Source: Acidimicrobiales bacterium
GTDB taxonomy: Bacteria > Actinomycetota > Acidimicrobiia > Acidimicrobiales > CADCSY01
DNA length: 64,000 nt
Assembly (NCBI GenBank): GCA_030446545.1
Contig: JAUJNB010000012.1
Coordinates: 8,913-72,912, forward strand
Direction of reading: 5' to 3'
In this document: piece by piece, positions 1-64,000 of the stretch
Numbering within the stretch: position 1 is the first letter of the stretch
Layout of the letters: each line of letters opens with the position of its first letter
Made by a program: the position numbers and the translations under genes
The notes under the pieces: model-generated
Database searches by the model: none
Seen by the model: only the letters and a program-made list of their open reading frames with translations
What the model was told of the DNA's origin: nothing

Positions 1-667
1 TGCGATCTGGACCCGCAAGCCAACGCTTCGACCGGCCTCGGCATCAATCCTCGTGACGTCGCCGCATCGATGTACGACGTGATGCTCAACGACCTCCCTC
101 TGGACGACTGCATCGAACCGTCCTCGGTGCGGAACCTCTTCGTGGCCCCCGCCAGCCTCGATCTGGCCGGCGCGGAGATCGAGCTGGTTCCGGCCTTCAG
201 CCGGGAGTTGCGACTCCGGCGGGCGCTGCAACAGGTCATCGACGATTACGACTTCGTCCTCATCGACTGTCCTCCTTCCCTGGGGCTGCTCAGTGTCAAC
301 GGGTTGGCCGCCGCCGATGAAGTGGTGGTGCCGGTCCAGTGCGAGTACTACGCCCTGGAGGGCCTGGGCCAGCTCCTGCGCAACGTCGCCCTGGTGCAGA
401 AGAACCTCAACCCTGCCTGGAGCTGACCGCCATCATCTGTGTCATGTACGACGCCCGCACCAAGCTGTCCAGCCAGGTGGTGCGCGACGTTCGCCGGCAC
501 TTTGGAGACAAGGTGTGCCAGAACGTGGTCCCCGAACCATCCGGCTCTCGGAGGCTCCCTCCTTCGGACAGCCCATCATCGCTTTCGACCCCACCTCCCG
601 GGGCGCCATCGCCTACCGTGAGCTGGCCAAGGAGGTGAGTGGTGGCACGCCGCGGCGGGCTGGGTAG
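1..667 (+). CDS. parA: ParA/Soj chromosome-partitioning ATPase. The 5' end lies outside the window. Two apparent frameshifts near 415 and 535.
   Basis: Three frames (70-426, 339-638, 293-667) read in canonical ParA order: [30 protein letters not shown] / [17 protein letters not shown] / [17 protein letters not shown]. The shift near 415 is one missing C in a C-run. Confidence 0.9.
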
Positions 668-1570
668 GGGCCTGGGGGCCCTGATCCCGGCCGAGGGCTC
701 CGACGCCACCACGTCGGTGCTCCGGGAGATGGCGGTCGGAAGCATCAGCGCCAACGTCAACCAGCCGCGGAACCGCTTCGACGAGGAGGCGCTGTCCTCG
801 TTGGTGGCTTCGGTGCGGGAGTTGGGCGTGTTGCAGCCGATTCTCGTGCGCCCCTGGAGGACGGCTCCTACGAGCTCATCGCTGGAGAGCGACGGTGGCG
901 GGCCGCCAAACGGGCCGGGTTGGCCACCATCCCCGCCGTGGTACGAGCGGTTGACGATGTGTCCTCGCTGGAGCAGGCGGTGGTGGAGAACCTGCATCGC
1001 CAAGACCTGAACCCGCTTGGAAGAGGCGGCGGCCTACCAACAGCTGGTGGAGGACTTCGGCTACACCCACGACCAGCTTGCCCGCCGGGTGGGCAAGAGC
1101 CGAGCCGCAGTGAGCAACACGCTGCGGCTCTTCCAGCTCCCGCCGTCGATCCAGCGCCAGGTGGCGGAGGGACAGGTCTCCGCTGGCCACGCCCGGGCCC
1201 TCCTCGGGACACCCGATCGCATGTTCCAGGAGATGTTGGCCCGCCGGGTGGTGACCGAAGGTCTCTCCGTGCGGGCCGTGGAGGAGGCCGTCCGGGGCCA
1301 CGGAGCACCCCCGTCGCTGCCCGACCCGTCCTCTCCCGCTGCCTGCCCGGCCAGCCCACCAGGGCGACCGGCGCCTCCAAGCTCCGCGACCCGGGCATGC
1401 ACGAGCTGGAGGAGTTGCTCTCCGAGCACCTGGCCACCACCGTGCACGTGGAGGAGGGCGCCAAGCGGGGCCGCATCGTGATCGAGTTCGCCGACCTGGC
1501 CGACCTGGAACGCATCTACCGGGCCATGACCGAGGGGCTATGGCCGGGCCAGGTCCGTCACCACCTCTAG
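639..1570 (+). CDS. parB: ParB/Spo0J partition protein (several apparent frameshifts)
   Basis: [12 protein letters not shown]-terminus, [44 protein letters not shown], and the HTH segment [26 protein letters not shown], read across frames 639-1010, 920-1570 and 1017-1481. An AAGGAGG lies 5 nt upstream of the GTG at 639. Confidence 0.9.
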
Positions 1571-1651
1571 CGACCCGCCGGACTGTCGGGGTTACGTTGT
1601 CCACAGATGTGCAGAACGTTGTGACGACAGCGCCGGGAACGCTGTCGGGAA

Positions 1652-1971
1652 CTAGAGGAAGGCGGCCAGCTCGGTTTCCAGGTCGCTCTTGCTCTTGGCC
1701 CCGACGATCCGGGCCTTGGGTTGGCCGTCCTGGAAGACCAGCCATGTGGGGATGCTCATGACTTGGAAGCGGCGCCCGGTCTCGGGATTCTCGTCCACGT
1801 TGAGCTTGGCCACCCGCACCTTGCCGGCGTGGTCTTCGGCGATCTGGTCCAGGATGGGCCGATCTTCTTGCACGGACCGCACCACTCGGCCCAGAAATCG
1901 ACGATGACCGGCTCGCTGGCGGAGCCGATCTCCTCGTCGAACGTGGCATCGGACAAGCTGAGTGTGGGCAT
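1652..1971 (-). CDS. trxA: Thioredoxin (one apparent frameshift near 1870)
   Basis: [29 protein letters not shown] (WCGPC active site) in one frame, continuing as [38 protein letters not shown] in ORF 1652-1885. Confidence 0.9.
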
Positions 1972-1984
1972 GGGACCTCCTGGG

Positions 1985-3030
1985 TCAGGTGGGGGCTGGC
2001 GGGGGGCTCGGCCCCCTCGGTTGTGGTCCCTCACCAGTTGGTCGTGGTGTCTCGGCCACGTCGGGAGGTGCGTCGCCTTGGGCCTCGAGCCACCGTTCGG
2101 CGTCGATGGCCGCCATGCAGCCCGAGCCCGCAGCCGTGATCGCCTGGCGATAGGTGTGGTCCTGGACGTCGCCGGCCGCAAACACGCCCTCGACGTTGGT
2201 GTAGCTGCTGTCCGGCCTGGTCACCAGGTACCCACCGTCGTCCCTGTCGAGAATGCCCCGGAACAGGTCGGTGTTGGGGCGGTGGCCGATGGCGATGAAC
2301 ATGCCGGTGACCTCCAGCAGCTCGCTCTCCCCGGTCTTGACGTTGCGCAGGCGGGCCCCTTCGAAGGCGCCGTCGCCGACCAGGTCCTCGACGACGGTAT
2401 CCCAGCGAAAGGCGATCTTTTCGTTTTTGAAAGCTCGCTCCTGCATGATCTTTGAGGCACGAAGCTCGTCACGACGGTGGATGACGGTGACGGTGTCGGC
2501 GAACTTGGTGAGGAACAGGGCCTCTTCGAGGGCGGAGTCGCCTCCGCCGACCACGGCGATGCTCGAACCCTGGTGGAAGAAGCCGTCGCACGTGGCGCAG
2601 GTGGACAGGCCCCGGCCCATCAGGCGGTTCTCCGCCTCCAGGCCGAGCATGATGGAGCGGGCGCCGGTGCTGACGACGACGGCCGACGCCCGATACGTGG
2701 GCTCGGCACCGTCGGGGTCGCCCACCCAGATGCCGAAGGGTCGAGAGGAGAAGTCGATCTTGGAGGCCTTCTCCACCACCAACTCGGCGCCGAAGCGGGC
2801 GGCCTGGGAGCGGAACGTGGCCATCAGCTCGGGGCCCATGATGCCCTCCTCGAACCCGGGGTAGTTCTCCACCTCGGTGGTCAACATGAGCTGTCCCCGG
2901 GCTGGTCACTGGTGGAGGACGGTTCTCCCTCCAAGACCAGAGGGGCCAGGTTTGCTCGAGCGCTGTAGATGGCGGCGGTCAGGCCGGCTGGCCCCGAGCC
3001 GATGATCACCACGTTGCGGACTTGACTCAT
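1985..3030 (-). CDS. trxB: Thioredoxin-disulfide reductase (one apparent frameshift near 2893)
   Basis: The N-terminus [22 protein letters not shown] (FAD GxGxxG) reads from the ATG at 3030. ORF 1985-2887 carries [18 protein letters not shown] and GVFAAGD. The shift is GGGG where GGGGG is needed. Confidence 0.95.
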
Positions 3031-3034
3031 GTGT

Positions 3035-3508
3035 TCACGCCTTCACGGTCTTGACGGTTCGCTTCCTCCACAGGAACAGCCCGCCCACGGTAAAGATTCC
3101 ACCGGCCAGGGCGTGGGCCGTCCAGACCGCCCCGGGGATGAGCAGGTCGAGGATGCGCACCAGACCCACGGCTCCCAGCACGGCGGCGGCCACACCGACG
3201 ATGGCTGCCACCAGCCCGTAGACCAGACCACGGGCCAGGGTCTCCAGGGGCTCGGCGGTCTTGGAGCGGATCTTGGCCACCACCCGCTCGATGGCATCGG
3301 CGGTCTGGGTGGCCCAATCCTCGCCTGGACCGGCGGCCGACGTGGAGGCGAAGGAGGTGGAAGAGTCGGAGGCGCCACTCGCGGGACGCTCGGCGCCGCC
3401 GTACCCGGCGTTGGCGATCGGGCCCCGGCGGGGAAGAAGGGCCGGCGCGGCGCTGTGGCCGACCCCGGTCGCCCCCAAGCGCGCCGGGTCGGAACCCGTC
3501 GCTGCCAT
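3035..3508 (-). CDS. Hypothetical membrane protein (two C-terminal TM helices)
   Basis: Intact 157-aa ORF with high third-position GC. Hydrophobic segments [23 protein letters not shown] and [15 protein letters not shown]. Lies immediately upstream of trxB. Confidence 0.5.
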
Positions 3509-3531
3509 GGCCCCGAGCCTACCCTGGCTCG

Positions 3532-3900
3532 GTGAAACGAATCTTGCCCGTCCTCGCCGGCGCCGCCGTGGCCGCCTTGGGTGCGCTGATCGTGGGCGAA
3601 TACGAGCTCGAGGGAGTCATCCCCGTGCTCGCCGGGCTGGTCCTGGGCGTGCTGGTCTCAGAGGCGGTGGCCCTGGGCGGCCAATGGCGGGGTTGGGTCC
3701 CGGCCGGCGTGGCCGGGGCGCTGGCCGCCGCCGGCATGCTCTGGGGAGGTTGGATCGATTCCGGCGAGGGCCTGGAACCCTTCCCGGCGCTCGCCTGGCT
3801 GGGAGCGTCGGTGGCCGCCCTGACCGCTGGGGCCCGGGCCCGTGGTCCTCGGGCCCGTTCGCCGCCGGTCGTCGCCGCCCCCCGTGCCGTTGCGTTGTGA
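3532..3900 (+). CDS. Hypothetical multi-pass small membrane protein
   Basis: Intact 122-aa ORF made almost entirely of hydrophobic helices (ILPVLAGAAVAALGALIV, VIPVLAGLVLGVLV, AGVAGALAAAGMLWGGW). Confidence 0.45.
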   Translation: MKRILPVLAGAAVAALGALIVGEYELEGVIPVLAGLVLGVLVSEAVALGGQWRGWVPAGVAGALAAAGMLWGGWIDSGEGLEPFPALAWLGASVAALTAGARARGPRARSPPVVAAPRAVAL

Positions 3901-3956
3901 CCCCTGTGGGGAGGATGACAGGGCAGCGGAAGTGCGTGGCGGCCGGTCTGCTGGTG

Positions 3957-4994
3957 TCAGGCCGCGGCCGACGCCAGCCGGCGCAATCCTCGGCGGCCAG
4001 GACGAGGCACCTCCATCGTCCGCCTCGAGGGCCAGCCTGGGCGCCGAAGCCGAGGACGAGCACGTCCACCCCGTCGAGGCGTGCTCGGGCCATGTAGACG
4101 AGGGGGCCGTGACCGGCTCTCGTTCCCGGGCGGCCACCTCGCACCGCCCGACGGGCTCATCGGCGGTGCCGGTGCTGTGTCGGCCTGTGAGGCTGGACGT
4201 CGCCTGTTCGAAGCGCCGGCCGAGGCGGCCTCGGGCCGAGCGCCCCGCCGGCGCCGGACCGGGGCAGGGTTCAGGTCCGTGCCGATCGGGGAGGGCTGGT
4301 CCGACTCGTCGAGGCGCTCGGCCAGGCTGATCATCGAGCTCGCCGCGCCCGAGATGGGGTCGAGGCCTCGGGCCATCGGCGAGGTCGCCCTGGTCGAGGT
4401 CCCCCAGGTCGCCGCCGTCGAGGGGACGGGGCCCAGCCGGCGATCGAGGCCGCGGCACCCGACGCCTCCTCGGCCGAACTGGCGGCCTGGTCCTGACCAC
4501 CCGACCGGCCCGGACGGCCGTCCACGAGGGGCACGGCCAGGGCCAGGGCCGCCACTGCGGCCGCCGCCGCCCACCCCACGACCTGGCCCCGCGGGCGGGC
4601 GACGCTGGCCCAGCACGATCACGTCGCCGGGCCGTCGGGGCCGGCGACGCCGTGGGCCCCGTCCTCGCCCTCGGCCCCGGAGCCCCGGGTCCTTCCCGGC
4701 GACCCCGGCCCCGGTCGTCACCGCTCCCGGCGACCCCGGCCCCGCCCCCCGGCGGCGGCGGCGGCAGCGCGCCACCGCCGCTCGGCGGCGTTCGCCGGCC
4801 ACCGGCTCGACCGGGGCGGCCACCGCCAGGGCCACCACCCGGAAGCGCTCGAGGCGGGCCGAGCATTCGGAGCAGGAACGGGCGTGGGCGGCCTCATCGG
4901 CTCCGGCCTCCTCGTCGAGGACGGCGTTGAGCGCTTCGTCGTCGAGGTGGACGCCGCCGGGCACGGGCTCGTCGGACACGGTTTCGTCGGACAC
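3957..4994 (-). CDS. Anti-sigma factor (zf-HC2 type, single TM). Many apparent frameshifts and uncertain boundaries.
   Basis: GTG at 4994 follows GAGGAG. The N-terminus HLDDEALNAVLDEE..HARSCSECSARLERF is a zinc-finger anti-sigma motif. A TM helix WAAAAAVAALALAVPLV appears in a third frame near 4530-4580. The gene sits directly downstream of the ECF sigma. Confidence 0.5.
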   Translation of the reverse strand: MSDETVSDEPVPGGVHLDDEALNAVLDEEAGADEAAHARSCSECSARLERFRVVALAVAAPVEPVAGERRRAAVARCRRRRRGAGPGSPGAVTTGAGVAGKDPGLRGRGRGRGPRRRRPRRPGDVIVLGQRRPPAGPGRGVGGGGRSGGPGPGRAPRGRPSGPVGWSGPGRQFGRGGVGCRGLDRRLGPVPSTAATWGTSTRATSPMARGLDPISGAASSMISLAERLDESDQPSPIGTDLNPAPVRRRRGARPEAASAGASNRRRPASQADTAPAPPMSPSGGARWPPGNESRSRPPRLHGPSTPRRGGRARPRLRRPGWPSRRTMEVPRPGRRGLRRLASAAA

Positions 4995-5001
4995 GGTCTC
5001 C

Positions 5002-5787
5002 TCACCGGTTTTCGGCGGGTGTCGCCGCCATCGGCTCGGGGGGTCCATGGTCGATGGTTGGACGATCGGCGGGACTCGGTTCCCTGAATCGATCAGATCG
5101 GCCAGCCGGGCCCGGCCTCTGGAGATCCGGGATCGGACGGTCCCGGCGGGGATGTCGAGGATCTCGGCGATGGCGGCGTAGTCGTAGCCGCACACGTCTC
5201 GCAGGACGACGGCGGCCCGGACCTCGGGAGCCAGTTGGGCCAGGGCGGCATCGAGGTCCAGGCGGACCACGACGGTGTCGGCGCCGTCGGTGGAACGCCG
5301 TCCGCCCGGCCGAGGAACGACCGGTGGCGTCATCGGTCTCGGCCCACGGACGTGGGGCGCCGGGCCCGTCGGCGCAGCTCGTCGAGGCAGGCGTTGGTGG
5401 CCACCCGGTGGGCCCAGGTGGCGAAGGACGAGCGACCGTCGAAGGTCGCAGGCCCCGGACCACGGCGATCAGGGCCTCCTGGGTGGCGTCGTCGGCGTCG
5501 GCCTCGTTGCCGCACATGCGCCGGCACAAGGCCCGGAGGCGGTCGTGGTGACGGTGCAACAGTGTCCAGGGCCTCCCGGTCGCCGGCCTGGGCCGCCGCC
5601 ACCAGCACCCGGTCGTCGTCGACCGGCCCCTCGGCCAGGCCGTGGGCGGCCTGGGATCCAGGCCCCCATCCGGGGCCGGCGGAGGAAGCGGGGCGTCGGA
5701 ACCGGCGACGATGAGGGAGGCACGTCTGCGGTGTCGGCGGGGAAGCGAGCCGGGCGTGGCCACGGCTCGGACCTCTTGCTCAGCCAC
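5002..5787 (-). CDS. ECF (SigM-like) RNA polymerase sigma factor (apparent frameshifts)
   Basis: Region 2 reads VLVAAAQAGDREALDTLLHRHHDRLRALCRRMCGNEADADDATQEALI and FATWAHRVATNACLDELRRR. Region 4 reads LAPEVRAAVVLRDVCGYDYAAIAEILDIPAGTVRSRISRGRARL. The position next to trxB/trxA matches the actinobacterial sigM locus. Confidence 0.75.
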   Translation of the reverse strand: MAEQEVRAVATPGSLPRRHRRRASLIVAGSDAPLPPPAPDGGLDPRPPTAWPRGRSTTTGCWWRRPRPATGRPWTLLHRHHDRLRALCRRMCGNEADADDATQEALIAVVRGLRPSTVARPSPPGPTGWPPTPASTSCADGPGAPRPWAETDDATGRSSAGRTAFHRRRRHRRGPPGPRCRPGPTGSRGPGRRRPARRVRLRLRRHRRDPRHPRRDRPIPDLQRPGPAGRSDRFREPSPADRPTIDHGPPEPMAATPAENR

Positions 5788-7371
5788 CGGCGGTGCGGAC
5801 CTCGACGCCGCCGACCGCCGCCGAGAACCGAGGGCCCACGGTGCCGTCGCCCAGGTCGGTGATCCACACCAGCACCGCTCCGCCCGCCCGGCCGTCCAGG
5901 TCGAAGGTGGCGTCCCCGTCGATGCCCTCGGCGGTGTCCACGGGATCGCCCCATCCGCTCAGGTCGACGGCGGGACGCGTCGGCCACGTACACGCTGGCG
6001 GCCCAACCGCTGGTGGGTGAGTCGACTTCCAGCTCGCCCAGTTCGACCACCTGGGCCAGGCTGAGGACGAAGCCGACCCCGGGTTTGAGACCACCGAGGT
6101 TGCGACCTCGGTACTCCTCGGTGGTCCACACCGTCGCCGGATCGCCATCGAGAATGTTGGCCAGCTCGTCGTCGTGCTCGCCACCGGAGCCGAAGGGATC
6201 GAACGAGTCCACCTCGGTCACTCCCAGGGCTTCCCGCCTGCTCCCGGGCCGCGCGCCTCCACCACGTCGAAGAGATCCTGGCCCATGTCGGTGCGGCCGA
6301 CCAGGACCGCCACCACCCCGAGCGTGGCCGCCACCACCACGATGAGGGCCGCCGGGACCAACCACGTCGCTCGGTGTGGGCCGACCGGGGCGCCGGCCGT
6401 GGAGGGGCGCGCCTCGGCGATCAGGCGTCGGACTGGGCCGTGGCGGGCTCGGACGACGGCCCGGCGGGACCCGCCGAGGACGGGGACACCGAGGTGGCGT
6501 CGGCCCCTGACCCGGCCACCGTGTGGTCGTCGGCCGGCTCCAGCTTGCGCAGGTCGATCTGTTCCAGGGCCGCTCGGAGGGCGGCGGCCGAGGCGTAGCG
6601 GTCCCCCGGGCGACGAGCCATGGCCCGCATCACGATCTCCTCGAGGGCCCGGGGGATGCCGGCTCTGACCTGGCGCAGGCGCAGGGGTTGGGAGGTGAGC
6701 CGGGCGACGGCCGTGGTGGTGGCGTTGTCCTCCGTCGAAGGGGGGTCGGCCGCACAGCATCTCGTAGAGCACGACGCCGACGGCGTAGACGTCGGAGCGA
6801 GCGTCGAGGGGCGTTCCCTCCACCTGTTCGGGGGAGAGGTACTTGGCCGTGCCTACGACCTGGCCCACTTCGGTCAGGTCGGCGCCCCCCTCGGCCGCCT
6901 TGGCGATGCCGAAATCGGCCACCAGCACCCGACCGTCGTCGGAGAGCAGGATGTTGCCCGGCTTGACGTCACGGTGGACCAGGCCGTTGCGGTGGGCGTG
7001 CTCGAGGGCGTCGGCCACCTGGACGGCGATCTCGACGGCCCGGTTCGGATGGAGATGGCCCTGGTCGTCGAGGAGCTGGCGCAGCGTGGCGCCCCGGACC
7101 AGCTCCATGACGATGGCCTCCACGTCGCCCTCGCTGCAGGTGTCGTAGATGGAGACGATGTGGGGGTCGGAGAGGCGGGCGGCGGAGATGGCCTCCCGGC
7201 GGAAACGGGCGACGAAGGCCTTGTCGGCGGCCAGGTGGGGCAGGAGGATCTTGACCGCCACCGGGCGGGTCAGGACCTCGTCGACGGCCTCCCAGACCTC
7301 GGCCATCCCCCCTGGGCCAGCCGGGCGACGAGTCGGTAGCGCCCGACGATGCGGGCGCCGGGAGCCATCAT
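5780..7371 (-). CDS. Transmembrane Ser/Thr protein kinase with a discoidin-like extracellular domain (apparent frameshifts)
   Basis: Start MMAPGARIVGRYRLVARLAQGGMAEVW. Catalytic motifs VAVK, HRDVKPGNILL, DFGIAK, GTAKYLSPEQ. TM helix LVPAALIVVVAATLGVVAVLV. The ectodomain ILDGDPATVWTTEEYRGRNLGGLKPGVGFVLSL ends at the stop at 5780. Confidence 0.85.
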
Positions 7372-7469
7372 CGCCGGCGGGGTGGGGGTGGGGGTGGGTG
7401 AGGATCCAACACGTCGCCTCTCACCGTACTGTCCGGGAGGCGGACCCCGCCGGGCCGACTTGGCGGAAC

Positions 7470-8319
7470 GTCGACTATCCGGTCTCACTTCCTGGAAGGT
7501 CGCCCCCATGACCCGGGGTCCGGCGTGGGCGCCGATGGTGGCCCCGATCTCGCCCACGTGGATGCGCTCCCGGGGACAGATGGGGGCGAGGAGGTCGAGG
7601 AACTGCTCCACGTCCGACGCACCCCCGTGCATCACCGCCAGGTTCTCCACCGCACCGTGACTGGCGACCCGCTCGGCCAGGAAGCGCAAGGCTTTGCTGC
7701 GGGTGCGGGGCTTGCCTGCCTCCTCCACCTCGCCGGAGCTGACGTCGATCACCGGCTTGATCGACAACAAGTTGCCCACCAGGGCCTGGGCCCCGCCGAT
7801 CCGCCCGCCCTTCTTGAGGTTCTCGAGGGTGTCGAGGGCGCAGTAGACGTGGGTGCGGGCGACCATGTCCTCCACCAGGGCCACGATCTCCTCGAGACCA
7901 GCCCCGTCGGCGGCGGCCCGGGCGGCGGCCACCACCTGGCTGCCCAGGCCCCAGCTCACCGACCGGGAGTCGATCACCCGCACGTCGCCGGCGCCTTCGA
8001 GGGCGTCGACGGCGTTGCGGGCCGACTGCATGGTGGCCGACAGGCTGGAGGAGATGTTGACGCACACCACCGTGTCGGCGCCGGCGTCGAAGAGCGAGCG
8101 GAAGGCCACCTCGAAGGCGCCCGGTGACGGTGCAGCCGTCTCGGGCAGCGTCGGCGAGGCGGCCAGCTTGGCGTAGAAGGCGGCCGGCGTCAGGTCCAGA
8201 CGGTCGACGTACTCGGTGTCGCCGAAGCGGATCGACAGGGGAACCACCTCGACACCCAGCTCAGCGGCCATCTCGTCCGGTAGGTCACAGGCACTGTCGC
8301 TCACCACACGTACGGCCAC
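7470..8319 (-). CDS. DegV-family fatty-acid-binding protein. The 3' end is uncertain because no in-frame stop occurs before the kinase start.
   Basis: GTG at 8319 preceded by GGGAGGA. Sequence VRVVSDSACDLP..VVPLSIRFGD..TAAPSPGAF..VCVNISSSLSATMQSA..LDTLENLKKGGRIG..IGAHAGPRVMG is a typical DegV fold sequence. Confidence 0.8.
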
Positions 8320-8375
8320 GGGGTCCTCCCTCCTCGACGACACGAGTATGGCCGACGTCGTGGCCGAGGCGAACC

Positions 8376-10135
8376 TCAGCGTCGCCCCCGGACCCGCCGC
8401 CGGACGCCGTGCAGGCCCCGGCGCGCCACCGCCACCAGGGCCGCGACCTCGGGCAGGCCCAGGCGGGCACCGGCGGCCAGGTAGGCCAGGGCGGTGGGAC
8501 CGCCGCTGAGCACCAGCGCCACCGGTGGTGGGAGGTCGCCGGCCAAGGTGGTGACCAGGGCCCGGCAACCGGTCGCCACCGCCGTGGCCAGGGCGCCGGC
8601 CGCCAGCACCCCACCCAGGCGGCTGCCCCCCAGGCGGAGCGGACCGAGCCGGGCGCCCAGGCGGCGCCGGAGCAGGGCCAGCTCCCCCAGGCGCCGGCGG
8701 CCCCGGCCAGGGCCAGGCCGACGGCACCCAGGCGCAGGGCGGCCGTGGTGGCGTCGCGCAGCTCGGCCGGTAGCGGGCCCAGGGCCGGGAGGTCGCCCAC
8801 CTGGTCGAGCCCGGCCGGCCCGGGGCCCACGAGGGCCACCCGGTCGAGTTGGAACATCAAGACCACGCCCAACAACGTCGTCAGCGCCACCCGGGCGGCG
8901 GCGATGGTGGCGGGGGAGCGGGTGTCACCCAGGGCGTACAGCCCGCTCTGGAGGAGACGACTGGCGGTGGTGGCCACCAGGCCCAGGCTGAGGGCGCCGA
9001 GCACGTACCAGACCAGGCGGGTGTCGTCGGCGCCGAAACGCCCGGTCTGGAGCAGGGTGGCCACCACCAGGTCACCCAGCACCAGGTAGGCGGCGGTGGT
9101 GGGCACCACGTAGAAGGCCACCCGCCCCAGCCCGTCCTCGAGCCGGGCCTGAAGGGCCCCTCCTGGCCGGCTGCGCCGGGGACGGTCATCAGCTGCACCG
9201 TGGGGAGCACCCGGGTTGGGAGCACCAGGGTCGGGATCGCCCAGGCGGCTGAGCTCGGGGAGCTCGGCGGCGGCCACGCTCATGCCGAAGAGGCTGATGG
9301 GGAGGATGTAGAAGACCTGGGCGTAGCCCAGAGCGGCCACGGCGCCGGTGGCGAGGAAGCTGGCCAGGAACAGGTCGAGGTAGGCCGAGAGCTGGACCAC
9401 GCCCCGGCCGGCGACGGCGGGGCCGAAGCGACGGGCCACGGTGCGCACCCCGGGTCGGCGGAGGCTGAGCGTGAGGCGCAACGGGCGCACGAGGGAGCGC
9501 ACCGCCGACGCCTGGAGGCCGAGCTGGAGGAAGGCCCCGGCCACGGCCCCCAGGCCAGGGCCACGGCCAGCGACGACACGTCGAAGCCACGGGCGGCGGC
9601 GGCGACCAGCACGGCGATCTGGGCGGCGTTCCACAGCACGGGGGCCACGTAGGACAAGAAGAAGCGCCGGTGGCTGTTGAGCACGCCCAGGCACCAGGCC
9701 GACAGCACGAGCAGGCCGATGCCGGGGGTGAGGATGCGTACGAGGGTCACGGTGAGCTCGAAGCGCTCGCCGGTGAACCCACCGGCCAGCACGGTGGTGA
9801 GCGGGCGGGCGAAGACCACCCCGACGACCACGAGCAGGGCGGAGGCGGCGGTGAGCAGCCCGGCGATGGCGCCGGCCACGCGTCCCGCCTCCTCCTCCTC
9901 GCCCTCGGCCAGCAGGCGGGCGTAGACGGGGATGAACGAGGCCGAGAGCACCCCTTCGCCCAGCAGGTTCTGCAGGAGGTTGGGGATCCTCAGGGCGGCC
10001 CGGAAGGCGTCGACGGCGAAGCCCGTGCCCAGGTGGGCGGCGATGACCCGCTCCCGCACCAGCCCGGCCAGGCGGCTGAGCAGGATGCCGGCGCCCACCA
10101 ACGCCGAGGATCGGCGGGGTGAGGGACGCCGGTGG
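8376..10135 (-). CDS. murJ: Lipid II flippase MurJ/MviN (apparent frameshifts, start uncertain)
   Basis: GAGILLSRLAGLVRERVIAAHLGTGFAVDAFRAALRIPNLLQNLLGEGVLSASFIPVYA is the MurJ N-terminal signature. TM helices run through ORFs 9280-10101, 8285-9694 and 8376-8609. Confidence 0.9.
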
Positions 10136-10169
10136 AGGTGGTCACGGGGCGCTCGTCACCCGGTTGCGG

Positions 10170-12199
10170 TCACGTCGGTGCCGGCGGGCTCACCAGGCGC
10201 CGATCGCGGCGGACCGAGCGCCAGTGCCGGGCCCACCAACCGCACAGGAAGAGGCCGGCCCCGGCCGAGACCAGGACGCCGACCCCCGACAAGAAGGTGG
10301 ACCGCACGGTGAGGCGGGCAGTAGCCACCGTGAGGCGGTCGTCGGGCGAGCGCAGCTCGATGAACAGGGGGAAGTCGCCCGACGTGCGGGCCTCGACGGG
10401 CACCATGACGGGGGTGCTGCCCGGTCCCAGCTCGAGGGGATGACCGTGCTGCCCGTCGTCGTCCGGCCGGGGCCGACGAAGTCGAGCTTGTCGCTCTCGA
10501 GCGCCAGGGTCACCTCCACGTCGACGTCGAGGTCGTTGACCAGGGTGAGGGGGATGGTGGCCTCGCGGGAGGTGAGGCGGAAGCTCCCCTCACTGAGGAT
10601 GCCGACGGCGCCCAGACGCTCGCCGATGACCCGGCGGGCGCTATCGAGATAGGCGGCCCGTCGGGAGATCGGGGAGCGACGCGGCCGAGGAGACGAGCAC
10701 CAGGCGCCGGGCCAGCTCCACCGCGGTGTCGCCGGAACCGACCATGGTGACGAAGCTGTCCACGTCGGCTCCGGTCCGGAGCAGCTCGGCTCCGTCGAAC
10801 ACCGGTGAGGCAGGCTGGGGCCGTAGGGCCCGGACCAGTTCGCCGCCGCCCACCGCCGAGGCCCGCGGCACCACGTCGAACAGCTCGTCGAGGGTCACCG
10901 GGCGCACCACCGAGCCGGAGCCGAGGGCGGGCAGCACGGTGGCGAGGAGGTCAGCCGACGGGGTCCACTCCTGGGGGCGGCTGGACCACCACACCCCGAT
11001 CGAGACCGGGGGAGTCGTAGGCCAGCACGGCCAGGTCGGCCAGCAGATGGTGGGCGGCGAGCACCGGGTCCGCTCCGCTGAAGTGCGACTGGAGCCCGGG
11101 GTCGATGACGGCGGTCTCGACGAGACGTCCGCGCCCGTCCTCCACGAGGAAGGGGTTGGCCAGGGTCAACGGCTGCTCGAGCGGTTCCATGGCGACCTCG
11201 GGCAGCACCAGGCGCTCGGCGTCGGGCGCGCTGGTCAGCGTGGTGGCGTCGAGGGCCGCTGGCTGACCCAGGTGCGCCGGTCGGCCGACCCGACGAGGCG
11301 CTCGACCACGGCGGCACCCCGATCGCCCTGGGCGTCGACCACGTCGCCCAGGCCGGCGGCCAGGAGCGCAGCGGTGTCGATCTCGACGTAGGGACCGGCT
11401 ACGACCTGGCGGCCGCCGACGGTCGCCCCCAGCTGATCCAGGAGGTCGGGTGCGCTGGCGGCCAGGGCTTCGAGGGTCTCGGGGCGGGGCACCACGGTCA
11501 ACGGCACGTCACTGGCGCCCAGGGCGGCGGCGGCGGTGGCCACGGCCACCCGGGAGAGGTCGTCGAGGGAGGCGGTCCCATCGGGCTGCAGGGCCAGGGG
11601 GCGGTGACGGGCTGGACCCAGGCCACATCGAGCGGACGGGCATCGTCCCTCCGGGTGCGCACCAGGTGGGTGGTGAAGCTGTCGACCTCGGCGCCGGCCT
11701 CGGCGTCGTGCAGCACCACCCGCACCGGGTGGACGCCGGCGTCGGCCAGGACCACGGGGCGCTCGCCGTTGGCGGCGGTCGTCGGGCTGCTGGCGATCGG
11801 GACCGTCACCCGCGCTGCGCCGGCGTCGTCAAGTTGGATGTCGGCGAGCGGTGTGGGCCCGCGGCGCCACAGCTCGTCGCCCAGGAGGCGGCCCTCGATG
11901 GTCTGGCTGAACTGCGAGCGCGACGTCACCGCCTCGCGCACGCTGATCTCCAGGGCGAGGTCTTCGGGTCGGCGCACGCCGGCCAGGTCGGCGCGTAGCT
12001 CGAAGGCACCGTCGGGCTCCACCCAGGGCGTCTGCGACGCCAGCGAGATGCGCCCGCCCGGGCCCATCTGGCCGATCTGGCCGAGGGCCGCGGCGGGGGT
12101 GACCGCCACCGGGGCCACCACGGCCACGACGAGGAGGATGACGAGGCCGACCGGCACGGCGAGGTTCGTGCCGGCGAGGGCCGCCGGTACCCGCGGCAT
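10170..12199 (-). CDS. Large secreted or membrane-anchored conserved actinobacterial protein (DUF6049/Rv3909-like by position). Many apparent frameshifts.
   Basis: N-terminal signal/TM MPRVPAALAGTNLAVPVGLVILLVVAVVAPV. C-terminal TM GVGVLVSAGAGLFLCGWW followed by a basic tail. The pieces lie in 6 ORF fragments in order. The gene is directly upstream of murJ, as in other Actinomycetota. The family assignment is inference from synteny. Confidence 0.55.
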
Positions 12200-12918
12200 C
12201 AGGGGGTGAGCTCGCGGTCCCCGAGCCGCCGGGTCAGCACGGCCAGGCCCGAGGGCTCGAGCCGGAAACCCAGGTGCTGGTACAGCCGCAGGGCCCGCTC
12301 ATTGCCCACCTGGGTGTTGACGACCGCTCGGTCGGCTCCCCGGCGCCGCATCCATCGCAACCCGTCGAGCACGAGGGACCGGCCGAGGCCCCGGCCCTCA
12401 CAGGCGGGGTCGACGGCGAGGCGCTGCACGTAGCCCCGGGCCCCCGACCGCCCCGAGACGGCGTAGCCGAGGACGCGCTGGCCCACCACGACCCGGAAGC
12501 GGGCGTGGCGGGTGGCACCGAGGGCTTCGGCCAGCCCGGCGTGGTCGAGGCGCCAGAACGGCGGGAAGGCCAGGGCGTCGAGAGCGAGGACCTGGTCGCG
12601 ATCGCGCCGGCGCCCGGATCGGATGGGTGCAGCCGAGGCGAGAGGTAAGGAGTCGAGGTGGCGGGACAACAGGTGCAACTCCTCGCGCACGTGGAAGCCG
12701 GCGGCGAGGAAGCCTTGCTGCTCGGCGACTCCGAGGGCGCCGGTCACCGCCTCCAGGTAGCCCTGGCTGGCCAGGACCTCGCAGCAGCGCTGGACCATGC
12801 CCGCGCTGGCCGGGGGCGTCTCGGCCACCGGGGCCACATAGGCCAGGCGCTGGTCTCCCCGCCATGGGCCCACCCGGAGGCGCTCGGTCCCCCAGCGCAC
12901 GACCCGCAGCCCCGGCAT
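12199..12918 (-). CDS. GNAT-family N-acetyltransferase
   Basis: Intact 239-aa ORF. Acetyl-CoA motif QRLAVDPACEGRGLGRSLVLDGLRWMRRRG and NERALRLYQHLGF. Confidence 0.8.
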   Translation of the reverse strand: MPGLRVVRWGTERLRVGPWRGDQRLAYVAPVAETPPASAGMVQRCCEVLASQGYLEAVTGALGVAEQQGFLAAGFHVREELHLLSRHLDSLPLASAAPIRSGRRRDRDQVLALDALAFPPFWRLDHAGLAEALGATRHARFRVVVGQRVLGYAVSGRSGARGYVQRLAVDPACEGRGLGRSLVLDGLRWMRRRGADRAVVNTQVGNERALRLYQHLGFRLEPSGLAVLTRRLGDRELTP

Positions 12919-13232
12919 GGGATGTGAGGGTACGACCTCCCGGCAGGCACCGGGGCGCCACGCGAACGAGCCGCCCGGGGGAAGGGCGGCTCGCTCTCAG
13001 GGGGATTGGTTAGGTGGGACCGGTCGGCTGCAGCGACAGGGCGGGGTCGCCACCACAGCCGTTCCGGTCTCACCTTGTACAGCAACTATCGGCAGGCGCC
13101 GGCTACACCTTGAGCACTTTCTCCGGATTTCTTTTCCGACCGCTCGAGCTCTCTTGACCGGGGATCGACCTGGCGACCACGGGAACGTGGCCTCGGCCAC
13201 CTCCATCGGCCCGGCCCGGCGCCGCCGGTACC

Positions 13233-14627
13233 GTGGGCGCCATGGTCCCCGAGCGGCTCCGGCCTGTCCTGGCCGAGGTGGCGCCGCTGGCCGAGCGCTT
13301 CACGGCCGCCGGTCACCGCCTCTACCTGGTGGGGGGCACGGTGCGCGACCTGCTGCTCGGGCGGGCGCTGGAGCACGGCGACTACGACCTCACCACCGAC
13401 GCCCGCCCCGAGGAGATCGAGGCGGTGGTTCGACCGTGGGCCGATGCCGTGTGGCTCCAAGGCAAGCGCTTCGGCACGATCGGCGCCCGCCACCGGGGGC
13501 GAGACTACGAGATCACCACCCACCGGGCCGAGGCCTATCACCCCGACTCCCGCAAGCCCGACGTTCGCTTCTCCACCGAGGTCGAGGCCGACTTGTCCCG
13601 GCGGGACTTCACCGTCAACGCCATGGCCCTGGCTCTGGGCGGGGGAGCTCCCCGAGCTGGTCGACCCCTTCGACGGCGCCGTCGACCTGGCCACGTCCCG
13701 CCTGCGCACGCCCCTGGCCCCCGAGGTGTCCTTCTCCGACGATCCGCTGCGGATGCTGCGGGCCGCCCGCTTCCTCGCCGGCTACGGGCTCGTCCCCGAA
13801 GCCGAGGTGGTCGACGCCGTGCGGGCCCTGCACCCCCGCTTGGAGATCGTCTCGGCCGAGCGCATCCGTGACGAGCTCGACAAGCTGGTCGTGGTCCCCC
13901 AGCCCGAGGCGGGGTTGCGGTTCCTGGTGGAGACCGGCCTGGCCGAGGAGTTCCTCCCCGAGCTGCCCGGCATGGCCCTGGAGGTCGATCCGATCCACCA
14001 CCACAAAGACGTGCTCGCCCACACCATCGCGGTGGTGGCCAAGACCCGCCCCGAGCGCATCGTGCGCCTGGCCGCGCTCTTCCACGACGTGGGCAAGCCC
14101 AAGACCCGCTCGTTCGGCCCCGGGGCAAGGTCAGCTTCCACCACCACGAGGTGGTCGGCGCCCGCATGACCCGGGAGCGCATGCAGGCCCTGCGCTACCC
14201 CGCCGACGACGTCGACGCCGTCTCCCGCCTGGTGGAGCTGCACCTGCGCTTCCACACCTACAAGATGGGCTGGACCGACAGCGCCGTGCGCCGCTACGTG
14301 CGCGACGCCGGCCCGCTGCTCGACGAGCTCAACGAGCTCACCCGCTGCGACTGCACCACCCGCAACCGCCGCAAGGCCGAGGAGCTGTCCCGGCGGATGG
14401 ACACCCTCGAGGAGCGCATCGAGGTCCTGGCTGCCCGAGAGGAGCTCAGCCGCATCCGCCCCGACCTCGACGGCAACCAGGTCATGGCCCACCTGGGCCT
14501 GGCCCCGGGACCGGTGGTGGGCCAGGCGCTCGACTTCCTCCTCGACCTCCGCCTGGAGGAGGGCCCGCTCGGAGAGGAGGAGGCGTTGCGCCGCCTCGAT
14601 GCCTGGTGGGCGGCCCGCACCGCCTGA
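13233..14627 (+). CDS. cca: CCA-adding tRNA nucleotidyltransferase / poly(A) polymerase family with an HD domain (two apparent frameshifts near 13640 and 14130)
   Basis: LYLVGGTVRDLLLGR..DYDLTT..RRDFTVNAMAL, then DPLRMLRAARF, then the HD region HHHKDVLAHT..LFHDVGKP, across frames 13233-13871, 13444-14169 and 14151-14627. Confidence 0.9.
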
Positions 14628-14666
14628 CCTGGGCGCCGCTGGGCCCCTGCCGACAGATCAGCGACC

Positions 14667-14694
14667 GTTCACAGCGGCGAAACAGAGCCGAAAC
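14667..14694 (+). promoter_or_regulatory. Candidate GlnR-type operator (a-site n6 b-site n6 b-site) upstream of amtB
   Basis: GTTCAC-agcggc-GAAAC-agagcc-GAAAC, 47 nt upstream of the amtB start. It has 11-bp phasing and matches the Streptomyces GlnR box pattern gTnAc-n6-GaAAc. Confidence 0.45.
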
Positions 14695-14740
14695 GTCCTG
14701 GCGGCAGCCTGTCGGCGGCAAGTGACCCCGAGACGGGAGT

Positions 14741-16012
14741 GTGGGCATGGACAGCGGCGATACCGCCTGGATGTTGACCTCGACCGCCCTGGTGCTCTTC
14801 ATGACGCCGGGGCTGGCGCTGTTCTACGGAGGCATGGTCCGTTCCAAGCACGTGCTGGGGATGCTCATGCAGAACTTCGCCGCCATGGGCCTGATCGCGG
14901 TGTTGTGGGCGCTGGTCGGGTTCTCCCTGGCCTTCGGCGACTTCGGCAACGGCGGCGTCCTCGGCAACCTCGACTTCCTCGGCCTCGCCGGCGTGGGCAT
15001 CGAGCCGGGGTTGGAGCTGACGATTCCCTTCGTGCTCTTCGCTGCCTACCAGATGACCTTCGCCGTCATCACCCCTGCCCTCATCACCGGGGCCACCGCC
15101 GACCGCATGAAGTTCAGCGCCTACCTGGTGTTCATCGGGGCCTGGTTGGTCCTGGTCTACGCCCCCGTGGCCCACTGGGTCTTCGCCGGGGGCTGGCTGG
15201 CCAGCCTGGGCGCCCTCGACTTCGCCGGCGGCGCCGTGGTCCACATGAACGCCGGGGCCGCCGCCCTCGGGGTGATCCTGGTGCTGGGGCCGCGCCGGGG
15301 CTGGCGCAGCGAGGCCATGCCGCCCCACTCGCTGCCCCTGACCATGCTCGGTACCGGCATCTTGTGGTTCGGCTGGTTCGGTTTCAACGCCGGCTCGGCC
15401 CTGGCCGCCAACGGCGTGGCCGCCCAGGCGGTCATGAACACCTTCCTCGCCGCCTCGGCCGCCATGTTGACCTGGATGCTGGTCGAGCGGATCAAAGACG
15501 GCCACGCCACCACGCTGGGGGCGGCGTCGGGCGTGGTGGCCGGCCTGGTCGCCATCACCCCGTGCGCCGGCTTCGTCGGGGGGATGAGCCCCATCCTCAT
15601 CGGAGGCGCTGCCGGCGTCGTCTGCGTGCTGGCCATCGGCCTCAAGAACCGCTTCGGCTACGACGACTCGCTCGACGTCATCGGCATCCACCTGGTCGGC
15701 GGGCTCCTCGGGTCGGTCGTGCTCGGCCTCTTCGCCGACAGCGCCGTCAACGAGGTGGCCACCGACGGGCTGTTCCTCGGGGCGGGGCCGGCCTGCTGGT
15801 CGACCAGATCGTGGCCAGCGTCGCCGTGCTCGCCTTCTCACTGGTCGTGTCCGCCGCCCTGGCCAAGGTGATCGACGCCACCATGGGCCTGCGCATCAGC
15901 GCCGACCAGGAGCTCGAGGGCCTCGACCGCAGCCAGCACGCCGAGACCGCCTACATCCTCAGCGACCTCGGTTCCTCCTCGGGGCCCCGGTCACCCACCA
16001 GGGCCAGGGTGA
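14741..16012 (+). CDS. amtB: Ammonium transporter (one or more apparent frameshifts near 15790, 3' end uncertain)
   Basis: DTAWMLTSTALVLFMTPGLALFYGGMVR, AVITPALITGATADR, DFAGGAVVHMNAGAAAL, WFGWFGFNAGSA and GIHLVGGLLGS are all Amt signatures. Confidence 0.9.
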
Positions 16013-16029
16013 GCCCACCCGGGTGGGCT
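16012..16029. terminator. Palindromic hairpin between the convergent amtB and 4-Cys mini-ORF
   Basis: AGCCCACCCGGGTGGGCT is a perfect 18-nt palindrome lying just past both convergent gene ends. Confidence 0.5.
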
Positions 16030-16035
16030 AGCGCC

Positions 16036-19022
<2,987 letters not shown>

Positions 19023-19057
19023 CAGACGAGCTTCGCTCGTCGGTAGGCTCGCTCGCC

Positions 19058-19884
19058 GTGTCCAAGGCCCGCCAGCGCCAGAAGCAGAAGGCGCGTCGCA
19101 CCCGTCGTGACCACGGGCTGCGGGAGGAGGCAGCGGCCGCCAGCCGGCCCCGCCGGCGGATGGGCCGGGCGCTCGTGGGCGTGATCGGCGTCATCGGCAT
19201 CCTCTTCCTCGGCGTGCTGGGCAGCCTGGTCGGCCAGGATGCCCGCCAGGACAGCGCCCAGGACCAGGCGGTCGCCACGGACTCGACGGCCCCCGATACC
19301 ACCCGACCGGGGCCCCCGGCCCGCCGCCGCCCTGCCCGGCGCCCGACGGCTCGTCGCCCCGCCGCACCCTCTTTCGACGCGGCACCGGCCATGTGCATCG
19401 ACCCGGCGGCGCAGTACCGGGCCCGCTTCGTCACCTCGGCCGGGGTCTTCATCGCCGACCTCGATCAGCAGCGCTCGCCCCTGGCGGTCAACAACTTCGT
19501 GTTCCTGGCCCGTTACCACTTCTACGACGGCCTGGCCTTTCCCACCGTGATCCGCGACGCCTACGCCCAGACCGGCGACCCTGTCGCCCCGACCTGGTGG
19601 GGCCCGGCTACACCTTCCCCGACGACCCGCTGCCCCCTGCCGGCACCTACCAGGTGGGCTCCCTCGTCGTCGCCCACGAGCGACCCGACGACAACGGGAG
19701 CCAGTTCCTCATCCTCCTGGGGCCCCAGGGGGTCGAGCTGCCCCCCGTCTTCCCGCTGTTCGGCCAGGTCACCCAAGGCCTCGACGTGCTGGCCCGCATC
19801 GGGGCCGCCGGGGGCACGACGGCCGACCCGTCACCGGAGGACCCCCCCACCATCGAGCGCATCGACATCATCGAGACGCCGTAG
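19058..19884 (+). CDS. Membrane-anchored cyclophilin-type peptidyl-prolyl isomerase (apparent frameshift near 19590)
   Basis: Basic N-terminus plus TM LVGVIGVIGILFLGVLGSLV. Cyclophilin motifs NNFVFLARYHFYDGLAF..VIRDAYAQTGDP..GPGYTFPDD..GSQFLILLG. Confidence 0.85.
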
Positions 19885-19889
19885 CGCGG

Positions 19890-19927
19890 CCGACAGGCCG
19901 TCGAGCGCAGCGAGCTTGGCCTGTCGG
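19890..19927 (+). terminator. Hairpin downstream of the PPIase gene
   Basis: CCGACAGGCC ..18 nt.. GGCCTGTCGG, a 10-bp perfect stem 6 nt after the stop. Confidence 0.5.
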
Positions 19928-20149
19928 GGCCAAGTAGCAGGGCCGCCGAAGGTGGATCGATGCCATGGTGATGGTTGACATCCCGCCTTCGCACCAGTAG
20001 ACCGGCACGGTTCGTTGGGCGAGCTCTCCCGCGCGGGCGGGCGGCGCAACGGACGTGGGGCAGGTGCCACCGGGATGGTGGACAGCGGCCCCGAACGGCA
20101 AAATCAACAGCAAGAACCAACCTATCCCTACGAGTACACATGAGAGGAG

Positions 20150-23100
20150 GTGAAATTGGTGAAGAGTAAAGATGACATGGGGGGCGCCCGAAAGGGCACC
20201 GCGATGGGGCTGGCGGCAACGGCAGTCTCCGTGGTGCTTGTGATGCTCTTCGGCGGAACCGCGTCTGCACAGACGACGACCACCGAGCCGGCACCACGGC
20301 GACCCCCGAGACCACACCTGCAGCGACCAACGCCTCTGACGGTGGTGGAAGCGCGGACACCGGCGACGCCGGTGCCACAGGCAACGAGACAGGAACCACG
20401 GTCAACCAGACGGCCCCGCCCACGAAGATGTGTGGGACCGGTGGCTGCGTCGTGATCGTCGACCAGGACGCAGACGTTTCCAACAGCGGGAGCGCCTCGG
20501 CCACCACGGGCGGCAACACGGCGACCGGCAACGCCAGCGACAACACGGCGACCGGTGAGGCCAGACCGCAACCTCGGGTTCGGGCACGGGGTCGGGCGTG
20601 AGCAACAACACGGCCGGCACCTCCAACACGTCGGACGGCAGTGCCGGCATCACGACCGGCCCGGCCACGGCGACGGGGAACCACTCCACCACGACGATCA
20701 ATCAGATCGCCGACGTGGAGATCTCCGACGAGGACTGCGGTGGTAGGTGCCTTGGTGGCGTAGTGCTCATCAACCAGGGCGCGGACGTCTCCAACACCGG
20801 AGATGCCACCGCGACCACGGGTGACAACACCGCTACCGGCAACACCAGCGACAACGACGCTTCGACGTCCCAGGACAACGAAGCCGACGGTTCTGACGAC
20901 GGCGATGCCATCGCCAGCAACAACGGCACGGCCAGCAACTCGTCCGACGGCGAGGCCAGCATCAACACTGGCGACGCCGACGCGACGGGCAACCGGTCGA
21001 CCACCAACGTCAACCAGATTGCCAACGTCTCTATGGCCGGCAGCCTGGGTGGCGTCGTGTTGATCAACCAGGGCGCGAACGTCTCCAACTCGGGGACGGC
21101 AACCGCCGACACTGGTGGCAACACGGCCATGGGCAACGAGTCGAACAACGACTCGAACACAGTGCAGGGTGCGGTCTCTGGAGCCGGTCCACCTGATGGC
21201 GACGCCATCGCCACCAACGACGGACAGGCACACAACTCGTCCGACGGCAGCGCCGACATCACAACTGGCGACGCCACCGCGACGGGAAACCACTCTGAAA
21301 CCAACATCACCCAGTCGGCAGACGTCGACATGAACGGCGGCATCGCCCTGATCGACCAGGACAGCGATGTCGAGAACAGCGGTTCGGCGAGCGCGGACAC
21401 CGGTGACAACGAAGCCACCGGCAACGACTCCGAGAACGACGCTGACAGCGAGCAGGACGCCGATGCTGACGCCGATGACGGCGACAACACGGTTGCGGCC
21501 AACTTCGGGCTGGCGGAGAACGCCAGCGACGGGTCGGCCGAGATCACCACGGGAGACGCCGACGCCACCGGCAACGCGGCGACCACGAACATCGCCCAGA
21601 CCGCTGACGTCGAGGGTGCCCATTCGCCCTCATCGACCAGGACAGCGACGTGGACAACCACGGCGACGCCGAGGCCGACACCGGTGACAACGAAGCCACC
21701 GGCAACGACTCGGACAACGACGCTGACAACGACCAGGAAGCCGACGCCGACGCAGACGACGCCGACGGCTCCAGCGTGGCCAGCAACTTCGGTGAAGCCA
21801 GCAACGACTCCGACGGCACGGCCACCATCCATTCCGGTGACGCCACCGCCACGGGGAACGACTCCACCACCAACGTCCTCCAGGAGGCCGATGTGGACGG
21901 CGGTTCCTTCGCTCTGATCGAGCAGGACACCGACGTCGACAACGAGGGTGACGCTGACGCCGACACCGGCGACAACGAAGCCACCGGCAACGACTCCGAC
22001 AACGAGGCCGACAACGACCAGGACGCCGATTCCGGTGACGGCGAGGACAACAGCGTCGCCGCCAACTTCGGCTCGGTCACCAACTCCAGTGACGGCACCG
22101 CCGACATCACCACCGGTGATGCCACGGCGACCGGCAACGCCGCCGACGACAACGTGGCCCAGGTGGTCAACGTCGAAGGCGGTGACGACGACGACTTCGG
22201 CTTCGTGCTCGTCGAGCAGGACGTCGACATCGACAACGAGGGCGACGCTGACGCCGACACCGGCGACAACGAAGCCACCGGCAACCGCTCGGACAACGAG
22301 GCGGACAACGACCAGGAAGCCGACGCTGGCGACAGCGACGGCAACACGGTCGCCACCAACTTCGCCAGCACTGCAACCAACGGCCACCATCGAGACCGGT
22401 GACGCCACTGCTGTCGGCGTCGACGCATCGACATCGTGCAGGTGGTCAACGCCGAGACCGGTGACGGCTCGAGCGACGACGACCAACGTCGGCTGCACGG
22501 TGCGTCAACAGCGACACTGCGACGACGGCAACGGCTTCGGTGCTCTCATCGAGCAGGACGCCGACATGGACAACGACGGTGAGGCCAAGGCCAAGACCGG
22601 CGGCAACGACGCCACCGGCAACAGCTCCGACAACGACGTCGGCCACCAACGACCAGGACGCCGACGCTGATGACAGCGACGGCAACCTGATCGTCACCAA
22701 CGACGCCGGTCAGACCGAGCAACGACTCCGACGGCTCCGCCACCATCGAGACCGGTGACGCGCCACCATCGAGACCGGTGGCCCACGCCGTGGGCGTCGA
22801 CGCCAACACCAACATCGGCCAGTTGGCTTCGGCCGACATCGAGGATGACGGCTTCGTCATCTCCGATCAGGACGTCGACGTCGACAACGACGGTGACGCC
22901 GAGGCCGACACCGGTGACAACGACGCCACCGGCAACACCTCGGACAACGACGCTGACAACGACCAGGACGCCGACGCCGAAGACGGCGACGGCGACACGG
23001 TCGTGACCAACGACGCCACGACCAGCAACGACTCCGACGGCACCGCCACCATCGACACCGGTGATGCGCAGGCCGTGGGCGTCGAAGCCAACACCAACAT

Positions 23101-25459
23101 CGGCCAGTTGGCTTCGGCCGACATCGAGGATGACGGCTTCGTCATCACCGATCAGGACGCCGACGTGAAGAACGACGGCGACGCCGAGGCCGACTCCGGC
23201 GACAACGACGCCGTGGGCAACGAGTCGGACAACGACGCTGACAACGACCAGGACGCCGACGCCGAAGACGGCGACGGCGACACGGTCGTCGTCAACAACA
23301 ACGCCACCACCAGCAACAACTCCGATGGCACCGCCAGCATCACGACCGACTGCGCATGCGCCATCGGCGTGCACGCCAACACCAACATCGGCCAGGTCGC
23401 CAATGGCGACATCGAGGGTGACGGCTTCGTCATCTCCGATCAGGACGCCAACGTCGAGAACGACGGTGACGCTGAGGCCGACTCCGGCAACAACGACGCC
23501 GTGGGCAACGAGTCGGACAACGACGCTGACAACGACCAGGACGCCGACGCCGAAGACGGCGACGGCGACACGGTCGTGACCAACAGCGCCGACACCAGCA
23601 ACGACTCCGACGGCACGGCGACCATCGACACCGGTGACGCCACGGCCTTCGGTGTGGTGGCTGACACCAACATCGTCCAGTCGGTCTCGGCCGACATCGA
23701 GGGTGACGGCTTGCGACAGCGTCATCACCGATCAGGACGCCAAGGTGAAGAACGACGGTGACGCCAGGGCCAACTCCGGCCGCAACGACGCCGTGGGCAA
23801 CGAGTCGGACAACGACGCTCGGACAACGACCAGGACGCCGACGCCGAAGACGGCGACGGCGACACGGTGGTGAGCAACAACGCCGACACCAGCAACGACT
23901 CCGACGGCACCGCCGAGATCACCACCGGTGATGCGGCTGCGGTCGGGGTTCTCGCCGAACACCAGACATCGATCAGTCGGTCTCGGCCGACATCGAGGAT
24001 GACGGCTTCGTCATCTCCGACCAGGACGCCGACGTCGAAGAACGACGGTGACGCCGTGGCCGACACCGGTGACAACGACGCCACCGGCAACAAGTCGGAC
24101 AACGACGCTGACAACCGCCAGGACGCCGACGCCGAAGACGGCGACGGCGACACGGTGGTGACCAACAACGCCGACACCAGCAACGACTCCGACGGCAAGG
24201 CGACCATCGACACCGGTGACGCCACCGCCTTCGGTGTGGTCGCTGACACCGACATCGACCAGTCGGTCTCGGCCGACATCGAGGATGACGGCTTTCGTCA
24301 TCACCGATCAGGACGCCAAGGTGAAGAACGACGGCGACGCCAGGGCCAACTCCGGCCGCAACGACGCTGTGGGCAACAAGTCGGACAACGACGCTGACAA
24401 CGACCAGGACGCCGACGCCGAAGACGGCGATGACGCCGACACCGGCGACAACACGCCAACAACGCCGACACGCCAGCAACGCCAGCTCCGACGCCGAAGA
24501 TGGCGACCGAGATCACCATCGGTGATGCGGCTGCGGTCGCTGAGATCTCACCGGTGAAGGCGGCACTCGCCGACATCGATCAGTCGGTCTCGGCCGACAT
24601 CGAGGATGACGGCTTCGTCATCACCGATCAGGACGCCAAGGTGAAGAACGACGGTGACGCCGTGGCCAAGTCCGGTGACAACGACGCCGTGGGCAACAAG
24701 TCGGACAACGACGCTGACAACGACCAGGACGCCGACGCCGAAGACGGCGACGACGACACGGTGGTCAGCAACAACGCCGACACCAGCAACGACTCCGACG
24801 GCAAGGCGACCATCGACACCGGTGACGCCACGGCCTTCGGTGTGGTCGCCGACACCGACATCGACCAGTCGGTCGACGGCCGACATCGAGGACGACGGCT
24901 TCGGCTTCGTCATCACCGACCAGGACGCCAAGGTGAAGAACGACGGCGACGCCAGGGCCGACACCGGCCGCAACGACGCACCGGCAACAAGTCGGACAAC
25001 GACGCTGACAACCGCCAGGACGCCGACGCCGAAGACGGCGATGGCGACACGGTGGTCAGCAACAACGCCGACACCAGCAACGACTCCGACGGTTCGGCCG
25101 ACATCAAGACCGGGTCCGCCAATGCCATTGGCATTGGTGGCCGCGACGGTGTCGACCTTCCCGAGATCCCTGACCTCTGCGAGGACAAGGATGACAAGGA
25201 CAAGCCGGACGAGGGCGACAAGCCCAAGCCCGACGAGGGCGACAAGCCCAAGCCCGACGAGGGCGACAAGCCCAAGCCCGACGACGGCGACAAGGACCGG
25301 AAGCCTCCGGCCAAGCCCGTGGTCGAGAAGTTCAAAGACGTGAAGGTCAAGGCTCCGGCCCTGGCCGTCACCGGCGTCTCGGTTGCGGTCCAGGTGCTTC
25401 TTGGACTGCTGCTGCTCGCCCTTGGCCTCTTCCTTCGCCGGAAGGGTCAGGCGGCGTAG
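20150..25459 (+). CDS. Giant (~1,770 aa) poly-acidic tandem-repeat cell-surface protein with a signal peptide and a C-terminal LAVTG sortase sorting signal. Multiple apparent frameshifts and small duplications.
   Basis: GAGGAGG RBS. Signal peptide MGLAATAVSVVLVMLFGGTASAQ. About 16 repeat units. C-terminal (DEGDKPKP)x3 stalk at 25208-25279, then LAVTG, a 20-aa hydrophobic helix and RRKG. Frames 20150-20455, 20598-21917, 21650-22402, 22778-23761, 23867-24397 and 24500-25459 all read the same repeat. Confidence 0.8.
20440..25110 (+). repeat. Coding tandem array of about 16 units of ~285 bp (95 aa). The units from 22.8 to 25.1 kb are near-identical.
   Basis: The string gacatcgagga(t/g)gacggcttcgtcatc recurs at about 22837, 23122, 23407, 23693, 23986, 24268, 24597 and 24882, mostly 285 bp apart. 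More diverged units (..LINQGA(D/N)VSN.., ..LIDQDSDV(E/D)N..) run back to about 20445. Confidence 0.9.
25361..25456 (+). other. Cell-wall sorting signal (LAVTG, hydrophobic helix, RRKG tail)
   Basis: Codons ctg gcc gtc acc ggc at 25361-25375, followed by VSVAVQVLLGLLLLALGLFL and RRKGQAA. Confidence 0.8.
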
Positions 25460-25473
25460 TTTCAGCGCCGTTT

Positions 25474-25507
25474 GAAGGAGGGGGTGGCTTCGGCCGCCCC
25501 CTCTTTC
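25474..25507 (+). terminator. Strong stem-loop terminator after the repeat-protein gene
   Basis: GAAGGAGGGGGTGGC-TTCG-GCCGCCCCCTCTTTC, a 15-bp stem (two G-U pairs) with a UUCG tetraloop, 15 nt after the stop. Confidence 0.7.
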
Positions 25508-25556
25508 GCGTCCGGGGTCCGTGTGGGACCGGGGGCGGCTGCACTACAGTGTCCCG

Positions 25557-26354
25557 ATGACCGAGAACTCTGCGGAACTCTCCACGCCCTCCGTCAGACG
25601 CGGCGGGTCACGGCGGCCGGCGTCGGCCGACCAGGAGCGACTCGTCCGCCGTTACCTCAGCGCCCTGGAGGTCAACAAGGCCGGTCGAGGCGTCAAGCGG
25701 GCGGCGGACGCCGTGGGCAATCGGATCACCAAGGTCGACGAGCTCCTGGTGTCGGCCGATCCCCTCAGCCGGGTGCACCTGACCCAGGAGCGCATCGAGC
25801 TGCACGCCGAGTACGTGCGCATCACCAACGGGAACCACCCCGACCAGGGTCAACTCGAGCGTGACTTCATCCGGGTGGTGCGTAGCTATGGCGACCGCAA
25901 CGGGATCACCTACGCGGCCTGGCGCCAGGTCGGGGTGGACGCCAAGGTGCTCGAGCAGGCCGGGATCCAACGGGCGGACAAGAAGCCGCCGCCGGCCGCC
26001 CTGCGAGCCGCAGAGTCGGCCTTGGCCGAGTCCTCGGCCCCACCGCCGGGCGAGGCCCCTCCGTCGACCGACGAGACCGCCGAGTCGACGGAAGCCCCGG
26101 GAACGGCTCTCAACGGCTCCGTGCCCTCGGCGATCGTTCCCGGCCGGACCACGACGCCAGACGACCCGCCCACTCCGCCTCCGAGCGAGGTGGACCTCGA
26201 CGAGCTGGCCGACCTGTTGGCCGAAGCCAGCCCCGGCGCGCCGGCGCCGGCGAAGGACGGCTCGGCTCAACCCCCGCTGAGCGAAGACCTCGGCCCGGTG
26301 AGCGGGCTCGTCGCCAACCGACCCAGCCGAAGCCCGGAGGCCGCCGGCTCCTGA
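25557..26354 (+). CDS. Hypothetical protein with a structured N-terminal half and a Pro/Ala/Glu-rich disordered C-terminal half
   Basis: Intact ORF. I prefer the internal ATG (MTENSAEL) at 25557. A segment GITYAAWRQVGVDAKVLEQAGIQR resembles conserved actinobacterial hypothetical proteins as I recall them. No function can be assigned. Confidence 0.5.
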   Translation: MTENSAELSTPSVRRGGSRRPASADQERLVRRYLSALEVNKAGRGVKRAADAVGNRITKVDELLVSADPLSRVHLTQERIELHAEYVRITNGNHPDQGQLERDFIRVVRSYGDRNGITYAAWRQVGVDAKVLEQAGIQRADKKPPPAALRAAESALAESSAPPPGEAPPSTDETAESTEAPGTALNGSVPSAIVPGRTTTPDDPPTPPPSEVDLDELADLLAEASPGAPAPAKDGSAQPPLSEDLGPVSGLVANRPSRSPEAAGS

Positions 26355-26473
26355 CCCAGGCCGGGACACCGCACGCCCGCAAGGGCCCGCTCCGGCCCGA
26401 ACGCGGGTGACGGGGTGGTGGGTCACGGCTCAGGGCCGACGTCAGTGAACCGGCACTAGCTAGCCTCACCCTG

Positions 26474-27133
26474 GTGGAGCCAGCCCTCGGCCCGGCACAT
26501 GACCTGTTGCGCTGGAGCGAGGCGTTGGCCGGCATCGCTCGGACCGGGCTCGGCTTCACCGCCAACCTCTACGAACGGGAACGGTTCGAGGAGGTGTTGA
26601 AGGTGGCGGCCGAGATGCAGGCGGCGGCAACCTCTCCGTCACCCTCCGCCGCCAACCTCGTGCAGGAGTGGATGGCGACCGTGGGTGAAGGCGTGGCCGG
26701 CTACGTCACCCCCAAGGCGGCGGTGGGCGCCGTCGTGGGCAATGACCGGGCCGAGATCCTCCTGGTCCAGCGGGCCGACTCGGGGGTGTGGCTCTATCCC
26801 ACCGGGTGGGCCGACATCGGATATTCCCCCGCCGAGGTGGCGGTCAAGGAGGTGGCGGAGGAGACGGGGATCCATTGCCGCCCGGAGCGGCTGATCGCCG
26901 TGCTCGACGGTCTGCGCCTGGGGTTCTCCCGCATCCCGCTCTATTCCCTGGTCTTCCACTGCCGGTTGGTGGGCGGCGAGCTACGGGCCCACCCCCTCGA
27001 GTGCGCGGACGTGGGGTGGTTCGCCGAGGACGCGCTCCCTGTGCCCATGGCCGGAGCGGCCCGCTGGGCGCCCGTCGCCTTTGCCGCCATCCGGGGCGAG
27101 CCCGTCGACGTCGTCTTCGACGCCCCCCGCTGA
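26474..27133 (+). CDS. NUDIX hydrolase with an N-terminal helical extension
   Basis: Intact 219 aa. Nudix box GWADIGYSPAEVAVKEVAEETG (GX5EX7REUXEEXGU-like). Confidence 0.85.
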   Translation: MEPALGPAHDLLRWSEALAGIARTGLGFTANLYERERFEEVLKVAAEMQAAATSPSPSAANLVQEWMATVGEGVAGYVTPKAAVGAVVGNDRAEILLVQRADSGVWLYPTGWADIGYSPAEVAVKEVAEETGIHCRPERLIAVLDGLRLGFSRIPLYSLVFHCRLVGGELRAHPLECADVGWFAEDALPVPMAGAARWAPVAFAAIRGEPVDVVFDAPR

Positions 27134-27147
27134 CCACGGGAGGTCGA

Positions 27148-27627
27148 TCAGGCGGGAGGCGAGGCCAGTTGCTCGAGCAGGGCGGACACGATGGAGATCC
27201 GACCGCCGGCCGCCTCCCAGCGCAGGGCGATGGCCTGATGGTCGACCAGCCCGGCGGTCTCGGGGGCCATGCCGAGCGCGGTGGTGGCCGCGGCCGCCAG
27301 GGGGACCGGTTCCAGTGACTCCCCGTAGGCGCTGAACGCCTCCAGCCCGTCCCACAGAGCCGCGGGAGCCGCCGGGGGCTCACCGTCGCCGGCCAGGGCC
27401 AGGGCCACGGCGGCGAAGAGCTCGTAGGTGGGGGTGGACGGCGGGCGCCGGAACCCGGCGACGGGATGGAGTCGCCACTCGAGCGCCTGGCCGCCCGGCC
27501 CGTCGTCCCGGAGCCAGACCTGCGACCCGTTCACGTAAGCGTCGACGGGCTCGCCGAAGCGCCGATCGAGGGCCAACACCAATTCGGCGCTGATGGGCCA
27601 GATGCAGGTGGCCACCAGGTCGGGCAT
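27148..27627 (-). CDS. Hypothetical protein
   Basis: Intact 159-aa ORF with coding-like GC3. No recognisable motif. Confidence 0.4.
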   Translation of the reverse strand: MPDLVATCIWPISAELVLALDRRFGEPVDAYVNGSQVWLRDDGPGGQALEWRLHPVAGFRRPPSTPTYELFAAVALALAGDGEPPAAPAALWDGLEAFSAYGESLEPVPLAAAATTALGMAPETAGLVDHQAIALRWEAAGGRISIVSALLEQLASPPA

Positions 27628-27767
27628 TGCTCGACGGTAGAGGGAGCGGTGGAATGAGACGAACTCCGCCCGCAGGGCGGACGGGCAGAGCCAACACGGG
27701 CTCAGGGCGGAGGGGCGCAGGCGGACGGGCCCAGGGCGAACCTGGCCCAGGGCGACCGGCTGGCAGG

Positions 27768-29222
27768 ATGCACCGGGTGCGTCGCCTGCTTCCCATCCTC
27801 GCGGCCGGGGCGCTCTGGGTTGGTGCCTGTAGCGGCGACGGGCCCGGGCCCACGGGCCGGGCCGACGGCCCGTCTCCGGCCGGCCCGTCGGGATCCGCGG
27901 GCCCGCCGGTCACCACCACCACCACACTGTCGCCCCTGCCTCTCGGCCCGGCCCAGCCCGCCACCGACAGCTGCCCGGCAGTACCGGGCCAGACCGCCCC
28001 CGACCCCGATCGACCCCGCTACACCATGTCGGTGCGGGTGCTCCCCGGCGAGGCCGCGGTGGAGGGACGACTGACCGTGCGCTTCCGTCCCGACCTGGCC
28101 ACCGACCGTCTGGTGTTCCGGCTCTGGCCCAACGGGCCCCGCCCCGCCGCCGCCGGCGCCCACCTCGAGGTCGGACCGGTCTTCCTCGGTGCTCCCGTCC
28201 CCGTCCCCACCGACCGGCCCGACCCCACCACCCTGGTCGTTCCCCTCGAGTCGGGACTCGGCGCTGGTGACCTGATCGAGGCCACCATGCCCTGGCGCCT
28301 GTCGCTCCCGGGGAATTCCGACGACCGCCTGGCTCATTCCGGCGACGCCATCCGGCTGGGCTCGTTCTTCCCGGTCCTGGCCTGGGAGCCGGGTGTGGGC
28401 TGGGCCACCGACCCGCCGACGGCCGGCTTGGCCGAGACCTCCATGGCGCCGGTGGCCGACTTCGCCTACTCGGTGACGGTGCCCGACGGCCTCGACGTGC
28501 TGGCCTCGGGCGTGCGGGAAGGGAGCCGGTGGCGGGCCGCGGCCACCCGGGACATCGCCATCTCCATCGGCCGGTTCCGCACCGCCGAGGCCGAGGCCCG
28601 CGCCCCTGGTCCGGTGGCGGTGACCGTCGGGGTCCACGAGAGCCTCGACGAGGATCCCGAGGCCTACCTGACCAAGGTGGTGGACGCTCTGGAGGACTTC
28701 GCCCGACGGTTCGGGCCCCATCCCTACCCCACCTACACCCTGGCCCTGACCCCGGGCCTGTCGGGTGGGGTCGAGTACCCGGGTCACGTCATGCAGGGAC
28801 CGGGGACGCTGGCTCGCACCACCTCCCACGAAGTGGCCCACCAGTGGTTCTACTCCCTGGTCGGCAACCACCAGGGCCGCGACCCCTGGCTGGACGAGGG
28901 CCTGGCCACCTGGGCCGAGGCCCGCTTCGAGAACTCGCTCGACCGGATCGTCGACCGGTCCGTACCCAGCGTGGGCCGGGACCAGGTGGGCCGACCCATG
29001 GCCTTCTGGGACGACCACCCGGCGGCCTACTACCGGTCGGTCTACGTCCAGGGTGCCCAGGCCCTGGCCGCGCTGGGCGACGCCGACGGGGTCGACTGCG
29101 CCCTCCGCCACTACGTCGCCACCCAGGCCTTCGCCGTGGCCCGCCCCGAGCACCTGCGCTCGGCACTGGAGGTGCGCTTCGCCGACGCCGGAGCCACCCT
29201 GGCCGCCTTCGGGGCCGTCTGA
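27768..29222 (+). CDS. M1-family zinc metallopeptidase, lipoprotein
   Basis: Start MHRVRRLLPILAAGALWVGAC (lipobox VGAC). HEXXH-X18-E motif: TSHEVAHQWFYSLVGNHQGRDPWLDEGLATW. Intact. Confidence 0.85.
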   Translation: MHRVRRLLPILAAGALWVGACSGDGPGPTGRADGPSPAGPSGSAGPPVTTTTTLSPLPLGPAQPATDSCPAVPGQTAPDPDRPRYTMSVRVLPGEAAVEGRLTVRFRPDLATDRLVFRLWPNGPRPAAAGAHLEVGPVFLGAPVPVPTDRPDPTTLVVPLESGLGAGDLIEATMPWRLSLPGNSDDRLAHSGDAIRLGSFFPVLAWEPGVGWATDPPTAGLAETSMAPVADFAYSVTVPDGLDVLASGVREGSRWRAAATRDIAISIGRFRTAEAEARAPGPVAVTVGVHESLDEDPEAYLTKVVDALEDFARRFGPHPYPTYTLALTPGLSGGVEYPGHVMQGPGTLARTTSHEVAHQWFYSLVGNHQGRDPWLDEGLATWAEARFENSLDRIVDRSVPSVGRDQVGRPMAFWDDHPAAYYRSVYVQGAQALAALGDADGVDCALRHYVATQAFAVARPEHLRSALEVRFADAGATLAAFGAV

Positions 29223-29376
29223 CCGTCCTGTCGCCGGCACGGAAGGGTGGCTCATTGGCCGGGTGGTAGCGGCTCCCAGGCGGGCCGGAGGAGCCTTGGC
29301 CCCCCAGTCCGACCGCAGGTGGTAAGCCGAGCCGCCGCCTCTCGGGCCCCCGGAGCCGTCGACGGCGTCGAGGAGG

Positions 29377-30015
29377 TCAGGCCCCGGCCGGTGCCGCCGG
29401 CACCAGGCCGCAGGCGGCCCGGGCCCCGGCGTCGCCGGTGCTGTTGGTCATGTCGTCGGGGCCGGGCTGGCCGGCGTCGGCGGCGGTGTAGCGGTCGGGG
29501 ATGTTGGCGAAGTTGTCGGGGCTGGCGTGGATCATCACGGCCGCCCCATCGCCTTCGGCCAGCTCTTCCAGGGTGAAGGTGTCGAGGTCGACGGTCAGGC
29601 GGGCGGTCCCGTCGCTGGCGACAGGAAGGCTGGGCATGTCGCCGTCGTGGTCACCGTGGGAGCCGCCCCCGCCCACGAAGTGGCCCTTGGCCGTGGTGAA
29701 GGGACCATCGGGGGCGTCGGCCTCGCACAGCCCGACATCGTGCACGTGGAACCCGTGGAATCCCGGATCCAGGCCCTCGAGACGAGCGCTGACGCGGACC
29801 CCGCCGTCGCGGGCCGAGAGGGTGACCGTGCCCACGTCGTTGCCTTCGGCGTCGGTCATGGCCACTTCGGTCCCCTCCCCTTCTTCTTCCTCGTGCTCAT
29901 CGGGGGAGGAGACGTCGGTCGTCTCGGGCGAGGCCTGATCGGAGTCACCGGCGCAGCCGACCACGGTGAGGGCGGCCAGGGCCAGGGCGGCCAGCGGAAG
30001 CGGGGGTTGGCGCAT
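29377..30015 (-). CDS. sodC: Cu/Zn superoxide dismutase, lipoprotein
   Basis: Lipobox LTVVGC. FHGFHVHDVGLC..HFVGGGGSHGDHDGDMPSL..AAVMIHASPDN are typical SodC metal ligand stretches. Intact. Confidence 0.9.
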   Translation of the reverse strand: MRQPPLPLAALALAALTVVGCAGDSDQASPETTDVSSPDEHEEEEGEGTEVAMTDAEGNDVGTVTLSARDGGVRVSARLEGLDPGFHGFHVHDVGLCEADAPDGPFTTAKGHFVGGGGSHGDHDGDMPSLPVASDGTARLTVDLDTFTLEELAEGDGAAVMIHASPDNFANIPDRYTAADAGQPGPDDMTNSTGDAGARAACGLVPAAPAGA

Positions 30016-30046
30016 GGTGCCACCGTAGCCGGTCGGCGCCAGGCGG

Positions 30047-30889
30047 TCAGTCCGGCGACCGGTTGCGCAGGAAGCGCTCGACCTCCTCGGCCAGCGAGGC
30101 GGTGGAAGCCCCTTCGTCGCGATCGAAACGCTCTTCGAGGGTCTCGAGGTAGCCGGTCATCTCCTCGTCCTCGGCCACGATCTCACTGACCTGACGCTCG
30201 TAGGCGGCCGCCGCGATCTCCAGGTCGGTGACGACGGTGGGGACGCCCACCAGCTCGGCGGTGTGTTCCACCAGGGCCAGCGCCGCTTTGGGGGAGGGAG
30301 CGCCAGGGACGTAGGCGGGGACGGCCGCCCACAGCGACGCTCCGGCCAACCCGGCGCGGCGACAGGCGTCGCCCAGCACCCCCACGATGCCGGTCGGGCC
30401 CTCGTACCTCGAAGGGGTCAGCTCCAAGCGTTGCACGATGGCCGGGTCGGCAGCCGTTCCCACCACCGAGGTGGGGCGGGAATGGGGCACCTCGGCCAGC
30501 AGGGCGCCGAGGGTGAGCACCAGGCGGGCATCGATCGAGTGGGCCACGTCGACGATCTGGGCGCAGAAGCGGCGCCAGTGCAGTTGGGGCTCGGTGCCCA
30601 CGAGGACGACCACGTCGGTACCCGACGTGGTCCCCCAGGTGAAGATGTTCGCCGGCCATTCGATGACCCGGTCCCCTTCGTCGTCGAGGTGGACCCGCGG
30701 TCGGGTGGTGGTGAAGTCGAAGAACTCCTCGGCGTCGATCTCGGCCAGGGGCTCGGGCGCCCATCGGTCGGCGAGCCACTGGGCGGCGAGGCTGGCGGCG
30801 TCGCCGGCGTCGTTCCAACCCTCGAAGGCGGCGATGAGCACCGGACGAACGAGTGGGGGTCGTTCGCCGTCGATCCAACGGAGGTCCAT
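30047..30889 (-). CDS. PAC2-family (proteasome assembly chaperone-like) protein
   Basis: From the internal ATG: MDLRWIDGERPPLVRPVLIAAFEGWNDAGDAAS..VVVLVGTEPQLHWRRF..YEGPTGIVGVL, typical of actinobacterial PAC2 family proteins. Confidence 0.75.
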   Translation of the reverse strand: MDLRWIDGERPPLVRPVLIAAFEGWNDAGDAASLAAQWLADRWAPEPLAEIDAEEFFDFTTTRPRVHLDDEGDRVIEWPANIFTWGTTSGTDVVVLVGTEPQLHWRRFCAQIVDVAHSIDARLVLTLGALLAEVPHSRPTSVVGTAADPAIVQRLELTPSRYEGPTGIVGVLGDACRRAGLAGASLWAAVPAYVPGAPSPKAALALVEHTAELVGVPTVVTDLEIAAAAYERQVSEIVAEDEEMTGYLETLEERFDRDEGASTASLAEEVERFLRNRSPD

Positions 30890-31043
30890 GGCGTCGAGGG
30901 TATTGACGAGTTGGCCGGGCCACGACGGGCACGGAGACGGGCCGGAGGGGCAAGGCGGCCGCAGGGAGGACGGGGGCGGCAGGGAGGACGGGGCGCCAGG
31001 GACGGTAGCCTCGTGGGGGGTGGCCCGTTCCTCCCCGGCGTCG

Positions 31044-31697
31044 ATGCCCGACGCCATGCTCGACATCCTCACGGCGGCCCGACCCCGGCTGCGGGGCCGG
31101 CTCCACCAGGTCGTGTTCTTCCTCAGCATCCCTGCCGGCGTGGCCGTGGTGCTCGCCACCCGGGCTGGCCCGGCCCGCATCGGGGCGGTGGTCTACGCCC
31201 TCAGCCTGACCGGCCTGTTCGCCACCAGCGCGGCCTACCACCGCCTGGCCCAGTCGGTCCCGGCCCGCATGTGGATGCGTCGGCTGGACCACGCCATGAT
31301 CTTCGTGCTCATCGCCGGCACCTACACCCCGCTCTGCCTCCTGGCTCTCGACGGTGCCTGGCGGGTCGTGTCGTTGTGCGTGGTGTGGGTGGTGGCGCTG
31401 ATCGGTGTGGGACTCAAGGTCTTCCGACTCGAGGCCATGCGCCTGGGCAACTCGCTGTACCTGGTCCTTGGTTGGGCGGTGGTGGTGCTCGTTCCCCAGC
31501 TTGTCGGACGCCCCCTGGTCCTGGGCCTCATGGCGGCCGGAGGTGGCCTGTTCACCGGAGGCACGGTGGTGCTGACGCGGCGCCGGCCCGACCCGGTGCC
31601 AGAGGTCTTCGGCTACCACGAGGTGTGGCACTGTCTGGTGGTGGCGGCCTGCGCCTGCCACTACGCCATGATCATGGTGCTGGTGCGCTCCCCGTAG
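31044..31697 (+). CDS. Hemolysin-III / PAQR-family membrane protein
   Basis: Seven hydrophobic segments with the family motifs SAAYH, RRLDHAMIFVLIAGTYTP and FGYHEVWHCLV. Confidence 0.85.
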   Translation: MPDAMLDILTAARPRLRGRLHQVVFFLSIPAGVAVVLATRAGPARIGAVVYALSLTGLFATSAAYHRLAQSVPARMWMRRLDHAMIFVLIAGTYTPLCLLALDGAWRVVSLCVVWVVALIGVGLKVFRLEAMRLGNSLYLVLGWAVVVLVPQLVGRPLVLGLMAAGGGLFTGGTVVLTRRRPDPVPEVFGYHEVWHCLVVAACACHYAMIMVLVRSP

Positions 31698-31742
31698 GAG
31701 CCTTCTCCTACACTCCCACCGACCACGATCACGAGGAGGCCG

Positions 31743-33293
31743 GTGAACAGCTCTGCCCCGTCACGCCGGCGTGCCGTCGCCGATCTGATGACCACGCCTG
31801 CCGTCACGGCACTGCCCGACGAGACCATGGCCGACGTCGCCGTACGCATGGAGACCAAAAGGGTGAGCTGCGTGGTGGTGGTCGAGGACGCTCGGCCCGT
31901 GGGCATCGTGACCGAGCGTGACATCGTCCGCTTCGCAGCCTCCGGTGCCGACGCCTCCACGGCGCTGGTGGCCGACTGGATGACCCCCAAGCCCGACACG
32001 GTGGAGCCGGGGTCCGAGACGGGCGCCGCCTTCGCCAGCCTGGCCGAGCGGGGCTACCGCCACATCCCGGTGGTCGACGACGGCCAACTGGTGGGCGTGG
32101 TGTCCATGCGCGACCTGATGAGGGTGGCCCAGATCCAGCCCATGCTCCACCCCGGCGAGGTCGAGGCCCCCAAGGGGTTGGCCGGGGTGATCGTGGCCGA
32201 CACGGTGGTCGGCGACGTGCGGGGCCAGGAGGGTTTCTACCACTACCGCCAGTACTCGGCGCGGGAGCTGGCCGACAAGCGCACCCTCGAGGACGTCTGG
32301 GCCCTACTCTTCGACGGGGCCCTGCCCGACGCCAGCGGTCGCGCCGCCTTCAGCGCCGACAGCCGCTCCCTCCGGACCCTGCCCGACGCGGTGCGCCCGC
32401 TCCTGCCCGACATCGTCGGCGCCGGGGAGACCTTCCTGCCTCTCGAAGCCCTGCGCTCAGCGGTCTCGGTCACCTCCGCCGCCCTCGGCTTTCGGCCCAG
32501 CCTCGACATCAGTGCCGGCGAGCTGCGGGCCGACGCCGTACGTCTGTGCGCCCTGATCCCCACCCTCGTCTCCGCCCTGCACCGCCTCCGCCAAGGGGAG
32601 GAGCCGGTGGAGCCCGATCCCGGACTGGCCCACGCCGCCAACTACCTGTGGATGCTGACCGGTCGGCGACCCGAGCCCGAGCACGCCCGGGCGGTGGAGC
32701 AGTACCTCATCTCCACGGTCGATCACGGTTTCAACGTCTCCACCTTCACTGCCCGGGTCATCACCTCCACCGGAGCCGACGTGGGTGCCGCCGTGGTGGG
32801 GGCCATCGGCGCCCTGTCGGGTCCGCTCCACGGTGGCGCTCCGAGCCGGGCCCTCGACATGCTCGAGGCCATCGGTGAACCGGCGCGCGCCGAGGAGTGG
32901 ATCCGGGCCGAAGTGGCGCGCGGCGGGCGGATCATGGGCTTCGGCCACCGGGTCTACAAGACCGAGGACCCCCGCTCCATCCTGCTGCGGGAGCTGGCCC
33001 AGCGCCTGGGGGGCGACAAGGCCGAGTTCGCGGCCACGGTGGAGCGGACGATCGTGGAGGTGTTGGCTGACCTCAAGCCCGGGCGGGAGCTGTACGCCAA
33101 CGTGGAGTTCTACGCCGGCGTGGTCATGGAGCGCTGCGGCATCCCGCCCGAGATGTTCACCCCCACCTTCGCAGTCAGCCGGGTGATCGGGTGGTGCGCC
33201 AACATCCTCGAGCAAGCCGCCGACAACCGCATCATCCGCCCGAGCGCCCGCTACGTAGGGCCGCCCGCGCCCCAACCTGTCCCCCAGGTCTGA
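31743..33293 (+). CDS. CBS-pair domain fused to citrate synthase (type II/CitA-like)
   Basis: Intact 516 aa. Residues ~14-135 form two CBS motifs (VADLMTTPAVTA..VGIVTERDIV / VADWMTPKPDTV..LVGVVSMRDLM). The rest is citrate synthase (LSGPLHGGAP, GFGHRVYKTEDPR, ANVEFY). Confidence 0.9.
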   Translation: MNSSAPSRRRAVADLMTTPAVTALPDETMADVAVRMETKRVSCVVVVEDARPVGIVTERDIVRFAASGADASTALVADWMTPKPDTVEPGSETGAAFASLAERGYRHIPVVDDGQLVGVVSMRDLMRVAQIQPMLHPGEVEAPKGLAGVIVADTVVGDVRGQEGFYHYRQYSARELADKRTLEDVWALLFDGALPDASGRAAFSADSRSLRTLPDAVRPLLPDIVGAGETFLPLEALRSAVSVTSAALGFRPSLDISAGELRADAVRLCALIPTLVSALHRLRQGEEPVEPDPGLAHAANYLWMLTGRRPEPEHARAVEQYLISTVDHGFNVSTFTARVITSTGADVGAAVVGAIGALSGPLHGGAPSRALDMLEAIGEPARAEEWIRAEVARGGRIMGFGHRVYKTEDPRSILLRELAQRLGGDKAEFAATVERTIVEVLADLKPGRELYANVEFYAGVVMERCGIPPEMFTPTFAVSRVIGWCANILEQAADNRIIRPSARYVGPPAPQPVPQV

Positions 33294-33295
33294 GC

Positions 33296-33742
33296 GTGGC
33301 CGGGGGGCTGACGGTCGGGGAGGTGGGTGCGGTCACCCCCGACCTGGTCGCCTCCTTCGCCCGCCTGATCCCCCAGCTCTCCCGCTCGTCACCTCCACCC
33401 GGCGAGGCCGAGCTGGCCGAGATGGTGGCGTCCCCGGCGACCGTCCTGCTGGTGGCCGGCACCGACGACGACGAGATCGTGGGCACCCTCACCCTGGTCC
33501 TGTTCCGCATCCCCACCGGGCTGCGGGCCTGGATCGAGGACGTGGTGGTCGACGAGTCGGCCCGGGGCACGGGCGTGGGGGAGGCCCTCACCCGCTCGGC
33601 GCTGGACCGGGCGGCCGTCGCCGGTGCCCGCAGCGTCGACCTCACCTCCCGGCCGTCCCGGGAGGCCGCCAACCGCCTCTACCGCCGCCTGGGCTTCCAG
33701 CCCCGGGACACCAACGTCTACCGGTTCGACCTGGGGAGCTAA
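33296..33742 (+). CDS. GNAT-family N-acetyltransferase
   Basis: GTG at 33296, 3 nt after the citrate synthase stop. IEDVVVDESARGTGVGEALTRSALDRA..ANRLYRRLGF. Confidence 0.8.
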   Translation: MAGGLTVGEVGAVTPDLVASFARLIPQLSRSSPPPGEAELAEMVASPATVLLVAGTDDDEIVGTLTLVLFRIPTGLRAWIEDVVVDESARGTGVGEALTRSALDRAAVAGARSVDLTSRPSREAANRLYRRLGFQPRDTNVYRFDLGS

Positions 33743-33945
33743 CGCAGACAGGGCCGTGTACCTCCTCCCGCAGCACGGGGAAGCCCAGCAATGAGGTGAC
33801 TCGAGCGCCTCGAGCGGGTGGGGACGCTGACCCGCCCCCCGGCGACCCTCGACGCAGAGCTGCCCGTCGTCCCGAGCGACTTCCAGTTGCCGGCCAGGGC
33901 CGCCGCCGCTGCTCGCCACCGAGTAGGACCTTCGGCGGGCCGGGC

Positions 33946-35007
33946 TCAGCCGGCGACGTCGGCGGGGGTGACGGGGCGGCGTTCGGTCGACTCGTAGCCC
34001 ACCGGCAACAGCACGTCGCCCAACTCGGTGGCGTAGTACACCTGCCAGGCGTGGTAGCCCAGGTAGGCCCGCTCGTCGGCTTCGATCTGCTCGGCGTAGG
34101 CGGTCACGGCGTTGACGTACCACGACACCGGGTTGTACCGGTACAGGGCGTTGGGAAGGTTGCCACTGCCACCTCCGTTGGCGGCCAGGTAGCGGGCGGC
34201 GGAGAGGATCGCGTCGTGGGGGTCGTTGATGTCGCCCTCGCCGTAGCTGGCCCAGGTGCTGGGGATGAACTGCATGGGCCCCTGGGCCCCGGCTGAGCTC
34301 AGCCCCCGGATGCGGCCCATGCGGGTCTCGGTGAGGTTCACCGCGGCCAGGTACTCCCAGGGCACCCCGTAGACCGCCTCTCCCTCCTCGTAGTAGGCCC
34401 GCAGCTCTTCGGCCGGTGCCGGTTCGACGATGCGCCAGGCGGGCAGCTTGGTCTGGGGCTTGGCGTGGGGCTGGGCCAGCTCGCGGCCGGCGGCCACGTT
34501 GGCGGCCGCCACCGACCGGAGCTCCTCGGGCAGGGCCGCAGCGACGGCCGCGTCCCAGTCGGGGCGGTCGGTGAGCGCCCGATAGGCCACTTGCTGGAGG
34601 TGACCGTGGTAGGCCAGCTCCTCAGGCGTGGGTGTCGGCGAGCGGATGGCCTGCTCGGCGATGCGGATCTGCTCGGCCAGGCCGGCGGGGGTGTCGGCGG
34701 CGACGGGGACCACGGTCAGCTCGGCGTCGGGCTCCTCCCGTTCCTCCGGCGCCGACGGCTCCTCGGTGGCCTGGCCCGGGGGGGGATCCGCTTCCGGTGG
34801 AACCGCCTCGGCATCGGCCTCCTCGGCCTCCGGGTGCACGGCGGCGGGGGGGGCGATGAGGGGTCGGGCCCGGGGGAGGCGGCTCAGGGTCTCACCCTGC
34901 ACCCCGCTGGCCACTTTCAGGTCGGGGTCCCCGGTGCCGGACTCATAGGCCACCCCGGCGACCAGGGCGACGGCGGCGAAGGCGGCGACGAGGAGGCGAC
35001 GGGACAC
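33946..35007 (-). CDS. Secreted or membrane-anchored lytic transglycosylase (SLT-like)
   Basis: GTG start VSRRLLVAAFAAVALVAGV (signal/anchor). Acidic Pro-rich linker. Catalytic region LAAVNLTETRMGR..GAQGPMQFIPSTW. Confidence 0.8.
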   Translation of the reverse strand: MSRRLLVAAFAAVALVAGVAYESGTGDPDLKVASGVQGETLSRLPRARPLIAPPAAVHPEAEEADAEAVPPEADPPPGQATEEPSAPEEREEPDAELTVVPVAADTPAGLAEQIRIAEQAIRSPTPTPEELAYHGHLQQVAYRALTDRPDWDAAVAAALPEELRSVAAANVAAGRELAQPHAKPQTKLPAWRIVEPAPAEELRAYYEEGEAVYGVPWEYLAAVNLTETRMGRIRGLSSAGAQGPMQFIPSTWASYGEGDINDPHDAILSAARYLAANGGGSGNLPNALYRYNPVSWYVNAVTAYAEQIEADERAYLGYHAWQVYYATELGDVLLPVGYESTERRPVTPADVAG

Positions 35008-35126
35008 GGCTGGCCAGGCTAATGGTGGCCGGTCGCAACTTGGCCGCGGCCTGACGGTTTGGACCACCCCCGCCCCGGCCCCGGGCCGGGCCCGGGCCCG
35101 GGCCACGCCGCCGTGGTGGGTGCCCC

Positions 35127-35930
35127 TTATCGCAGGAGACGGGCCAGAAGGCCGGTCACGGCCGCGTTGAAGGCATCGGGCGCCTCCAGGCTGGAGAGGT
35201 GGCCGGCCGCGGGCAGCACGGCCAGCGTCGACCCGGGGATGGCGTCGTGCAGGGCCCGGGCCACGTCGGGCGGCGACAAGGTGTCCTCGTCGCCGACGAC
35301 GACGAGCGTGGGCACGTCGATGTGGGCCAGGTCCGGGGTGGAGTCGGGACGCCGTCTCATGGCCGCCAGGGCCCCGACGAACCCGGCCGGGGGGTTGTCG
35401 GTCAGGGCCCGGACGGCGCTGACCACATCGGGGCGGTGCCGGCGGGTGCGTTCGCCGAGGAGACCGTCGAGCAGGGTCTGGCGCAGGTCGGTCGTGCCCT
35501 GGGCCGCGACCTGGCGGGCCTGAGCCCGGCGCCGCTCGGCTACCTCGGGACGGTCGGGCCCGGGGCGGGTGTCGGCCAGCACCAGTCCGACCAGCCGCTC
35601 GGGATGGCGGCGGAGGAAGGCGAGGGCCGCGTAGCCACCCATGGACAGGCCGCCGAGCACGACCCGAGCGAGCCCGAGATGGTCGAGGAGGCCGGCGACC
35701 TGGTCGGCCCAGACGTCGACGGAGTAGGCGTCGGGGTCCTCGGGGGCGTCGGTGGCGCCGAAGCCGAGCAGGTCGGGCGCCACCACCCGGCCCCGCCCGG
35801 CCAGGGCCTGGATCTGGGGCGCCCACATGCCGGCGTGGAGAGGGAAGGCGTGCAACAGGACCAGGACGGGACCGCCTCGGCCTTGGTCGAGGTAGTGGAC
35901 GCTGCGACCGGCGACGGTGGCGACGGGCAT
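35127..35930 (-). CDS. Alpha/beta-fold hydrolase
   Basis: Intact 267 aa. HAFPLH oxyanion region, nucleophile elbow GLSMGG, C-terminal AAGHLSSLE. Confidence 0.8.
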   Translation of the reverse strand: MPVATVAGRSVHYLDQGRGGPVLVLLHAFPLHAGMWAPQIQALAGRGRVVAPDLLGFGATDAPEDPDAYSVDVWADQVAGLLDHLGLARVVLGGLSMGGYAALAFLRRHPERLVGLVLADTRPGPDRPEVAERRRAQARQVAAQGTTDLRQTLLDGLLGERTRRHRPDVVSAVRALTDNPPAGFVGALAAMRRRPDSTPDLAHIDVPTLVVVGDEDTLSPPDVARALHDAIPGSTLAVLPAAGHLSSLEAPDAFNAAVTGLLARLLR

Positions 35931-35991
35931 GTCCGGACCCTACGGGCCGTGCCGGTCCGGTCGGGACCGGGGCTGGCCTTCGGGACCGGCG

Positions 35992-37215
35992 TCAGGCCGG
36001 GTCGAGGCGGAAGATGGTCCCGGCGATGGAGATGACGTAGAGCTCCCCGGCGTCGTCTTCGTAGAACGACACCAGCGTCCCCTCGTCGACGCCGACACCG
36101 AGATCGGACCGGCCGGCCACCTTCCCGCCGCCGTCGACGGCCAGGGCCCAGAGCCGGGCGGTGCCCAGATCACCGAACACGTAGGCCCCTTGCAACGCCG
36201 GGATGCGGGCACCTCGGTAGACGAAGCCACCGGTCACCGAGAACCCCTCGTCGTGGGTGTACTCATAGACGGGGCCCACGGCCGACGGCGCAGGGTCACC
36301 ATCGAAGGGGCGGGTACCCTCCAGGGCCGGCCAACCCAGATTGGCCCCCGCGGCCCGGTCGGGAGCGAGGCGGTTGACCTCCTCGACGGCGTTCTGGCCC
36401 ACGTCGGCCAGCCAGAGGTCGCCGGTGACCCGGTCGAAGGAGAAGCGCCACGGGTTGCGCACGCCGTACAGGTAGATCTCACCCCGGCCTCCACCAGCGA
36501 CGAAGGGGTTGTCGGCGGGAATGGCGTAGGGAGCCTCGCCGCCGGCCCGGGGATCGATGCGCAGCACGGAGCCGAGGAGCGTGGTGGTGTCCTGGGCGTT
36601 GCCATCAGGGTCGCCACTGCCCCCACCGTCGCCCAGCCCGAAGTAGAGGAGGCCGTCGGGTCCGAAGACCACGTGGCCCCCGTTGTGGTTGGCGAAGGGC
36701 TGGGCCACGCGCAGCAGGTTGCGGGGCGAGGGCTCGATGTCGGTGGCCCCGGGGCCCATGGTGTACTCGTCCAGACGGCTGTCGCCCTCGAGGTTGGTGT
36801 AGCTGACGTAGAGGTGGTTTCCGTCGGGGCTGAAGGTGAGGCCGAGAAGGCCCCGCTCGCCGTCGGTGGTGGTCTCCACCTCGAGCAGCGGCTCGGGCCG
36901 GACCCGGCCGTCGTCGACCACCATCACCCGTCCGGCCCGCTCGGCCACGAAGAACAGGTCGTGGCCCGGCCGCTCGGCCATGGCCACGGGCCCGTCGAGG
37001 GAGGCCACCTCGCTCAGCCGCAGTGACAGCCCGTCGAGCTCCTCCATCGAGGCGGTGGCCGCCCGGTCGGGCGGTGCCGGCGGCGTGGAGGAGGGCGGCG
37101 GGACCGGGACCGTGACCGACGGTTGGTCACTGGTGTCGCCGGGAGGCCGGTCACCGCTCCCACAGGCAACGGCCAGGAGGGCGGCCATTCCCACAAGGAC
37201 CAGTCGGTTGGACAT
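35992..37215 (-). CDS. PQQ-dependent sugar (glucose/sorbosone) dehydrogenase-like beta-propeller, lipoprotein
   Basis: Lipobox LLAVAC. ERGLLGLTFSPD, HNGGHVVFGPDGLLYFGLGDGG, GVRNPWRFSFD, WLADVGQN. Confidence 0.85.
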   Translation of the reverse strand: MSNRLVLVGMAALLAVACGSGDRPPGDTSDQPSVTVPVPPPSSTPPAPPDRAATASMEELDGLSLRLSEVASLDGPVAMAERPGHDLFFVAERAGRVMVVDDGRVRPEPLLEVETTTDGERGLLGLTFSPDGNHLYVSYTNLEGDSRLDEYTMGPGATDIEPSPRNLLRVAQPFANHNGGHVVFGPDGLLYFGLGDGGGSGDPDGNAQDTTTLLGSVLRIDPRAGGEAPYAIPADNPFVAGGGRGEIYLYGVRNPWRFSFDRVTGDLWLADVGQNAVEEVNRLAPDRAAGANLGWPALEGTRPFDGDPAPSAVGPVYEYTHDEGFSVTGGFVYRGARIPALQGAYVFGDLGTARLWALAVDGGGKVAGRSDLGVGVDEGTLVSFYEDDAGELYVISIAGTIFRLDPA

Positions 37216-37305
37216 GGGCCATGCTCACACGGACAGGGACCGACTTCACCTCACCCCCCGCCCTCCCGGTGACCGGGTGAGGCGGGACAGGATGCTCTGG
37301 TTAGG

Positions 37306-37794
37306 ATGCGAGGAATGCTCGGTTCCCTGGGTGCTCTCGCCCGCGCCCAGTTCGACCGCAAGCCCGTGCGTTACTCGCTCGTCTCGGTGGTGGCGGTCGG
37401 GGTCTCCCAGCTCGTGCTGATCCTGTGCAACGCCCTACTGGACTGGACGGCGGTGCCCTCCAACCTGATGGCCGTGTCCATCGGGTCCATTCCTTCCTAT
37501 GCGCTCAACCGCTCATGGGTGTGGGGCAAGCGGGGCCCGAGCCACCTCTGGCGCGAGGTGGTGCCCTTCTGGGCCTTCGCGCTGCTCGGTCTGGCCTTCT
37601 CCACCTTGTTGGTCCACCTCGCCTCCCAGTGGAACGACAGCACCCTCGTGGTGAGCGCGGCCAATCTCACCGCCTTCGGCCTGCTGTGGGTGGCCAAATA
37701 CCTGTTCCTCAACGCCCTGCTGTTCAAGGTGGTCGACGAGGCGGCCGACGACGTAGCCGACGACGTGGCCGACGAGGAGCTGGCCACCACCTGA
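37306..37794 (+). CDS. GtrA-family membrane protein
   Basis: Intact 162 aa with four TM segments and the motif YALNRSWVWG. Acidic C-terminal tail. Confidence 0.8.
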   Translation: MRGMLGSLGALARAQFDRKPVRYSLVSVVAVGVSQLVLILCNALLDWTAVPSNLMAVSIGSIPSYALNRSWVWGKRGPSHLWREVVPFWAFALLGLAFSTLLVHLASQWNDSTLVVSAANLTAFGLLWVAKYLFLNALLFKVVDEAADDVADDVADEELATT

Positions 37795-38420
37795 ACCCGT
37801 TCCTGCGCAGGCAGGCGGAGGCGGCCCGGGGGTTCCTGCCGGCCGACGAGGGCCTGGCCCTCTACCAGGCGGCCGTGCGCTCGGCCGTCGCCGTGGACGG
37901 CGCGCCTCTGGTGGAGATCGGGAGCTGGTGCGGCAAGTCCACCCTCTACCTGGGAGCGGCGGCGTCCGAGCACGGTCGGCTGGTCTTCGCCGTGGACCAC
38001 CACCGCGGCTCTGAGGAGCAACAGCCGGGATGGGAGTGGCACGACGCCTCCCTGGTCGACCCCTCCCTCGGCGTGCTGGACACCCTGCCCGCCTTCCGCC
38101 ACACGGTGCGCCAGGCCGGCTTGGAGGCGACGGTGGTGGCCGTGGTGGGCGACTCGCCCGCCGTGGCCCGCCACTGGCGAACCCCCTGTGCCCTGGTGTT
38201 CGTCGACGGCGGCCACGGCCCGGGGCCGGCCCACGCCGACTACGAGGGGTGGTCCCCGGCGGTGGCCCCGGGTGGGCTGCTCGCCATCCACGACGTCTTC
38301 CCCGATCCGGCCGACGGCGGCCGCCCGCCGTACGAGATCTACCGGCGGGCGCTCGGGGACGGCTTCGTGGAGGTGTCGGCCACCGGCTCGCTGCGGGTGC
38401 TGCGCCGCCCGTCTGTGTGA
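37791..38420 (+). CDS. Class I SAM-dependent methyltransferase (Methyltransf_24-like). Start codon uncertain.
   Basis: LVEIGSWCGKSTLYLG (SAM-binding Gly loop), VFVDGGHG, LLAIHDVF. The frame is open from upstream, and there is no ATG or GTG near the domain start. Confidence 0.7.
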   Translation: MNPFLRRQAEAARGFLPADEGLALYQAAVRSAVAVDGAPLVEIGSWCGKSTLYLGAAASEHGRLVFAVDHHRGSEEQQPGWEWHDASLVDPSLGVLDTLPAFRHTVRQAGLEATVVAVVGDSPAVARHWRTPCALVFVDGGHGPGPAHADYEGWSPAVAPGGLLAIHDVFPDPADGGRPPYEIYRRALGDGFVEVSATGSLRVLRRPSV

Positions 38421-38447
38421 TGCCCCATCGTTCTTTCGGCACTGAGC

Positions 38448-39524
38448 TCAGCAGGTGGGTCTCAGCGACGAACGCACGGGGGATCGGGTGAACAGCCCCG
38501 ACGCCGGCGTCGTGCCCGACAGGGCGTCGGCCGCCAGGAGCATGGCGGCGGCGCTGTAGGTGGCCCGCTCCCCGCCCGGGCTCTGTTCCCCCACCCCTCC
38601 CGGGAAGTGGACCCCCTCCGGCAGGACCAGGCCCGTGTAGTAGGAACCGTCCCCGGCCCGCAGGGCCTGGGCCCAGGCCATCAACTGGAGGGCCCGGTCC
38701 TCCTCGCCCACCGCCAGGTGGGCCAGCACGCACTCGGCCGTCTCGGCGGCCGTCACCCACGGACGGTCGTGCACGCAGCGGGTGCCCACGCCCGGGATCA
38801 CGAAGCGTTCCCACCCCCCGGCCAGACGCTGCCGGCCGAGGTCACCGCTCACCACCCCGGACAGCACCGGGTAGTACCAGTCCATGGCCCAGCGGCCCTT
38901 GGGTGCGAACGCGTGGGGCACCCCGGCCACGGTGGCGGCCAGCTTGGCCCGTCCCCGTGCCCAGGCCGGTCGGTGCTGTCCGAGGCGCCGGGCCAGGGCC
39001 AGGGCGCAGCTCAGGCTGTGGCAGATCGACGAGGAACCGGTGAGCAGGGCGAAGGACCAGGGTGTGCCGTCGGCGTGGCGGGCCCAGAGGATCTCGCCCC
39101 GGCGGGTCTGCAGGCCCAGCACGAAGCCGATGGCGGCGTCGACCACCGGCCACAACGACTCCAGGAAGGCCCGGTCGCCGGTGACGAGGTAGTGGTGCCA
39201 CACGCCGGTGGCCACATAGGCACAGACGTTGGCGTCGAGCTTGTCGGCCTCGACCCGCTCGGCCCCGCTCCCGTCGGCCACGTGGTACTGGTGCCAGGCC
39301 CCGTCGGGGCGTTGGCGGCGGGCCAGCCAGCGGTAGGCGGCCTCGGCCTCGGCCCACCGGCCGGCCACGGCCAGGGCCATGGCCGCCTCCACGTGGTTCC
39401 AGGGGTCGGCGTGGCCACCGGGGAACCACGGGATCATCCCCGAGTCGAGCTGGACCCAGGCGATGGTGTCGGCGGTGGCGGCCGCTTCGGCGCTGGTGAG
39501 GATCCCGGGAACGGTCGGGGTCAT
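38448..39524 (-). CDS. Prenyltransferase / squalene-cyclase-like alpha-alpha toroid protein
   Basis: From the ATG at 39524 (MTPTVPGIL). Repeated aromatic-rich helical hairpins (PWNHVEAAMALAVAGRWAEAEAAYRWL, GAWHQYH, CAYVATGVWHHY, DWYYPVL, SYYTGL). The family call is by pattern, not by a catalytic motif. Confidence 0.55.
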   Translation of the reverse strand: MTPTVPGILTSAEAAATADTIAWVQLDSGMIPWFPGGHADPWNHVEAAMALAVAGRWAEAEAAYRWLARRQRPDGAWHQYHVADGSGAERVEADKLDANVCAYVATGVWHHYLVTGDRAFLESLWPVVDAAIGFVLGLQTRRGEILWARHADGTPWSFALLTGSSSICHSLSCALALARRLGQHRPAWARGRAKLAATVAGVPHAFAPKGRWAMDWYYPVLSGVVSGDLGRQRLAGGWERFVIPGVGTRCVHDRPWVTAAETAECVLAHLAVGEEDRALQLMAWAQALRAGDGSYYTGLVLPEGVHFPGGVGEQSPGGERATYSAAAMLLAADALSGTTPASGLFTRSPVRSSLRPTC

Positions 39525-39529
39525 GACCG

Positions 39530-40243
39530 TCAGCGGGGCTTGCGGGCGTAGAGGACCAGGCTCTTGCCCAGCACGGGGTTGAGCAGCCTGTCGGCCAGTC
39601 GCAGGCACCGGGGCCGGTTGGTGATGTCCCACACCAGCATCCGGTGATAGGCGGCCACGAGGGGGTGGCCGTCGTTGGCCGGGCCGACCGCACAGCGCAG
39701 CCACCAGTAGGGACTGTGCAGGGCGTGGGCCCGGTGGTGGCCGAGGATGACGAGGCCGGCCCGGCGGAGCACGCCCGTCAGCCCTGCCGTCGAGTAGATG
39801 CGGATGTGGCCTCCCGGCACGGCCGGTGCGTGGTAGTCGTCGGACAGGGCCCAGCAGAACCTCTCGGGCAGCCAGGCCGGCACGGTGACCGCCATGGTCC
39901 CGCCCGGGCGCAGCACCCGGGCCAGCTCGGCCATCGCCCGGTGATCGTCGGGCAGGTGCTCCAGCACCTCGGCGGCGATGACCCGGTCGAACGAGGCGGC
40001 ACGGAAGGGCAGGCGAAGGGCGTCCGCCCCGAGGGCGTGCCCCGGAGACGACGGTGGCGCCTCGGCCGCCAGCGCCGCCAACATGGCGGCCACCTCCTCG
40101 ACCTGGCCCAGATCGGCGTCGATCGCGGTCACTCGTGCCCCCCGACGGGACGCCTCGTAGGCGTGGCGGCCCCCGCCGCACCCAAGGTCGAGGAGGCGCT
40201 CGCCTGGCCGTAGCCCGAGTTGCTCGTAGCGGACGGTCAGCAC
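39530..40243 (-). CDS. SAM-dependent methyltransferase (type 11) with a C-terminal extension
   Basis: Intact 237 aa. LLDLGCGGGRH, VTAIDAD, FDRVIAAEVLEHL, LRPGGTMAV. Confidence 0.8.
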   Translation of the reverse strand: MLTVRYEQLGLRPGERLLDLGCGGGRHAYEASRRGARVTAIDADLGQVEEVAAMLAALAAEAPPSSPGHALGADALRLPFRAASFDRVIAAEVLEHLPDDHRAMAELARVLRPGGTMAVTVPAWLPERFCWALSDDYHAPAVPGGHIRIYSTAGLTGVLRRAGLVILGHHRAHALHSPYWWLRCAVGPANDGHPLVAAYHRMLVWDITNRPRCLRLADRLLNPVLGKSLVLYARKPR

Positions 40244-41512
40244 GGTCGGCGCGCCTCGGACCGTTCGATGACCTCGTGGTACTGCCCGACGGTCGCCTCG
40301 GCCGTGGCCCGCCAGCTGTAACGGGCGACCGCCCGTTCCCGGCCCACCGTCCCCAGTGCCGCTCGCCGCCCGCCGTCTTCGAGGAGGCCGAGGACGGCGG
40401 CGGCCAGGGCCCCGGCGTCGCCAGGAGGCACCAGCACCGCCGCCCGGCCGTCGGCCCCCACCACCTCGGGCAGGGCCCCGCCCGTGGTGGTCACCAGGGC
40501 CACGCCGCAGGCCATGGCCTCGACCGCGGGTAGGGAGAAGCCTTCGTAGAGCGACGGGACCACCGCCACTTCGGCCTCGGCGTAGAGCTCCACCAGGCGC
40601 TCGTCGCTCACGCCGGCCACGAAGCGCACCGCGGCGCCGAGGGCCAGGCGGTCGATCAACCCGGTGAGGGGGCTGTCGGGCTTGCGGGTGCCCACCACCA
40701 CCAGCTCGGCGTCGGGCCGCTCGGTGCGCACCTTGGCCAGGGCCTCCAACAGGAAGGCCAGGCCCTTCATGGAGACGTCGGCCGAGGCCGTGGTCATCAA
40801 CCGGCCCGGTACCCGGGGCCGGGCCGGGAGGGGGCGCCAGCGGGTGGCGTCGACCCCCACGGGCACGATGCGAAGCCGGTCACGCTCCACCCCGTGGTCG
40901 GCGACGATGTCCTCGAGCGACGACTGGGAGACGGTGAGGATGCGGTCGAGGCGCCGTGCCACGCGCGTCTGCATGCGGGTGAACCCGTAGAAGCGCCGCA
41001 GCGTGGCCCGACGCTTCCAGTCGGGCGCATGGGCCAGCTCTACCCGGCGGTCGACGGTGACGGGGTGGTGGATGGTGGCGAGCAGCGGAAGGCCCAGGCC
41101 CCGGGGCGGAGGCGACTGGATGCGGATCAGGCCCGTGCCCAGGCTCTGGTTGTCGTGCACCACGTCGAAGTCGTGCCGGCGCCGGGCCAGGGCCTGCTGG
41201 GCCCGCACGCTGAAGGCGAGGGGCTCGGGGAACCCGGCGCTGGACATGAGCCCGAGCTCCAGCACGTGGGTCCAGTGGTTGAGCTCGGCCAGCCGGGGGC
41301 GGCGGAAGGGATCGGGTTGGCGGTACAGGTCGAGCCCGGGTACCTGCTGCAGGCGGACCCGCTCGTCGAGCTCGGGGTACGGCGGGCCGCCCAGGACCTC
41401 CACGTGGTGGCCGAGATCGACCAGGGCCCGGCTCAGGTGGCGGACGTAGACCCCCTGGCCCCCGCAGTGGGGGTTGCCGCGGTAGGCCAGCAGGGCGATG
41501 CGCAGGGCGGAC
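40237..41512 (-). CDS. GT4-family glycosyltransferase (non-ATG start, 5' end approximate)
   Basis: Upstream of the listed ORF the frame reads LRIALLAYRGNPHCGGQGVYVRHLSRALVDLGHHVEVLGG. The C-terminal half has PSLYEGFSLPAVEAMACGVALV (EX7E). Confidence 0.85.
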
Positions 41513-41520
41513 AGGACGGC

Positions 41521-41841
41521 TCAGCAGTCGACGGCGTCGCCGAGGGCAGCACAGGCGGCCGCCATCCGGTCCGGACCGAGGGCGCAGATCCGTCGCGTGA
41601 GGGCGCCTTTGGGTACCACCCGGAGGTTGTCCAGGCTGACGACGCACTCCTCGGGCATGCCGTCGTGGTCCCCCAACGGGACCTCGGTGGCGATGCCCCG
41701 AACCGTCCTCGTGACCGGCGCGGCCAGCAGGGAGTGCAAGACGCCGATGGCCTGGTCGCGGGTCATGACCAGGAAGGGGCGACGGCCGGCGCCGGGGAGC
41801 TCGGCCCACCAGACCTCACCGCGATGTGGTGTGCTCACCAC
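41521..41841 (-). CDS. mazF: MazF/PemK-family toxin (type II TA)
   Basis: Intact 106 aa. RGEVWWAELPGAGRRPFLVMTRD..VTRTVRGIATEVPL..VSLDNL matches the PemK fold pattern. It overlaps the upstream RHH gene by 7 nt. Confidence 0.8.
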   Translation of the reverse strand: MVSTPHRGEVWWAELPGAGRRPFLVMTRDQAIGVLHSLLAAPVTRTVRGIATEVPLGDHDGMPEECVVSLDNLRVVPKGALTRRICALGPDRMAAACAALGDAVDC

Positions 41842-42101
41842 GGCTCCTCGACGATGGCCTGACGGAGAGAGGCCAGTGCCGCCGCGTCCTCTGCCGGGGT
41901 CGGGGGCACCCGGGTGTACCCCTCGATCAGGCTCTGGTCGACCCGGCGTCGCCGTTCGGCCTCGACCAGGGCCCGAACACCGGCCCGCACCGCCGCGGCT
42001 CGGTTGGCGTAGGTTCCCCGTCGAACCATGTCGTCGAGAGCGGTGAGGAGCTCGGCCGGCAGACGCACGGCGATCTGCTCCGTGCGCATGTCGAAGAGCA
42101 T
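41835..42101 (-). CDS. Ribbon-helix-helix antitoxin
   Basis: Intact 88 aa. QIAVRLPAELLTALDDMVRRGTYANRAAAVRAGVRALV is an RHH motif. Translationally coupled to the MazF-like gene. Confidence 0.7.
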   Translation of the reverse strand: MLFDMRTEQIAVRLPAELLTALDDMVRRGTYANRAAAVRAGVRALVEAERRRRVDQSLIEGYTRVPPTPAEDAAALASLRQAIVEEPW

Positions 42102-42150
42102 ACCGATTTGGGATGGCCGGGATTGGTTCTGACGTCGTGGTTGGCGAGGG

Positions 42151-43620
42151 CTAGGCCTCGGACTCCGACCGTCGGCTCAACAGCCACGCCCCGACCAGGG
42201 CCACGGCGGCCGAGACCACCAGAGGCCCGTCACCCAGTCGGGTGTAGAGGGTGTGGCCCCGGCGCCGCTCGATGTCGGTGGTGAGCACGGCGGGCCGGCC
42301 CAGGTCGCTCTGGCGGCGGACGGTCCCGTCGGGGGTGACCACGGCCGAGAACCCCGTGGGGGCGGCCTGGACGACGGCCCGGCCTGACTCGATGGCCCGC
42401 AGTCGGGCGGCTCCGAGCTCGAGGGCGGGCATCTGGGTGGTGGGGTAGGACGAGGCGTTGGTGGGGACCAGTACCACCTCGGCCCCCTGGTGCAGGGCGG
42501 CCCGCACCCGGCGGGGGAAGAACACCTCGAAGGAGATGACCACGCCCAGGTCGCCGGCGGGGGTGGCCAGGAGCCCCGGCCCCTCTCCGGGCACGACGTC
42601 GCGTGGCACTGCCGACACGTCGGCGAAGCGCGCGACCAGCGGCCGGAAGGGGATTCGCTCACCGAACGGCACCACCTGGAGCTTGCGGTAGCGGTCGAGC
42701 AGGGCGCCGTCCGGCCCCCATGCCGCGGCCAGGTTGTGGCGCACGTCGCCCCGGCTCTCGCTCACCCCCGAGACGATGGTCAACCCCAGACGTCGGGCCA
42801 GATCACCCACCTCCCGGGAACGGGGCGAGTCGGCGATGTCGCCGTCGACCCGTATCCCGTCCTCGGGCCACAGCACCAGGTCGACCCCGTCAGCCAGCTC
42901 CTCGGTCGCGGTCATCAGCGCCGGCAGCCCGGGACCCGAGGATCCTTCGATGGCCCGCATGCCGCGCACTCCGCCGGTTTGGACCACGGCCAGGTCGAGC
43001 GTTCCCGCCACCCGGCCTCGGGGAGCGAGGACGCCGGCGAGGCTGAAGACGACGACGACGGCGCCGGCCACCGCCCCCGCCCGCCATCGTCGCCGGGCCA
43101 GCGCCGCCAGGCCGGTGCCGGCCACCCCCACCAGGGCGGCCACGACGAGACTGCCACCCAGCCGGGCGGCCTCGGCCAGGGGCCCGCCGATCTGGGTCTG
43201 GGCCAGGGTGGCGATGGGCACCCCTCCGAAGGGCCAGAAGCCCCGGAAGGCCTCGACCAGCACCAGGGCGGCGGGCAGGCCCAGGACCTTGCCCCTGCCC
43301 CCGGGGGCGACGGCCACGGCCAGGGCGAACAGGCCGGCCTCGACGGCCACGCCCAGGGCGAAGCCCACCAGGTGGAACTCGGTCAGCCACACCAGGCCGG
43401 GACCGAGGAAGCCGAGCCCCGACACGGCCCCGACGACCAGGCGCCGTAGCAGGCCGGCCCGGTGGAGCGAAGCGGCCAACAGCCCGGCCCCGACCAGGGC
43501 GAGGGGCCACCAACCGAACGGTGGGAGCCCGGCACTGAGCAGCACACCGGCCACCAGGGCCAGCCCGAGTCGAGCCCAGCGGTGCGCGCCGGCGTCGTCC
43601 GCTCCGGGCGGGGCGTCCAC
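42151..43620 (-). CDS. lnt: Apolipoprotein N-acyltransferase
   Basis: Intact 489 aa. N-terminal multi-TM domain, then a CN-hydrolase domain (LVLWPE, KLQVVPFGE, VVISFEVFF, LVPTNASSY) and a C-terminal TM. Confidence 0.9.
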   Translation of the reverse strand: MDAPPGADDAGAHRWARLGLALVAGVLLSAGLPPFGWWPLALVGAGLLAASLHRAGLLRRLVVGAVSGLGFLGPGLVWLTEFHLVGFALGVAVEAGLFALAVAVAPGGRGKVLGLPAALVLVEAFRGFWPFGGVPIATLAQTQIGGPLAEAARLGGSLVVAALVGVAGTGLAALARRRWRAGAVAGAVVVVFSLAGVLAPRGRVAGTLDLAVVQTGGVRGMRAIEGSSGPGLPALMTATEELADGVDLVLWPEDGIRVDGDIADSPRSREVGDLARRLGLTIVSGVSESRGDVRHNLAAAWGPDGALLDRYRKLQVVPFGERIPFRPLVARFADVSAVPRDVVPGEGPGLLATPAGDLGVVISFEVFFPRRVRAALHQGAEVVLVPTNASSYPTTQMPALELGAARLRAIESGRAVVQAAPTGFSAVVTPDGTVRRQSDLGRPAVLTTDIERRRGHTLYTRLGDGPLVVSAAVALVGAWLLSRRSESEA

Positions 43621-43631
43621 CCCGGTGTCCC

Positions 43632-44348
43632 TCAGGGGCCGACGGACCTCGGTGGGGAGGTGGGGGCCAGGTCGACCACCTCGGCCAGGGCCAGGCGGAC
43701 CACGTAGCGGTACTGGGCCGACCCCGGGGGATGGCAGGCGAAGAGGGTGGCGGTGGGCTCGGGGGTCTGGTCCACGATGCGCATGGCGTCGGGCGTGACC
43801 ACTTCGTGGCCGGTCACCCGGTAGGTGGACCGCTCGGCGCCCACGGTGAAGATCACGGCATCGCCGGCTTCGAGCTGGTCGATGTTGCGGAAGGGGCCAC
43901 CGGCGGTGACGCGGTGGCCGGCGACGACCACGTTGCCCGGGTCGCCGGGCAACGCCGTTCCGGGCCAGTGGCTGGGGCCCCGGTCGATGGAGTTGAGCGA
44001 GATGCCCTGGTTGAGCGGGGAGGCCAGACCGAGCCGGGGGATCTCGATGGTGCCCAGGATGACCACGGGCTCGGGCGCGTAGGGGTCTTCGGGCGGGTCG
44101 ACCGGCGTGGGCAGTCTTGGCGGCGCCGGAGCGGTGGCGGGGGGCACCGGGGGCGGGTCGTCGTCATCGTCATCGTCGAAGAGCCCCAGCCCCAGCCCCA
44201 GGGCCGTGACCCCTCCCGCCGGTGGCGTGGGATCACCGCTTCGGGCCAGGCCGGCGAGACCGGCCGCCTGCCCGGCCAGGGTGGCGGCCAACAGCACGCA
44301 GGTGAGGGGCAGGAGCCCCCGACGGACCAGGAGGCGGAAGCGGGTCAC
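43632..44348 (-). CDS. Sortase (class E-like) transpeptidase
   Basis: GTG start VTRFRLLVRRGLLPLTCVLLAATLAG (anchor). Poly-Asp/Pro linker. Catalytic His in VVVAGHRVT, Cys in TLFACHPPGS, Arg in YRYVVRL. Confidence 0.85.
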   Translation of the reverse strand: MTRFRLLVRRGLLPLTCVLLAATLAGQAAGLAGLARSGDPTPPAGGVTALGLGLGLFDDDDDDDPPPVPPATAPAPPRLPTPVDPPEDPYAPEPVVILGTIEIPRLGLASPLNQGISLNSIDRGPSHWPGTALPGDPGNVVVAGHRVTAGGPFRNIDQLEAGDAVIFTVGAERSTYRVTGHEVVTPDAMRIVDQTPEPTATLFACHPPGSAQYRYVVRLALAEVVDLAPTSPPRSVGP

Positions 44349-44451
44349 TGGCGCATGGTAGGGGCTCGGGGCGCCCGCGGGGTAGCGAGAGGACAAGGAG
44401 CACGACAGACGTCGGCAACCTGCCGGAAACGGTGACTGGCAACACTGTCTC

Positions 44452-45615
44452 ATGGCCGGTGGAACGACGGGGCCGATCGCCGCTCAGGCCCCCTTGGTGG
44501 GCTTCCGCGTGGGGATCGCCGCCCACCGGGGGGGACTGGAGCAGGCTGACGCCCTGCGGGCCGCAGGAGCGGAGCCGGTGCTCGGCGCGGTGGTGGGTCC
44601 CCTGCCCCCGGCCCTGGCCGAAGCGCTGGAGGCCGCCACCGAGGACGTGGTGGCCCGTCCCCCCTCGGTCGTGGTCCTCACCTCCGTGGCCGGAGCGGAG
44701 GGATGGTTGAGCTCGGCGGAGGGCGAGGGTGGCGACGCCCCGCTGCGGGAGGTGCTCGCCGGCGCCACCGTGGTGGCCCAAGGCGACGCCACCGCCGAGG
44801 CGGCGGCGGCGCTGGGCCTGGCCCTGCGGGGAACGTTGCCCCTTGCCGTGGTCGACGCCCGGGCCCAACTCGATCGGCTGACGGGTGGCCTCACCGGGGC
44901 CCGGGTGGCGGTGCAGACCGAAGCCGGGCCGGGGCCTGTCCGTCCGCCGATCGACCTGGTGGCCGGCCTGGTGGCGGCGGGGATCGACGTGGCCGAGGTC
45001 GCCGTCCCGGCGGCCACACCGGCCGAGGACCCGCAGGCGGCCCGGCGACTCGTCGAGGCGGTGGTGGAAGGCCGGGTCGACGCGGTCACCTTCACCGCCC
45101 CCGACGAGGTGCGTGCCTTCGCCCGTCTGGCCGAGCACTGGGGTGCCTGGGACGAGGCCCGGACGGTGCTCGGTGAGGTGGTGGTGGTGGCGTGCGTGCG
45201 CCGCTCGTGCGTGGGAGCCGCCACCTCGGTGGGGATCAGGAGCGTGGTCCGGCCCCAACGCCCCCGGGTGGGGGCCATGGTCGACGTGCTGGGCGCCCGC
45301 CTGGAGACCAACGTGGTGTGCCTGGAGCTGGGGGGGGTCCCGGTGGTGCTCCGGGGGGCGCTGGCCCAAGTCGACGGTGAGGAGGCGTGGTTGACCGAAC
45401 GCGAGCGGAGCCTGCTGTGGACCCTGGCCCGCCGGCCCGGCATGGTGGTGGCCAAGGCCGAGTTGTTGCGCCGGGTCTGGCGGTCCGACGGCATCGACGG
45501 CATCGACAGTCACGCCGTGGAGGTGACCGTCGCCCGGCTCCGCCGTCGCCTGGGTGTGGCCGGTGTCGGCCTTCAGACGGTTCCCCGCCGGGGCTACCGC
45601 CTGGTTCCGGGCTAG
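44452..45615 (+). CDS. Uroporphyrinogen-III synthase-like (HemD) domain fused to an OmpR/PhoB-type winged-helix DNA-binding domain
   Basis: Intact 387 aa. The C-terminus LTERERSLLWTLARRPGMVVAKAELLRRVW...HAVEVTVARLRRRLG..LQTVPRRGYRL is Trans_reg_C. The N-terminal two-lobe Ala/Val-rich domain is HemD-like. The architecture matches M. tuberculosis Rv0260c as I recall it. Confidence 0.8.
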   Translation: MAGGTTGPIAAQAPLVGFRVGIAAHRGGLEQADALRAAGAEPVLGAVVGPLPPALAEALEAATEDVVARPPSVVVLTSVAGAEGWLSSAEGEGGDAPLREVLAGATVVAQGDATAEAAAALGLALRGTLPLAVVDARAQLDRLTGGLTGARVAVQTEAGPGPVRPPIDLVAGLVAAGIDVAEVAVPAATPAEDPQAARRLVEAVVEGRVDAVTFTAPDEVRAFARLAEHWGAWDEARTVLGEVVVVACVRRSCVGAATSVGIRSVVRPQRPRVGAMVDVLGARLETNVVCLELGGVPVVLRGALAQVDGEEAWLTERERSLLWTLARRPGMVVAKAELLRRVWRSDGIDGIDSHAVEVTVARLRRRLGVAGVGLQTVPRRGYRLVPG

Positions 45616-45862
45616 ACCACGACGCCGTACGGGCTGGCCGAGATGGGGATGACGAGGTCGACGTCGCTGACCCGGACCTACTCCCCGCCCCGCACTTCGG
45701 CGCGTCTACCGAGCGGGCGTGGTGATCCCCTCCATGCGCAAGCGAGCGGTGGACCTCCGGGGCGAGCTGGTGATCGCCGCCCTCCCCGACGGGGAACGAG
45801 GCTGTCGGCCACCTTCCCCCTCGACGCTAACGTGGCTTCGAATTGACTTCTGGGGGGGTGCG

Positions 45863-46261
45863 GTGTTCGATCCTGGCGTTCCTCATCCCGGCTTGCGGCC
45901 AGAGCCCCTGCAGTTCCCGTTGGCGGCGGCCCGAGCGGCGATGGCTGCCATCAGGGCCAAGATCGAGGACCTCGCATCCTTTCGGGCCGGCCACGGCGAC
46001 GCTGCGGCCGAGGCTCGGGTGGGATTCGAGGGAAGAGCCCGCCAGGGTTTCGACCGAGCCTTCGAAGATGGGATGGCCGACATCGATCACTCTCGACGCC
46101 AACTCGAGGACGACCTGGATGATCTGGAACGGCTGGTCGCCGAGGCGCAGCGAGCCATCGAAGCTCGCGCCGACGAGATCGTCGGATGGCAGCAGCGGTT
46201 GGATGCCTGGAACGAGGCCATGACGGTGACGCTCGAATCTCTCGACCGAGCCCGCCCATGA
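45863..46261 (+). CDS. Small all-helical protein, WXG100-like or toxin-helper candidate (start uncertain: GTG 45863 or ATG 45939)
   Basis: Coiled-coil-like sequence with a central GFEGRARQGFDRAFE, reminiscent of W-x-G..F. Its stop overlaps the next gene's ATG (ATGA at 46258-46261). Lower GC than the flanks. Confidence 0.4.
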   Translation: MFDPGVPHPGLRPEPLQFPLAAARAAMAAIRAKIEDLASFRAGHGDAAAEARVGFEGRARQGFDRAFEDGMADIDHSRRQLEDDLDDLERLVAEAQRAIEARADEIVGWQQRLDAWNEAMTVTLESLDRARP

Positions 46262-47241
46262 GCGAGCGGATCAGTGGTGACCCGGATCGCCTGGAGTCCT
46301 ATTCGGCGCGCACGCTCGCCATGGTCGGGTGGGAACGCGGTTCGGTTGCCGAGTACTCCCACGCGCTGGGAAGGTTCCTGGAGGCCGAACCCAACGACTT
46401 CGGTGACGGTGGGGTGGTCGACCGGACGGCGCAGTTGGAGCGGCTCGTGGACGGCTTCGAGGCCCTGGATGCCCAGCCGGAGGCCTTCGCCTTCGCCCTG
46501 CGCCAACTGGACCGTACCAGCGCCGAGGTCCTGTCGACCATCGACGCCGAGACGTTCTCGACCCTCGTCGCCCAACAACTGGCCGAGGAGCTCGAGCCGG
46601 ACGGCGGACTGTCGGGGGCCGACCTGGCGACACTGGTCCTGGACCTGATCGGGATGTTCGACCCCACGCCCATCGCCGACGGCGCATCGGGACTGTTGAG
46701 CCTGTTCCGGGGGGAATGGGCCCAGGCCGGGTTGTCGGTGGCGGCCATGATCCCCTACCTCGGCGACGCCGGCAAGGTCTTGAAGTTCGGGAAGATGCTG
46801 GAGAGGTTCCAGCACCTGGCCAAGGTGTCCGGTGACACGGCCAAGCTCGAGAGGATCCTGAAGTCCCTCAAGCATGTCGATTGGAAGAACCCGGGCAAGC
46901 TCAACGAGGCATTGGGAACGATGAACCGCCTGGCCGGTGACGCCGCCAAGCGGTACCGCGACCCGAAGGTGCTGCAAGCTGCCCAGAAGCGAGGCCTTCC
47001 CACCGAAGGACCGGTTCCCTTCGTGCCACCCAAGAAGTGGGACGCCAAGAATCCGCCCACCGAACCGTTCCGGACGCCGGGCGGATTGAAATGGGGCACC
47101 AGGGACGCCTACGGCAACGGTTGGGTGTGGGATCCCCACAAGATGGAGTGGGACGTGCAGATCGAGTCCGACAAGTTCGGGCTGTTCTCCCCCGACGGCA
47201 GGCACGCCAATATCTCGTCCGAAGGGCACGTGACCCACTGA
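46258..47241 (+). CDS. Modular toxin-like protein: helical N-terminal domain, Gly-rich hydrophobic linker, ~100-aa basic C-terminal module
   Basis: Intact 327 aa. The linker LIGMFDPTPIADGASGLLSLFRGEWAQAGLSVAAMIPYLGDAGKVLKFGK resembles pre-toxin linkers. The C-terminus reads GNGWVWDPHKMEWDVQIESDKFGLFSPDGRHANISSEGHVTH. Its stop overlaps the next ATG (TGATG). Confidence 0.5.
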   Translation: MSERISGDPDRLESYSARTLAMVGWERGSVAEYSHALGRFLEAEPNDFGDGGVVDRTAQLERLVDGFEALDAQPEAFAFALRQLDRTSAEVLSTIDAETFSTLVAQQLAEELEPDGGLSGADLATLVLDLIGMFDPTPIADGASGLLSLFRGEWAQAGLSVAAMIPYLGDAGKVLKFGKMLERFQHLAKVSGDTAKLERILKSLKHVDWKNPGKLNEALGTMNRLAGDAAKRYRDPKVLQAAQKRGLPTEGPVPFVPPKKWDAKNPPTEPFRTPGGLKWGTRDAYGNGWVWDPHKMEWDVQIESDKFGLFSPDGRHANISSEGHVTH

Positions 47242-48104
47242 TGCCCTACCGCACGGACGACGTCGTGGCCCACGTGCGGCTGCACCTGGCCGCCTCCAGC
47301 CTCACCGAAGTGCTCCATCGATGCTGGTCCCTCATCGAGGAGTTGCCGGCGGTCGGAATGGAGGCGGCGCCCGTTGCACCGGACATCTACCTGGTCAAGT
47401 TGGTTCTCGTCGAGGAGTCCCGGGACGAAGAGAGCAGTGTCGACGCCTTGCGCCGCGTGGCGATCCCACTGCTGGCCAGGTTCGACCTGGGTGAGGAGTA
47501 CTTCGTGCTCGACGAATCCCAGCGAAAGACCCTGGGAGCGTCCGTCTACTACCCGGAGCTCGTCGCCGAGCTGGTGGAGGGGTGTGAACAGGTGGTCCTG
47601 GGGGTCTGGATGGGAGATTCGGTCGATGACTTCTACGACACGGTCGAGTCCCTGGACATCGACGAAGGGGAGCAACCCCAGATCGACGAGTCCGATCTGG
47701 TGGAGCTGGGTCAGTTCCTCGAACAGATGCACGCCACCAAGGTCCTTCTCGTGGCCGACATCGTTGCTGTCGACGGCATCGAGGCTCGTGACCAGATCCG
47801 CAGCCTTGCCGCCCGCGTCTGCTCCGAACCCCTGGTCGGCGAACCGACGCTCGGGCCCGACGGCAGCATCCGGGTCGAGGTCGCGGTGGGGATGTCCGAC
47901 GACGGTCCCGACGAAACGTATCGGGAGGTCGTCGCCCAGCTCGACCTGTCGGGTTGGGACGTGGTGGAGCGCACACCCAGCCTGGTGCGGGCGGTGTGGT
48001 CCTCGCCACAACCGACCGCTGGTGTCGCTCGCCTGGAACTGCGGATCGGCCCGGACGTGGGCGTTCGTAGCGACGGATCGCCACCCGTGCCGAGCGGCTC
48101 CTAG
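47241..48104 (+). CDS. Acidic cytoplasmic protein, putative cognate immunity protein
   Basis: Intact 287 aa, translationally coupled to the toxin-like gene. Very acidic (runs of D/E). No signal peptide and no recognisable family. Confidence 0.4.
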   Translation: MPYRTDDVVAHVRLHLAASSLTEVLHRCWSLIEELPAVGMEAAPVAPDIYLVKLVLVEESRDEESSVDALRRVAIPLLARFDLGEEYFVLDESQRKTLGASVYYPELVAELVEGCEQVVLGVWMGDSVDDFYDTVESLDIDEGEQPQIDESDLVELGQFLEQMHATKVLLVADIVAVDGIEARDQIRSLAARVCSEPLVGEPTLGPDGSIRVEVAVGMSDDGPDETYREVVAQLDLSGWDVVERTPSLVRAVWSSPQPTAGVARLELRIGPDVGVRSDGSPPVPSGS

Positions 48105-48175
48105 CTGGTGAGGCTGGTCAGTTCGCCAGACCCGGTCAGGGCGGGCCCAGGCCAGGTTGGGGAGCCGCTCCAGGG

Positions 48176-49545
48176 CTACCCGGGAGCGCGCAGGTAGCAC
48201 CACCACGTGAGCAGCATGCACGAGGCGTAGAAGGCGATGAAGGCGATGAAGGCGGCCTGGGGCCCGCCGGTGGTGTTGGTGGACAGGCCGAAGCCCTGGG
48301 GGATGAGGAAGCCGCCGTAGGCGCCGATGGCCGAGATGATCCCGAGGGCGGCCGCGCTCTCCCGGCGGCCGGACGTGGCCACGGCCGCGGCGTCCACCAC
48401 CGCGCCGGCCTCGGTGGCTTGGCGCTCGAGGTGGGCCCGGAAGATCACCGGCACCATCCGGAAGGTGGAGCCGTTGCCCACCCCGGTGGCCACGAAGAGC
48501 ACCAGGAACATGGCCAGGAACCCGGCGAAGGCCCAGGACTGGTCCTTGTTGGCCAGGAAGAAGAGCACCCCCACCACGGCCGTGCCCATGACCCCGAAGT
48601 TGGCCACGGTGACCCGGGCGCCGCCCAGCCGGTCCGCCAGCCACCCCCCGGCGGGGCGGGAGATCGAGCCCACCAGGGGGCCCAGGAAGGCGTACTTGAT
48701 GGCGTTGGGGTCGGCGAACTGGCCCTTGATGAGCAGGGGCAGGCCGGCCGAGTAGCCGATGAAGGAGCCGAAGGTGCCGACGTAGAGCCACGACATGGTC
48801 CAGGTGTGGCGCCGGCGGACCACTGCGGCCTGGTCCCGGAACGAGGAGCGGGCCGTGGACAGGTTGTCCATGAAGCGCCAGGCGCAGAAGGCCGCAGCCA
48901 GGATGAAGGGGATGAGCATCAGCCCGATGTTCTGCAGGTGCAGGGCCCCGTCGGCGCCCTGGTTCCCCCCACCACAGCGAGGGCACCGGCGGTGACGGCG
49001 AAGGGGGCCAGGAGCTGGAGGACGGCCACCCCGAGATTGCCGCCGGCGGCGTTCAGGCCCAGCGCCAGGCCCTTGCGGGCGTTGGGGTAGAAGAACGAGA
49101 TGTTGGCCATGCTGGAGGCGAAGTTGCCTCCGCCGAGGCCGGCGGTGGCCGCCGCCGCCAACAGCGCCCAGTAGGGCGTCGACGGGTTGGCGACCATGAT
49201 CACGAGCAGGGTGGTGGGGATCAGCAGGAGCAGGGCGCTGACGATCGTCCAGTTGCGGCCGCCGAAGCGGGGCACGGCGAAGGTGTAGGGGAAGCGCACC
49301 GTGGCGCCCACCAGGTTGGGCACAGCCACGAGGGTGAAGAGCTGGCCCGACGAGAGGTCGAAGCCGGCGTCGTTGAGGCGGATGGCGACCACGCTCCAGG
49401 TGAGCCACACCGAGAAGCCCAGGAACTCGGCGAAGATCGACCACACCAGGTTCCGCCTGGCCACCTTCTGGCCGATCGTGGCCCAGAAGGTCTCGTCCTC
49501 GGGGTCCCACTGCTCGATCCAGTGCGAACGGCTCATGTCAGCCAC
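48176..49545 (-). CDS. narK: MFS nitrate/nitrite transporter NarK (one apparent frameshift in a 6-nt homopolymer at 48965-48970)
   Basis: WDPEDETFW..NLVWSIFAEFLGFSVW..GGRNWT..GGGNFASSMANISFFYP..GLNAAGGNLG, then GTFGSFIGYSAGLP..GGWLADRLGG..ATGVGNGSTF. Overlaps the nirA stop by 8 nt. Confidence 0.9.
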
Positions 49546-51514
49546 CTGCGTAGTTGGCGGCGGGCGCCGGGGGCAGGGCGGCGGTCACCCGGACCGCCCC
49601 GTCGACGACGGTCACGGGCAGACAGCGAACAGCCTCGTCGGTGGGGCCGGCCAGCGCTGCCCCCGTGCGCACGTCGAAGGTGCCACCGTGGCGGGGGCAC
49701 TCCAGTGACGTTCCCCGCAGCGTGCCCTCACCGAGCGACGCGCCGGCGTGGGGGCAGCTGTCGGCCACCGCGCAGAACGAGCCGTCGACGTTGGCCAGGG
49801 CGACGGGCGTACCGCCGGCGTCGACCGTGGTGACCGAGCCCGGCGCCAGGTCACCCACCCGGGCCACGGCCACCGAGCGGGAGCCGCCACTGGCGGCCAC
49901 CTCGGGCTCGGGCCCGCTGGCCCAGCGCTCGGCCATGACCGACTCCAGGTGGCGGGCGAAGGCGTCGTGTCCGATGCGCTGCACGGCCGAGCCCATGCCC
50001 TCGCCTTCATGGCGCATGGCCTCCCAGATGCCCACCACCGCCTCGACGGTGGCCGGCACGTCGGCGGCCGCCACCCGTCCCACCACCTCGCCCACCCGAC
50101 CGGCACCGATGTCGGCGCCCAGGTACACGTGGTAGCCGTCGCGCGTGGCGCCGCCGATGCGCACCTTGGAGCCGGCCAGGCCGATGTCGCCGGCCTGGTG
50201 CTGGGCACAGGAGTTGGGGCAGCCCGAGACGTGCACGCGCAGGGCGGAGTTGCGGCCCAGCCCGGCGCTGGCCAATAAGGCCTTGCCGGCGTCGGGGGCG
50301 GTGGTGATGCCCAAGGCGCACACGGCCGAGCCGGTGCAGGCCCGCACCGATGCGGTGTGGGCCTCACCCGAGAGGAAGAGGCCCCGGGTGGCCAGGACCT
50401 GGCGCACGGTGGCCACCGCCGCCACCCCGACGTTGCGCAGCACGATGTTCTGGTCTCGGCTCACGTTGATGCCACCGTCGCCGTGGCGGTCGGCCAGGTC
50501 GCACACCAGCTCCAGCTCAGAGCCGTTGGTGTCGCCGAGGGGGATGTCGACGGTGAGCGTGGCCAGCCCCGGGGTGCGTTGCGGCCGCACCCCCGCCGAC
50601 CAACCCCCGGGGGGGACATGGGCGAGGATGGCCACCCGATCGGCCTCGGGCAGCACCTCGACCGGGGGGGGCGGGTCGTGGGGACGATTCCGGGCGGCGG
50701 CAAAGGCCTGGTCCCAGGCGGCCCGGAAGGCCGCCTCGCCGAGGCGCTCGACCACGAACTTCATCCGGCCCTTGGTGGGCTTCTCCAGGTCGCCGTGATC
50801 GACGAACACCTCGATGAGGGCCTCGGCCGCCGCCTGCACGTCTAGGCGGGCCACGAAGTCGGCCACCTTGACGGCCAGGAACGGGGCCTTGCCCAGGCTC
50901 CCGCCGGCCCACAGCTCGTAGCCGGGTTCATCGTCTCGTAGCACCGAGACGAAGCCGGCGTCGTTGAGCCGGGCGTCGGTGCGGCAGCGGGGGGAACCAC
51001 CGAAGGCCATGTTGATGCGGCTGGGCAGCACCAGGTTGAGCTCGGCCGAGCGGGCCACGATGGCGTCGCTCACGGCCCGGGCGTCGGGGAGGCAGTCGAA
51101 GGGCTCGTCCAAGCTGATGCCGGCGTCCTCGGAGCACATGACGTTGCGCAGGGTGTGGCCGCAGCCCGAGCGGGTGGTCATGCCCACCTCGGTCACGGCG
51201 TCGAGCAGGGCCGGGATGCGCCGGGCGTCCACCCAGTGCAGCTCGAAGTTCTGTCGGGTGGTGAGGTGCAGCCAGTCGGGCCCGAACGAGCGGGAGATCC
51301 GGGCCAGGCCCCGGGCCTGGGGAGTGGGCAGGGCACCCCCGGGATTGCGCACCCGGACCATGAACACCCCGGGCTGCTCCTGGGTGCACACGCCCCAGGT
51401 CTTGAGCGCGTAGCGGTCCTCGGGGCTCAGCCAGCCGTCGCCGTCGCGCTCCAGGCGGGGCAGGTCGACGGGCAGGCCGGCTTGCTTGGCGGCGGGGATG
51501 TCGGGGGCGGCCAT
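49538..51514 (-). CDS. nirA: Ferredoxin-type siroheme nitrite/sulfite reductase fused to a C-terminal Rieske [2Fe-2S] (NirD-like) domain
   Basis: Intact, read from the ATG at 51514 (MAAPDIPAAK). Two NIR_SIR halves. Siroheme/4Fe-4S Cys cluster RACTGSAVCALG..VSGCPNSCAQHQ. The C-terminal ~105 aa carry CPHAGASL..CPRHGGTF. Confidence 0.9.
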   Translation of the reverse strand: MAAPDIPAAKQAGLPVDLPRLERDGDGWLSPEDRYALKTWGVCTQEQPGVFMVRVRNPGGALPTPQARGLARISRSFGPDWLHLTTRQNFELHWVDARRIPALLDAVTEVGMTTRSGCGHTLRNVMCSEDAGISLDEPFDCLPDARAVSDAIVARSAELNLVLPSRINMAFGGSPRCRTDARLNDAGFVSVLRDDEPGYELWAGGSLGKAPFLAVKVADFVARLDVQAAAEALIEVFVDHGDLEKPTKGRMKFVVERLGEAAFRAAWDQAFAAARNRPHDPPPPVEVLPEADRVAILAHVPPGGWSAGVRPQRTPGLATLTVDIPLGDTNGSELELVCDLADRHGDGGINVSRDQNIVLRNVGVAAVATVRQVLATRGLFLSGEAHTASVRACTGSAVCALGITTAPDAGKALLASAGLGRNSALRVHVSGCPNSCAQHQAGDIGLAGSKVRIGGATRDGYHVYLGADIGAGRVGEVVGRVAAADVPATVEAVVGIWEAMRHEGEGMGSAVQRIGHDAFARHLESVMAERWASGPEPEVAASGGSRSVAVARVGDLAPGSVTTVDAGGTPVALANVDGSFCAVADSCPHAGASLGEGTLRGTSLECPRHGGTFDVRTGAALAGPTDEAVRCLPVTVVDGAVRVTAALPPAPAANYAGG

Positions 51515-51612
51515 GGCCACGACGCTAAGAAGCGGGTGTTGCCGGCGTGGACCCGGGGTGTTTCCATCGCACGACGGCTCGTGCACAACCGGTCCCGAGG
51601 CCGAGAGAAGTC

Positions 51613-51651
51613 GTTCACGTGGTGGTCACGTGACGACAACGGCGGGGAAAC
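51613..51651 (+). promoter_or_regulatory. 11-bp-phased direct repeats in the divergent nirA / nas promoter (GlnR/OmpR-type operator candidate)
   Basis: GTTCAC-gtggtg-GTCAC-gtgacg-ACAAC-ggcggg-GAAAC. It contains TCACGTG twice, 11 bp apart. It lies between the nirA start (51514) and the FeS gene start (51674). Confidence 0.4.
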
Positions 51652-51673
51652 CGCTGCTTCCTAGCGTTGCGCC

Positions 51674-53472
51674 GTGGACCTCGTCACCGCCGACCGTGGC
51701 GCACCCCCCGGCGCCGCCGTCGGCCGGGGCGCGGTCGACGGCGCCCTGGCCCTGACCCCCTCGACTGGTACCTGGCCGACCAGGCCGACCTCAGCGCGGT
51801 GGAGCGCTTCGCCCGCAGTCACGACGCCCACGAGCTGCCGGCCCAGGCCCGCTACTACCGCCACCTCATCCCGCTGGAGGGGCCCGGACCCGGCCAGCAG
51901 TACGGCTTCGAGGTCGACCTCGACGCCTGCACCGGGTGCAAGGCCTGCGTCACCGCCTGTCACGCGCTCAACGGGTTGGACGACGGCGAGTCGTGGCGGA
52001 CGGTGGCGTCGGTCCACGTCGGCGCGGCCGAGCCGTACCAGCAGACGGTGACCACCGCCTGCCATCACTGCGTCGAGCCGGCCTGCCTGGCCGGGTGCCC
52101 GGTCAACGCCTACGAGAAGGACCCGGTGACCGGCATCGTGGCCCACCTCGACGACCAGTGCATCGGCTGTCGCTACTGCGTGCTCACCTGCCCCTACGAG
52201 GTGCCCCGCTACAACGCCGATCGGGGCATCGTGCGCAAGTGCGACCTCTGCGCCGACCGCCTGGGCGCGGGTGAGGCCCCGGCGTGCGTCCAGTCGTGCC
52301 CCAACGCCGCCATCCGGGTGTCGGTCGTGGACACCGAAGGGGCCCGGGCGGCTGCCGGCGAGGGCCGGACCCTGGTCCCCGGCGCCCCCCTCTCGGCGAT
52401 CACCGTGCCCACCACCACCTACCGCAGCGCCCGCGCCGAACCTTCCTCGTTCTTGCGTCCCCCAGGGACGGCAGGAGTCCCTAAGGGACGCAAGAACAGC
52501 GTGGGCGGCGCCTCGCCGGGGCCGAGGACCCCTCGAGCCAGCGGCCTCGCCCCGGCCAGGCCCACGTGCCCCTCACCGTGATGCTGGTGCTGACCCAGGT
52601 GGCGGTGGGCATCTCGGTGGTGGGGCTGGGCGTGCGCACCCTGGCCGGTGGGTCCGGCGGGGCCGGCGGAGTCGGGGCCGATGGCGTGGAAGCGTTGCGC
52701 CCGGTCTCGGCCCTGGTGGCTTTGGCCGTGGGCCTGCTGGCGCTGGGCGCCAGCGTGTTGCACCTGGGCCGACCCGCCTACGCCTTCCGCGCCGTGCTCG
52801 GCATCCGCCGGTCGTGGTTGAGCCGGGAGATCGTGGCCTTCGCCGCCTTCGCGGCCCTGGCGGCGGCCCACGGTTGGGCCGTGCTGGCGGATGCCGGCGG
52901 GGCCGAACCCCTCTTCGGGGCCCTGGCCGCCGGGGCCGGTGTGGTGGGCGTGGCCTGCTCGGCCCAGGTCTACGCCGTCACCCGCCGCCGGTGGTGGTCC
53001 CTGCCCCGGACCGGTTGCAAGTTCGCCCTGACCACCCTGGCCACCGGCGCGGCCGGGATGCTGGTCGTCGCCGTGGCCACCTCCCTCGCCCTCGGCGAGG
53101 GCCCCGCCGAGCGGGCCGGCCTGGTGTCGGGCCGGCCGCTCGGCCTCCTGGTCGCCGTCACCGTCACCGTCAAGTTGGCGTGGGAGGCGGGCCTGCTCCG
53201 CCACCTCCGGCCCGGCGCCCCCGCCGAGCTGCAGCGCAGCGCCCTGCTCCTGGCCGGCGACCTGGCCGCATCCACTCGCTGGCGGGGTGGTCTCGGGTCG
53301 GCCGGGGCGCTGGCCGCCTGATGGCGGCCCTGGGTACCGGGTCGATGGCCCCGGCCCTGGTCCTGGTCCTGGCCGTGGCCGGCTTCGCCGCCGTGGTGAC
53401 GGGCGAGATGGTGGAGCGCTGGCAGTTCTTCACCGCCGTGGCTCCCCCCGCATGCCCTCGGGATCGAGGTGA
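51674..53472 (+). CDS. 4Fe-4S (DmsB-like, four-cluster) protein fused to or followed by a DmsC-like polytopic membrane anchor (apparent frameshifts near 51760, 52450-52560 and 53445)
   Basis: [47 protein letters not shown]. Then about 8 TM helices ([19 protein letters not shown] ... [16 protein letters not shown]). The end is restored by adding one C to a C6 run (..[10 protein letters not shown]). Confidence 0.75.
52449..52497. repeat. 49-nt nested palindrome at the FeS/DmsC junction
   Basis: GTTCTTGCGTCCC-cca-GGGAC-ggcagga-GTCCC-taa-GGGACGCAAGAAC. The 13-bp outer arms and 5-bp inner arms are both perfect, and the element is locally AT-richer than its surroundings. Confidence 0.8.
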
Positions 53473-55716
53473 GGGCCCGGGCCCGGGTCCTGAGCGGGGA
53501 TCGTCGCTCCAGCCTGCTGATGGCCCGGGCCGGCCGCCAGGGCGACGACCTGGCCCGCCGGCCCGGGGCTTCGGCTTGGGCCAGGTGCCGTCCCGCCTGG
53601 CCCCCGAGTCGGTCACCTCCATGGTGTGCGGCTACTGCTCGGTGGGCTGCTCCCTCGACGTCCACCTGCGAGACGGCCACGCCGTCAACCTGTCGCCCAC
53701 GACCGAGTACCCCGTCAACCTCGGGATGGCCTGCCCCAAGGGCTGGGAGGCGTTAACCCCCTGGCTGCGCCCGACCGGGCCACCACCCCCTCGTGCGCGA
53801 CGACAAGGGACACCTTCAACCGGTGGGTTGGCCCGTTGCCCTGGACACGTTCGTCACCCGCATCCGGGCCGTGCAGGCCGAGCACGGACCGGCGTCCGTG
53901 GCCTTCCTGTCGACCGGACAGATCGCCACCGAGGAGATGGCCCTGCTCGGTGCCCTGGCCAAGTTCGGCATGGGCATGGTGCACGGGGACGGCAACACCC
54001 GACAGTGCATGGCCACCGCAGTGGTGGCCTACAAGCAGTCCTTCGGCTTCGACGCCCCGCCCTACACCTACGCCGACCTCGAGTCCTCGGACGTCATCGT
54101 GCTGGTCGGCTCCAACGTGTGCATCGCCCACCCCATCCTCTGGGAGCGCATCTGTCGCAACCCCCACGACCCCGAGATCGTGGTCATCGACCCCGGGCCA
54201 CCGAGACGGCCGTGGCCGCTTCCCAGCACCTGGCCCTGGCTCCCAAGTCCGACCTGGTCCTGCTCTACGGCCTGGCCCGGAGCCTCATCGAGCGCGGCGC
54301 CGTCGATGGGACCTTCGTCGAGGCCCACACCACCGGCTTCGACGCTTTTGCCGCCCACGTGGCGCTTCACCCCGGCCGTGGTGGCCGAGGCCACGGGTCT
54401 GGCCCCCGAAGCCCTCGAACGCCTCACCACGACCGTCGCCAAAGGCAAGCGGGTCTCGTTGTGGTGGACCATGGGCGTCAACCAGAGCCACGAGGGGGTG
54501 CTGGTGGCCCAGGCCATCATCAACGTAGCCCTGCTGACCGGCAACATCGGCCGGCCCGGCACGGGGGCCAACTCGATCACCGGCCAGTGCAACGCCATGG
54601 GGTCGCGGCTGTTCTCCAACACGACCAACCTGTTCGGCGGCCGCGACTTCGCCCGGGCCGACGACCGGGACGACGTGGCCGAGGTCCTCGGCATCGACGC
54701 CGGGCGCATCCCGGCCCGGCCCAGCCTGGCCTACGACCAGATCGTGGAGGGCATCGCCACCGGCGACATCCGGGGCCTGTGGGTGGTGGCCACCAACTCG
54801 GCCCACTCCTGGATCAACCACTCCGTGGGCAGGATCTCCACGACCTGTTGGGCCGCCTCGACTTCCTCGTGGTCCAGGACCTCTACGCCACCACCGAGAC
54901 GGCGCAGCGGGCCGACCTGGTGTTGCCGGCGGCCGGGTCGGGGGCGAGAAGCGGTGGGCCTTCATCAACGACCTGGGCGGGGCAGTGGCTTGGGCCTTCA
55001 TCAACGACGTGGAGCGGCGCCTGGGCCTTCATCGCTGGAGTGGCACACCGAGACTGGGGATGCGGCGGGCTGCTCGACGCCACCGACCTGGTCGTCGAGG
55101 GCATCGCCACCGGGCTTCGAGGCCCTGGGCCGACTTCGCCATCGGCTGGTGGCCGAGGCCTGGGGATCAGCGGCGTGGCGGCTACGAGGCCTGGTCGTCG
55201 CCCTGGGCCGCCTTCGAGATCCTGGGCTCGTCGGCCGGGCGCCCGTGACTTCCGGCCGGCTACGACATGGCGACGACCTGATTCGGCGGGTGGTCCGACG
55301 GCTTGGTGGTTCCTTCGGTGCGCCCCGCCGGGCTCGTCACCGGTGACCGGCGACCCGCGCCTGTTCGGGCGACGGTGTCTTCTTCCATCACCGACCTGGG
55401 AAGCCCGGCCTGCTTCGTGCGCCCATGCACAGCCGTCTTCGCGGAGGTCACCAGCCGGCGCCTGTGCCCAGCTGGGCGCCGCTGATCCAGACCACCGGGC
55501 GGTGGCAGCGGGGACATGGTCACACCGACCTCCGCCCGGGGAAGCGGGCCGTTCGGCGCACCACCAGCGTGGCCCCCAGGGCCATGGTCTTCGTCCAGGT
55601 CGACGCCGGTCAGCGACGCCTCACCCACCCCATGGTGCTCGGCAGCGGGGGAATGCGGCTCGGCCGCCCATCCTACGCACCCGGTGGCGGTGCGGGCCCT
55701 GGAGCACCCCACCTGA
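53469..55716 (+). pseudogene. NasA/NarB-like molybdopterin (bis-MGD) nitrate reductase catalytic subunit. Many frameshifts, with the 3' third heavily degraded.
   Basis: N-terminal 4Fe-4S motif [115 protein letters not shown]. After about 54930 the frame changes every few dozen nt and short segments are duplicated. Confidence 0.8.
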
Positions 55717-55994
55717 CCAGCGTCGGCTCATCGCCAGCCTGCTTGCGTGTCATGGCTGCGGTCATCGCGGCCCTTCAAGCCCCACCCACCGTGTCGTCCT
55801 CGCTTCGACTCCCGTCCTCGGGCCGGCCGTCCATGGCCCTCCCTGCTTCGGCAAGTCGCACGTGATCGGCGTCGGCCTGGCCTGCTGCGGGTCCTGGCGC
55901 GGCGGTCATCGACGCCAACTCAGGCGGGACTTCCTGCTGTTTGGCACACCCGTCTCCGCCAGCCGGTCACCATCGGGCCGTCACCTCGGTGCGA

Positions 55995-56235
55995 CGACTT
56001 CCGGATCTCGCAACGTCGCCATCGTCGCCCATGTCGGGTCAAGGCCCGTTCGGCACCACCCTGGCGACGCCATGTTGTCGGGTCCTGAGCGTCTGTTCGC
56101 CAACCGAGGCCGTGAAGGCCGGGACGGGACTCCGCCGACCTGGTGCGGGGCCCGGACTTCCCATCGCCTCCTGCCGCCCATGAACACCGTCGGTGCGCTA
56201 CGGCGACGTCGTTGATCATCGCCCATGTCGGCCAT
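55995..56235 (+). repeat. Degenerate partial copies of the typA 5' region lying upstream of typA
   Basis: ggatctcgcaacgtcgccatcgtcgcccatgtcgg (56003-56037) resembles ggatctgcgcaacgtcgccatcatcgcccatgtcgg (56311-56346). ggtgcgctacggcgacgtc occurs at 56192 and 56480. atcatcgcccatgtcgg occurs again at 56216. Confidence 0.6.
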
Positions 56236-58113
56236 GGCACGCCCTAGGCTGGGACGCCATTGTCCGCTGGGTCGGGGCCCGCGTCTTCCCCTTTGCCTCG
56301 AACAGCGCGCGGATCTGCGCAACGTCGCCATCATCGCCCATGTCGGCAAGACCACCCTGGTCGACGCCATGTTTGGCAGTCGGGGTCTTTCGCGCCAACC
56401 AGGACGTGAACACCCGGGTCATGGACTCCACCGACCTGGAGCGGGAGAAGGGCATCACCATCCTGGCCAAGAACACCTCGGTGCGCTACGGCGACGTCAA
56501 GTTGAACATCGTCGACACCCCGGGTCACGCCGACTTCGGCGGCGAGGTGGAACGGGCGCTGGCCATGGTCGACGGCGTGCTGTTGCTGGTCGACGCGGCC
56601 GAGGGTCCCCAACCTCAGACCCGCTTCGTGTTGCGCAAGGCCCTGGAGTCACGCCTGCCGGTGATCCTGGCCGTCAACAAGGTGGACCGGCCCGACGCCC
56701 GGGTGAGCGAGGTGGTCGACGAGGTCTATGAGCTGTTCCTCGACCAATCGACGCCGAGATCGAACAGATCCAGTTCCCCATCATCTTCTGCAACGGCAAG
56801 GACGGCTGGGCCTCGATGAGCGCCGATGTCGACGGGGTCGACCTCAAGCCCCTCTTCGAGCTCCTCCTCGACCACATCCCCGCCCCCACCTACGACGAGG
56901 GCCACCCCCTCCAGGCCCTGGTCACCAACCTCGACCGTTCGCCCTACCTCGGGCGCCTGGCCCTGTGCCGGGTCCGCCAGGGGCGCATCGAGCGGGGCCA
57001 GTCGGCGGCCTGGTGCCGGGCCGACGGCACCATCGAGCGGGTCCGCATCAGCGAGCTGTTCGTCACCGAGGGCCTGGAGCGGACCTCCGCCACCGACGCC
57101 GGGCCGGGGAGATCATCGCCGTGGCCGGCCTCGACGAGGTCACCATCGGCGAGACCCTGGCCGACGGTGACGACCCCCGCCCCCTGCCGGTGATCACGGT
57201 CGACGAGCCCAGCCTGTCGATGACCCTCGGGGTCAACAGCTCCCCGTTGGCGGGCAAGGACGGCACCAAGCTGACCGCCCGCATGGTGAAGGACCGCCTC
57301 GACACCGAGCTCATCGGCAACGTCTCGCTGCGGGTCACGCCCACCGAGCGGCCCGACACCTGGGAGGTGCAGGGTCGGGGAGCTGCAGCTGGCGGTGCTG
57401 GTGGAGACCATGCGCCGCGAGGGCTTCGAGCTCACCGTGGGCAAGCCCCAGGTGGTCACCCGGGAGATCGACGGCAAGGTCCACGAGCCCATCGAACGGC
57501 TCGGCGTCCATGTCCCCGAGGAACACCTGGGCGTGGTCACCCGGCTCATGGCGCCCCGCAAGGGACGCCTCCAGCAGATGGTGAATCACGGCAGCGGGTG
57601 GGTCCGCATGGAGTACCTCATCCCGGCCCGGGGCCTCATCGGCTTCCGTACCGAGCTCATGACCGAGACGCGGGCACGGCCATCGCCAACCACGTCTTCG
57701 AGGGCTACGAGCCCTGGCAGGGACCGCTGCGGATCCGGTCCAACGGCAGCATCGTGGCCGACCGCCAGGGCGCCACCACCACCTTCGCCCTCATGAACCT
57801 CCAGGAGCGGGGCGAGCTCATCGTGGGCCCGGGCGTCGATGTCTACGAGGGGATGATCGTGGGCGAGAGCTCCCGGGGCGACGACATGGACGTCAACCCG
57901 GTCAAGGAGAAGAAGCTCAACAACATCCGCTCCTCCACCGCCGACGTGCTGGTGCGGCTGTCGCCTCCCCGACCGGTCTCCCTCGAACAGGCCCTGGAGC
58001 TGATCGCCGAGGACGAGTGCGTGGAGGTGACCCCCGCCGCCGTACGTCTGCGCAAGGTGGTGCTGGTGGGCACCGAACGTCGTCGCAGCCAGAAGCGCGA
58101 TCGCAGCGCCTGA
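56225..58113 (+). CDS. typA: Translational GTPase TypA/BipA (about five apparent frameshifts, N-terminus uncertain)
   Basis: [79 protein letters not shown] and the C-terminal LRKVVL.. read across frames 2/0/2/1/2/1. Confidence 0.9.
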
Positions 58114-58251
58114 CGGGAACTCCGGCCCAGAGGTGGAGGCATCCGCTCCGGGCCTCTAGCGTGGGCCGGGCGACCTGGCCTGCTGGCGCCGGAGGGAGGC
58201 GGATGGAAACGACCCGAGCTCATACCCACATCGCTCGGCCCCCGGTCGCCC

Positions 58252-58833
58252 ATGGCTAGACCCCGCTCCGCCCCCGAGGGCCCCGATCCCTTCGAGGTGC
58301 TCGGCGTGTCACGCCTGGCCACACTGGAGGAGGTCACCGCCGCCTATCGGGCCTTGGCCCAGACCTACCACCCGGATCGCCACGTCGACAGTCCGGCGGC
58401 CGTGCAGAGCCAGGCCGAGCAGCGCATGCGCGAGGTGAACCAAGCCTTCCTGGTCCTGAAGAAGGGTTCGTGGCTGGCCGCCAGCGCCGAAACCCAGATC
58501 CGCTCGTGGGACACCCCCGACCCCAACGCCGGCTTCGAGGCTCGCCGCCGGGCGTCCCAGGCGTCGCGGCAGCACACCGCCCAGGCCCGGGCCGCCCAGG
58601 CCAGTCGAACCCAGGCCAAGCAGTCGATTCCCGGCGGTCAGGCCCGGCCCATGATCAAGGCCATGGGGGGGGAGAAGATCGGCTTCGGCCTGGCCCAGGC
58701 CCTGATCACCAACGAGCTCACCTGTCGTACCTGCCAGAGCGTCCAGATCCTGCCCGCCGGCTGGCAGGATCGGCTGCGCGACACCGACTGGTCGTGTTCG
58801 GCCTGCGGACGGGTCATCCTGGCCTGGCGCTGA
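58252..58833 (+). CDS. J-domain protein with a C-terminal double-CxxC zinc-ribbon
   Basis: Intact 193 aa. DPFEVLGVSRLATLEEVTAAYRALAQTYHPDR (HPD). The C-terminus has CRTC..(22 aa)..CSAC. Confidence 0.75.
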   Translation: MARPRSAPEGPDPFEVLGVSRLATLEEVTAAYRALAQTYHPDRHVDSPAAVQSQAEQRMREVNQAFLVLKKGSWLAASAETQIRSWDTPDPNAGFEARRRASQASRQHTAQARAAQASRTQAKQSIPGGQARPMIKAMGGEKIGFGLAQALITNELTCRTCQSVQILPAGWQDRLRDTDWSCSACGRVILAWR

Positions 58834-58937
58834 CCACCGCAGCTCGCTTCGATCGCCGACCGGCGTGGCGCCGCCGCTCGGCGCACTGTCTTTCCGTTCC
58901 GACAGGGCCAGGCCGGCTTTGCTCGCCGCCCTGTCGG

Positions 58938-59147
58938 TCAGCTGACGGTGAGGGTGGCGATGGCCCAGACGGAGGCCATCAGACCGACGCAGATCATCAC
59001 CAGGCTGCGGCCGACCGGCGGGCGGGCCAGGTCGCTGTCTCCCCGGCGCGACGGCGGGCGCACCAGGGCCAACACGCTGCCCAGGGCCATGGCTGCGCCG
59101 AGGGCCAGGACGAGTTGTGCGAGCAGGTCGTCGCCGAGCAGGTTCAC
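58938..59147 (-). CDS. Small two-TM membrane protein
   Basis: Intact 69 aa with two hydrophobic helices separated by RPPSRRGDSDLARPP. Lies 7 nt downstream of the lipoprotein gene. Confidence 0.4.
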   Translation of the reverse strand: MNLLGDDLLAQLVLALGAAMALGSVLALVRPPSRRGDSDLARPPVGRSLVMICVGLMASVWAIATLTVS

Positions 59148-59154
59148 GGACTGG

Positions 59155-59583
59155 TCATCGGCTCGGGTTCTGGAAGCAGAACGAGACCTGGGCGTTCTCG
59201 GCCGTGTTGAACTCGTCGGAAGTGATGTCCTCGAAGGGGGCCTTGCCGTAGCTTTGCTCCAGGACGGCCCGGGCGTACCGGCCGTAGACCTGGTTGGTGA
59301 ACTGCACCTGCTCGCGCAACTCGGCCGGTGCCTCCGAAGCGATCTCCTGCTGGAGGCGTTCGATGGCCTCCACGGTGCTCTTGATCTCCAGGTTGGACGT
59401 CGCCCGCCGGATCAAGGCGAGGCGGGCGTCCAGCAGTTCCTCCAGAGGACCGCAATAGGGCCCCCCCTCCGGCTCGTTGGACTGCTCCGGCGCTCGAGAC
59501 AGGAAGCCGCCCTCGGCGCCGTTGCATGCTGTGGACGCCATGAGAAGCACCAAGCAGCAGCAAAGGGCATGGCGTCGACGCAT
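59155..59583 (-). CDS. Hypothetical helical lipoprotein (lower GC)
   Basis: Intact 142 aa. Signal peptide MRRRHALCCCLVLLMASTAC. Visibly AT-richer codons than the neighbours. Confidence 0.5.
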   Translation of the reverse strand: MRRRHALCCCLVLLMASTACNGAEGGFLSRAPEQSNEPEGGPYCGPLEELLDARLALIRRATSNLEIKSTVEAIERLQQEIASEAPAELREQVQFTNQVYGRYARAVLEQSYGKAPFEDITSDEFNTAENAQVSFCFQNPSR

Positions 59584-59748
59584 ATCGATCTGACACTAGT
59601 GGCCCGGCTCTCCTCGTCGCCATGCACCACGCTCTCCCCGCTGCCGCACGGCCACGCTGAGCGTGCGCCGGATCGTGAGGGGCATCCCTCTCGTCCAGCT
59701 GCGGCACCGGCAACCGATGTTCCGGACAATGTGCGTCAGCTTCCCATC

Positions 59749-60153
59749 ATGACCGCACCCGTCGACCCTGCACCCAGCCGCCGATTGCCTGGCGGGGTTG
59801 GTGGAGAACATGGCCGCCGAGGCTCTCGACCGTCCGTCCCCGTGCGAGTGTTGGCGCGTCGCTGCCCTGCTCGATCACGTCCACGGCTCGGTCTGGCCTT
59901 CCCCTCGCCGCCGCCAAGTCCCCACCTCCTGGCGGACCCAGCGGCGACGCCGCCCAGCTGGTCGCCGATTGGCGCCCAAGAATCCGTGGGCGTCCGCGCC
60001 CTCGCCGACGACTGGAGCGACCCGGTCACGTGGGAGGGAATGACGGCAGCCGGCGGTGTCCGACCTCCCCGACCGCATCCGGGCGTGTCCGGCCGTGACC
60101 CCGGATGGCAGCCACCCTTCGCCGCGTGGGCGGCTCAGCTGAGCAGGCGGTAG
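59749..60153 (+). pseudogene. Remnant of a DinB/mycothiol-maleylpyruvate-isomerase-N (TIGR03086-like) gene, frameshifted and short
   Basis: ENMAAEALDRPSPCECWRVAALLDHVHGS in one frame and ALADDWSDPVTWEGMTAAGG in another. The total span (~135 codons) is shorter than the family as I recall it. Confidence 0.35.
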
Positions 60154-60211
60154 CTGGGGCGTGGGAGCGGCGATCGCTAGCCGGTCGCCGCTCGTCGGTC
60201 GTACGGCCCGC

Positions 60212-63200
60212 TCAGATGTCCTTGGCCATGTTGGCGAAGCGGGTGTAATGGTCCAGGAAGGCCAGGCGGTCCATGCCGGTGGGGCCCGAGCGGTGCTTGG
60301 CCACCAGGACCTCGGCCGTGCCCCGGTCGGGTGACTCGGGATGGTAGAGCTCGTCTCGGTACAAGAACACCACCACGTCGGCGTCCTGCTCGAGGCTGTT
60401 CTCGACCACGATGCCGTTGGCCACGAAGTTGTGGGTCTCGGCCACGGTGGCGTCGAAGACGGGCTGGGTGCCTCGGGGCTCGATGGCCACGACCGGATCC
60501 CAGCGGACGTCGGCCCGGGCCCGGCGGTCGAGGGCGGCGTCGTCGAGGGCGGCCGCCACCTGGGCCAGGCGGTGGCGGCTGGAGACCGTTCGCCCCCCTT
60601 CCGAGCGCCCGCTCTGGGCAGCCATGCCGGCCAGGGCGTGGTCGGGGGAGCAAAGGGATGCCCACTCGGGCCGGTTGCCCCTCGGCTCGTCCGTGACCCG
60701 GTCGCCGGCCATCATTTCGACGAACCGCCCGCGGCTCTCGTCCCCCTGGATGCTCAACCGGGCGCGCCCGGGCTCAACACCGGGCCCGGGGAGGGTCACA
60801 CGACTGTGGACGCCCAGGCGAAGGAGGAGCGTCTGCAAGTCGTCGAGCAGGCGGGTGTTGGCCGAGACGCAGTGCAGACGGGGTCGATGTCCGTGGTGCG
60901 CACGCCCCTGACCCGGAGGCCACAGGGCGTCGAGGAAGGCGACCAGCGCCTCATCGGGCAGGGCGAAGACCGCGGGGGGGATGACCGGACGGTCGGCCGT
61001 CCCGCCGTCGACCGTCTCGGCCACCTCCAGGGCCACCGCCCGGACTCTTGCGGGGTCCCAATCAGCGCGTTGGCTCGGCACCGGCACCCGCCGGGGGACG
61101 GCCACCCGGGTGCCCAGGGACAGCTCGTCGAGGCGGAGCCATCCGTCGACGGTGAGGAACGGGTGGTTGGCACTGGCGTCGATGCGCCGGCCCGACCCCA
61201 GCCGGAGTTGGAAGACCGGCTTGGTCCCGCTCGGGAAGACGTGGGTCATGGTGCCCGGCACCAGCGCCAGGTCGCGGTCGAGCGTCCAGACCGGGATGTC
61301 GCGCTCGCCGCTGAGCAGCAGCTCGCCCATGGTCACCTCGGCCCCGGTGTCGGAGCGCAGCACCCGGGCGTCGGCGGTCAGGCAGCCGCTCTCGCGGAGG
61401 TCGGCCAACATGGGGCGCTTGTCGGCCCGCAGCTCCAGGCCCCGGGAGAGCTGGGAGAGGGCGACCACGGGCGTCTGCAGCTCGCGGGCCAGGACCTTGA
61501 GCCCCCGGCTGATCTCCGACACCTCCACCTGTCGGTTCTCGGCACGATCGCGCCCGGTCATGAGCTGGAGGTAGTCGACGATCACGATGCCGAGATCTCC
61601 GAGCCTCGACTTGAGGCGCCGGGACTTGGCCCGGATCTCGAGGACGGTCGCCCTCGGGTTGTCGTCGATGTAGAGGGGGGCCTCGGCCAGGCGGCCGATG
61701 GCATGGCTGATCTTGGTCCAGTCGGACTCTGCCAGCCTGCCGTTGCGCATGCGGGTGCTGTCGACCCGCGCCTCGGAGGCGAGGAGGCGCTGGGTGATCT
61801 CCAGGTGGCTCATCTCGAGGGAGAAGAACAGCACCGGACGGTGAGCCTCGAGCGCAGCGTGAGCGGCCATGCCGAGGGCGAAGGCGGTGTTGTGGACGAA
61901 GATGTCGGCGGCCACGAAGTTGTGGTCGTCGGGCACGGTGAGGTCGTAGACCCGGGCCGGGCCGTCGGCGTCGATGGCCACGATCTCGTCCCACAACACG
62001 GTGGTGGACGCCGGCGGCGCCGGACGGTGGGTCCCGGCGGGAGCGGGCGCAGTCCACGCCGAAACGGCGCCACCCGGGGCATTGGGTCGGGGCGAGGCGG
62101 CGTAGGCCAGCGCCCGAGGGGCCGGGCTGGGCGTGGGCCGGTGCCCCCCGGCACCGCCACCATCTGGTTCGAGCCGGTGTTCCTCGTGCTCCTGATGGCG
62201 GGCCCGTCCGAGGAGGTTGGCCAGGGCGGACTCCTTGGAGAACATGCCGATCTGGGTGACCAGGGTGCGCACCTCGGCTACGGAGGTCACCTCGAGCTCG
62301 TGCGCCGGGCCCCGCCAGCCCTGGCGCTGGATGACCCGCCGGCGGTGGCGGGCGTTGATGCCGAAGCGCAACAGTAAGTGGGCGACGTCGGCCACCAGGG
62401 CCTCGGACCGGCTGCAATAGGAGATGCAGGCCCCCCCGCCGTCTCTGGTCGACCACCAGGCCGAGCCGTCGGCCCCCAGCAACCGGTTCAGGAACAGGGC
62501 CACCTGGTGGCGGGGCAGGCGGAACACCCGCTCGGGGACCGACCGGCGGTGCGGGCCTGCGTGCAGGTGGCTGTGGCCGTCGAAGAGCCCGAGCCAGGGA
62601 GCGGGCCCACCGGGCGGGGGGCGGAGGCGACAGGCGGAGGTGCCGGGCACGCTGCGATCGGCCACTGCGTCGACCCCGAGCTGCCGGGCGTGGTCGACCA
62701 GATCGTCCATCACCACCCGGGAGGCGGCGGTGAAGCGCACCGAGGCCCCGGTGTGGGCTCCGTCGCCCAGGAGGTAGGCGAGGAGGACGATCTCGGGCTC
62801 AGGCCTCGGTTCGTGACCGAACAGCGCCAGCTCCCGGGGAACGGCGACGGGGGTCCCCACTGCCACTTCGGCCAAGGGCCGCCAGCCCGTCGGGGTGAGG
62901 AAGGGGTGGGCGGCGGTGGTGCGTACCTCACGGCCCAGTCGGGTGCGGACCCGAAAGACCGGCTTCATCCCGTCGTCGACGAAGGCACTGGGGCGGCGCA
63001 GGCGGAGTTGGCCGTCGAGGGCGCCGAGGCTGGTGACCTCGACCCGGTCACCCCGGCGACCGGCCCGGTGCACCTCGTCCAGCGTCCGACGGGAGCCGGT
63101 GGCCGGGTCGACGAGCAGCGTGTCGCCGGTGAGGCACTTGCCGGTGGCGGGCCGGGCCCCCACGATCACCAGGCTGGAGGGCTGCAGGCCGGACAAGAGC

Positions 63201-63810
63201 TCGTCGAAGCCCCGGTAGCCGGTAGGCACCCCGGTGATGCTGTCGGCCTTCTCGTAGAGCATCTCCAGACGGGTCAGGGTGTGGTCGAGGAGGTCACGGA
63301 TGGGCGCCATGGTGTCGCTGACCCGGTGCTGGGCCACGTCGAAAACCATGGCCTCGGCCCGGTCGACGGCCTGGGCCACGTCGTCGGGGACCTGGTAGCC
63401 CATCTCGGCGATCTCCCCGGCCACGGCGATGAGACGGCGGAGGAGGGCGTGCTCGCCGACGATGCGGGCGTAGCGGGCGGCGCTGGAGGTGGCCGGGGTG
63501 CGCACCTGGAGCGAGACGAGGAGTCCCGGGCCCCCGATGTCACCGAGGAGGCCGGCCCGGCGCAGCTCCTCGCCCACCGTCACCGGGTCGGCCGGCTCGC
63601 CGGCGCTGTAGAGAGAGGTGATGGCGTCGAAGATGTGGCCGTGCACCGGCTTGTAGAAGTCTTCAGACGAGACCCCGAGCTCGGAGGCGGCGACGATGGC
63701 GTCCTTGCTCAACAGCATGGCACCGAGCAGAGACTCCTCGGCCTCGAGGTTGTAGGGAGGAATCCGGCCGTCACCCCGGCTCGAGCCGGGGAAACCTCGG
63801 CGACGGCCAT
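60212..63810 (-). CDS. dnaB: Replicative DNA helicase DnaB interrupted by two inteins (one apparent frameshift near 63765 at the extreme N-terminus)
   Basis: ATG at 63810 follows AGGAGG. PPYNLEAEESLLGAMLLS. Walker A GARPATGK|C. LFFSLEMS, IVDYLQLM, SRGLKVLARELQTPVVALSQLSR, LRESG|C, SLEQDADVVVFLYRDE, VAKHRSGPTG. Confidence 0.95.
60398..61384 (-). mobile_element. Intein 2 (329 aa) at the DnaB LRESG/S(I/L)EQD site, with a degenerate endonuclease domain and a non-canonical C-terminal Glu-Asn
   Basis: ESG|CLTADARVL .. SANHPFLT .. LVAFLDALW..LLDDLQTLLLRLGVHSRV .. VFDATVAETHNFVANGIVVEN|SLEQD. TGC at 61382-61384 and AAC at 60398-60400. Confidence 0.85.
61889..63136 (-). mobile_element. Intein 1 (416 aa) in the DnaB P-loop, with a LAGLIDADG homing-endonuclease domain
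   Basis: GK|CLTGDTLV .. TAAHPFLT (block B) .. LLAYLLGDG and FLNRLLGADGS (LAGLIDADG motifs) .. VYDLTVPDDHNFVAADIFVHN|T. The boundaries were checked codon by codon (TGC at 63134-63136, AAC at 61889-61891). Confidence 0.9.
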
Positions 63811-64000
63811 GCGGGAAGCCTCCTTCGGCGAGCCTGTGGGGTGCCAGGGGAACAACGCTGTGAATTAGGGGGAGCTACCTGTGGATAGGTGGACAGGGGG
63901 CCTGGGCCGCCCACCGGCCGCCCGTCGTCCCGACGCCGCGTCACGGCCGGACGAGCAAGCTGGCGGAGCGGTGCGTGAGGAGACGGCTCGGCGCCGGGTG

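What the first reader, a model, noticed from the sequence alone, without database searches (positions are those of the whole stretch)
20150..25459. Giant poly-acidic tandem-repeat, LAxTG-anchored surface protein with a Gly/Asn-ladder repeat I cannot place in a named family
**What the sequence shows.** The gene has a strong RBS and a Sec signal peptide (..VLVMLFGGTASAQ). It then runs for ~1,770 codons built from about 16 units of ~95 aa (285 bp). Each unit contains four parts:
- A short hydrophobic strand ((F/L)(V/A)(L/I)I(D/E/N)Q(D/G)).
- The motif xDVxNxGxAxAxTGxNxAxGNxSxN.
- A pure-acid spacer (DNDQDADAEDGDGD).
- A second related motif SNDSDGxAxIxTGDAxAxG(N/V)xxxTNIxQ.

Several units contain DxDxDG (DVDNDG), a classical Ca2+-loop pattern. 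The C-terminus is a (DEGDKPKP)x3 stalk, then LAVTG, a TM helix and RRKG.

**Inference.**
- The alternating small-residue, Gly and Asn pattern with a terminal Gln recalls curli (S-x5-Q-x-G-x-G-N-x-A-x3-Q) and Fap-type amyloid repeats and suggests a beta-solenoid.
- The extreme negative charge suggests a cation-binding fibre or adhesin covalently attached to peptidoglycan.
- I do not recognise the repeat as any described domain.
Basis: partly seen in the sequence, partly recalled or inferred. Interest (0 to 1): 0.7.

Follow-up and report, generated by a model that had tools for sequence, protein, structure and literature searches.

The report
Acidic wall-anchored repeat protein, unnamed family
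A soil actinobacterium encodes a giant, extremely acidic cell-wall-anchored protein built from 17 copies of a repeat found in no domain database; the gene is real and transcribed, but in this window it is broken by about 22 sequencing-type frameshifts, and it is not related to curli.

Summary
The repeat gene is real, but the window does not hold it as one ORF. The repeat-bearing frame changes about 22 times between 20150 and 25459.

These breaks are consensus errors:
- The flanking glnD and cyclophilin genes carry the same density of 1-2-nt indels.
- Independent short-read contigs restore the frame at 9 or more predicted sites.
- A 96-98% identical short-read MAG keeps the gene open for 1,250 codons.

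The product is about 1,770 aa: a Sec signal peptide, 17 units of 96 aa (each two related 48-aa halves), a KP/DE stalk and an LAVTG-TM-RRKG sorting signal.

It belongs to an unnamed family of 432 clusters, all from Acidimicrobiia/Actinomycetota metagenomes, with no Pfam, NCBIfam or PDB match. It sits at the family's acidic extreme (24.5% D+E, net charge about -376). Asp fills the variable alternate positions and leaves the N/G/A/T/Q framework intact.

Covariation shows antiparallel pairing of the half-repeats, not curli-type parallel stacking. DxDxDG occurs at chance frequency. The gene is transcribed in biocrust metatranscriptomes and follows a membrane-anchored cyclophilin gene in 6 of 7 loci.

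Best reading: an all-beta polyanionic rod carrying a class-E-type sortase signal and displayed on the cell wall. Cation, water or mineral binding is inferred, not tested.

The parts
19058..19884 (+). Upstream cyclophilin-type PPIase gene with an N-terminal TM helix. It is frameshifted in the window and intact in L005.
   Evidence: Pfam PF00160 is split over two frames. It reads in a single frame in L005. Indels lie at 19308, 19372 and 19586. The cyclophilin->repeat-gene pair is conserved in L003-L007.
20142..20153 (+). Shine-Dalgarno sequence GAGAGGAGGTGA
   Evidence: Read directly from the sequence.
20150..20269 (+). Start region and Sec signal peptide (MKLVKSKDDMGGARKGTAMGLAATAVSVVLVMLFGGTASA|Q). 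The start is probably TTG 20156 or GTG 20159.
   Evidence: The same N-terminus is found in L005, L006 and L007.
20270..20448 (+). Thr/Pro-rich linker plus a partial first half-repeat. It contains a frameshift at about 20286.
   Evidence: +A at 20285.
20449..22849 (+). Units 1-8, the more diverged part of the array, progressively acidified. Frame breaks lie at about 20558, 21623 and 22371-22781.
   Evidence: Unit HMM map; Viterbi stitching; indels against L005.
21165..21194 (+). Once-per-protein motif QGAVSGAGPP, in the spacer of unit 3.
   Evidence: It is conserved in P0073, P0074, P0019, P0050, L005, L006 and L007.
22371..22545 (+). Garbled stretch. L005 and the short-read contigs have a Cys-rich insert here (CDRNDRGCNGCDRGCNGCGNGCNG).
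   Evidence: Many small deletions against L005. The loose end at 22480 reads TGCGACCGGAACGACCGCGGCTGCAACGGC.
22760..22780 (+). 21-nt local duplication (GCGCCACCATCGAGACCGGTG) that is absent from L005.
22850..25138 (+). Units 9-16.5: near-identical, highly acidic units from recent tandem amplification. Frame breaks lie at about 23715, 23819, 23965, 24038, 24294, 24455-24509, 24879 and 24980.
   Evidence: TRF period 288, 82% matches; DNA alignment of the units.
23348..23371 (+). CxC motif DCACAIGV in unit 10.
   Evidence: The equivalent TGCACAVGN is in P0073 and L005.
23707..23720 (+). Junction where relatives carry a second Cys-rich insert (WNGCDRKGCDRGWNGCDSGDCGDCDG) that the window lacks.
   Evidence: Loose ends at 23708 in X1-X3, X15 and X19; L005 translation.
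24449..24542 (+). Scrambled stretch with no support in independent data. Probably an assembly artefact.
   Evidence: Depth is 0 in X1, X2 and X3. The alignment of unit 14 is aberrant.
25139..25360 (+). Pro/Lys/Asp/Glu stalk, including (DEGDKPKP)x3 at 25208-25279.
   Evidence: (period 24, 4.2 copies). A variant stalk is present in X2.
25361..25459 (+). Cell-wall sorting signal: LAVTG (25361-25375), hydrophobic helix (25376-25435), RRKG (25436-25447), then the stop codon.
   Evidence: LAXTG is the class E sortase signal (PMC5148588).

Best explanation
The locus is a genuine, expressed gene for a very large, sortase-anchored surface protein. It founds, or belongs to, an undescribed repeat family of Acidimicrobiia-type Actinomycetota. 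The frameshifts in the window are consensus errors.

Proposed mechanism:
1. The protein is exported by Sec and the signal peptide is cut after TASA.
2. A class E sortase cleaves LAVT|G and links the protein to peptidoglycan. The Pro/Lys/Asp/Glu stalk spans the wall.
3. The 17 tandem 96-aa units fold into a long all-beta rod. Each unit is two homologous 48-aa halves that pair antiparallel with each other and with the next unit, with tight bends at the invariant TG and GN.
4. One face of every strand is the conserved small-residue framework (N, G, A, S, T, Q), presumably buried. The other face is variable.
5. In this lineage the variable face has been filled almost entirely with Asp, and the acidic unit has been amplified in tandem. 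The result is a rod of roughly 15-35 nm carrying about 380 net negative charges.
6. I propose that it acts as a polyanionic coat that binds divalent cations and water and/or mineral surfaces in soil and biocrust.
7. The adjacent membrane-anchored cyclophilin may help it fold outside the cell.

Shown: the gene is real, intact in relatives and transcribed; the export and sorting signals; the repeat anatomy; the antiparallel covariation; the placement of the acidic residues.

Inferred: the rod dimensions, burial of the conserved face, wall attachment, cation/water/mineral binding, and the cyclophilin link.
For: GENE REAL AND INTACT
- L005 is open for 1,250 codons; L006 and L007 are open to their contig ends; L008 is a complete ORF.
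- Intact giants of 1,611-1,905 aa exist in the family.
- Frame-restoring indels appear in independent runs.
- The flanking housekeeping genes show an equal indel density.

TRANSCRIBED
- Metatranscriptome contig depth on the gene is 5-58, against <=1.7 upstream and <=2.7 downstream.

EXPORT AND ANCHORING
- Signal peptide and tripartite LAVTG signal.
- 88 of 211 family proteins end in L[AP]xTG plus a basic tail.
- LAXTG is the class E sortase signal in soil Actinobacteria (PMC5148588).

FOLDED BETA REPEAT
- Many framework positions are 90-99% conserved over 1,152 units.
- AlphaFold gives an all-beta model with 14-20-residue strands, pLDDT 64.
- The eight top DCA couplings are all on the anti-diagonal with sum 93-96, scoring 2.4-4.6 against a shuffled-control maximum of 1.69. 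The inter-unit coupling 76-115 is the strongest.

ACID ON THE VARIABLE FACE
- D/E occupy 36% of variable columns and 6% of conserved columns.
- D+E is 24.5% against a family median of 7.2%.

RECENT AMPLIFICATION
- Eight copies at 82% DNA identity.

CYCLOPHILIN SYNTENY
- 6 of 7 giant loci.
Against: - No experimental datum exists for any family member.
- Structure models have only moderate to low confidence (pLDDT 64 and 50). The poly-Asp spacers fall below 50.
- There is no significant structural neighbour, so the tertiary arrangement is unresolved: a single-layer meander or a two-layer stack of arches.
- DCA on repeats is confounded by concerted evolution (the i/i+96 echo), and Meff is only about 360-500.
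- No sortase gene was found in the window (motif scan).
- No recognised Ca2+-binding motif is present.
- Contig depth is a poor measure of expression, and the RNA contigs are only 92-97% identical, so they come from related strains.
- The true unit number and the 3' sequence are not established.
Confidence: 0.55

Rival explanations
1. It is a functional amyloid of the curli/Fap type. The Gly/Asn/Gln repeats form a parallel in-register beta-solenoid that polymerises into extracellular fibres.
For: - The period-2 pattern of small residues with Asn, Gly and Gln resembles the style of curli.
- Every top Foldseek hit is a beta-helix or solenoid, including FapC and CsgA, though none is significant.
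- Streptomyces long chaplins show that proteins anchored through LAXTG can be amyloidogenic (PMC5148588).
Against: - No Curlin repeat or any other Pfam hit.
- The family profile finds no PDB sequence at E<=10, although the PDB holds CsgA and FapC chains (those chains appear).
- hhalign against CsgA gives probability 0.09%.
- DCA gives antiparallel A-B pairing and no i/i+46-49 couplings in the top 40.
- The protein is one covalently anchored chain of 17 units, not a secreted small subunit with a nucleator.
- A net charge of about -376 would oppose self-association unless cations bridge it.
Confidence: 0.1
2. It is mostly an intrinsically disordered acidic stalk or brush, like the Ser-Asp repeats of staphylococcal Sdr/Clf proteins. 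It would work only through charge and length, as electrostatic spacing, anti-fouling or a barrier to phages and particles, without a defined fold.
For: - The only weak library hits are to the SD-repeat regions of ClfA and SdrC.
- AlphaFold gives pLDDT below 50 for the poly-Asp spacers, and 50 overall for the most acidic units.
- Composition is extreme, with 20% Asp.
Against: - Framework residues are 90-99% conserved across 1,152 units, which is not expected for a disordered spacer.
- Strong anti-diagonal covariation is present.
- Acid residues avoid the framework columns.
- Neutral relatives share the same framework.
- There is no N-terminal ligand-binding domain for a stalk to present.
- The NCBIfam scores are 9-17 bits against cut-offs of 1150-1700.
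Confidence: 0.15
3. It is a decaying pseudogene. The roughly 22 frameshifts are real mutations and no full-length protein is made in this strain.
For: - No continuous ORF exists in the window.
- Some lesions are not simple homopolymer errors: a 21-nt duplication and a scrambled 24449-24542.
Against: - The essential-type neighbours glnD, amt and cyclophilin carry the same indel density.
- Independent runs at 50-63% word share contradict the window at the predicted sites and restore the frame.
- The 96-98% identical MAG has an open frame of 1,250 codons.
- The scrambled stretch has zero read support.
- The gene is transcribed above its neighbours.
Confidence: 0.04
4. It is a structural coat or sheath component, S-layer-like, whose main job is mechanical or a permeability barrier. 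On this view acidity is a secondary adaptation, and the small neutral paralogues of 3-5 units are the typical form.
For: - The family median is 4 units and median D+E is 7%.
- Many members are about 400 aa with LARTG or LPRTG tails.
- RNA signal is high.
- The context of the small members is not conserved, as expected for housekeeping surface proteins.
Against: - Nothing shows lattice formation.
- The giant cyclophilin-linked subfamily is distinct from the small members.
- This reading partly overlaps the best explanation rather than excluding it.
Confidence: 0.15

Closest known systems
Long chaplins ChpA-C of Streptomyces coelicolor (class E sortase substrates)
   Same: Actinobacterial secreted proteins with a C-terminal LAXTG sorting signal. 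SrtE attaches them to the wall, and they form beta-rich surface structures (PMC5148588).
   Different: There is no chaplin (DUF320) domain, since Pfam gives 0 hits. Chaplins are small and hydrophobic with one or two domains. This protein is about 1,770 aa, has 17 units and is hyper-acidic.
Curli subunit CsgA (Curlin repeat) and FapC functional amyloids
   Same: Imperfect tandem repeats with a period-2 pattern of Ser, Asn, Gln, Gly and Ala, all-beta, and a fibrous extracellular product.
   Different: No sequence or profile similarity and no significant fold match. The repeat is 48/96 aa rather than 19-23 aa. Covariation indicates antiparallel, not parallel in-register, stacking. It is one covalently anchored chain in a monoderm, not a secreted subunit with a nucleator and an outer-membrane channel.
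Ser-Asp repeat MSCRAMMs (ClfA, SdrC/D/E) of staphylococci
   Same: Sortase-anchored, very acidic, highly repetitive, with repeat number liable to tandem expansion. The acidic region lies between the functional part and the wall.
   Different: The NCBIfam scores are noise, at 9-17 bits against cut-offs of 1150-1700. There is no A-domain or B-repeats. The acidic residues here sit on a conserved folded framework rather than in a dipeptide repeat.
Rod-like repeat stalks such as SasG/Aap (G5-E repeats)
   Same: LPXTG-anchored proteins in which tandem beta-rich repeats build a long thin rod projecting from the wall. This comparison rests on general knowledge and was not tested here.
   Different: No G5 or E-repeat match in Pfam. 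The repeat architecture and composition are different.

Membership tests
Sortase-dependent cell-wall-anchored proteins (LPXTG/LAXTG) | N-terminal Sec-type signal peptide | tested here: met
   The basic n-region, the hydrophobic core AATAVSVVLVMLFGG and the TASA|Q site are read from the sequence. They are conserved in L005-L007. No dedicated predictor was available.
Sortase-dependent cell-wall-anchored proteins (LPXTG/LAXTG) | C-terminal tripartite sorting signal: L[PA]xTG, a hydrophobic stretch of about 20 residues, and a basic tail | tested here: met
   LAVTG at 25361-25375, VSVAVQVLLGLLLLALGLFL at 25376-25435 and RRKG at 25436-25447. 88 of 211 relatives have the same layout.
Sortase-dependent cell-wall-anchored proteins (LPXTG/LAXTG) | Ala at P3, the class E sortase signal | tested here: met
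   The motif is LAVTG. LAXTG is assigned to class E sortases in PMC5148588. The family mixes LAxTG and LPxTG.
Sortase-dependent cell-wall-anchored proteins (LPXTG/LAXTG) | A cognate sortase encoded in the genome | tested here: inconclusive
   A six-frame scan for the TLxTC-type active-site motif found nothing in the 64-kb window. The rest of the genome was not available, and the scan is weak in indel-ridden sequence.
Sortase-dependent cell-wall-anchored proteins (LPXTG/LAXTG) | Covalent linkage to peptidoglycan | not testable with these tools
   This needs cell-wall fractionation and mass spectrometry.
Curli (CsgA, Curlin repeat) | Match to the Curlin repeat or CsgA sequence profile | tested here: not met
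   Pfam-A gives 0 hits at E<=1. The family profile against PDB sequences gives 0 hits at E<=10. hhalign against E. coli CsgA, a sequence supplied from memory, gives probability 0.09%.
Curli (CsgA, Curlin repeat) | Parallel in-register beta-solenoid stacking of successive repeats | tested here: not met
   DCA gives no i/i+46-49 couplings in the top 40, and the eight strongest couplings are antiparallel A-B pairs. Foldseek against CsgA 8c50 gives E=1.8 and TM 0.05. Caveat: this is covariation evidence only, not a structure.
Curli (CsgA, Curlin repeat) | Dedicated nucleator and secretion partners (CsgB, CsgE/F/G) and an outer membrane | not tested
   The window was not searched systematically for these genes. 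The protein carries a sortase signal typical of monoderms instead.
Fap functional amyloid (FapC) | Sequence or fold similarity to FapC | tested here: not met
   Foldseek against 9u4u_A gives E=0.24 and TM 0.07/0.12. There is no PDB sequence hit.
Ca2+-binding repeat families (EF-hand-like DxDxDG, TSP type 3, RTX nonapeptide) | Match to the family profile, or enrichment of the DxDxDG loop | tested here: not met
   There are no Pfam hits. D.D.DG occurs twice, against 1.65 +/- 1.24 expected by composition. The pattern arises from Asp at the variable positions around the conserved N-x-G. This does not exclude non-canonical cation binding.
Ser-Asp repeat MSCRAMMs (ClfA/SdrC) | Score above the NCBIfam cut-off, and presence of the A domain | tested here: not met
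   Scores are 8.7-17.2 bits against cut-offs of 1150-1700, and the matches fall only on low-complexity regions.
Chaplins (DUF320) | Chaplin domain | tested here: not met
   No Pfam hit in the window pieces or in six relatives.
Unnamed Acidimicrobiia N/G-framework repeat family (defined here) | 96-aa unit of two halves with the conserved Q..V.N.G.A.A(N)TG.N.A.GN.S.N.A...Q and N.S.G.A.I.TG.A.A.GN.S.T.V.Q framework | tested here: met
   17 units in the window protein match the family HMM. 72 homologues were found in the first word-indexed search and 432 representative clusters in the exhaustive search.

The most novel reading that the evidence does not exclude
The 96-aa unit defines a new fibrous beta fold. 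Half-repeats, possibly as arches, stack in an antiparallel meander around a dry Asn/Gly/Ala/Ser/Thr/Gln core. The fold is specific to Acidimicrobiia-type Actinomycetota, and its exposed face is free to evolve. In this biocrust lineage that face has become a near-pure poly-Asp surface on a 15-35 nm wall-anchored rod. The rod would act as a dedicated Ca2+/Mg2+ and water store or a mineral-binding organiser, helping desiccation tolerance or carbonate and particle adhesion in soil crusts. A co-conserved extracytoplasmic cyclophilin would serve as its folding helper.
Probability: 0.2. Interest if true: 0.75.

Novelty: new variant of a known kind. Interest (0 to 1): 0.5.

Why it matters
Sortase-anchored repeat proteins are a well-known kind. 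This repeat, however, is absent from Pfam, NCBIfam and the PDB, yet it forms at least 432 sequence clusters in soil Acidimicrobiia and related Actinomycetota. That group is abundant, largely uncultured and has an essentially unstudied cell surface.

The family offers a conserved beta framework with a freely evolving exposed face. The window's protein is the extreme case, with a rod carrying about 380 negative charges. It is transcribed in biocrusts well above its neighbours. If the polyanionic face binds cations, water or minerals, it bears on how crust bacteria survive drying and stick to particles. The fold itself would be a new model of an antiparallel cross-beta-like fibre.

In practical terms, the case shows that the apparent pseudogene is an artefact of indel-rich consensus sequence. 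Repeat number here cannot be trusted.

Tried and rejected
- Pfam-A and NCBIfam scans of four intact pieces and of six relatives gave nothing usable.
- Family-profile searches of PDB sequences with two alignments gave 0 hits at E<=10.
- Foldseek of model 1 against the PDB gave no hit with E<0.1 and TM <=0.12. The list is dominated by beta-helices, which I treat as a hint only.
- The second AlphaFold job used the most acidic units with an in-register three-unit alignment. It gave pLDDT 50, too low to search with. Model coordinates are not exposed, so parallel versus antiparallel topology could not be read from the models. I used DCA instead.
- The look-up of encoding contigs for the window's own C-terminal ORF found nothing on record.
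A single-protein query worked.
- The context of small family members is not conserved.
- The promoter scan found no sigma-70-type site, and there is no plus-strand terminator after the gene.
- The sortase active-site motif scan of the window found nothing.
- Two literature searches found nothing on this family.
- I rejected pseudogenisation and a locus-specific frameshifting mechanism, because the indels are equally dense in glnD and cyclophilin and are absent from independent data.

Full report
1. IS THE OBSERVATION THERE?

- A strong Shine-Dalgarno sequence, GAGAGGAGGTGA, lies at 20142-20153. It overlaps the proposed GTG at 20150. The in-frame TTG at 20156 or GTG at 20159 is therefore the more likely start, two or three codons downstream.
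- The N-terminus is a typical Sec signal peptide ending TASA|Q.
- Tandem Repeats Finder reports a 288-nt period with 8 copies at 82% matches over 22761-25092.
- A repeat HMM searched in all three frames finds about 16.5-17 units of about 96 aa between 20449 and 25138.
- The C-terminus reads ...(DEGDKPKP)x3...APALAVTG-VSVAVQVLLGLLLLALGLFL-RRKGQAA*.

What is not there is a continuous ORF. No ORF spans 20150-25459. The repeat-bearing frame changes about 22 times. The longest intact stretches are 20598-21590, 21620-22369 and 22778-23695.

2. ARE THE FRAMESHIFTS BIOLOGY OR ERROR?

They are error. Four lines of evidence agree.

(a) The neighbours are broken as well. The cyclophilin domain is split over two frames. 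The GlnD HD and ACT domains lie in different frames. Only the last 59 residues of the ammonium transporter are in frame. A GC3 frame plot shows frequent frame switches.

(b) Contigs of four independent soil-metagenome runs hold 51-63% of the locus' 31-mers. They carry indels relative to the window at the places where I had predicted frame changes: 20285 (+A), 20557 (+C), 21623 (+G), 22425 (+CAGA), 23820 (-2), 23959-23962 (+4), 24039 (-1) and 24293 (-1). They also carry indels at 19308, 19372 and 19586 in the cyclophilin gene, and at 12976, 13640, 14117, 15778, 15976 and 18784 further upstream. The scrambled stretch 24449-24542 has zero depth in all three runs tested.

(c) A short-read MAG contig is 96% identical in protein and 95.8-98.4% in DNA. 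This is L005, 'Actinomycetota bacterium 0707_bin13'. It has an intact 810-aa GlnD and an intact cyclophilin. Its repeat gene is open for 1,250 codons, from the same start to the end of the contig.

(d) Against L005 the window has 16 frame-breaking indels in 3.65 kb of housekeeping flank, about one per 230 nt. The density inside the repeat gene is similar.

The 84% and 80% relatives L006 and L007 are likewise open to their contig ends. L008, at 51% identity, is a complete 1,422-aa ORF ending SLPRTG-TM-RRK.

L005 and the short-read loose ends also reveal two Cys-rich inserts that the window garbles (22371-22545) or lacks (about 23707). They are CDRNDRGCNGCDRGCNGCGNGCNG and WNGCDRKGCDRGWNGCDSGDCGDCDG. 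The gene is therefore real and almost certainly intact. The window's unit number and its 3' sequence cannot be trusted.

3. WHAT FAMILY IS IT?

Pfam-A finds nothing at E<=1. NCBIfam finds only low-complexity noise, 9-17 bits to the SD-repeat parts of ClfA and SdrC, plus a weak match of the tail to a LAXTG model.

A word-indexed search found 72 homologues, and a second search with an alignment found 60. An exhaustive HMM search of 1.84 billion representatives found 432 clusters at E<=0.001, of which 160 are at E<=1e-30.

All of them come from metagenomes or MAGs labelled Acidimicrobiales, Actinomycetota or Actinobacteria. None has a Pfam domain. The only names given are 'hypothetical protein' or, twice, 'LPXTG-motif cell wall-anchored protein'.

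Members share one architecture: a signal peptide, then repeats, then L[AP]xTG, a TM helix and a basic tail. That tail is recognisable in 88 of 211 sequences, most often as LARTG or LPRTG. The median protein has 4 units. The window protein has 17 and the maximum is 18. Intact giants of 1,611-1,905 aa exist. Two literature searches found nothing on the family.

4. ANATOMY OF THE REPEAT

Over 1,152 units the consensus is a 96-aa unit made of two homologous halves:
- Half A: Q5 . A . V9 . N11 . G13 . A15 . A17 N T19 G20 . N22 . A24 . G26 N27 . S29 . N31 . A33 ... Q37
- Half B: N50 . G ... N56 . S58 . G60 . A62 . I64 . T66 G67 . A69 . A71 . G73 N74 . S76 . T78 . V80 . Q82

Many of these positions are 90-99% conserved. 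Conserved positions alternate with variable ones, and the phase shifts at TG and at GN.

Two idiosyncratic features are shared with distant giants. One is a once-per-protein QGA(V/T)SGAGPP motif, at window 21165-21194. The other is a CxC motif, DCACAIGV at 23348-23371, matching TGCACAVGN in P0073.

5. ACIDITY

The stitched protein is 24.5% Asp+Glu (20% Asp) and 3.2% Lys+Arg, a net charge of about -376. The family median is 7.2% Asp+Glu, the 95th percentile is 18.9% and the maximum is 24.8%.

In the window and L005 units, Asp/Glu occupy 36% of the variable columns (family: 14%) but only 6% of the conserved columns (family: 4%). Half A reads Q-D-A-D-V-D-N-D-G-D-A-E-A-D-T-G-D-N-D-A-T-G-N-E-S-D-N-D-A-D-N-D-Q-D-A-D. 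One face is the framework and the other is poly-Asp.

The 3' units are about 82% identical at the DNA level. The acidic unit has therefore been amplified recently.

6. FOLD

AlphaFold2 on three less acidic units, using a 44-sequence alignment, gives an all-beta model with 14-20-residue strands joined by short turns. Its mean pLDDT is 64 and pTM is 0.42. On the most acidic units it gives pLDDT 50: the conserved hairpins reach 60-76 and the poly-Asp spacers fall below 50.

Foldseek against the PDB finds nothing significant. The best E is 0.18 and TM is <=0.12. The list is nonetheless dominated by beta-helices, with FapC at E 0.24 and CsgA at E 1.8. hhalign of the family profile against E. coli CsgA, a sequence supplied from memory, gives probability 0.09%.

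- On 532 near-complete units (Meff about 504), the eight strongest couplings all lie on one anti-diagonal, with i+j = 93-96. They are 26-69, 31-63, 19-76, 9-85, 26-67, 11-83, 11-85 and 5-89.
- Their scores are 2.4-4.6, against a maximum of 1.69 in a column-shuffled control.
- No coupling has i/i+46-49.
- A weaker tier (15-28, 15-24, 65-78) indicates local bends at the TG motifs.
- On 371 double units the same pairs recur between unit n and unit n+1, and the strongest is 76-115. An i/i+96 echo also appears, which I attribute to concerted evolution of neighbouring repeats.

Half A therefore pairs antiparallel with half B, across the acidic spacer within a unit and across the unit boundary to the next unit. 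This agrees with the confident hairpins of the AlphaFold models.

It remains unresolved whether the TG-centred turns are hydrogen-bonded hairpins or arches. Hairpins would give a single-layer meander with four strands per unit, about 33 nm for 17 units. Arches would pack the conserved faces together in two layers, about 16 nm. Neither arrangement is the parallel in-register solenoid of curli or Fap.

7. CONTEXT AND EXPRESSION

In the window, L005, L006 and L007 the gene order is glnD, cyclophilin, repeat gene. In the loci of the intact giants P0074 (on a 4.1-Mb contig) and P0073, a cyclophilin gene also lies immediately upstream on the same strand. L008 is the exception.

The cyclophilin has a basic N-terminus followed by a TM helix. 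Its catalytic domain is therefore probably outside the membrane. Small family members sit in unrelated contexts. There are no further copies of the repeat in the window.

In two biocrust metatranscriptomes, contig depth is 5-15 and 9-58 over 20671-24005. It is <=1.7 over the 8 kb upstream and <=2.7 downstream. The RNA contigs are 92-97% identical to the window and have no gaps where the window's frame is intact. Contig depth is a crude measure and the RNA comes from related strains. Even so, the gene is clearly transcribed in situ, and well above its neighbours.

8. MECHANISM

Shown:
- An exported protein with a canonical tripartite sorting signal whose LAxTG core is the class E sortase signal of soil Actinobacteria (PMC5148588).
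- A mature part made only of the repeat array plus a Pro/Lys/Asp/Glu stalk.
- A conserved framework with antiparallel covariation.
- Acid on the variable face.
- Recent amplification of the acidic unit.
- Transcription in situ.

Inferred:
- A class E sortase links the protein to peptidoglycan.
- The stalk crosses the wall.
- The array forms a rigid beta rod of about 15-35 nm whose conserved face is buried and whose exposed face is polyanionic.
- The rod binds divalent cations and water and/or mineral surfaces.
- The cyclophilin assists folding, for instance at the rare GPP motif or the KP stalk.

I put about 0.9 on 'a real, intact, expressed gene' and about 0.8 on 'a wall-anchored surface protein'. 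I put about 0.6 on 'an antiparallel beta rod' and about 0.35 on the cation, water or mineral function.

9. RIVALS

- A curli/Fap-type amyloid is disfavoured by every test run.
- A purely disordered acidic brush conflicts with the framework conservation and the covariation.
- A pseudogene is contradicted by independent data.
- A general structural coat overlaps with the best explanation and is not excluded.

10. NOVELTY

The kind of protein, a sortase-anchored tandem-repeat surface protein, is known. The repeat domain is undescribed and the polyanionic giant is an extreme variant of it. I rate it a new variant of a known kind, of moderate interest.

Noticed in passing
window 12000-25500 versus 25530-32000: There is a sharp discontinuity at the 3' end of the repeat gene. 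To the left, short-read contigs are short, very deep (about 200-600 in X1, 1000-2600 in X3) and differ from the window by many 1-nt indels. To the right, contigs are long (up to 2,770 nt), match with 0 gaps, and are 5-60 times shallower. Either the contig is a strain mosaic or chimera at about 25.5 kb, or the abundant strain has a different downstream region.
   Followed up: partly
window 14599-19022: An ammonium transporter and glnD (PII uridylyltransferase) nitrogen-regulation cluster lies upstream. All of it is broken by single-base indels in the window. glnD is an intact 810-aa ORF in L005.
   Followed up: partly
L005 about 5900-6000 and 7350-7480, corresponding to window 22371-22545 and about 23707: Two Cys-rich inserts, CDRNDRGCNGCDRGCNGCGNGCNG and WNGCDRKGCDRGWNGCDSGDCGDCDG, lie between repeat units in the close relative and in the short-read and RNA contigs. 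They may be metal- or disulfide-bearing knots. The window garbles the first and lacks the second.
   Followed up: partly
window 21165-21194; also P0073, P0074, P0019, P0050, L005-L007: A QGA(V/T)SGAGPP motif occurs once per protein, replacing the spacer of one early unit. It is conserved across distant family members. It is one of the very few Pro-containing sites and a candidate processing or PPIase site.
   Followed up: no
window 19058-19884; L003 8886-9677; L004 222-938; L006 2649-3461; L007 2673-3482: A cyclophilin gene with an N-terminal TM helix lies immediately upstream of the giant repeat gene in 6 of 7 loci, although the wider neighbourhood differs between them.
   Followed up: yes
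window 46186-47241 (+) and the following ORF to about 48101: A lower-GC stretch (66%) encodes a protein whose C-terminus matches Pfam Ntox17 (E=8e-7), a polymorphic-toxin domain. An acidic ORF with no family match follows it and could be the immunity partner.
   Followed up: partly
window 25521-26354 (+): The first gene downstream is a 277-aa Pro/Ala-rich ORF with no Pfam match. A NUDIX hydrolase follows at 26474-27133.
   Followed up: partly
L002 (ENA ERZ25039550 contig_63000): The contig carrying the acidic relative P0014 also shows split genes: gamma-glutamyl transpeptidase and ClpB each lie in two pieces. P0014 lacks a signal peptide. That assembly seems to be indel-rich too, and P0014 is probably N-terminally truncated.
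   Followed up: no

Follow-up and report, generated by a model that had tools for sequence, protein, structure and literature searches.

A probable mobile polymorphic-toxin cassette of a soil actinobacterium, with an Ntox17 tip, a candidate immunity protein and a putative Esx-like helper

Three coupled genes in the window (the whole 64-kb stretch of DNA that was analyzed) probably constitute a self-contained, horizontally mobile polymorphic-toxin cassette for competition between bacteria. All three, and all of the features described below, are on the + strand: g1 (45863–46261) encodes a 132-aa acidic protein that we consider an Esx/WXG100-like helper, g2 (46258–47241) encodes a 327-aa modular polymorphic toxin, and g3 (47241–48104) encodes a 287-aa, very acidic cytoplasmic protein. 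The start of g2 overlaps the stop of g1 (ATGA, 46258–46261) and the start of g3 overlaps the stop of g2 (TGATG, 47239–47243), the same overlaps from which the initial annotation had proposed translational coupling, and the ORF reading agrees with that annotation that all three genes are intact. The AT-richness that had been judged by eye is confirmed by measurement: the cassette has 66.4% G+C, whereas segments of its size across the 64-kb stretch (n = 1236) average 72.0% (sd 2.7); it ranks 73rd lowest among them, and the sole other stretch of similarly low G+C lies at about 19.5–25.5 kb. GC3 is 0.73–0.87 in the cassette genes versus 0.88–0.98 in neighboring genes; amino-acid composition accounts for some of the drop in G+C, part of which falls at codon position 2. 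Relative to a copy that is 80% identical, dN/dS is 0.18–0.30 across g1, g2, and g3, with g1 at 0.18, and this purifying selection on all three argues that they are real genes. The g1 start is a GTG codon within an open frame that reaches upstream to 45719, and its position is supported by relatives that begin with the same V[FL]DPGV. The g1 ribosome-binding site, GGGGGGG (45852–45858), is also the left boundary of what is conserved across genomes, as DNA homology detected by blastn starts at 45852 for L001, L002, and L005–L007 and at 45859 for L009. Neither a sigma-70-like promoter nor an intrinsic terminator was found for the cassette, the interval 43000–50000 has no Rfam matches, and no signal peptide or transmembrane segment is predicted in g1, g2, or g3.

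The evidence that this is a polymorphic toxin system comes from related loci, in which modules have been swapped in both directions. In locus L013, a different head (Hydro_N_hd) and an unrelated 111-aa partner are combined with the same linker and tip, and a g3 homologue (34% identity, E 4e-23) lies downstream of this differently headed Ntox17 toxin. In locus L015 the head is the same and the tip is different: the g1 homologue is 50% identical and the toxin (L015/P0021) has an N-terminal domain 63% identical to that of g2 over aa 1–104, followed by an unrelated, Gly-rich, hydrophobic C-terminus and then by a downstream protein that is not homologous to g3 and has a hydrophobic N-terminal half. 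A constant N-terminal part thus occurs with alternative C-terminal tips (L015/P0021), and the tip and the downstream immunity gene move together (L013, L015), as expected of polymorphic toxins. In L011 and L012, ALF-repeat proteins also have the g2-type linker and an Ntox17 tip directly behind them, and the same tip is found behind a weakly WXG100_2-like head in P0017, the contig of which stops at the toxin. At the level of sequence comparison, these loci show that g1 travels with the g2 N-terminal domain and that g3 travels with the tip.

The C-terminus of g2 had been read as a toxin module from its residue pattern, and this reading is borne out by the Pfam model PF15524 (Ntox17), which scores 29.6 bits with whole g2 and 33.2 bits with the isolated tip against a curated cut-off of 25. 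The g2 relatives score 40–62 bits with this model and are named accordingly by NCBI ("polymorphic toxin type 17 domain-containing protein"). The Ntox17 domain comprises aa 242–327 (46981–47238) and is mostly beta, with five strands in aa 268–319 of the AF2 model (pLDDT 86–94). Its conserved residues are E297-W298-D299, H316, N318, and a C-terminal VTH, and an alignment of 22 sequences shows little or no variation at E297-W298-D299, H316, and H327. The published Ntox17 signature is "ExD, H" in a mostly beta fold (PMC3482391, Table 2), and both the ExD and the His are kept in the g2 tip. The tip is preceded by a basic helical subdomain (aa 177–241; 46786–46980), which is kept in all Ntox17 relatives of the g2 clade and folds together with the tip in the AF2 model (pLDDT 79–94 over aa 171–327). 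The initial annotation had described a basic module of ~100 aa at the C-terminus; this holds for aa 176–245 (pI 10.5) and the whole confidently folded module has a pI of 9.8 (aa 171–327), but the last ~85 aa, which are the tip as defined by Pfam, are neutral (pI 7.1). Foldseek found no structural neighbor of the g2 AF2 model, the best E-values being 0.87 in the PDB and 0.31 in BFVD, and the toxin profile matched none of the PDB sequences. Those who described Ntox17 predicted metal-independent RNA cleavage through the conserved E-x-D and His (PMC3482391), one review places "NTox_17" among predicted pore-formers (PMC12288458), and our literature search returned no experimentally determined activity for any Ntox17 protein. 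We are cautious in predicting an RNase activity for the g2 tip, which we regard as possible but doubtful.

The N-terminal domain of g2 (aa 1–105; 46258–46572) is acidic and helical, and it is the part that g2 has in common with L015/P0021. It matches no Pfam model (E up to 10) and no PDB entry in a profile search, hhalign gave no relationship to g1, to Hydro_N_hd, or to the 165-aa protein of locus L016 described below, its maximum KD19 hydropathy is 1.36, and its AF2 model is unreliable (confidence <50). Given its recurrence in L015, we suggest that this domain is the constant "trafficking" part of the toxin, co-inherited with g1. It is followed by a conserved Gly/Ala-rich pre-toxin linker (aa 111–176; 46588–46785) with the consensus LSGADLATL.LD..G.FDPTP..DGASG..SLFRGEW.QAGLSVAAMIPYLGDAGK, the columns of which are nearly invariant in alignment A3. 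This linker, which the initial annotation had likened to pre-toxin linkers but which gave no Pfam match on its own at E up to 10, is the only segment that g2 has in common with P0022–P0026, proteins with other N-termini and other tips, and it has the lowest dN within g2 (0.05).

The description of g1 as WXG-like is weakly supported by its sequence. The three best PDB matches of the g1 profile are ESAT-6 (1wa8_B, 3fav_B) and an Esx protein of Thermomonospora curvata (4lws_A), with E-values of 0.026–0.028, and the F-E-G of g1 aligns onto the W-G-G of ESAT-6 in the profile match; a comparison of g1 with ESAT-6 by hhalign gave an E-value of 0.0057 at a probability of only 6.5%. A member of the g1 family also has an eccC neighbor. 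In contrast, g1 reaches no Pfam threshold: WXG100 (PF06013) gives no match to the g1 of the window, and the best PF06013 score in the family is that of P0036 (17.3 bits, E 0.0056), below the gathering cut-off of 27.3. Instead of a W-x-G turn in a hairpin of ~100 aa, g1 has 132 aa and an F-E-G within the invariant motif ARVGFEG..R..F. The C-terminal YxxxD/E secretion motif is absent from g1, which has no Tyr, and from g2, in which neither Y15 nor Y33 is followed by D/E at +4; the g1 family has a conserved C-terminal motif, [WY]Q.R[LMV][DH]A, with an acidic residue at +5. A coiled-coil match of g1 to a JetC-type defence protein in PADLOC is at chance level (E 0.02). Based on the profile matches and the genomic context, we infer that g1 is a divergent Esx/WXG100-like protein and the export partner of the g2 N-terminal domain.

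The third protein was described in the initial annotation as very acidic and in the position of an immunity protein. Its pI is indeed 4.2 (D+E 55 versus K+R 21), and the genomic association supports the immunity reading, as g3 homologues follow the tip when the N-terminal domain and the upstream partner change. Two alpha/beta modules can be delimited, A (aa 1–125; 47241–47615) and B (aa 146–278; 47676–48074), which do not form a significant internal repeat (BLAST E 0.26). No match to g3 was found in Pfam (E up to 1), NCBIfam, or PADLOC, nor of the g3 profile among PDB sequences, and a set of 1.84 billion proteins contains just 35 representatives of the family, which come in A-only, B-only, and A-A-B forms. 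AF2 modeled g3 poorly (mean pLDDT 60), and the Foldseek matches of this model to tandem ACT/ferredoxin-like folds, generic ones at E 6e-3 or worse and TM about 0.2, were rejected as a guide to function. We infer that g3 is the cognate immunity protein of the g2 tip, and it is very likely that g2 and g3 form a toxin–immunity pair. An alternative in which g3 is instead a second effector, an export adaptor, or a passenger, and in which self-protection comes from elsewhere or is unneeded, could account for its size and two-module build (larger than most immunity proteins), for the poor structure model, for the lack of relationship to Imm31, the published Ntox17 partner, which is small and all-beta versus the 287-aa alpha/beta model of g3, and for the failure of the g3 profile to detect the 288-aa protein encoded 3′ of the L011 toxin, the tip of which is the most divergent. 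We consider this alternative highly improbable given that the g3 homologues with an intact upstream side, in five independent loci (the window, L009, L010, L001/L002, and L013), all begin at the toxin stop codon, that they follow the tip and not the head, that a change of tip brings a change of downstream gene in L015, and that a strongly acidic, cytoplasmic g3 is matched by a basic toxin module.

We hypothesize that the g1 hairpin would pair with the g2 N-terminal domain in a helical bundle, and that this bundle would be recognized and exported by a type VII (ESX-type) system encoded elsewhere in the genome. The linker and tip would then enter a neighboring cell, probably actinobacterial, in which the Ntox17 module would attack a cytoplasmic target; producer cells and their kin would be protected by the acidic g3 protein, which would bind the basic toxin module one-to-one and block it, and the ATGA and TGATG overlaps would keep the three products in step. 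The proposed export step is based on the weak ESAT-6-type PDB matches of g1 and on the presence of eccC near a g1 relative: in locus L016, the g1 relative P0036 is encoded two genes downstream of an EccC-like protein (best PDB match T. curvata 4nh0_A, E 7e-73), and the gene between them encodes a 165-aa protein that contains W-E-G. We therefore lean, by a little more than even chances, toward type VII export of g2. A scan of window ORFs, which covered roughly 25 of ~55, revealed no type VII core gene, as would also be expected if the toxin–immunity pair were secreted by some other route, such as a dedicated exporter, lysis-type release, or an extracellular particle, with g1 acting as a stabilizing chaperone. 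That g1 has none of the formal WXG100 features, that the g2 N-terminal domain matches no family (neither it nor g1 matches LXG, DUF3130, or DUF3958 in Pfam, even at E up to 10), and that the same tip occurs on ALF-repeat proteins in streptomycete-like genomes are consistent with such a route; however, g2 has no signal peptide and no ALF repeats, which were confined to the proteins that precede the tips in L011 and L012, eccC is the only secretion-machine gene seen adjoining any member of the g1 family, and a small helical partner gene 5′ of a helical toxin head is a known type VII arrangement (PMC7810871, PMC10801868). Export by another route is, in our assessment, unlikely.

The same scan of window ORFs, with no secretion gene among them, and the lack of signal peptides are also compatible with a cassette that acts within the cell as a toxin–antitoxin or abortive-infection module, in which g2 would never be exported, g3 would restrain g2 until phage infection or stress, and g1 would be a regulator or chaperone. 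In favor of such a module are the compactness, mobility, and translational coupling of the cassette and the fact that some polymorphic-toxin tips also occur in toxin–antitoxin systems (Zhang et al., PMC3482391). We nevertheless judge this explanation quite improbable: the gene order is toxin first and immunity second, and the 170-aa head and linker are swapped for ALF-repeat, Hydro_N_hd, or WXG-like heads, which is the architecture of exported toxins (PMC3482391). Moreover, neither g2 nor g3 has a PADLOC defence match, the match of g1 being the chance-level one noted above, a Pfam scan found no DNA-binding domain in g1 or g3, and a g1 relative adjoins eccC.

The kind of system proposed here, an exported polymorphic toxin with its immunity protein, is not new, as polymorphic toxins are a familiar class and the g2 relatives are already named after their tip at NCBI. 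In its published description, Ntox17 came from Proteobacteria and Firmicutes, where it was carried on RHS, MafB, or TcdB/TcaC scaffolds and had Imm31 as its partner (PMC3482391). As in those systems, the g2 tip is C-terminal in a multi-domain protein, the toxin gene precedes the immunity gene, and heads and tips are exchanged; unlike them, the cassette is actinobacterial and without RHS repeats, g2 has an additional conserved basic helical subdomain ahead of the tip, and the partner is a two-module alpha/beta protein of 287 aa from an unlisted family. The M. tuberculosis esxF-esxE-cpnT-ift operon (PMC7810871, PMC8092274) is likewise actinobacterial, with small Esx-type genes upstream of the toxin gene and an immunity gene immediately downstream, but it has two helper genes versus the single one of the cassette, and g1 does not qualify as a genuine WXG100 protein. 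The tip of CpnT is the TNT NAD+ glycohydrolase and not Ntox17, CpnT has a large outer-membrane channel domain where g2 has an N-terminal domain of about 105 aa, and the likely target of g2 is other bacteria and not host cells. In the Firmicute LXG toxins (T7SSb), the small helical proteins Lap1 and Lap2 are encoded upstream and bind the helical N-terminal domain to form a secretion-competent complex (PMC9600955, PMC10801868). The cassette is similar in its small helical protein encoded upstream of a helical toxin head, its polymorphic tips, and its downstream immunity genes; it differs in the lack of LXG, DUF3130, and DUF3958 matches, in phylum, and presumably in machine type (T7SSa). ALF repeats form the stalk of the Streptomyces umbrella toxin UmbC (PMC11062931). 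The g2-type linker and Ntox17 tip behind ALF-repeat proteins in L011 and L012 recall the umbrella toxins, unlike g2 itself, which is without these repeats and which was not seen adjoining lectin or UmbB-like genes.

What is new is that the tip is partnered with a candidate immunity protein of an unlisted family instead of Imm31 and that the head and its small helper also belong to unlisted families. Tentatively, and with less than even confidence, we suggest that g1 and the g2 N-terminal domain represent an undescribed actinobacterial targeting module for T7SSa, that g3 founds a two-module immunity family, and that the fold and activity of Ntox17 have no solved precedent. Type VII systems have been shown to mediate interbacterial killing in Firmicutes, and our literature search returned no experimental case in Actinobacteria beyond the host-directed CpnT; the link that comparative context makes between the helper and a type VII ATPase gene bears on this question. 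If the suggestion is correct, the targeting module would be the functional counterpart of the Firmicute Lap–LXG arrangement, loading antibacterial toxins onto ESX-type (T7SSa) systems, and the cassette would be a compact, transplantable system with which to test T7SSa-mediated killing between bacteria in environmental Actinobacteria. At 2.2 kb and three genes, it is a handy tool both for the type VII question and for obtaining a first activity and structure of an Ntox17 protein.

The cassette is horizontally mobile, as judged from its distribution and composition. The coupled three-gene unit was found in four or more distinct genomic contexts, and its G+C is lower than that of most of its hosts; in the window, L001, L009, and L010, it lies 3–7 points below the adjoining sequence. 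The initial annotation had proposed an insertion between the HemD–OmpR regulator gene and narK-nirA; the mobility and the lower G+C agree with this proposal, but no empty site was found, and in the 80%-identical relative the unit adjoins narK as well. A synteny check, in which genome contigs were scanned for the HemD–OmpR regulator, gave only two irrelevant loci, and no cassette-less form was seen over 44400–49700 in the contigs of four soil runs. The unit has no meaningful flanking repeats, whether direct or inverted, and there are no tRNA genes in the 64-kb window. Apparent "joints" at the cassette have sides of only 21–30 nt and were set aside as chance matches. In the contigs of the four soil runs, depth is even across both cassette junctions. 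A search of metagenome contigs with the N-terminal domain profile returned one contig of 1.3 kb, and the metagenome DNA runs in which the cassette sequence was found are exclusively from soil.

The cassette at 45863-48104 is composed of three forward-strand genes: g1, a helper gene with a GTG start (45863-46261; 132 aa), g2, which encodes a modular toxin (46258-47241; 327 aa), and g3, a putative immunity gene (47241-48104; 287 aa). Adjacent genes overlap at ATGA (46258-46261, g1/g2) and TGATG (47239-47243, g2/g3), and our coordinates for this coupled arrangement are identical to those of the initial annotation, and the main points of the interpretation given there are supported. The g1 reading frame is open upstream as far as 45719; we place its start at 45863 because a GGGGGGG ribosome-binding site lies at 45852-45858, the V[FL]DPGV start is conserved among relatives, and DNA homology with all related loci begins at 45852-45859. 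The dN/dS ratios of g1, g2, and g3 (0.18-0.30, with an 80%-identical copy as reference) indicate purifying selection and therefore real genes.

A Pfam profile search, which had been proposed as a check of the toxin reading, assigns g2 residues 242-327 to the toxin family Ntox17 (PF15524), with scores of 29.6 bits for the whole protein and 33.2 bits for the isolated C-terminal tip against a cut-off of 25 bits. Only 26 relatives were found in 5.8 billion proteins searched, and the annotated ones are named by NCBI as "polymorphic toxin type 17 domain-containing protein". Systems of this kind are thus known, as is the tip family by name; previously undescribed are the immunity family, the N-terminal domain of g2 (its head), and the helper. 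An alignment of 22 sequences divides g2 into four segments: an N-terminal helical domain (aa 1-105) with no match in Pfam, PDB profile, or hhalign searches, a nearly invariant Gly/Ala-rich linker (aa 111-176), a basic helical stretch, and a beta tip (aa 242-327) in which W289, E297-W298-D299, H316, N318, and a C-terminal VTH are invariant or nearly so. These features of the tip agree with the published Ntox17 signature, "mostly beta; ExD, H", and strengthen the toxin reading; the same authors list Ntox17 within "predicted metal-independent RNase toxins" and give Imm31 as its customary immunity partner (Zhang et al., PMC3482391). Our literature search found no experimental test of any Ntox17 protein. 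AlphaFold2 predicts residues 171-327 with confidence (pLDDT 79-94), placing helices before five strands, and gives no confident model of residues 1-170. In the proposed structural comparison, Foldseek found no neighbor of the g2 model in the PDB (best E 0.87) or BFVD and only a generic resemblance for g3; sequence profiles likewise found no PDB relative of the toxin. The C-terminal module had been described as basic, which holds for the whole folded module (pI 9.8) and the helices before the tip (10.5) but not for the Pfam-defined tip, which is neutral (7.1).

The key evidence for reading the cassette as a polymorphic toxin system is the swapping of modules among related loci. In L013, linker and tip are as in g2, but the head is of the Pfam Hydro_N_hd type and the partner encoded upstream is a different protein of 111 aa; the toxin's stop codon is overlapped by the start of the next gene, whose 298-aa product shares 34% identity with g3 (E 4e-23). 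In L015, a g1 homolog (50% identity) is followed by a toxin that shares 63% identity with g2 over its first 104 residues; the remainder is an unrelated, Gly-rich hydrophobic module, and the product of the next gene, hydrophobic in its N-terminal half, is also unrelated. The g2-type tip also occurs directly behind ALF-repeat proteins (L011 and Kitasatospora L012) and behind a weak WXG100_2-like head (P0017), and the linker alone is shared by proteins P0022-P0026, in which heads and tips differ. Together, these relatives show that g1 goes with the head and g3 with the tip, which is the behavior of a polymorphic toxin system with a cognate immunity gene. Because g3 tracks the tip, a function other than immunity is unlikely for it; an intracellular toxin-antitoxin or defense module is also unlikely, since the heads are exchangeable and of export type, the toxin gene comes first, and PADLOC matches are lacking.

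The L015 locus (293-3567) can be described as a sister cassette with a g1-type helper, a g2-type head, and a Gly-rich hydrophobic tip that may be membrane-active; its toxin gene precedes three coupled genes that lack Pfam families, and the one with the hydrophobic N-terminal half is the first of them. In L012 (8214-10585; Kitasatospora aburaviensis) and L011 (6861-10354), the ALF-repeat protein lies just upstream of a separately called linker and Ntox17 gene, with a gap of only 54 bp in L012, which points to an umbrella-type toxin gene that has been split or frameshifted.

Pfam, NCBIfam, and PADLOC contain no match to the g3 protein. When 1.84 billion representatives were searched exhaustively with a profile, a family of 35 proteins emerged; none has a Pfam domain, apart from one chance-level match and a gene call that includes a Vsr domain. 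Profile matches define two modules, A (aa 1-125) and B (aa 146-278), arranged in the family as A alone, B alone, A-B, or A-A-B. The AlphaFold2 model is poor (mean pLDDT 60), with the Foldseek resemblance being to tandem ACT/ferredoxin-like folds. Consistent with the acidic cytoplasmic immunity protein proposed initially, g3 is very acidic (pI 4.2) and has neither a signal peptide nor a transmembrane segment; we read it as a putative new family of cytoplasmic immunity proteins that would bind and neutralize the Ntox17 toxins of actinobacteria. It is not Imm31. The Vsr-containing gene call, P0039, from the search of representatives, consists of a Vsr-like endonuclease, an out-of-frame Ntox17 tip remnant, and the first half of a g3-like protein, and may be an orphan tip-plus-immunity remnant adjoining vsr.

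An ARVGFEG..R..F motif is invariant in g1 and five relatives, and a g1-family profile searched against 177,635 PDB sequences places first ESAT-6 (1wa8_B, 3fav_B) and the Thermomonospora curvata Esx protein 4lws_A, aligning F-E-G on W-G-G. These matches support the proposal that g1 is WXG-like only weakly: the E values are only 0.026-0.028, comparison with ESAT-6 by hhalign gives E 0.0057 at a probability of only 6.5%, and the family member P0036 scores 17.3 bits against WXG100, under the 27.3 cut-off; by themselves, these matches are a lead and not WXG100 membership. The lead is strengthened by the location of P0036 in L016 and L017, where the gene two positions upstream encodes a protein of 1012 aa that contains two FtsK/SpoIIIE domains and whose top matches in the PDB are T. 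curvata EccC (E 7e-73), B. subtilis YukB, and mycobacterial EccC5. The order in L016 (61-4213) and L017, namely the EccC gene, a 165-aa W-E-G protein, and P0036, is the classic eccC-esx arrangement, and the latter two are likely an unannotated Esx-like substrate pair. Based on this context, the unmatched N-domain of g2, and the lack of a Sec signal in all three cassette proteins, we hypothesize that a complex of g1 and the g2 N-domain would be exported by a type VII system, analogously to esxFE-cpnT-ift of M. tuberculosis (PMC7810871, PMC8092274) and Lap-LXG of Firmicutes (PMC10801868). As noted initially, type VII, type VI, and other secretion core genes are absent from the approximately 25 window ORFs scanned with Pfam; as the window shows no type VII gene, we lean only slightly toward this route, and consider a route other than type VII improbable. 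The link to a type VII ATPase makes the cassette a compact test case for antibacterial T7SSa (ESX-type) toxins in environmental Actinobacteria.

Upstream of the cassette are lnt (42151-43620, reverse), a sortase gene (43632-44453, reverse), and the HemD and OmpR-type regulator (44452-45615, forward); downstream, a convergent group contains narK (48176-49545, reverse), a NirA-type nitrite/sulfite reductase gene fused to a C-terminal Rieske [2Fe-2S] domain (49538-51586, reverse), and a 4Fe-4S protein gene. A lower G+C content, claimed earlier, is borne out by computation: the cassette has 66.4% against a mean of 72.0% (sd 2.7) and ranks 73rd lowest among 1236 equal-sized windows, with GC3 of 0.73-0.87 versus 0.88-0.98 in neighboring genes. 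Codon position 2 accounts for some of this decrease, and therefore amino-acid composition contributes.

In the window, as in a soil contig (L008; 98.4% identical), the cassette has the regulator on one side and narK on the other. Its neighbors in L009 (80% identical; homology extending as far as 48377 in window coordinates) are an aldose epimerase gene and the narK 3' end, and those in L001, L002, and L005 (67%) are ferritin and YceI genes; in L010, it lies in front of DDAH/ArgZ-like genes. The left edge of homology is the g1 ribosome-binding site, and homology with L001/L002 ends about 50 bp inside the g3 3' end; no repeats, tRNA genes, or mobility genes flank the cassette. Its G+C is 3-7 points under the flanks in the window, L001, L009, and L010, though not in L013. 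These contexts show the three-gene unit to be horizontally mobile. The suggested insertion is supported in part, by this mobility and the lower G+C; however, the narK-side position is shared with the 80% relative, so the insertion beside narK is not very recent. No empty site was found: a scan of genomes with the regulator yielded no relatives, and soil contigs contained no cassette-less joint. The sequence was found in soil metagenome DNA runs only, and no RNA run contains it.

The window's narK occupies two reading frames, with N-terminal (48919-49545) and C-terminal (48176-48940) halves that both match MFS_1. Contigs from three of four soil runs have an additional C after 48964, so the frameshift probably reflects an assembly error or a strain variant of the window and not a real pseudogene; the same contigs have an additional G after 48138 and two bases fewer at 48186. 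A second low-G+C region (about 19500-25500) contains a forward-strand gene (22691-25459), broken into at least three frames, whose Asp/Asn/Thr-rich product is extremely acidic and highly repetitive (for example, units of the type DNDADNDQDADAEDGDGDTVV..SNDSDGTATIDTGDA) and has no Pfam match. The protein ends in LAVTG, a hydrophobic stretch, and RRKG, which we take to be an LAxTG-type sortase sorting signal, and the sortase gene at 43632-44453 is in the same window. The DnaB replicative helicase gene (60212-63874, reverse) is interrupted by inteins, as its Pfam matches comprise DnaB_C in three stretches, two Intein_splicing stretches, and a LAGLIDADG homing-endonuclease domain.
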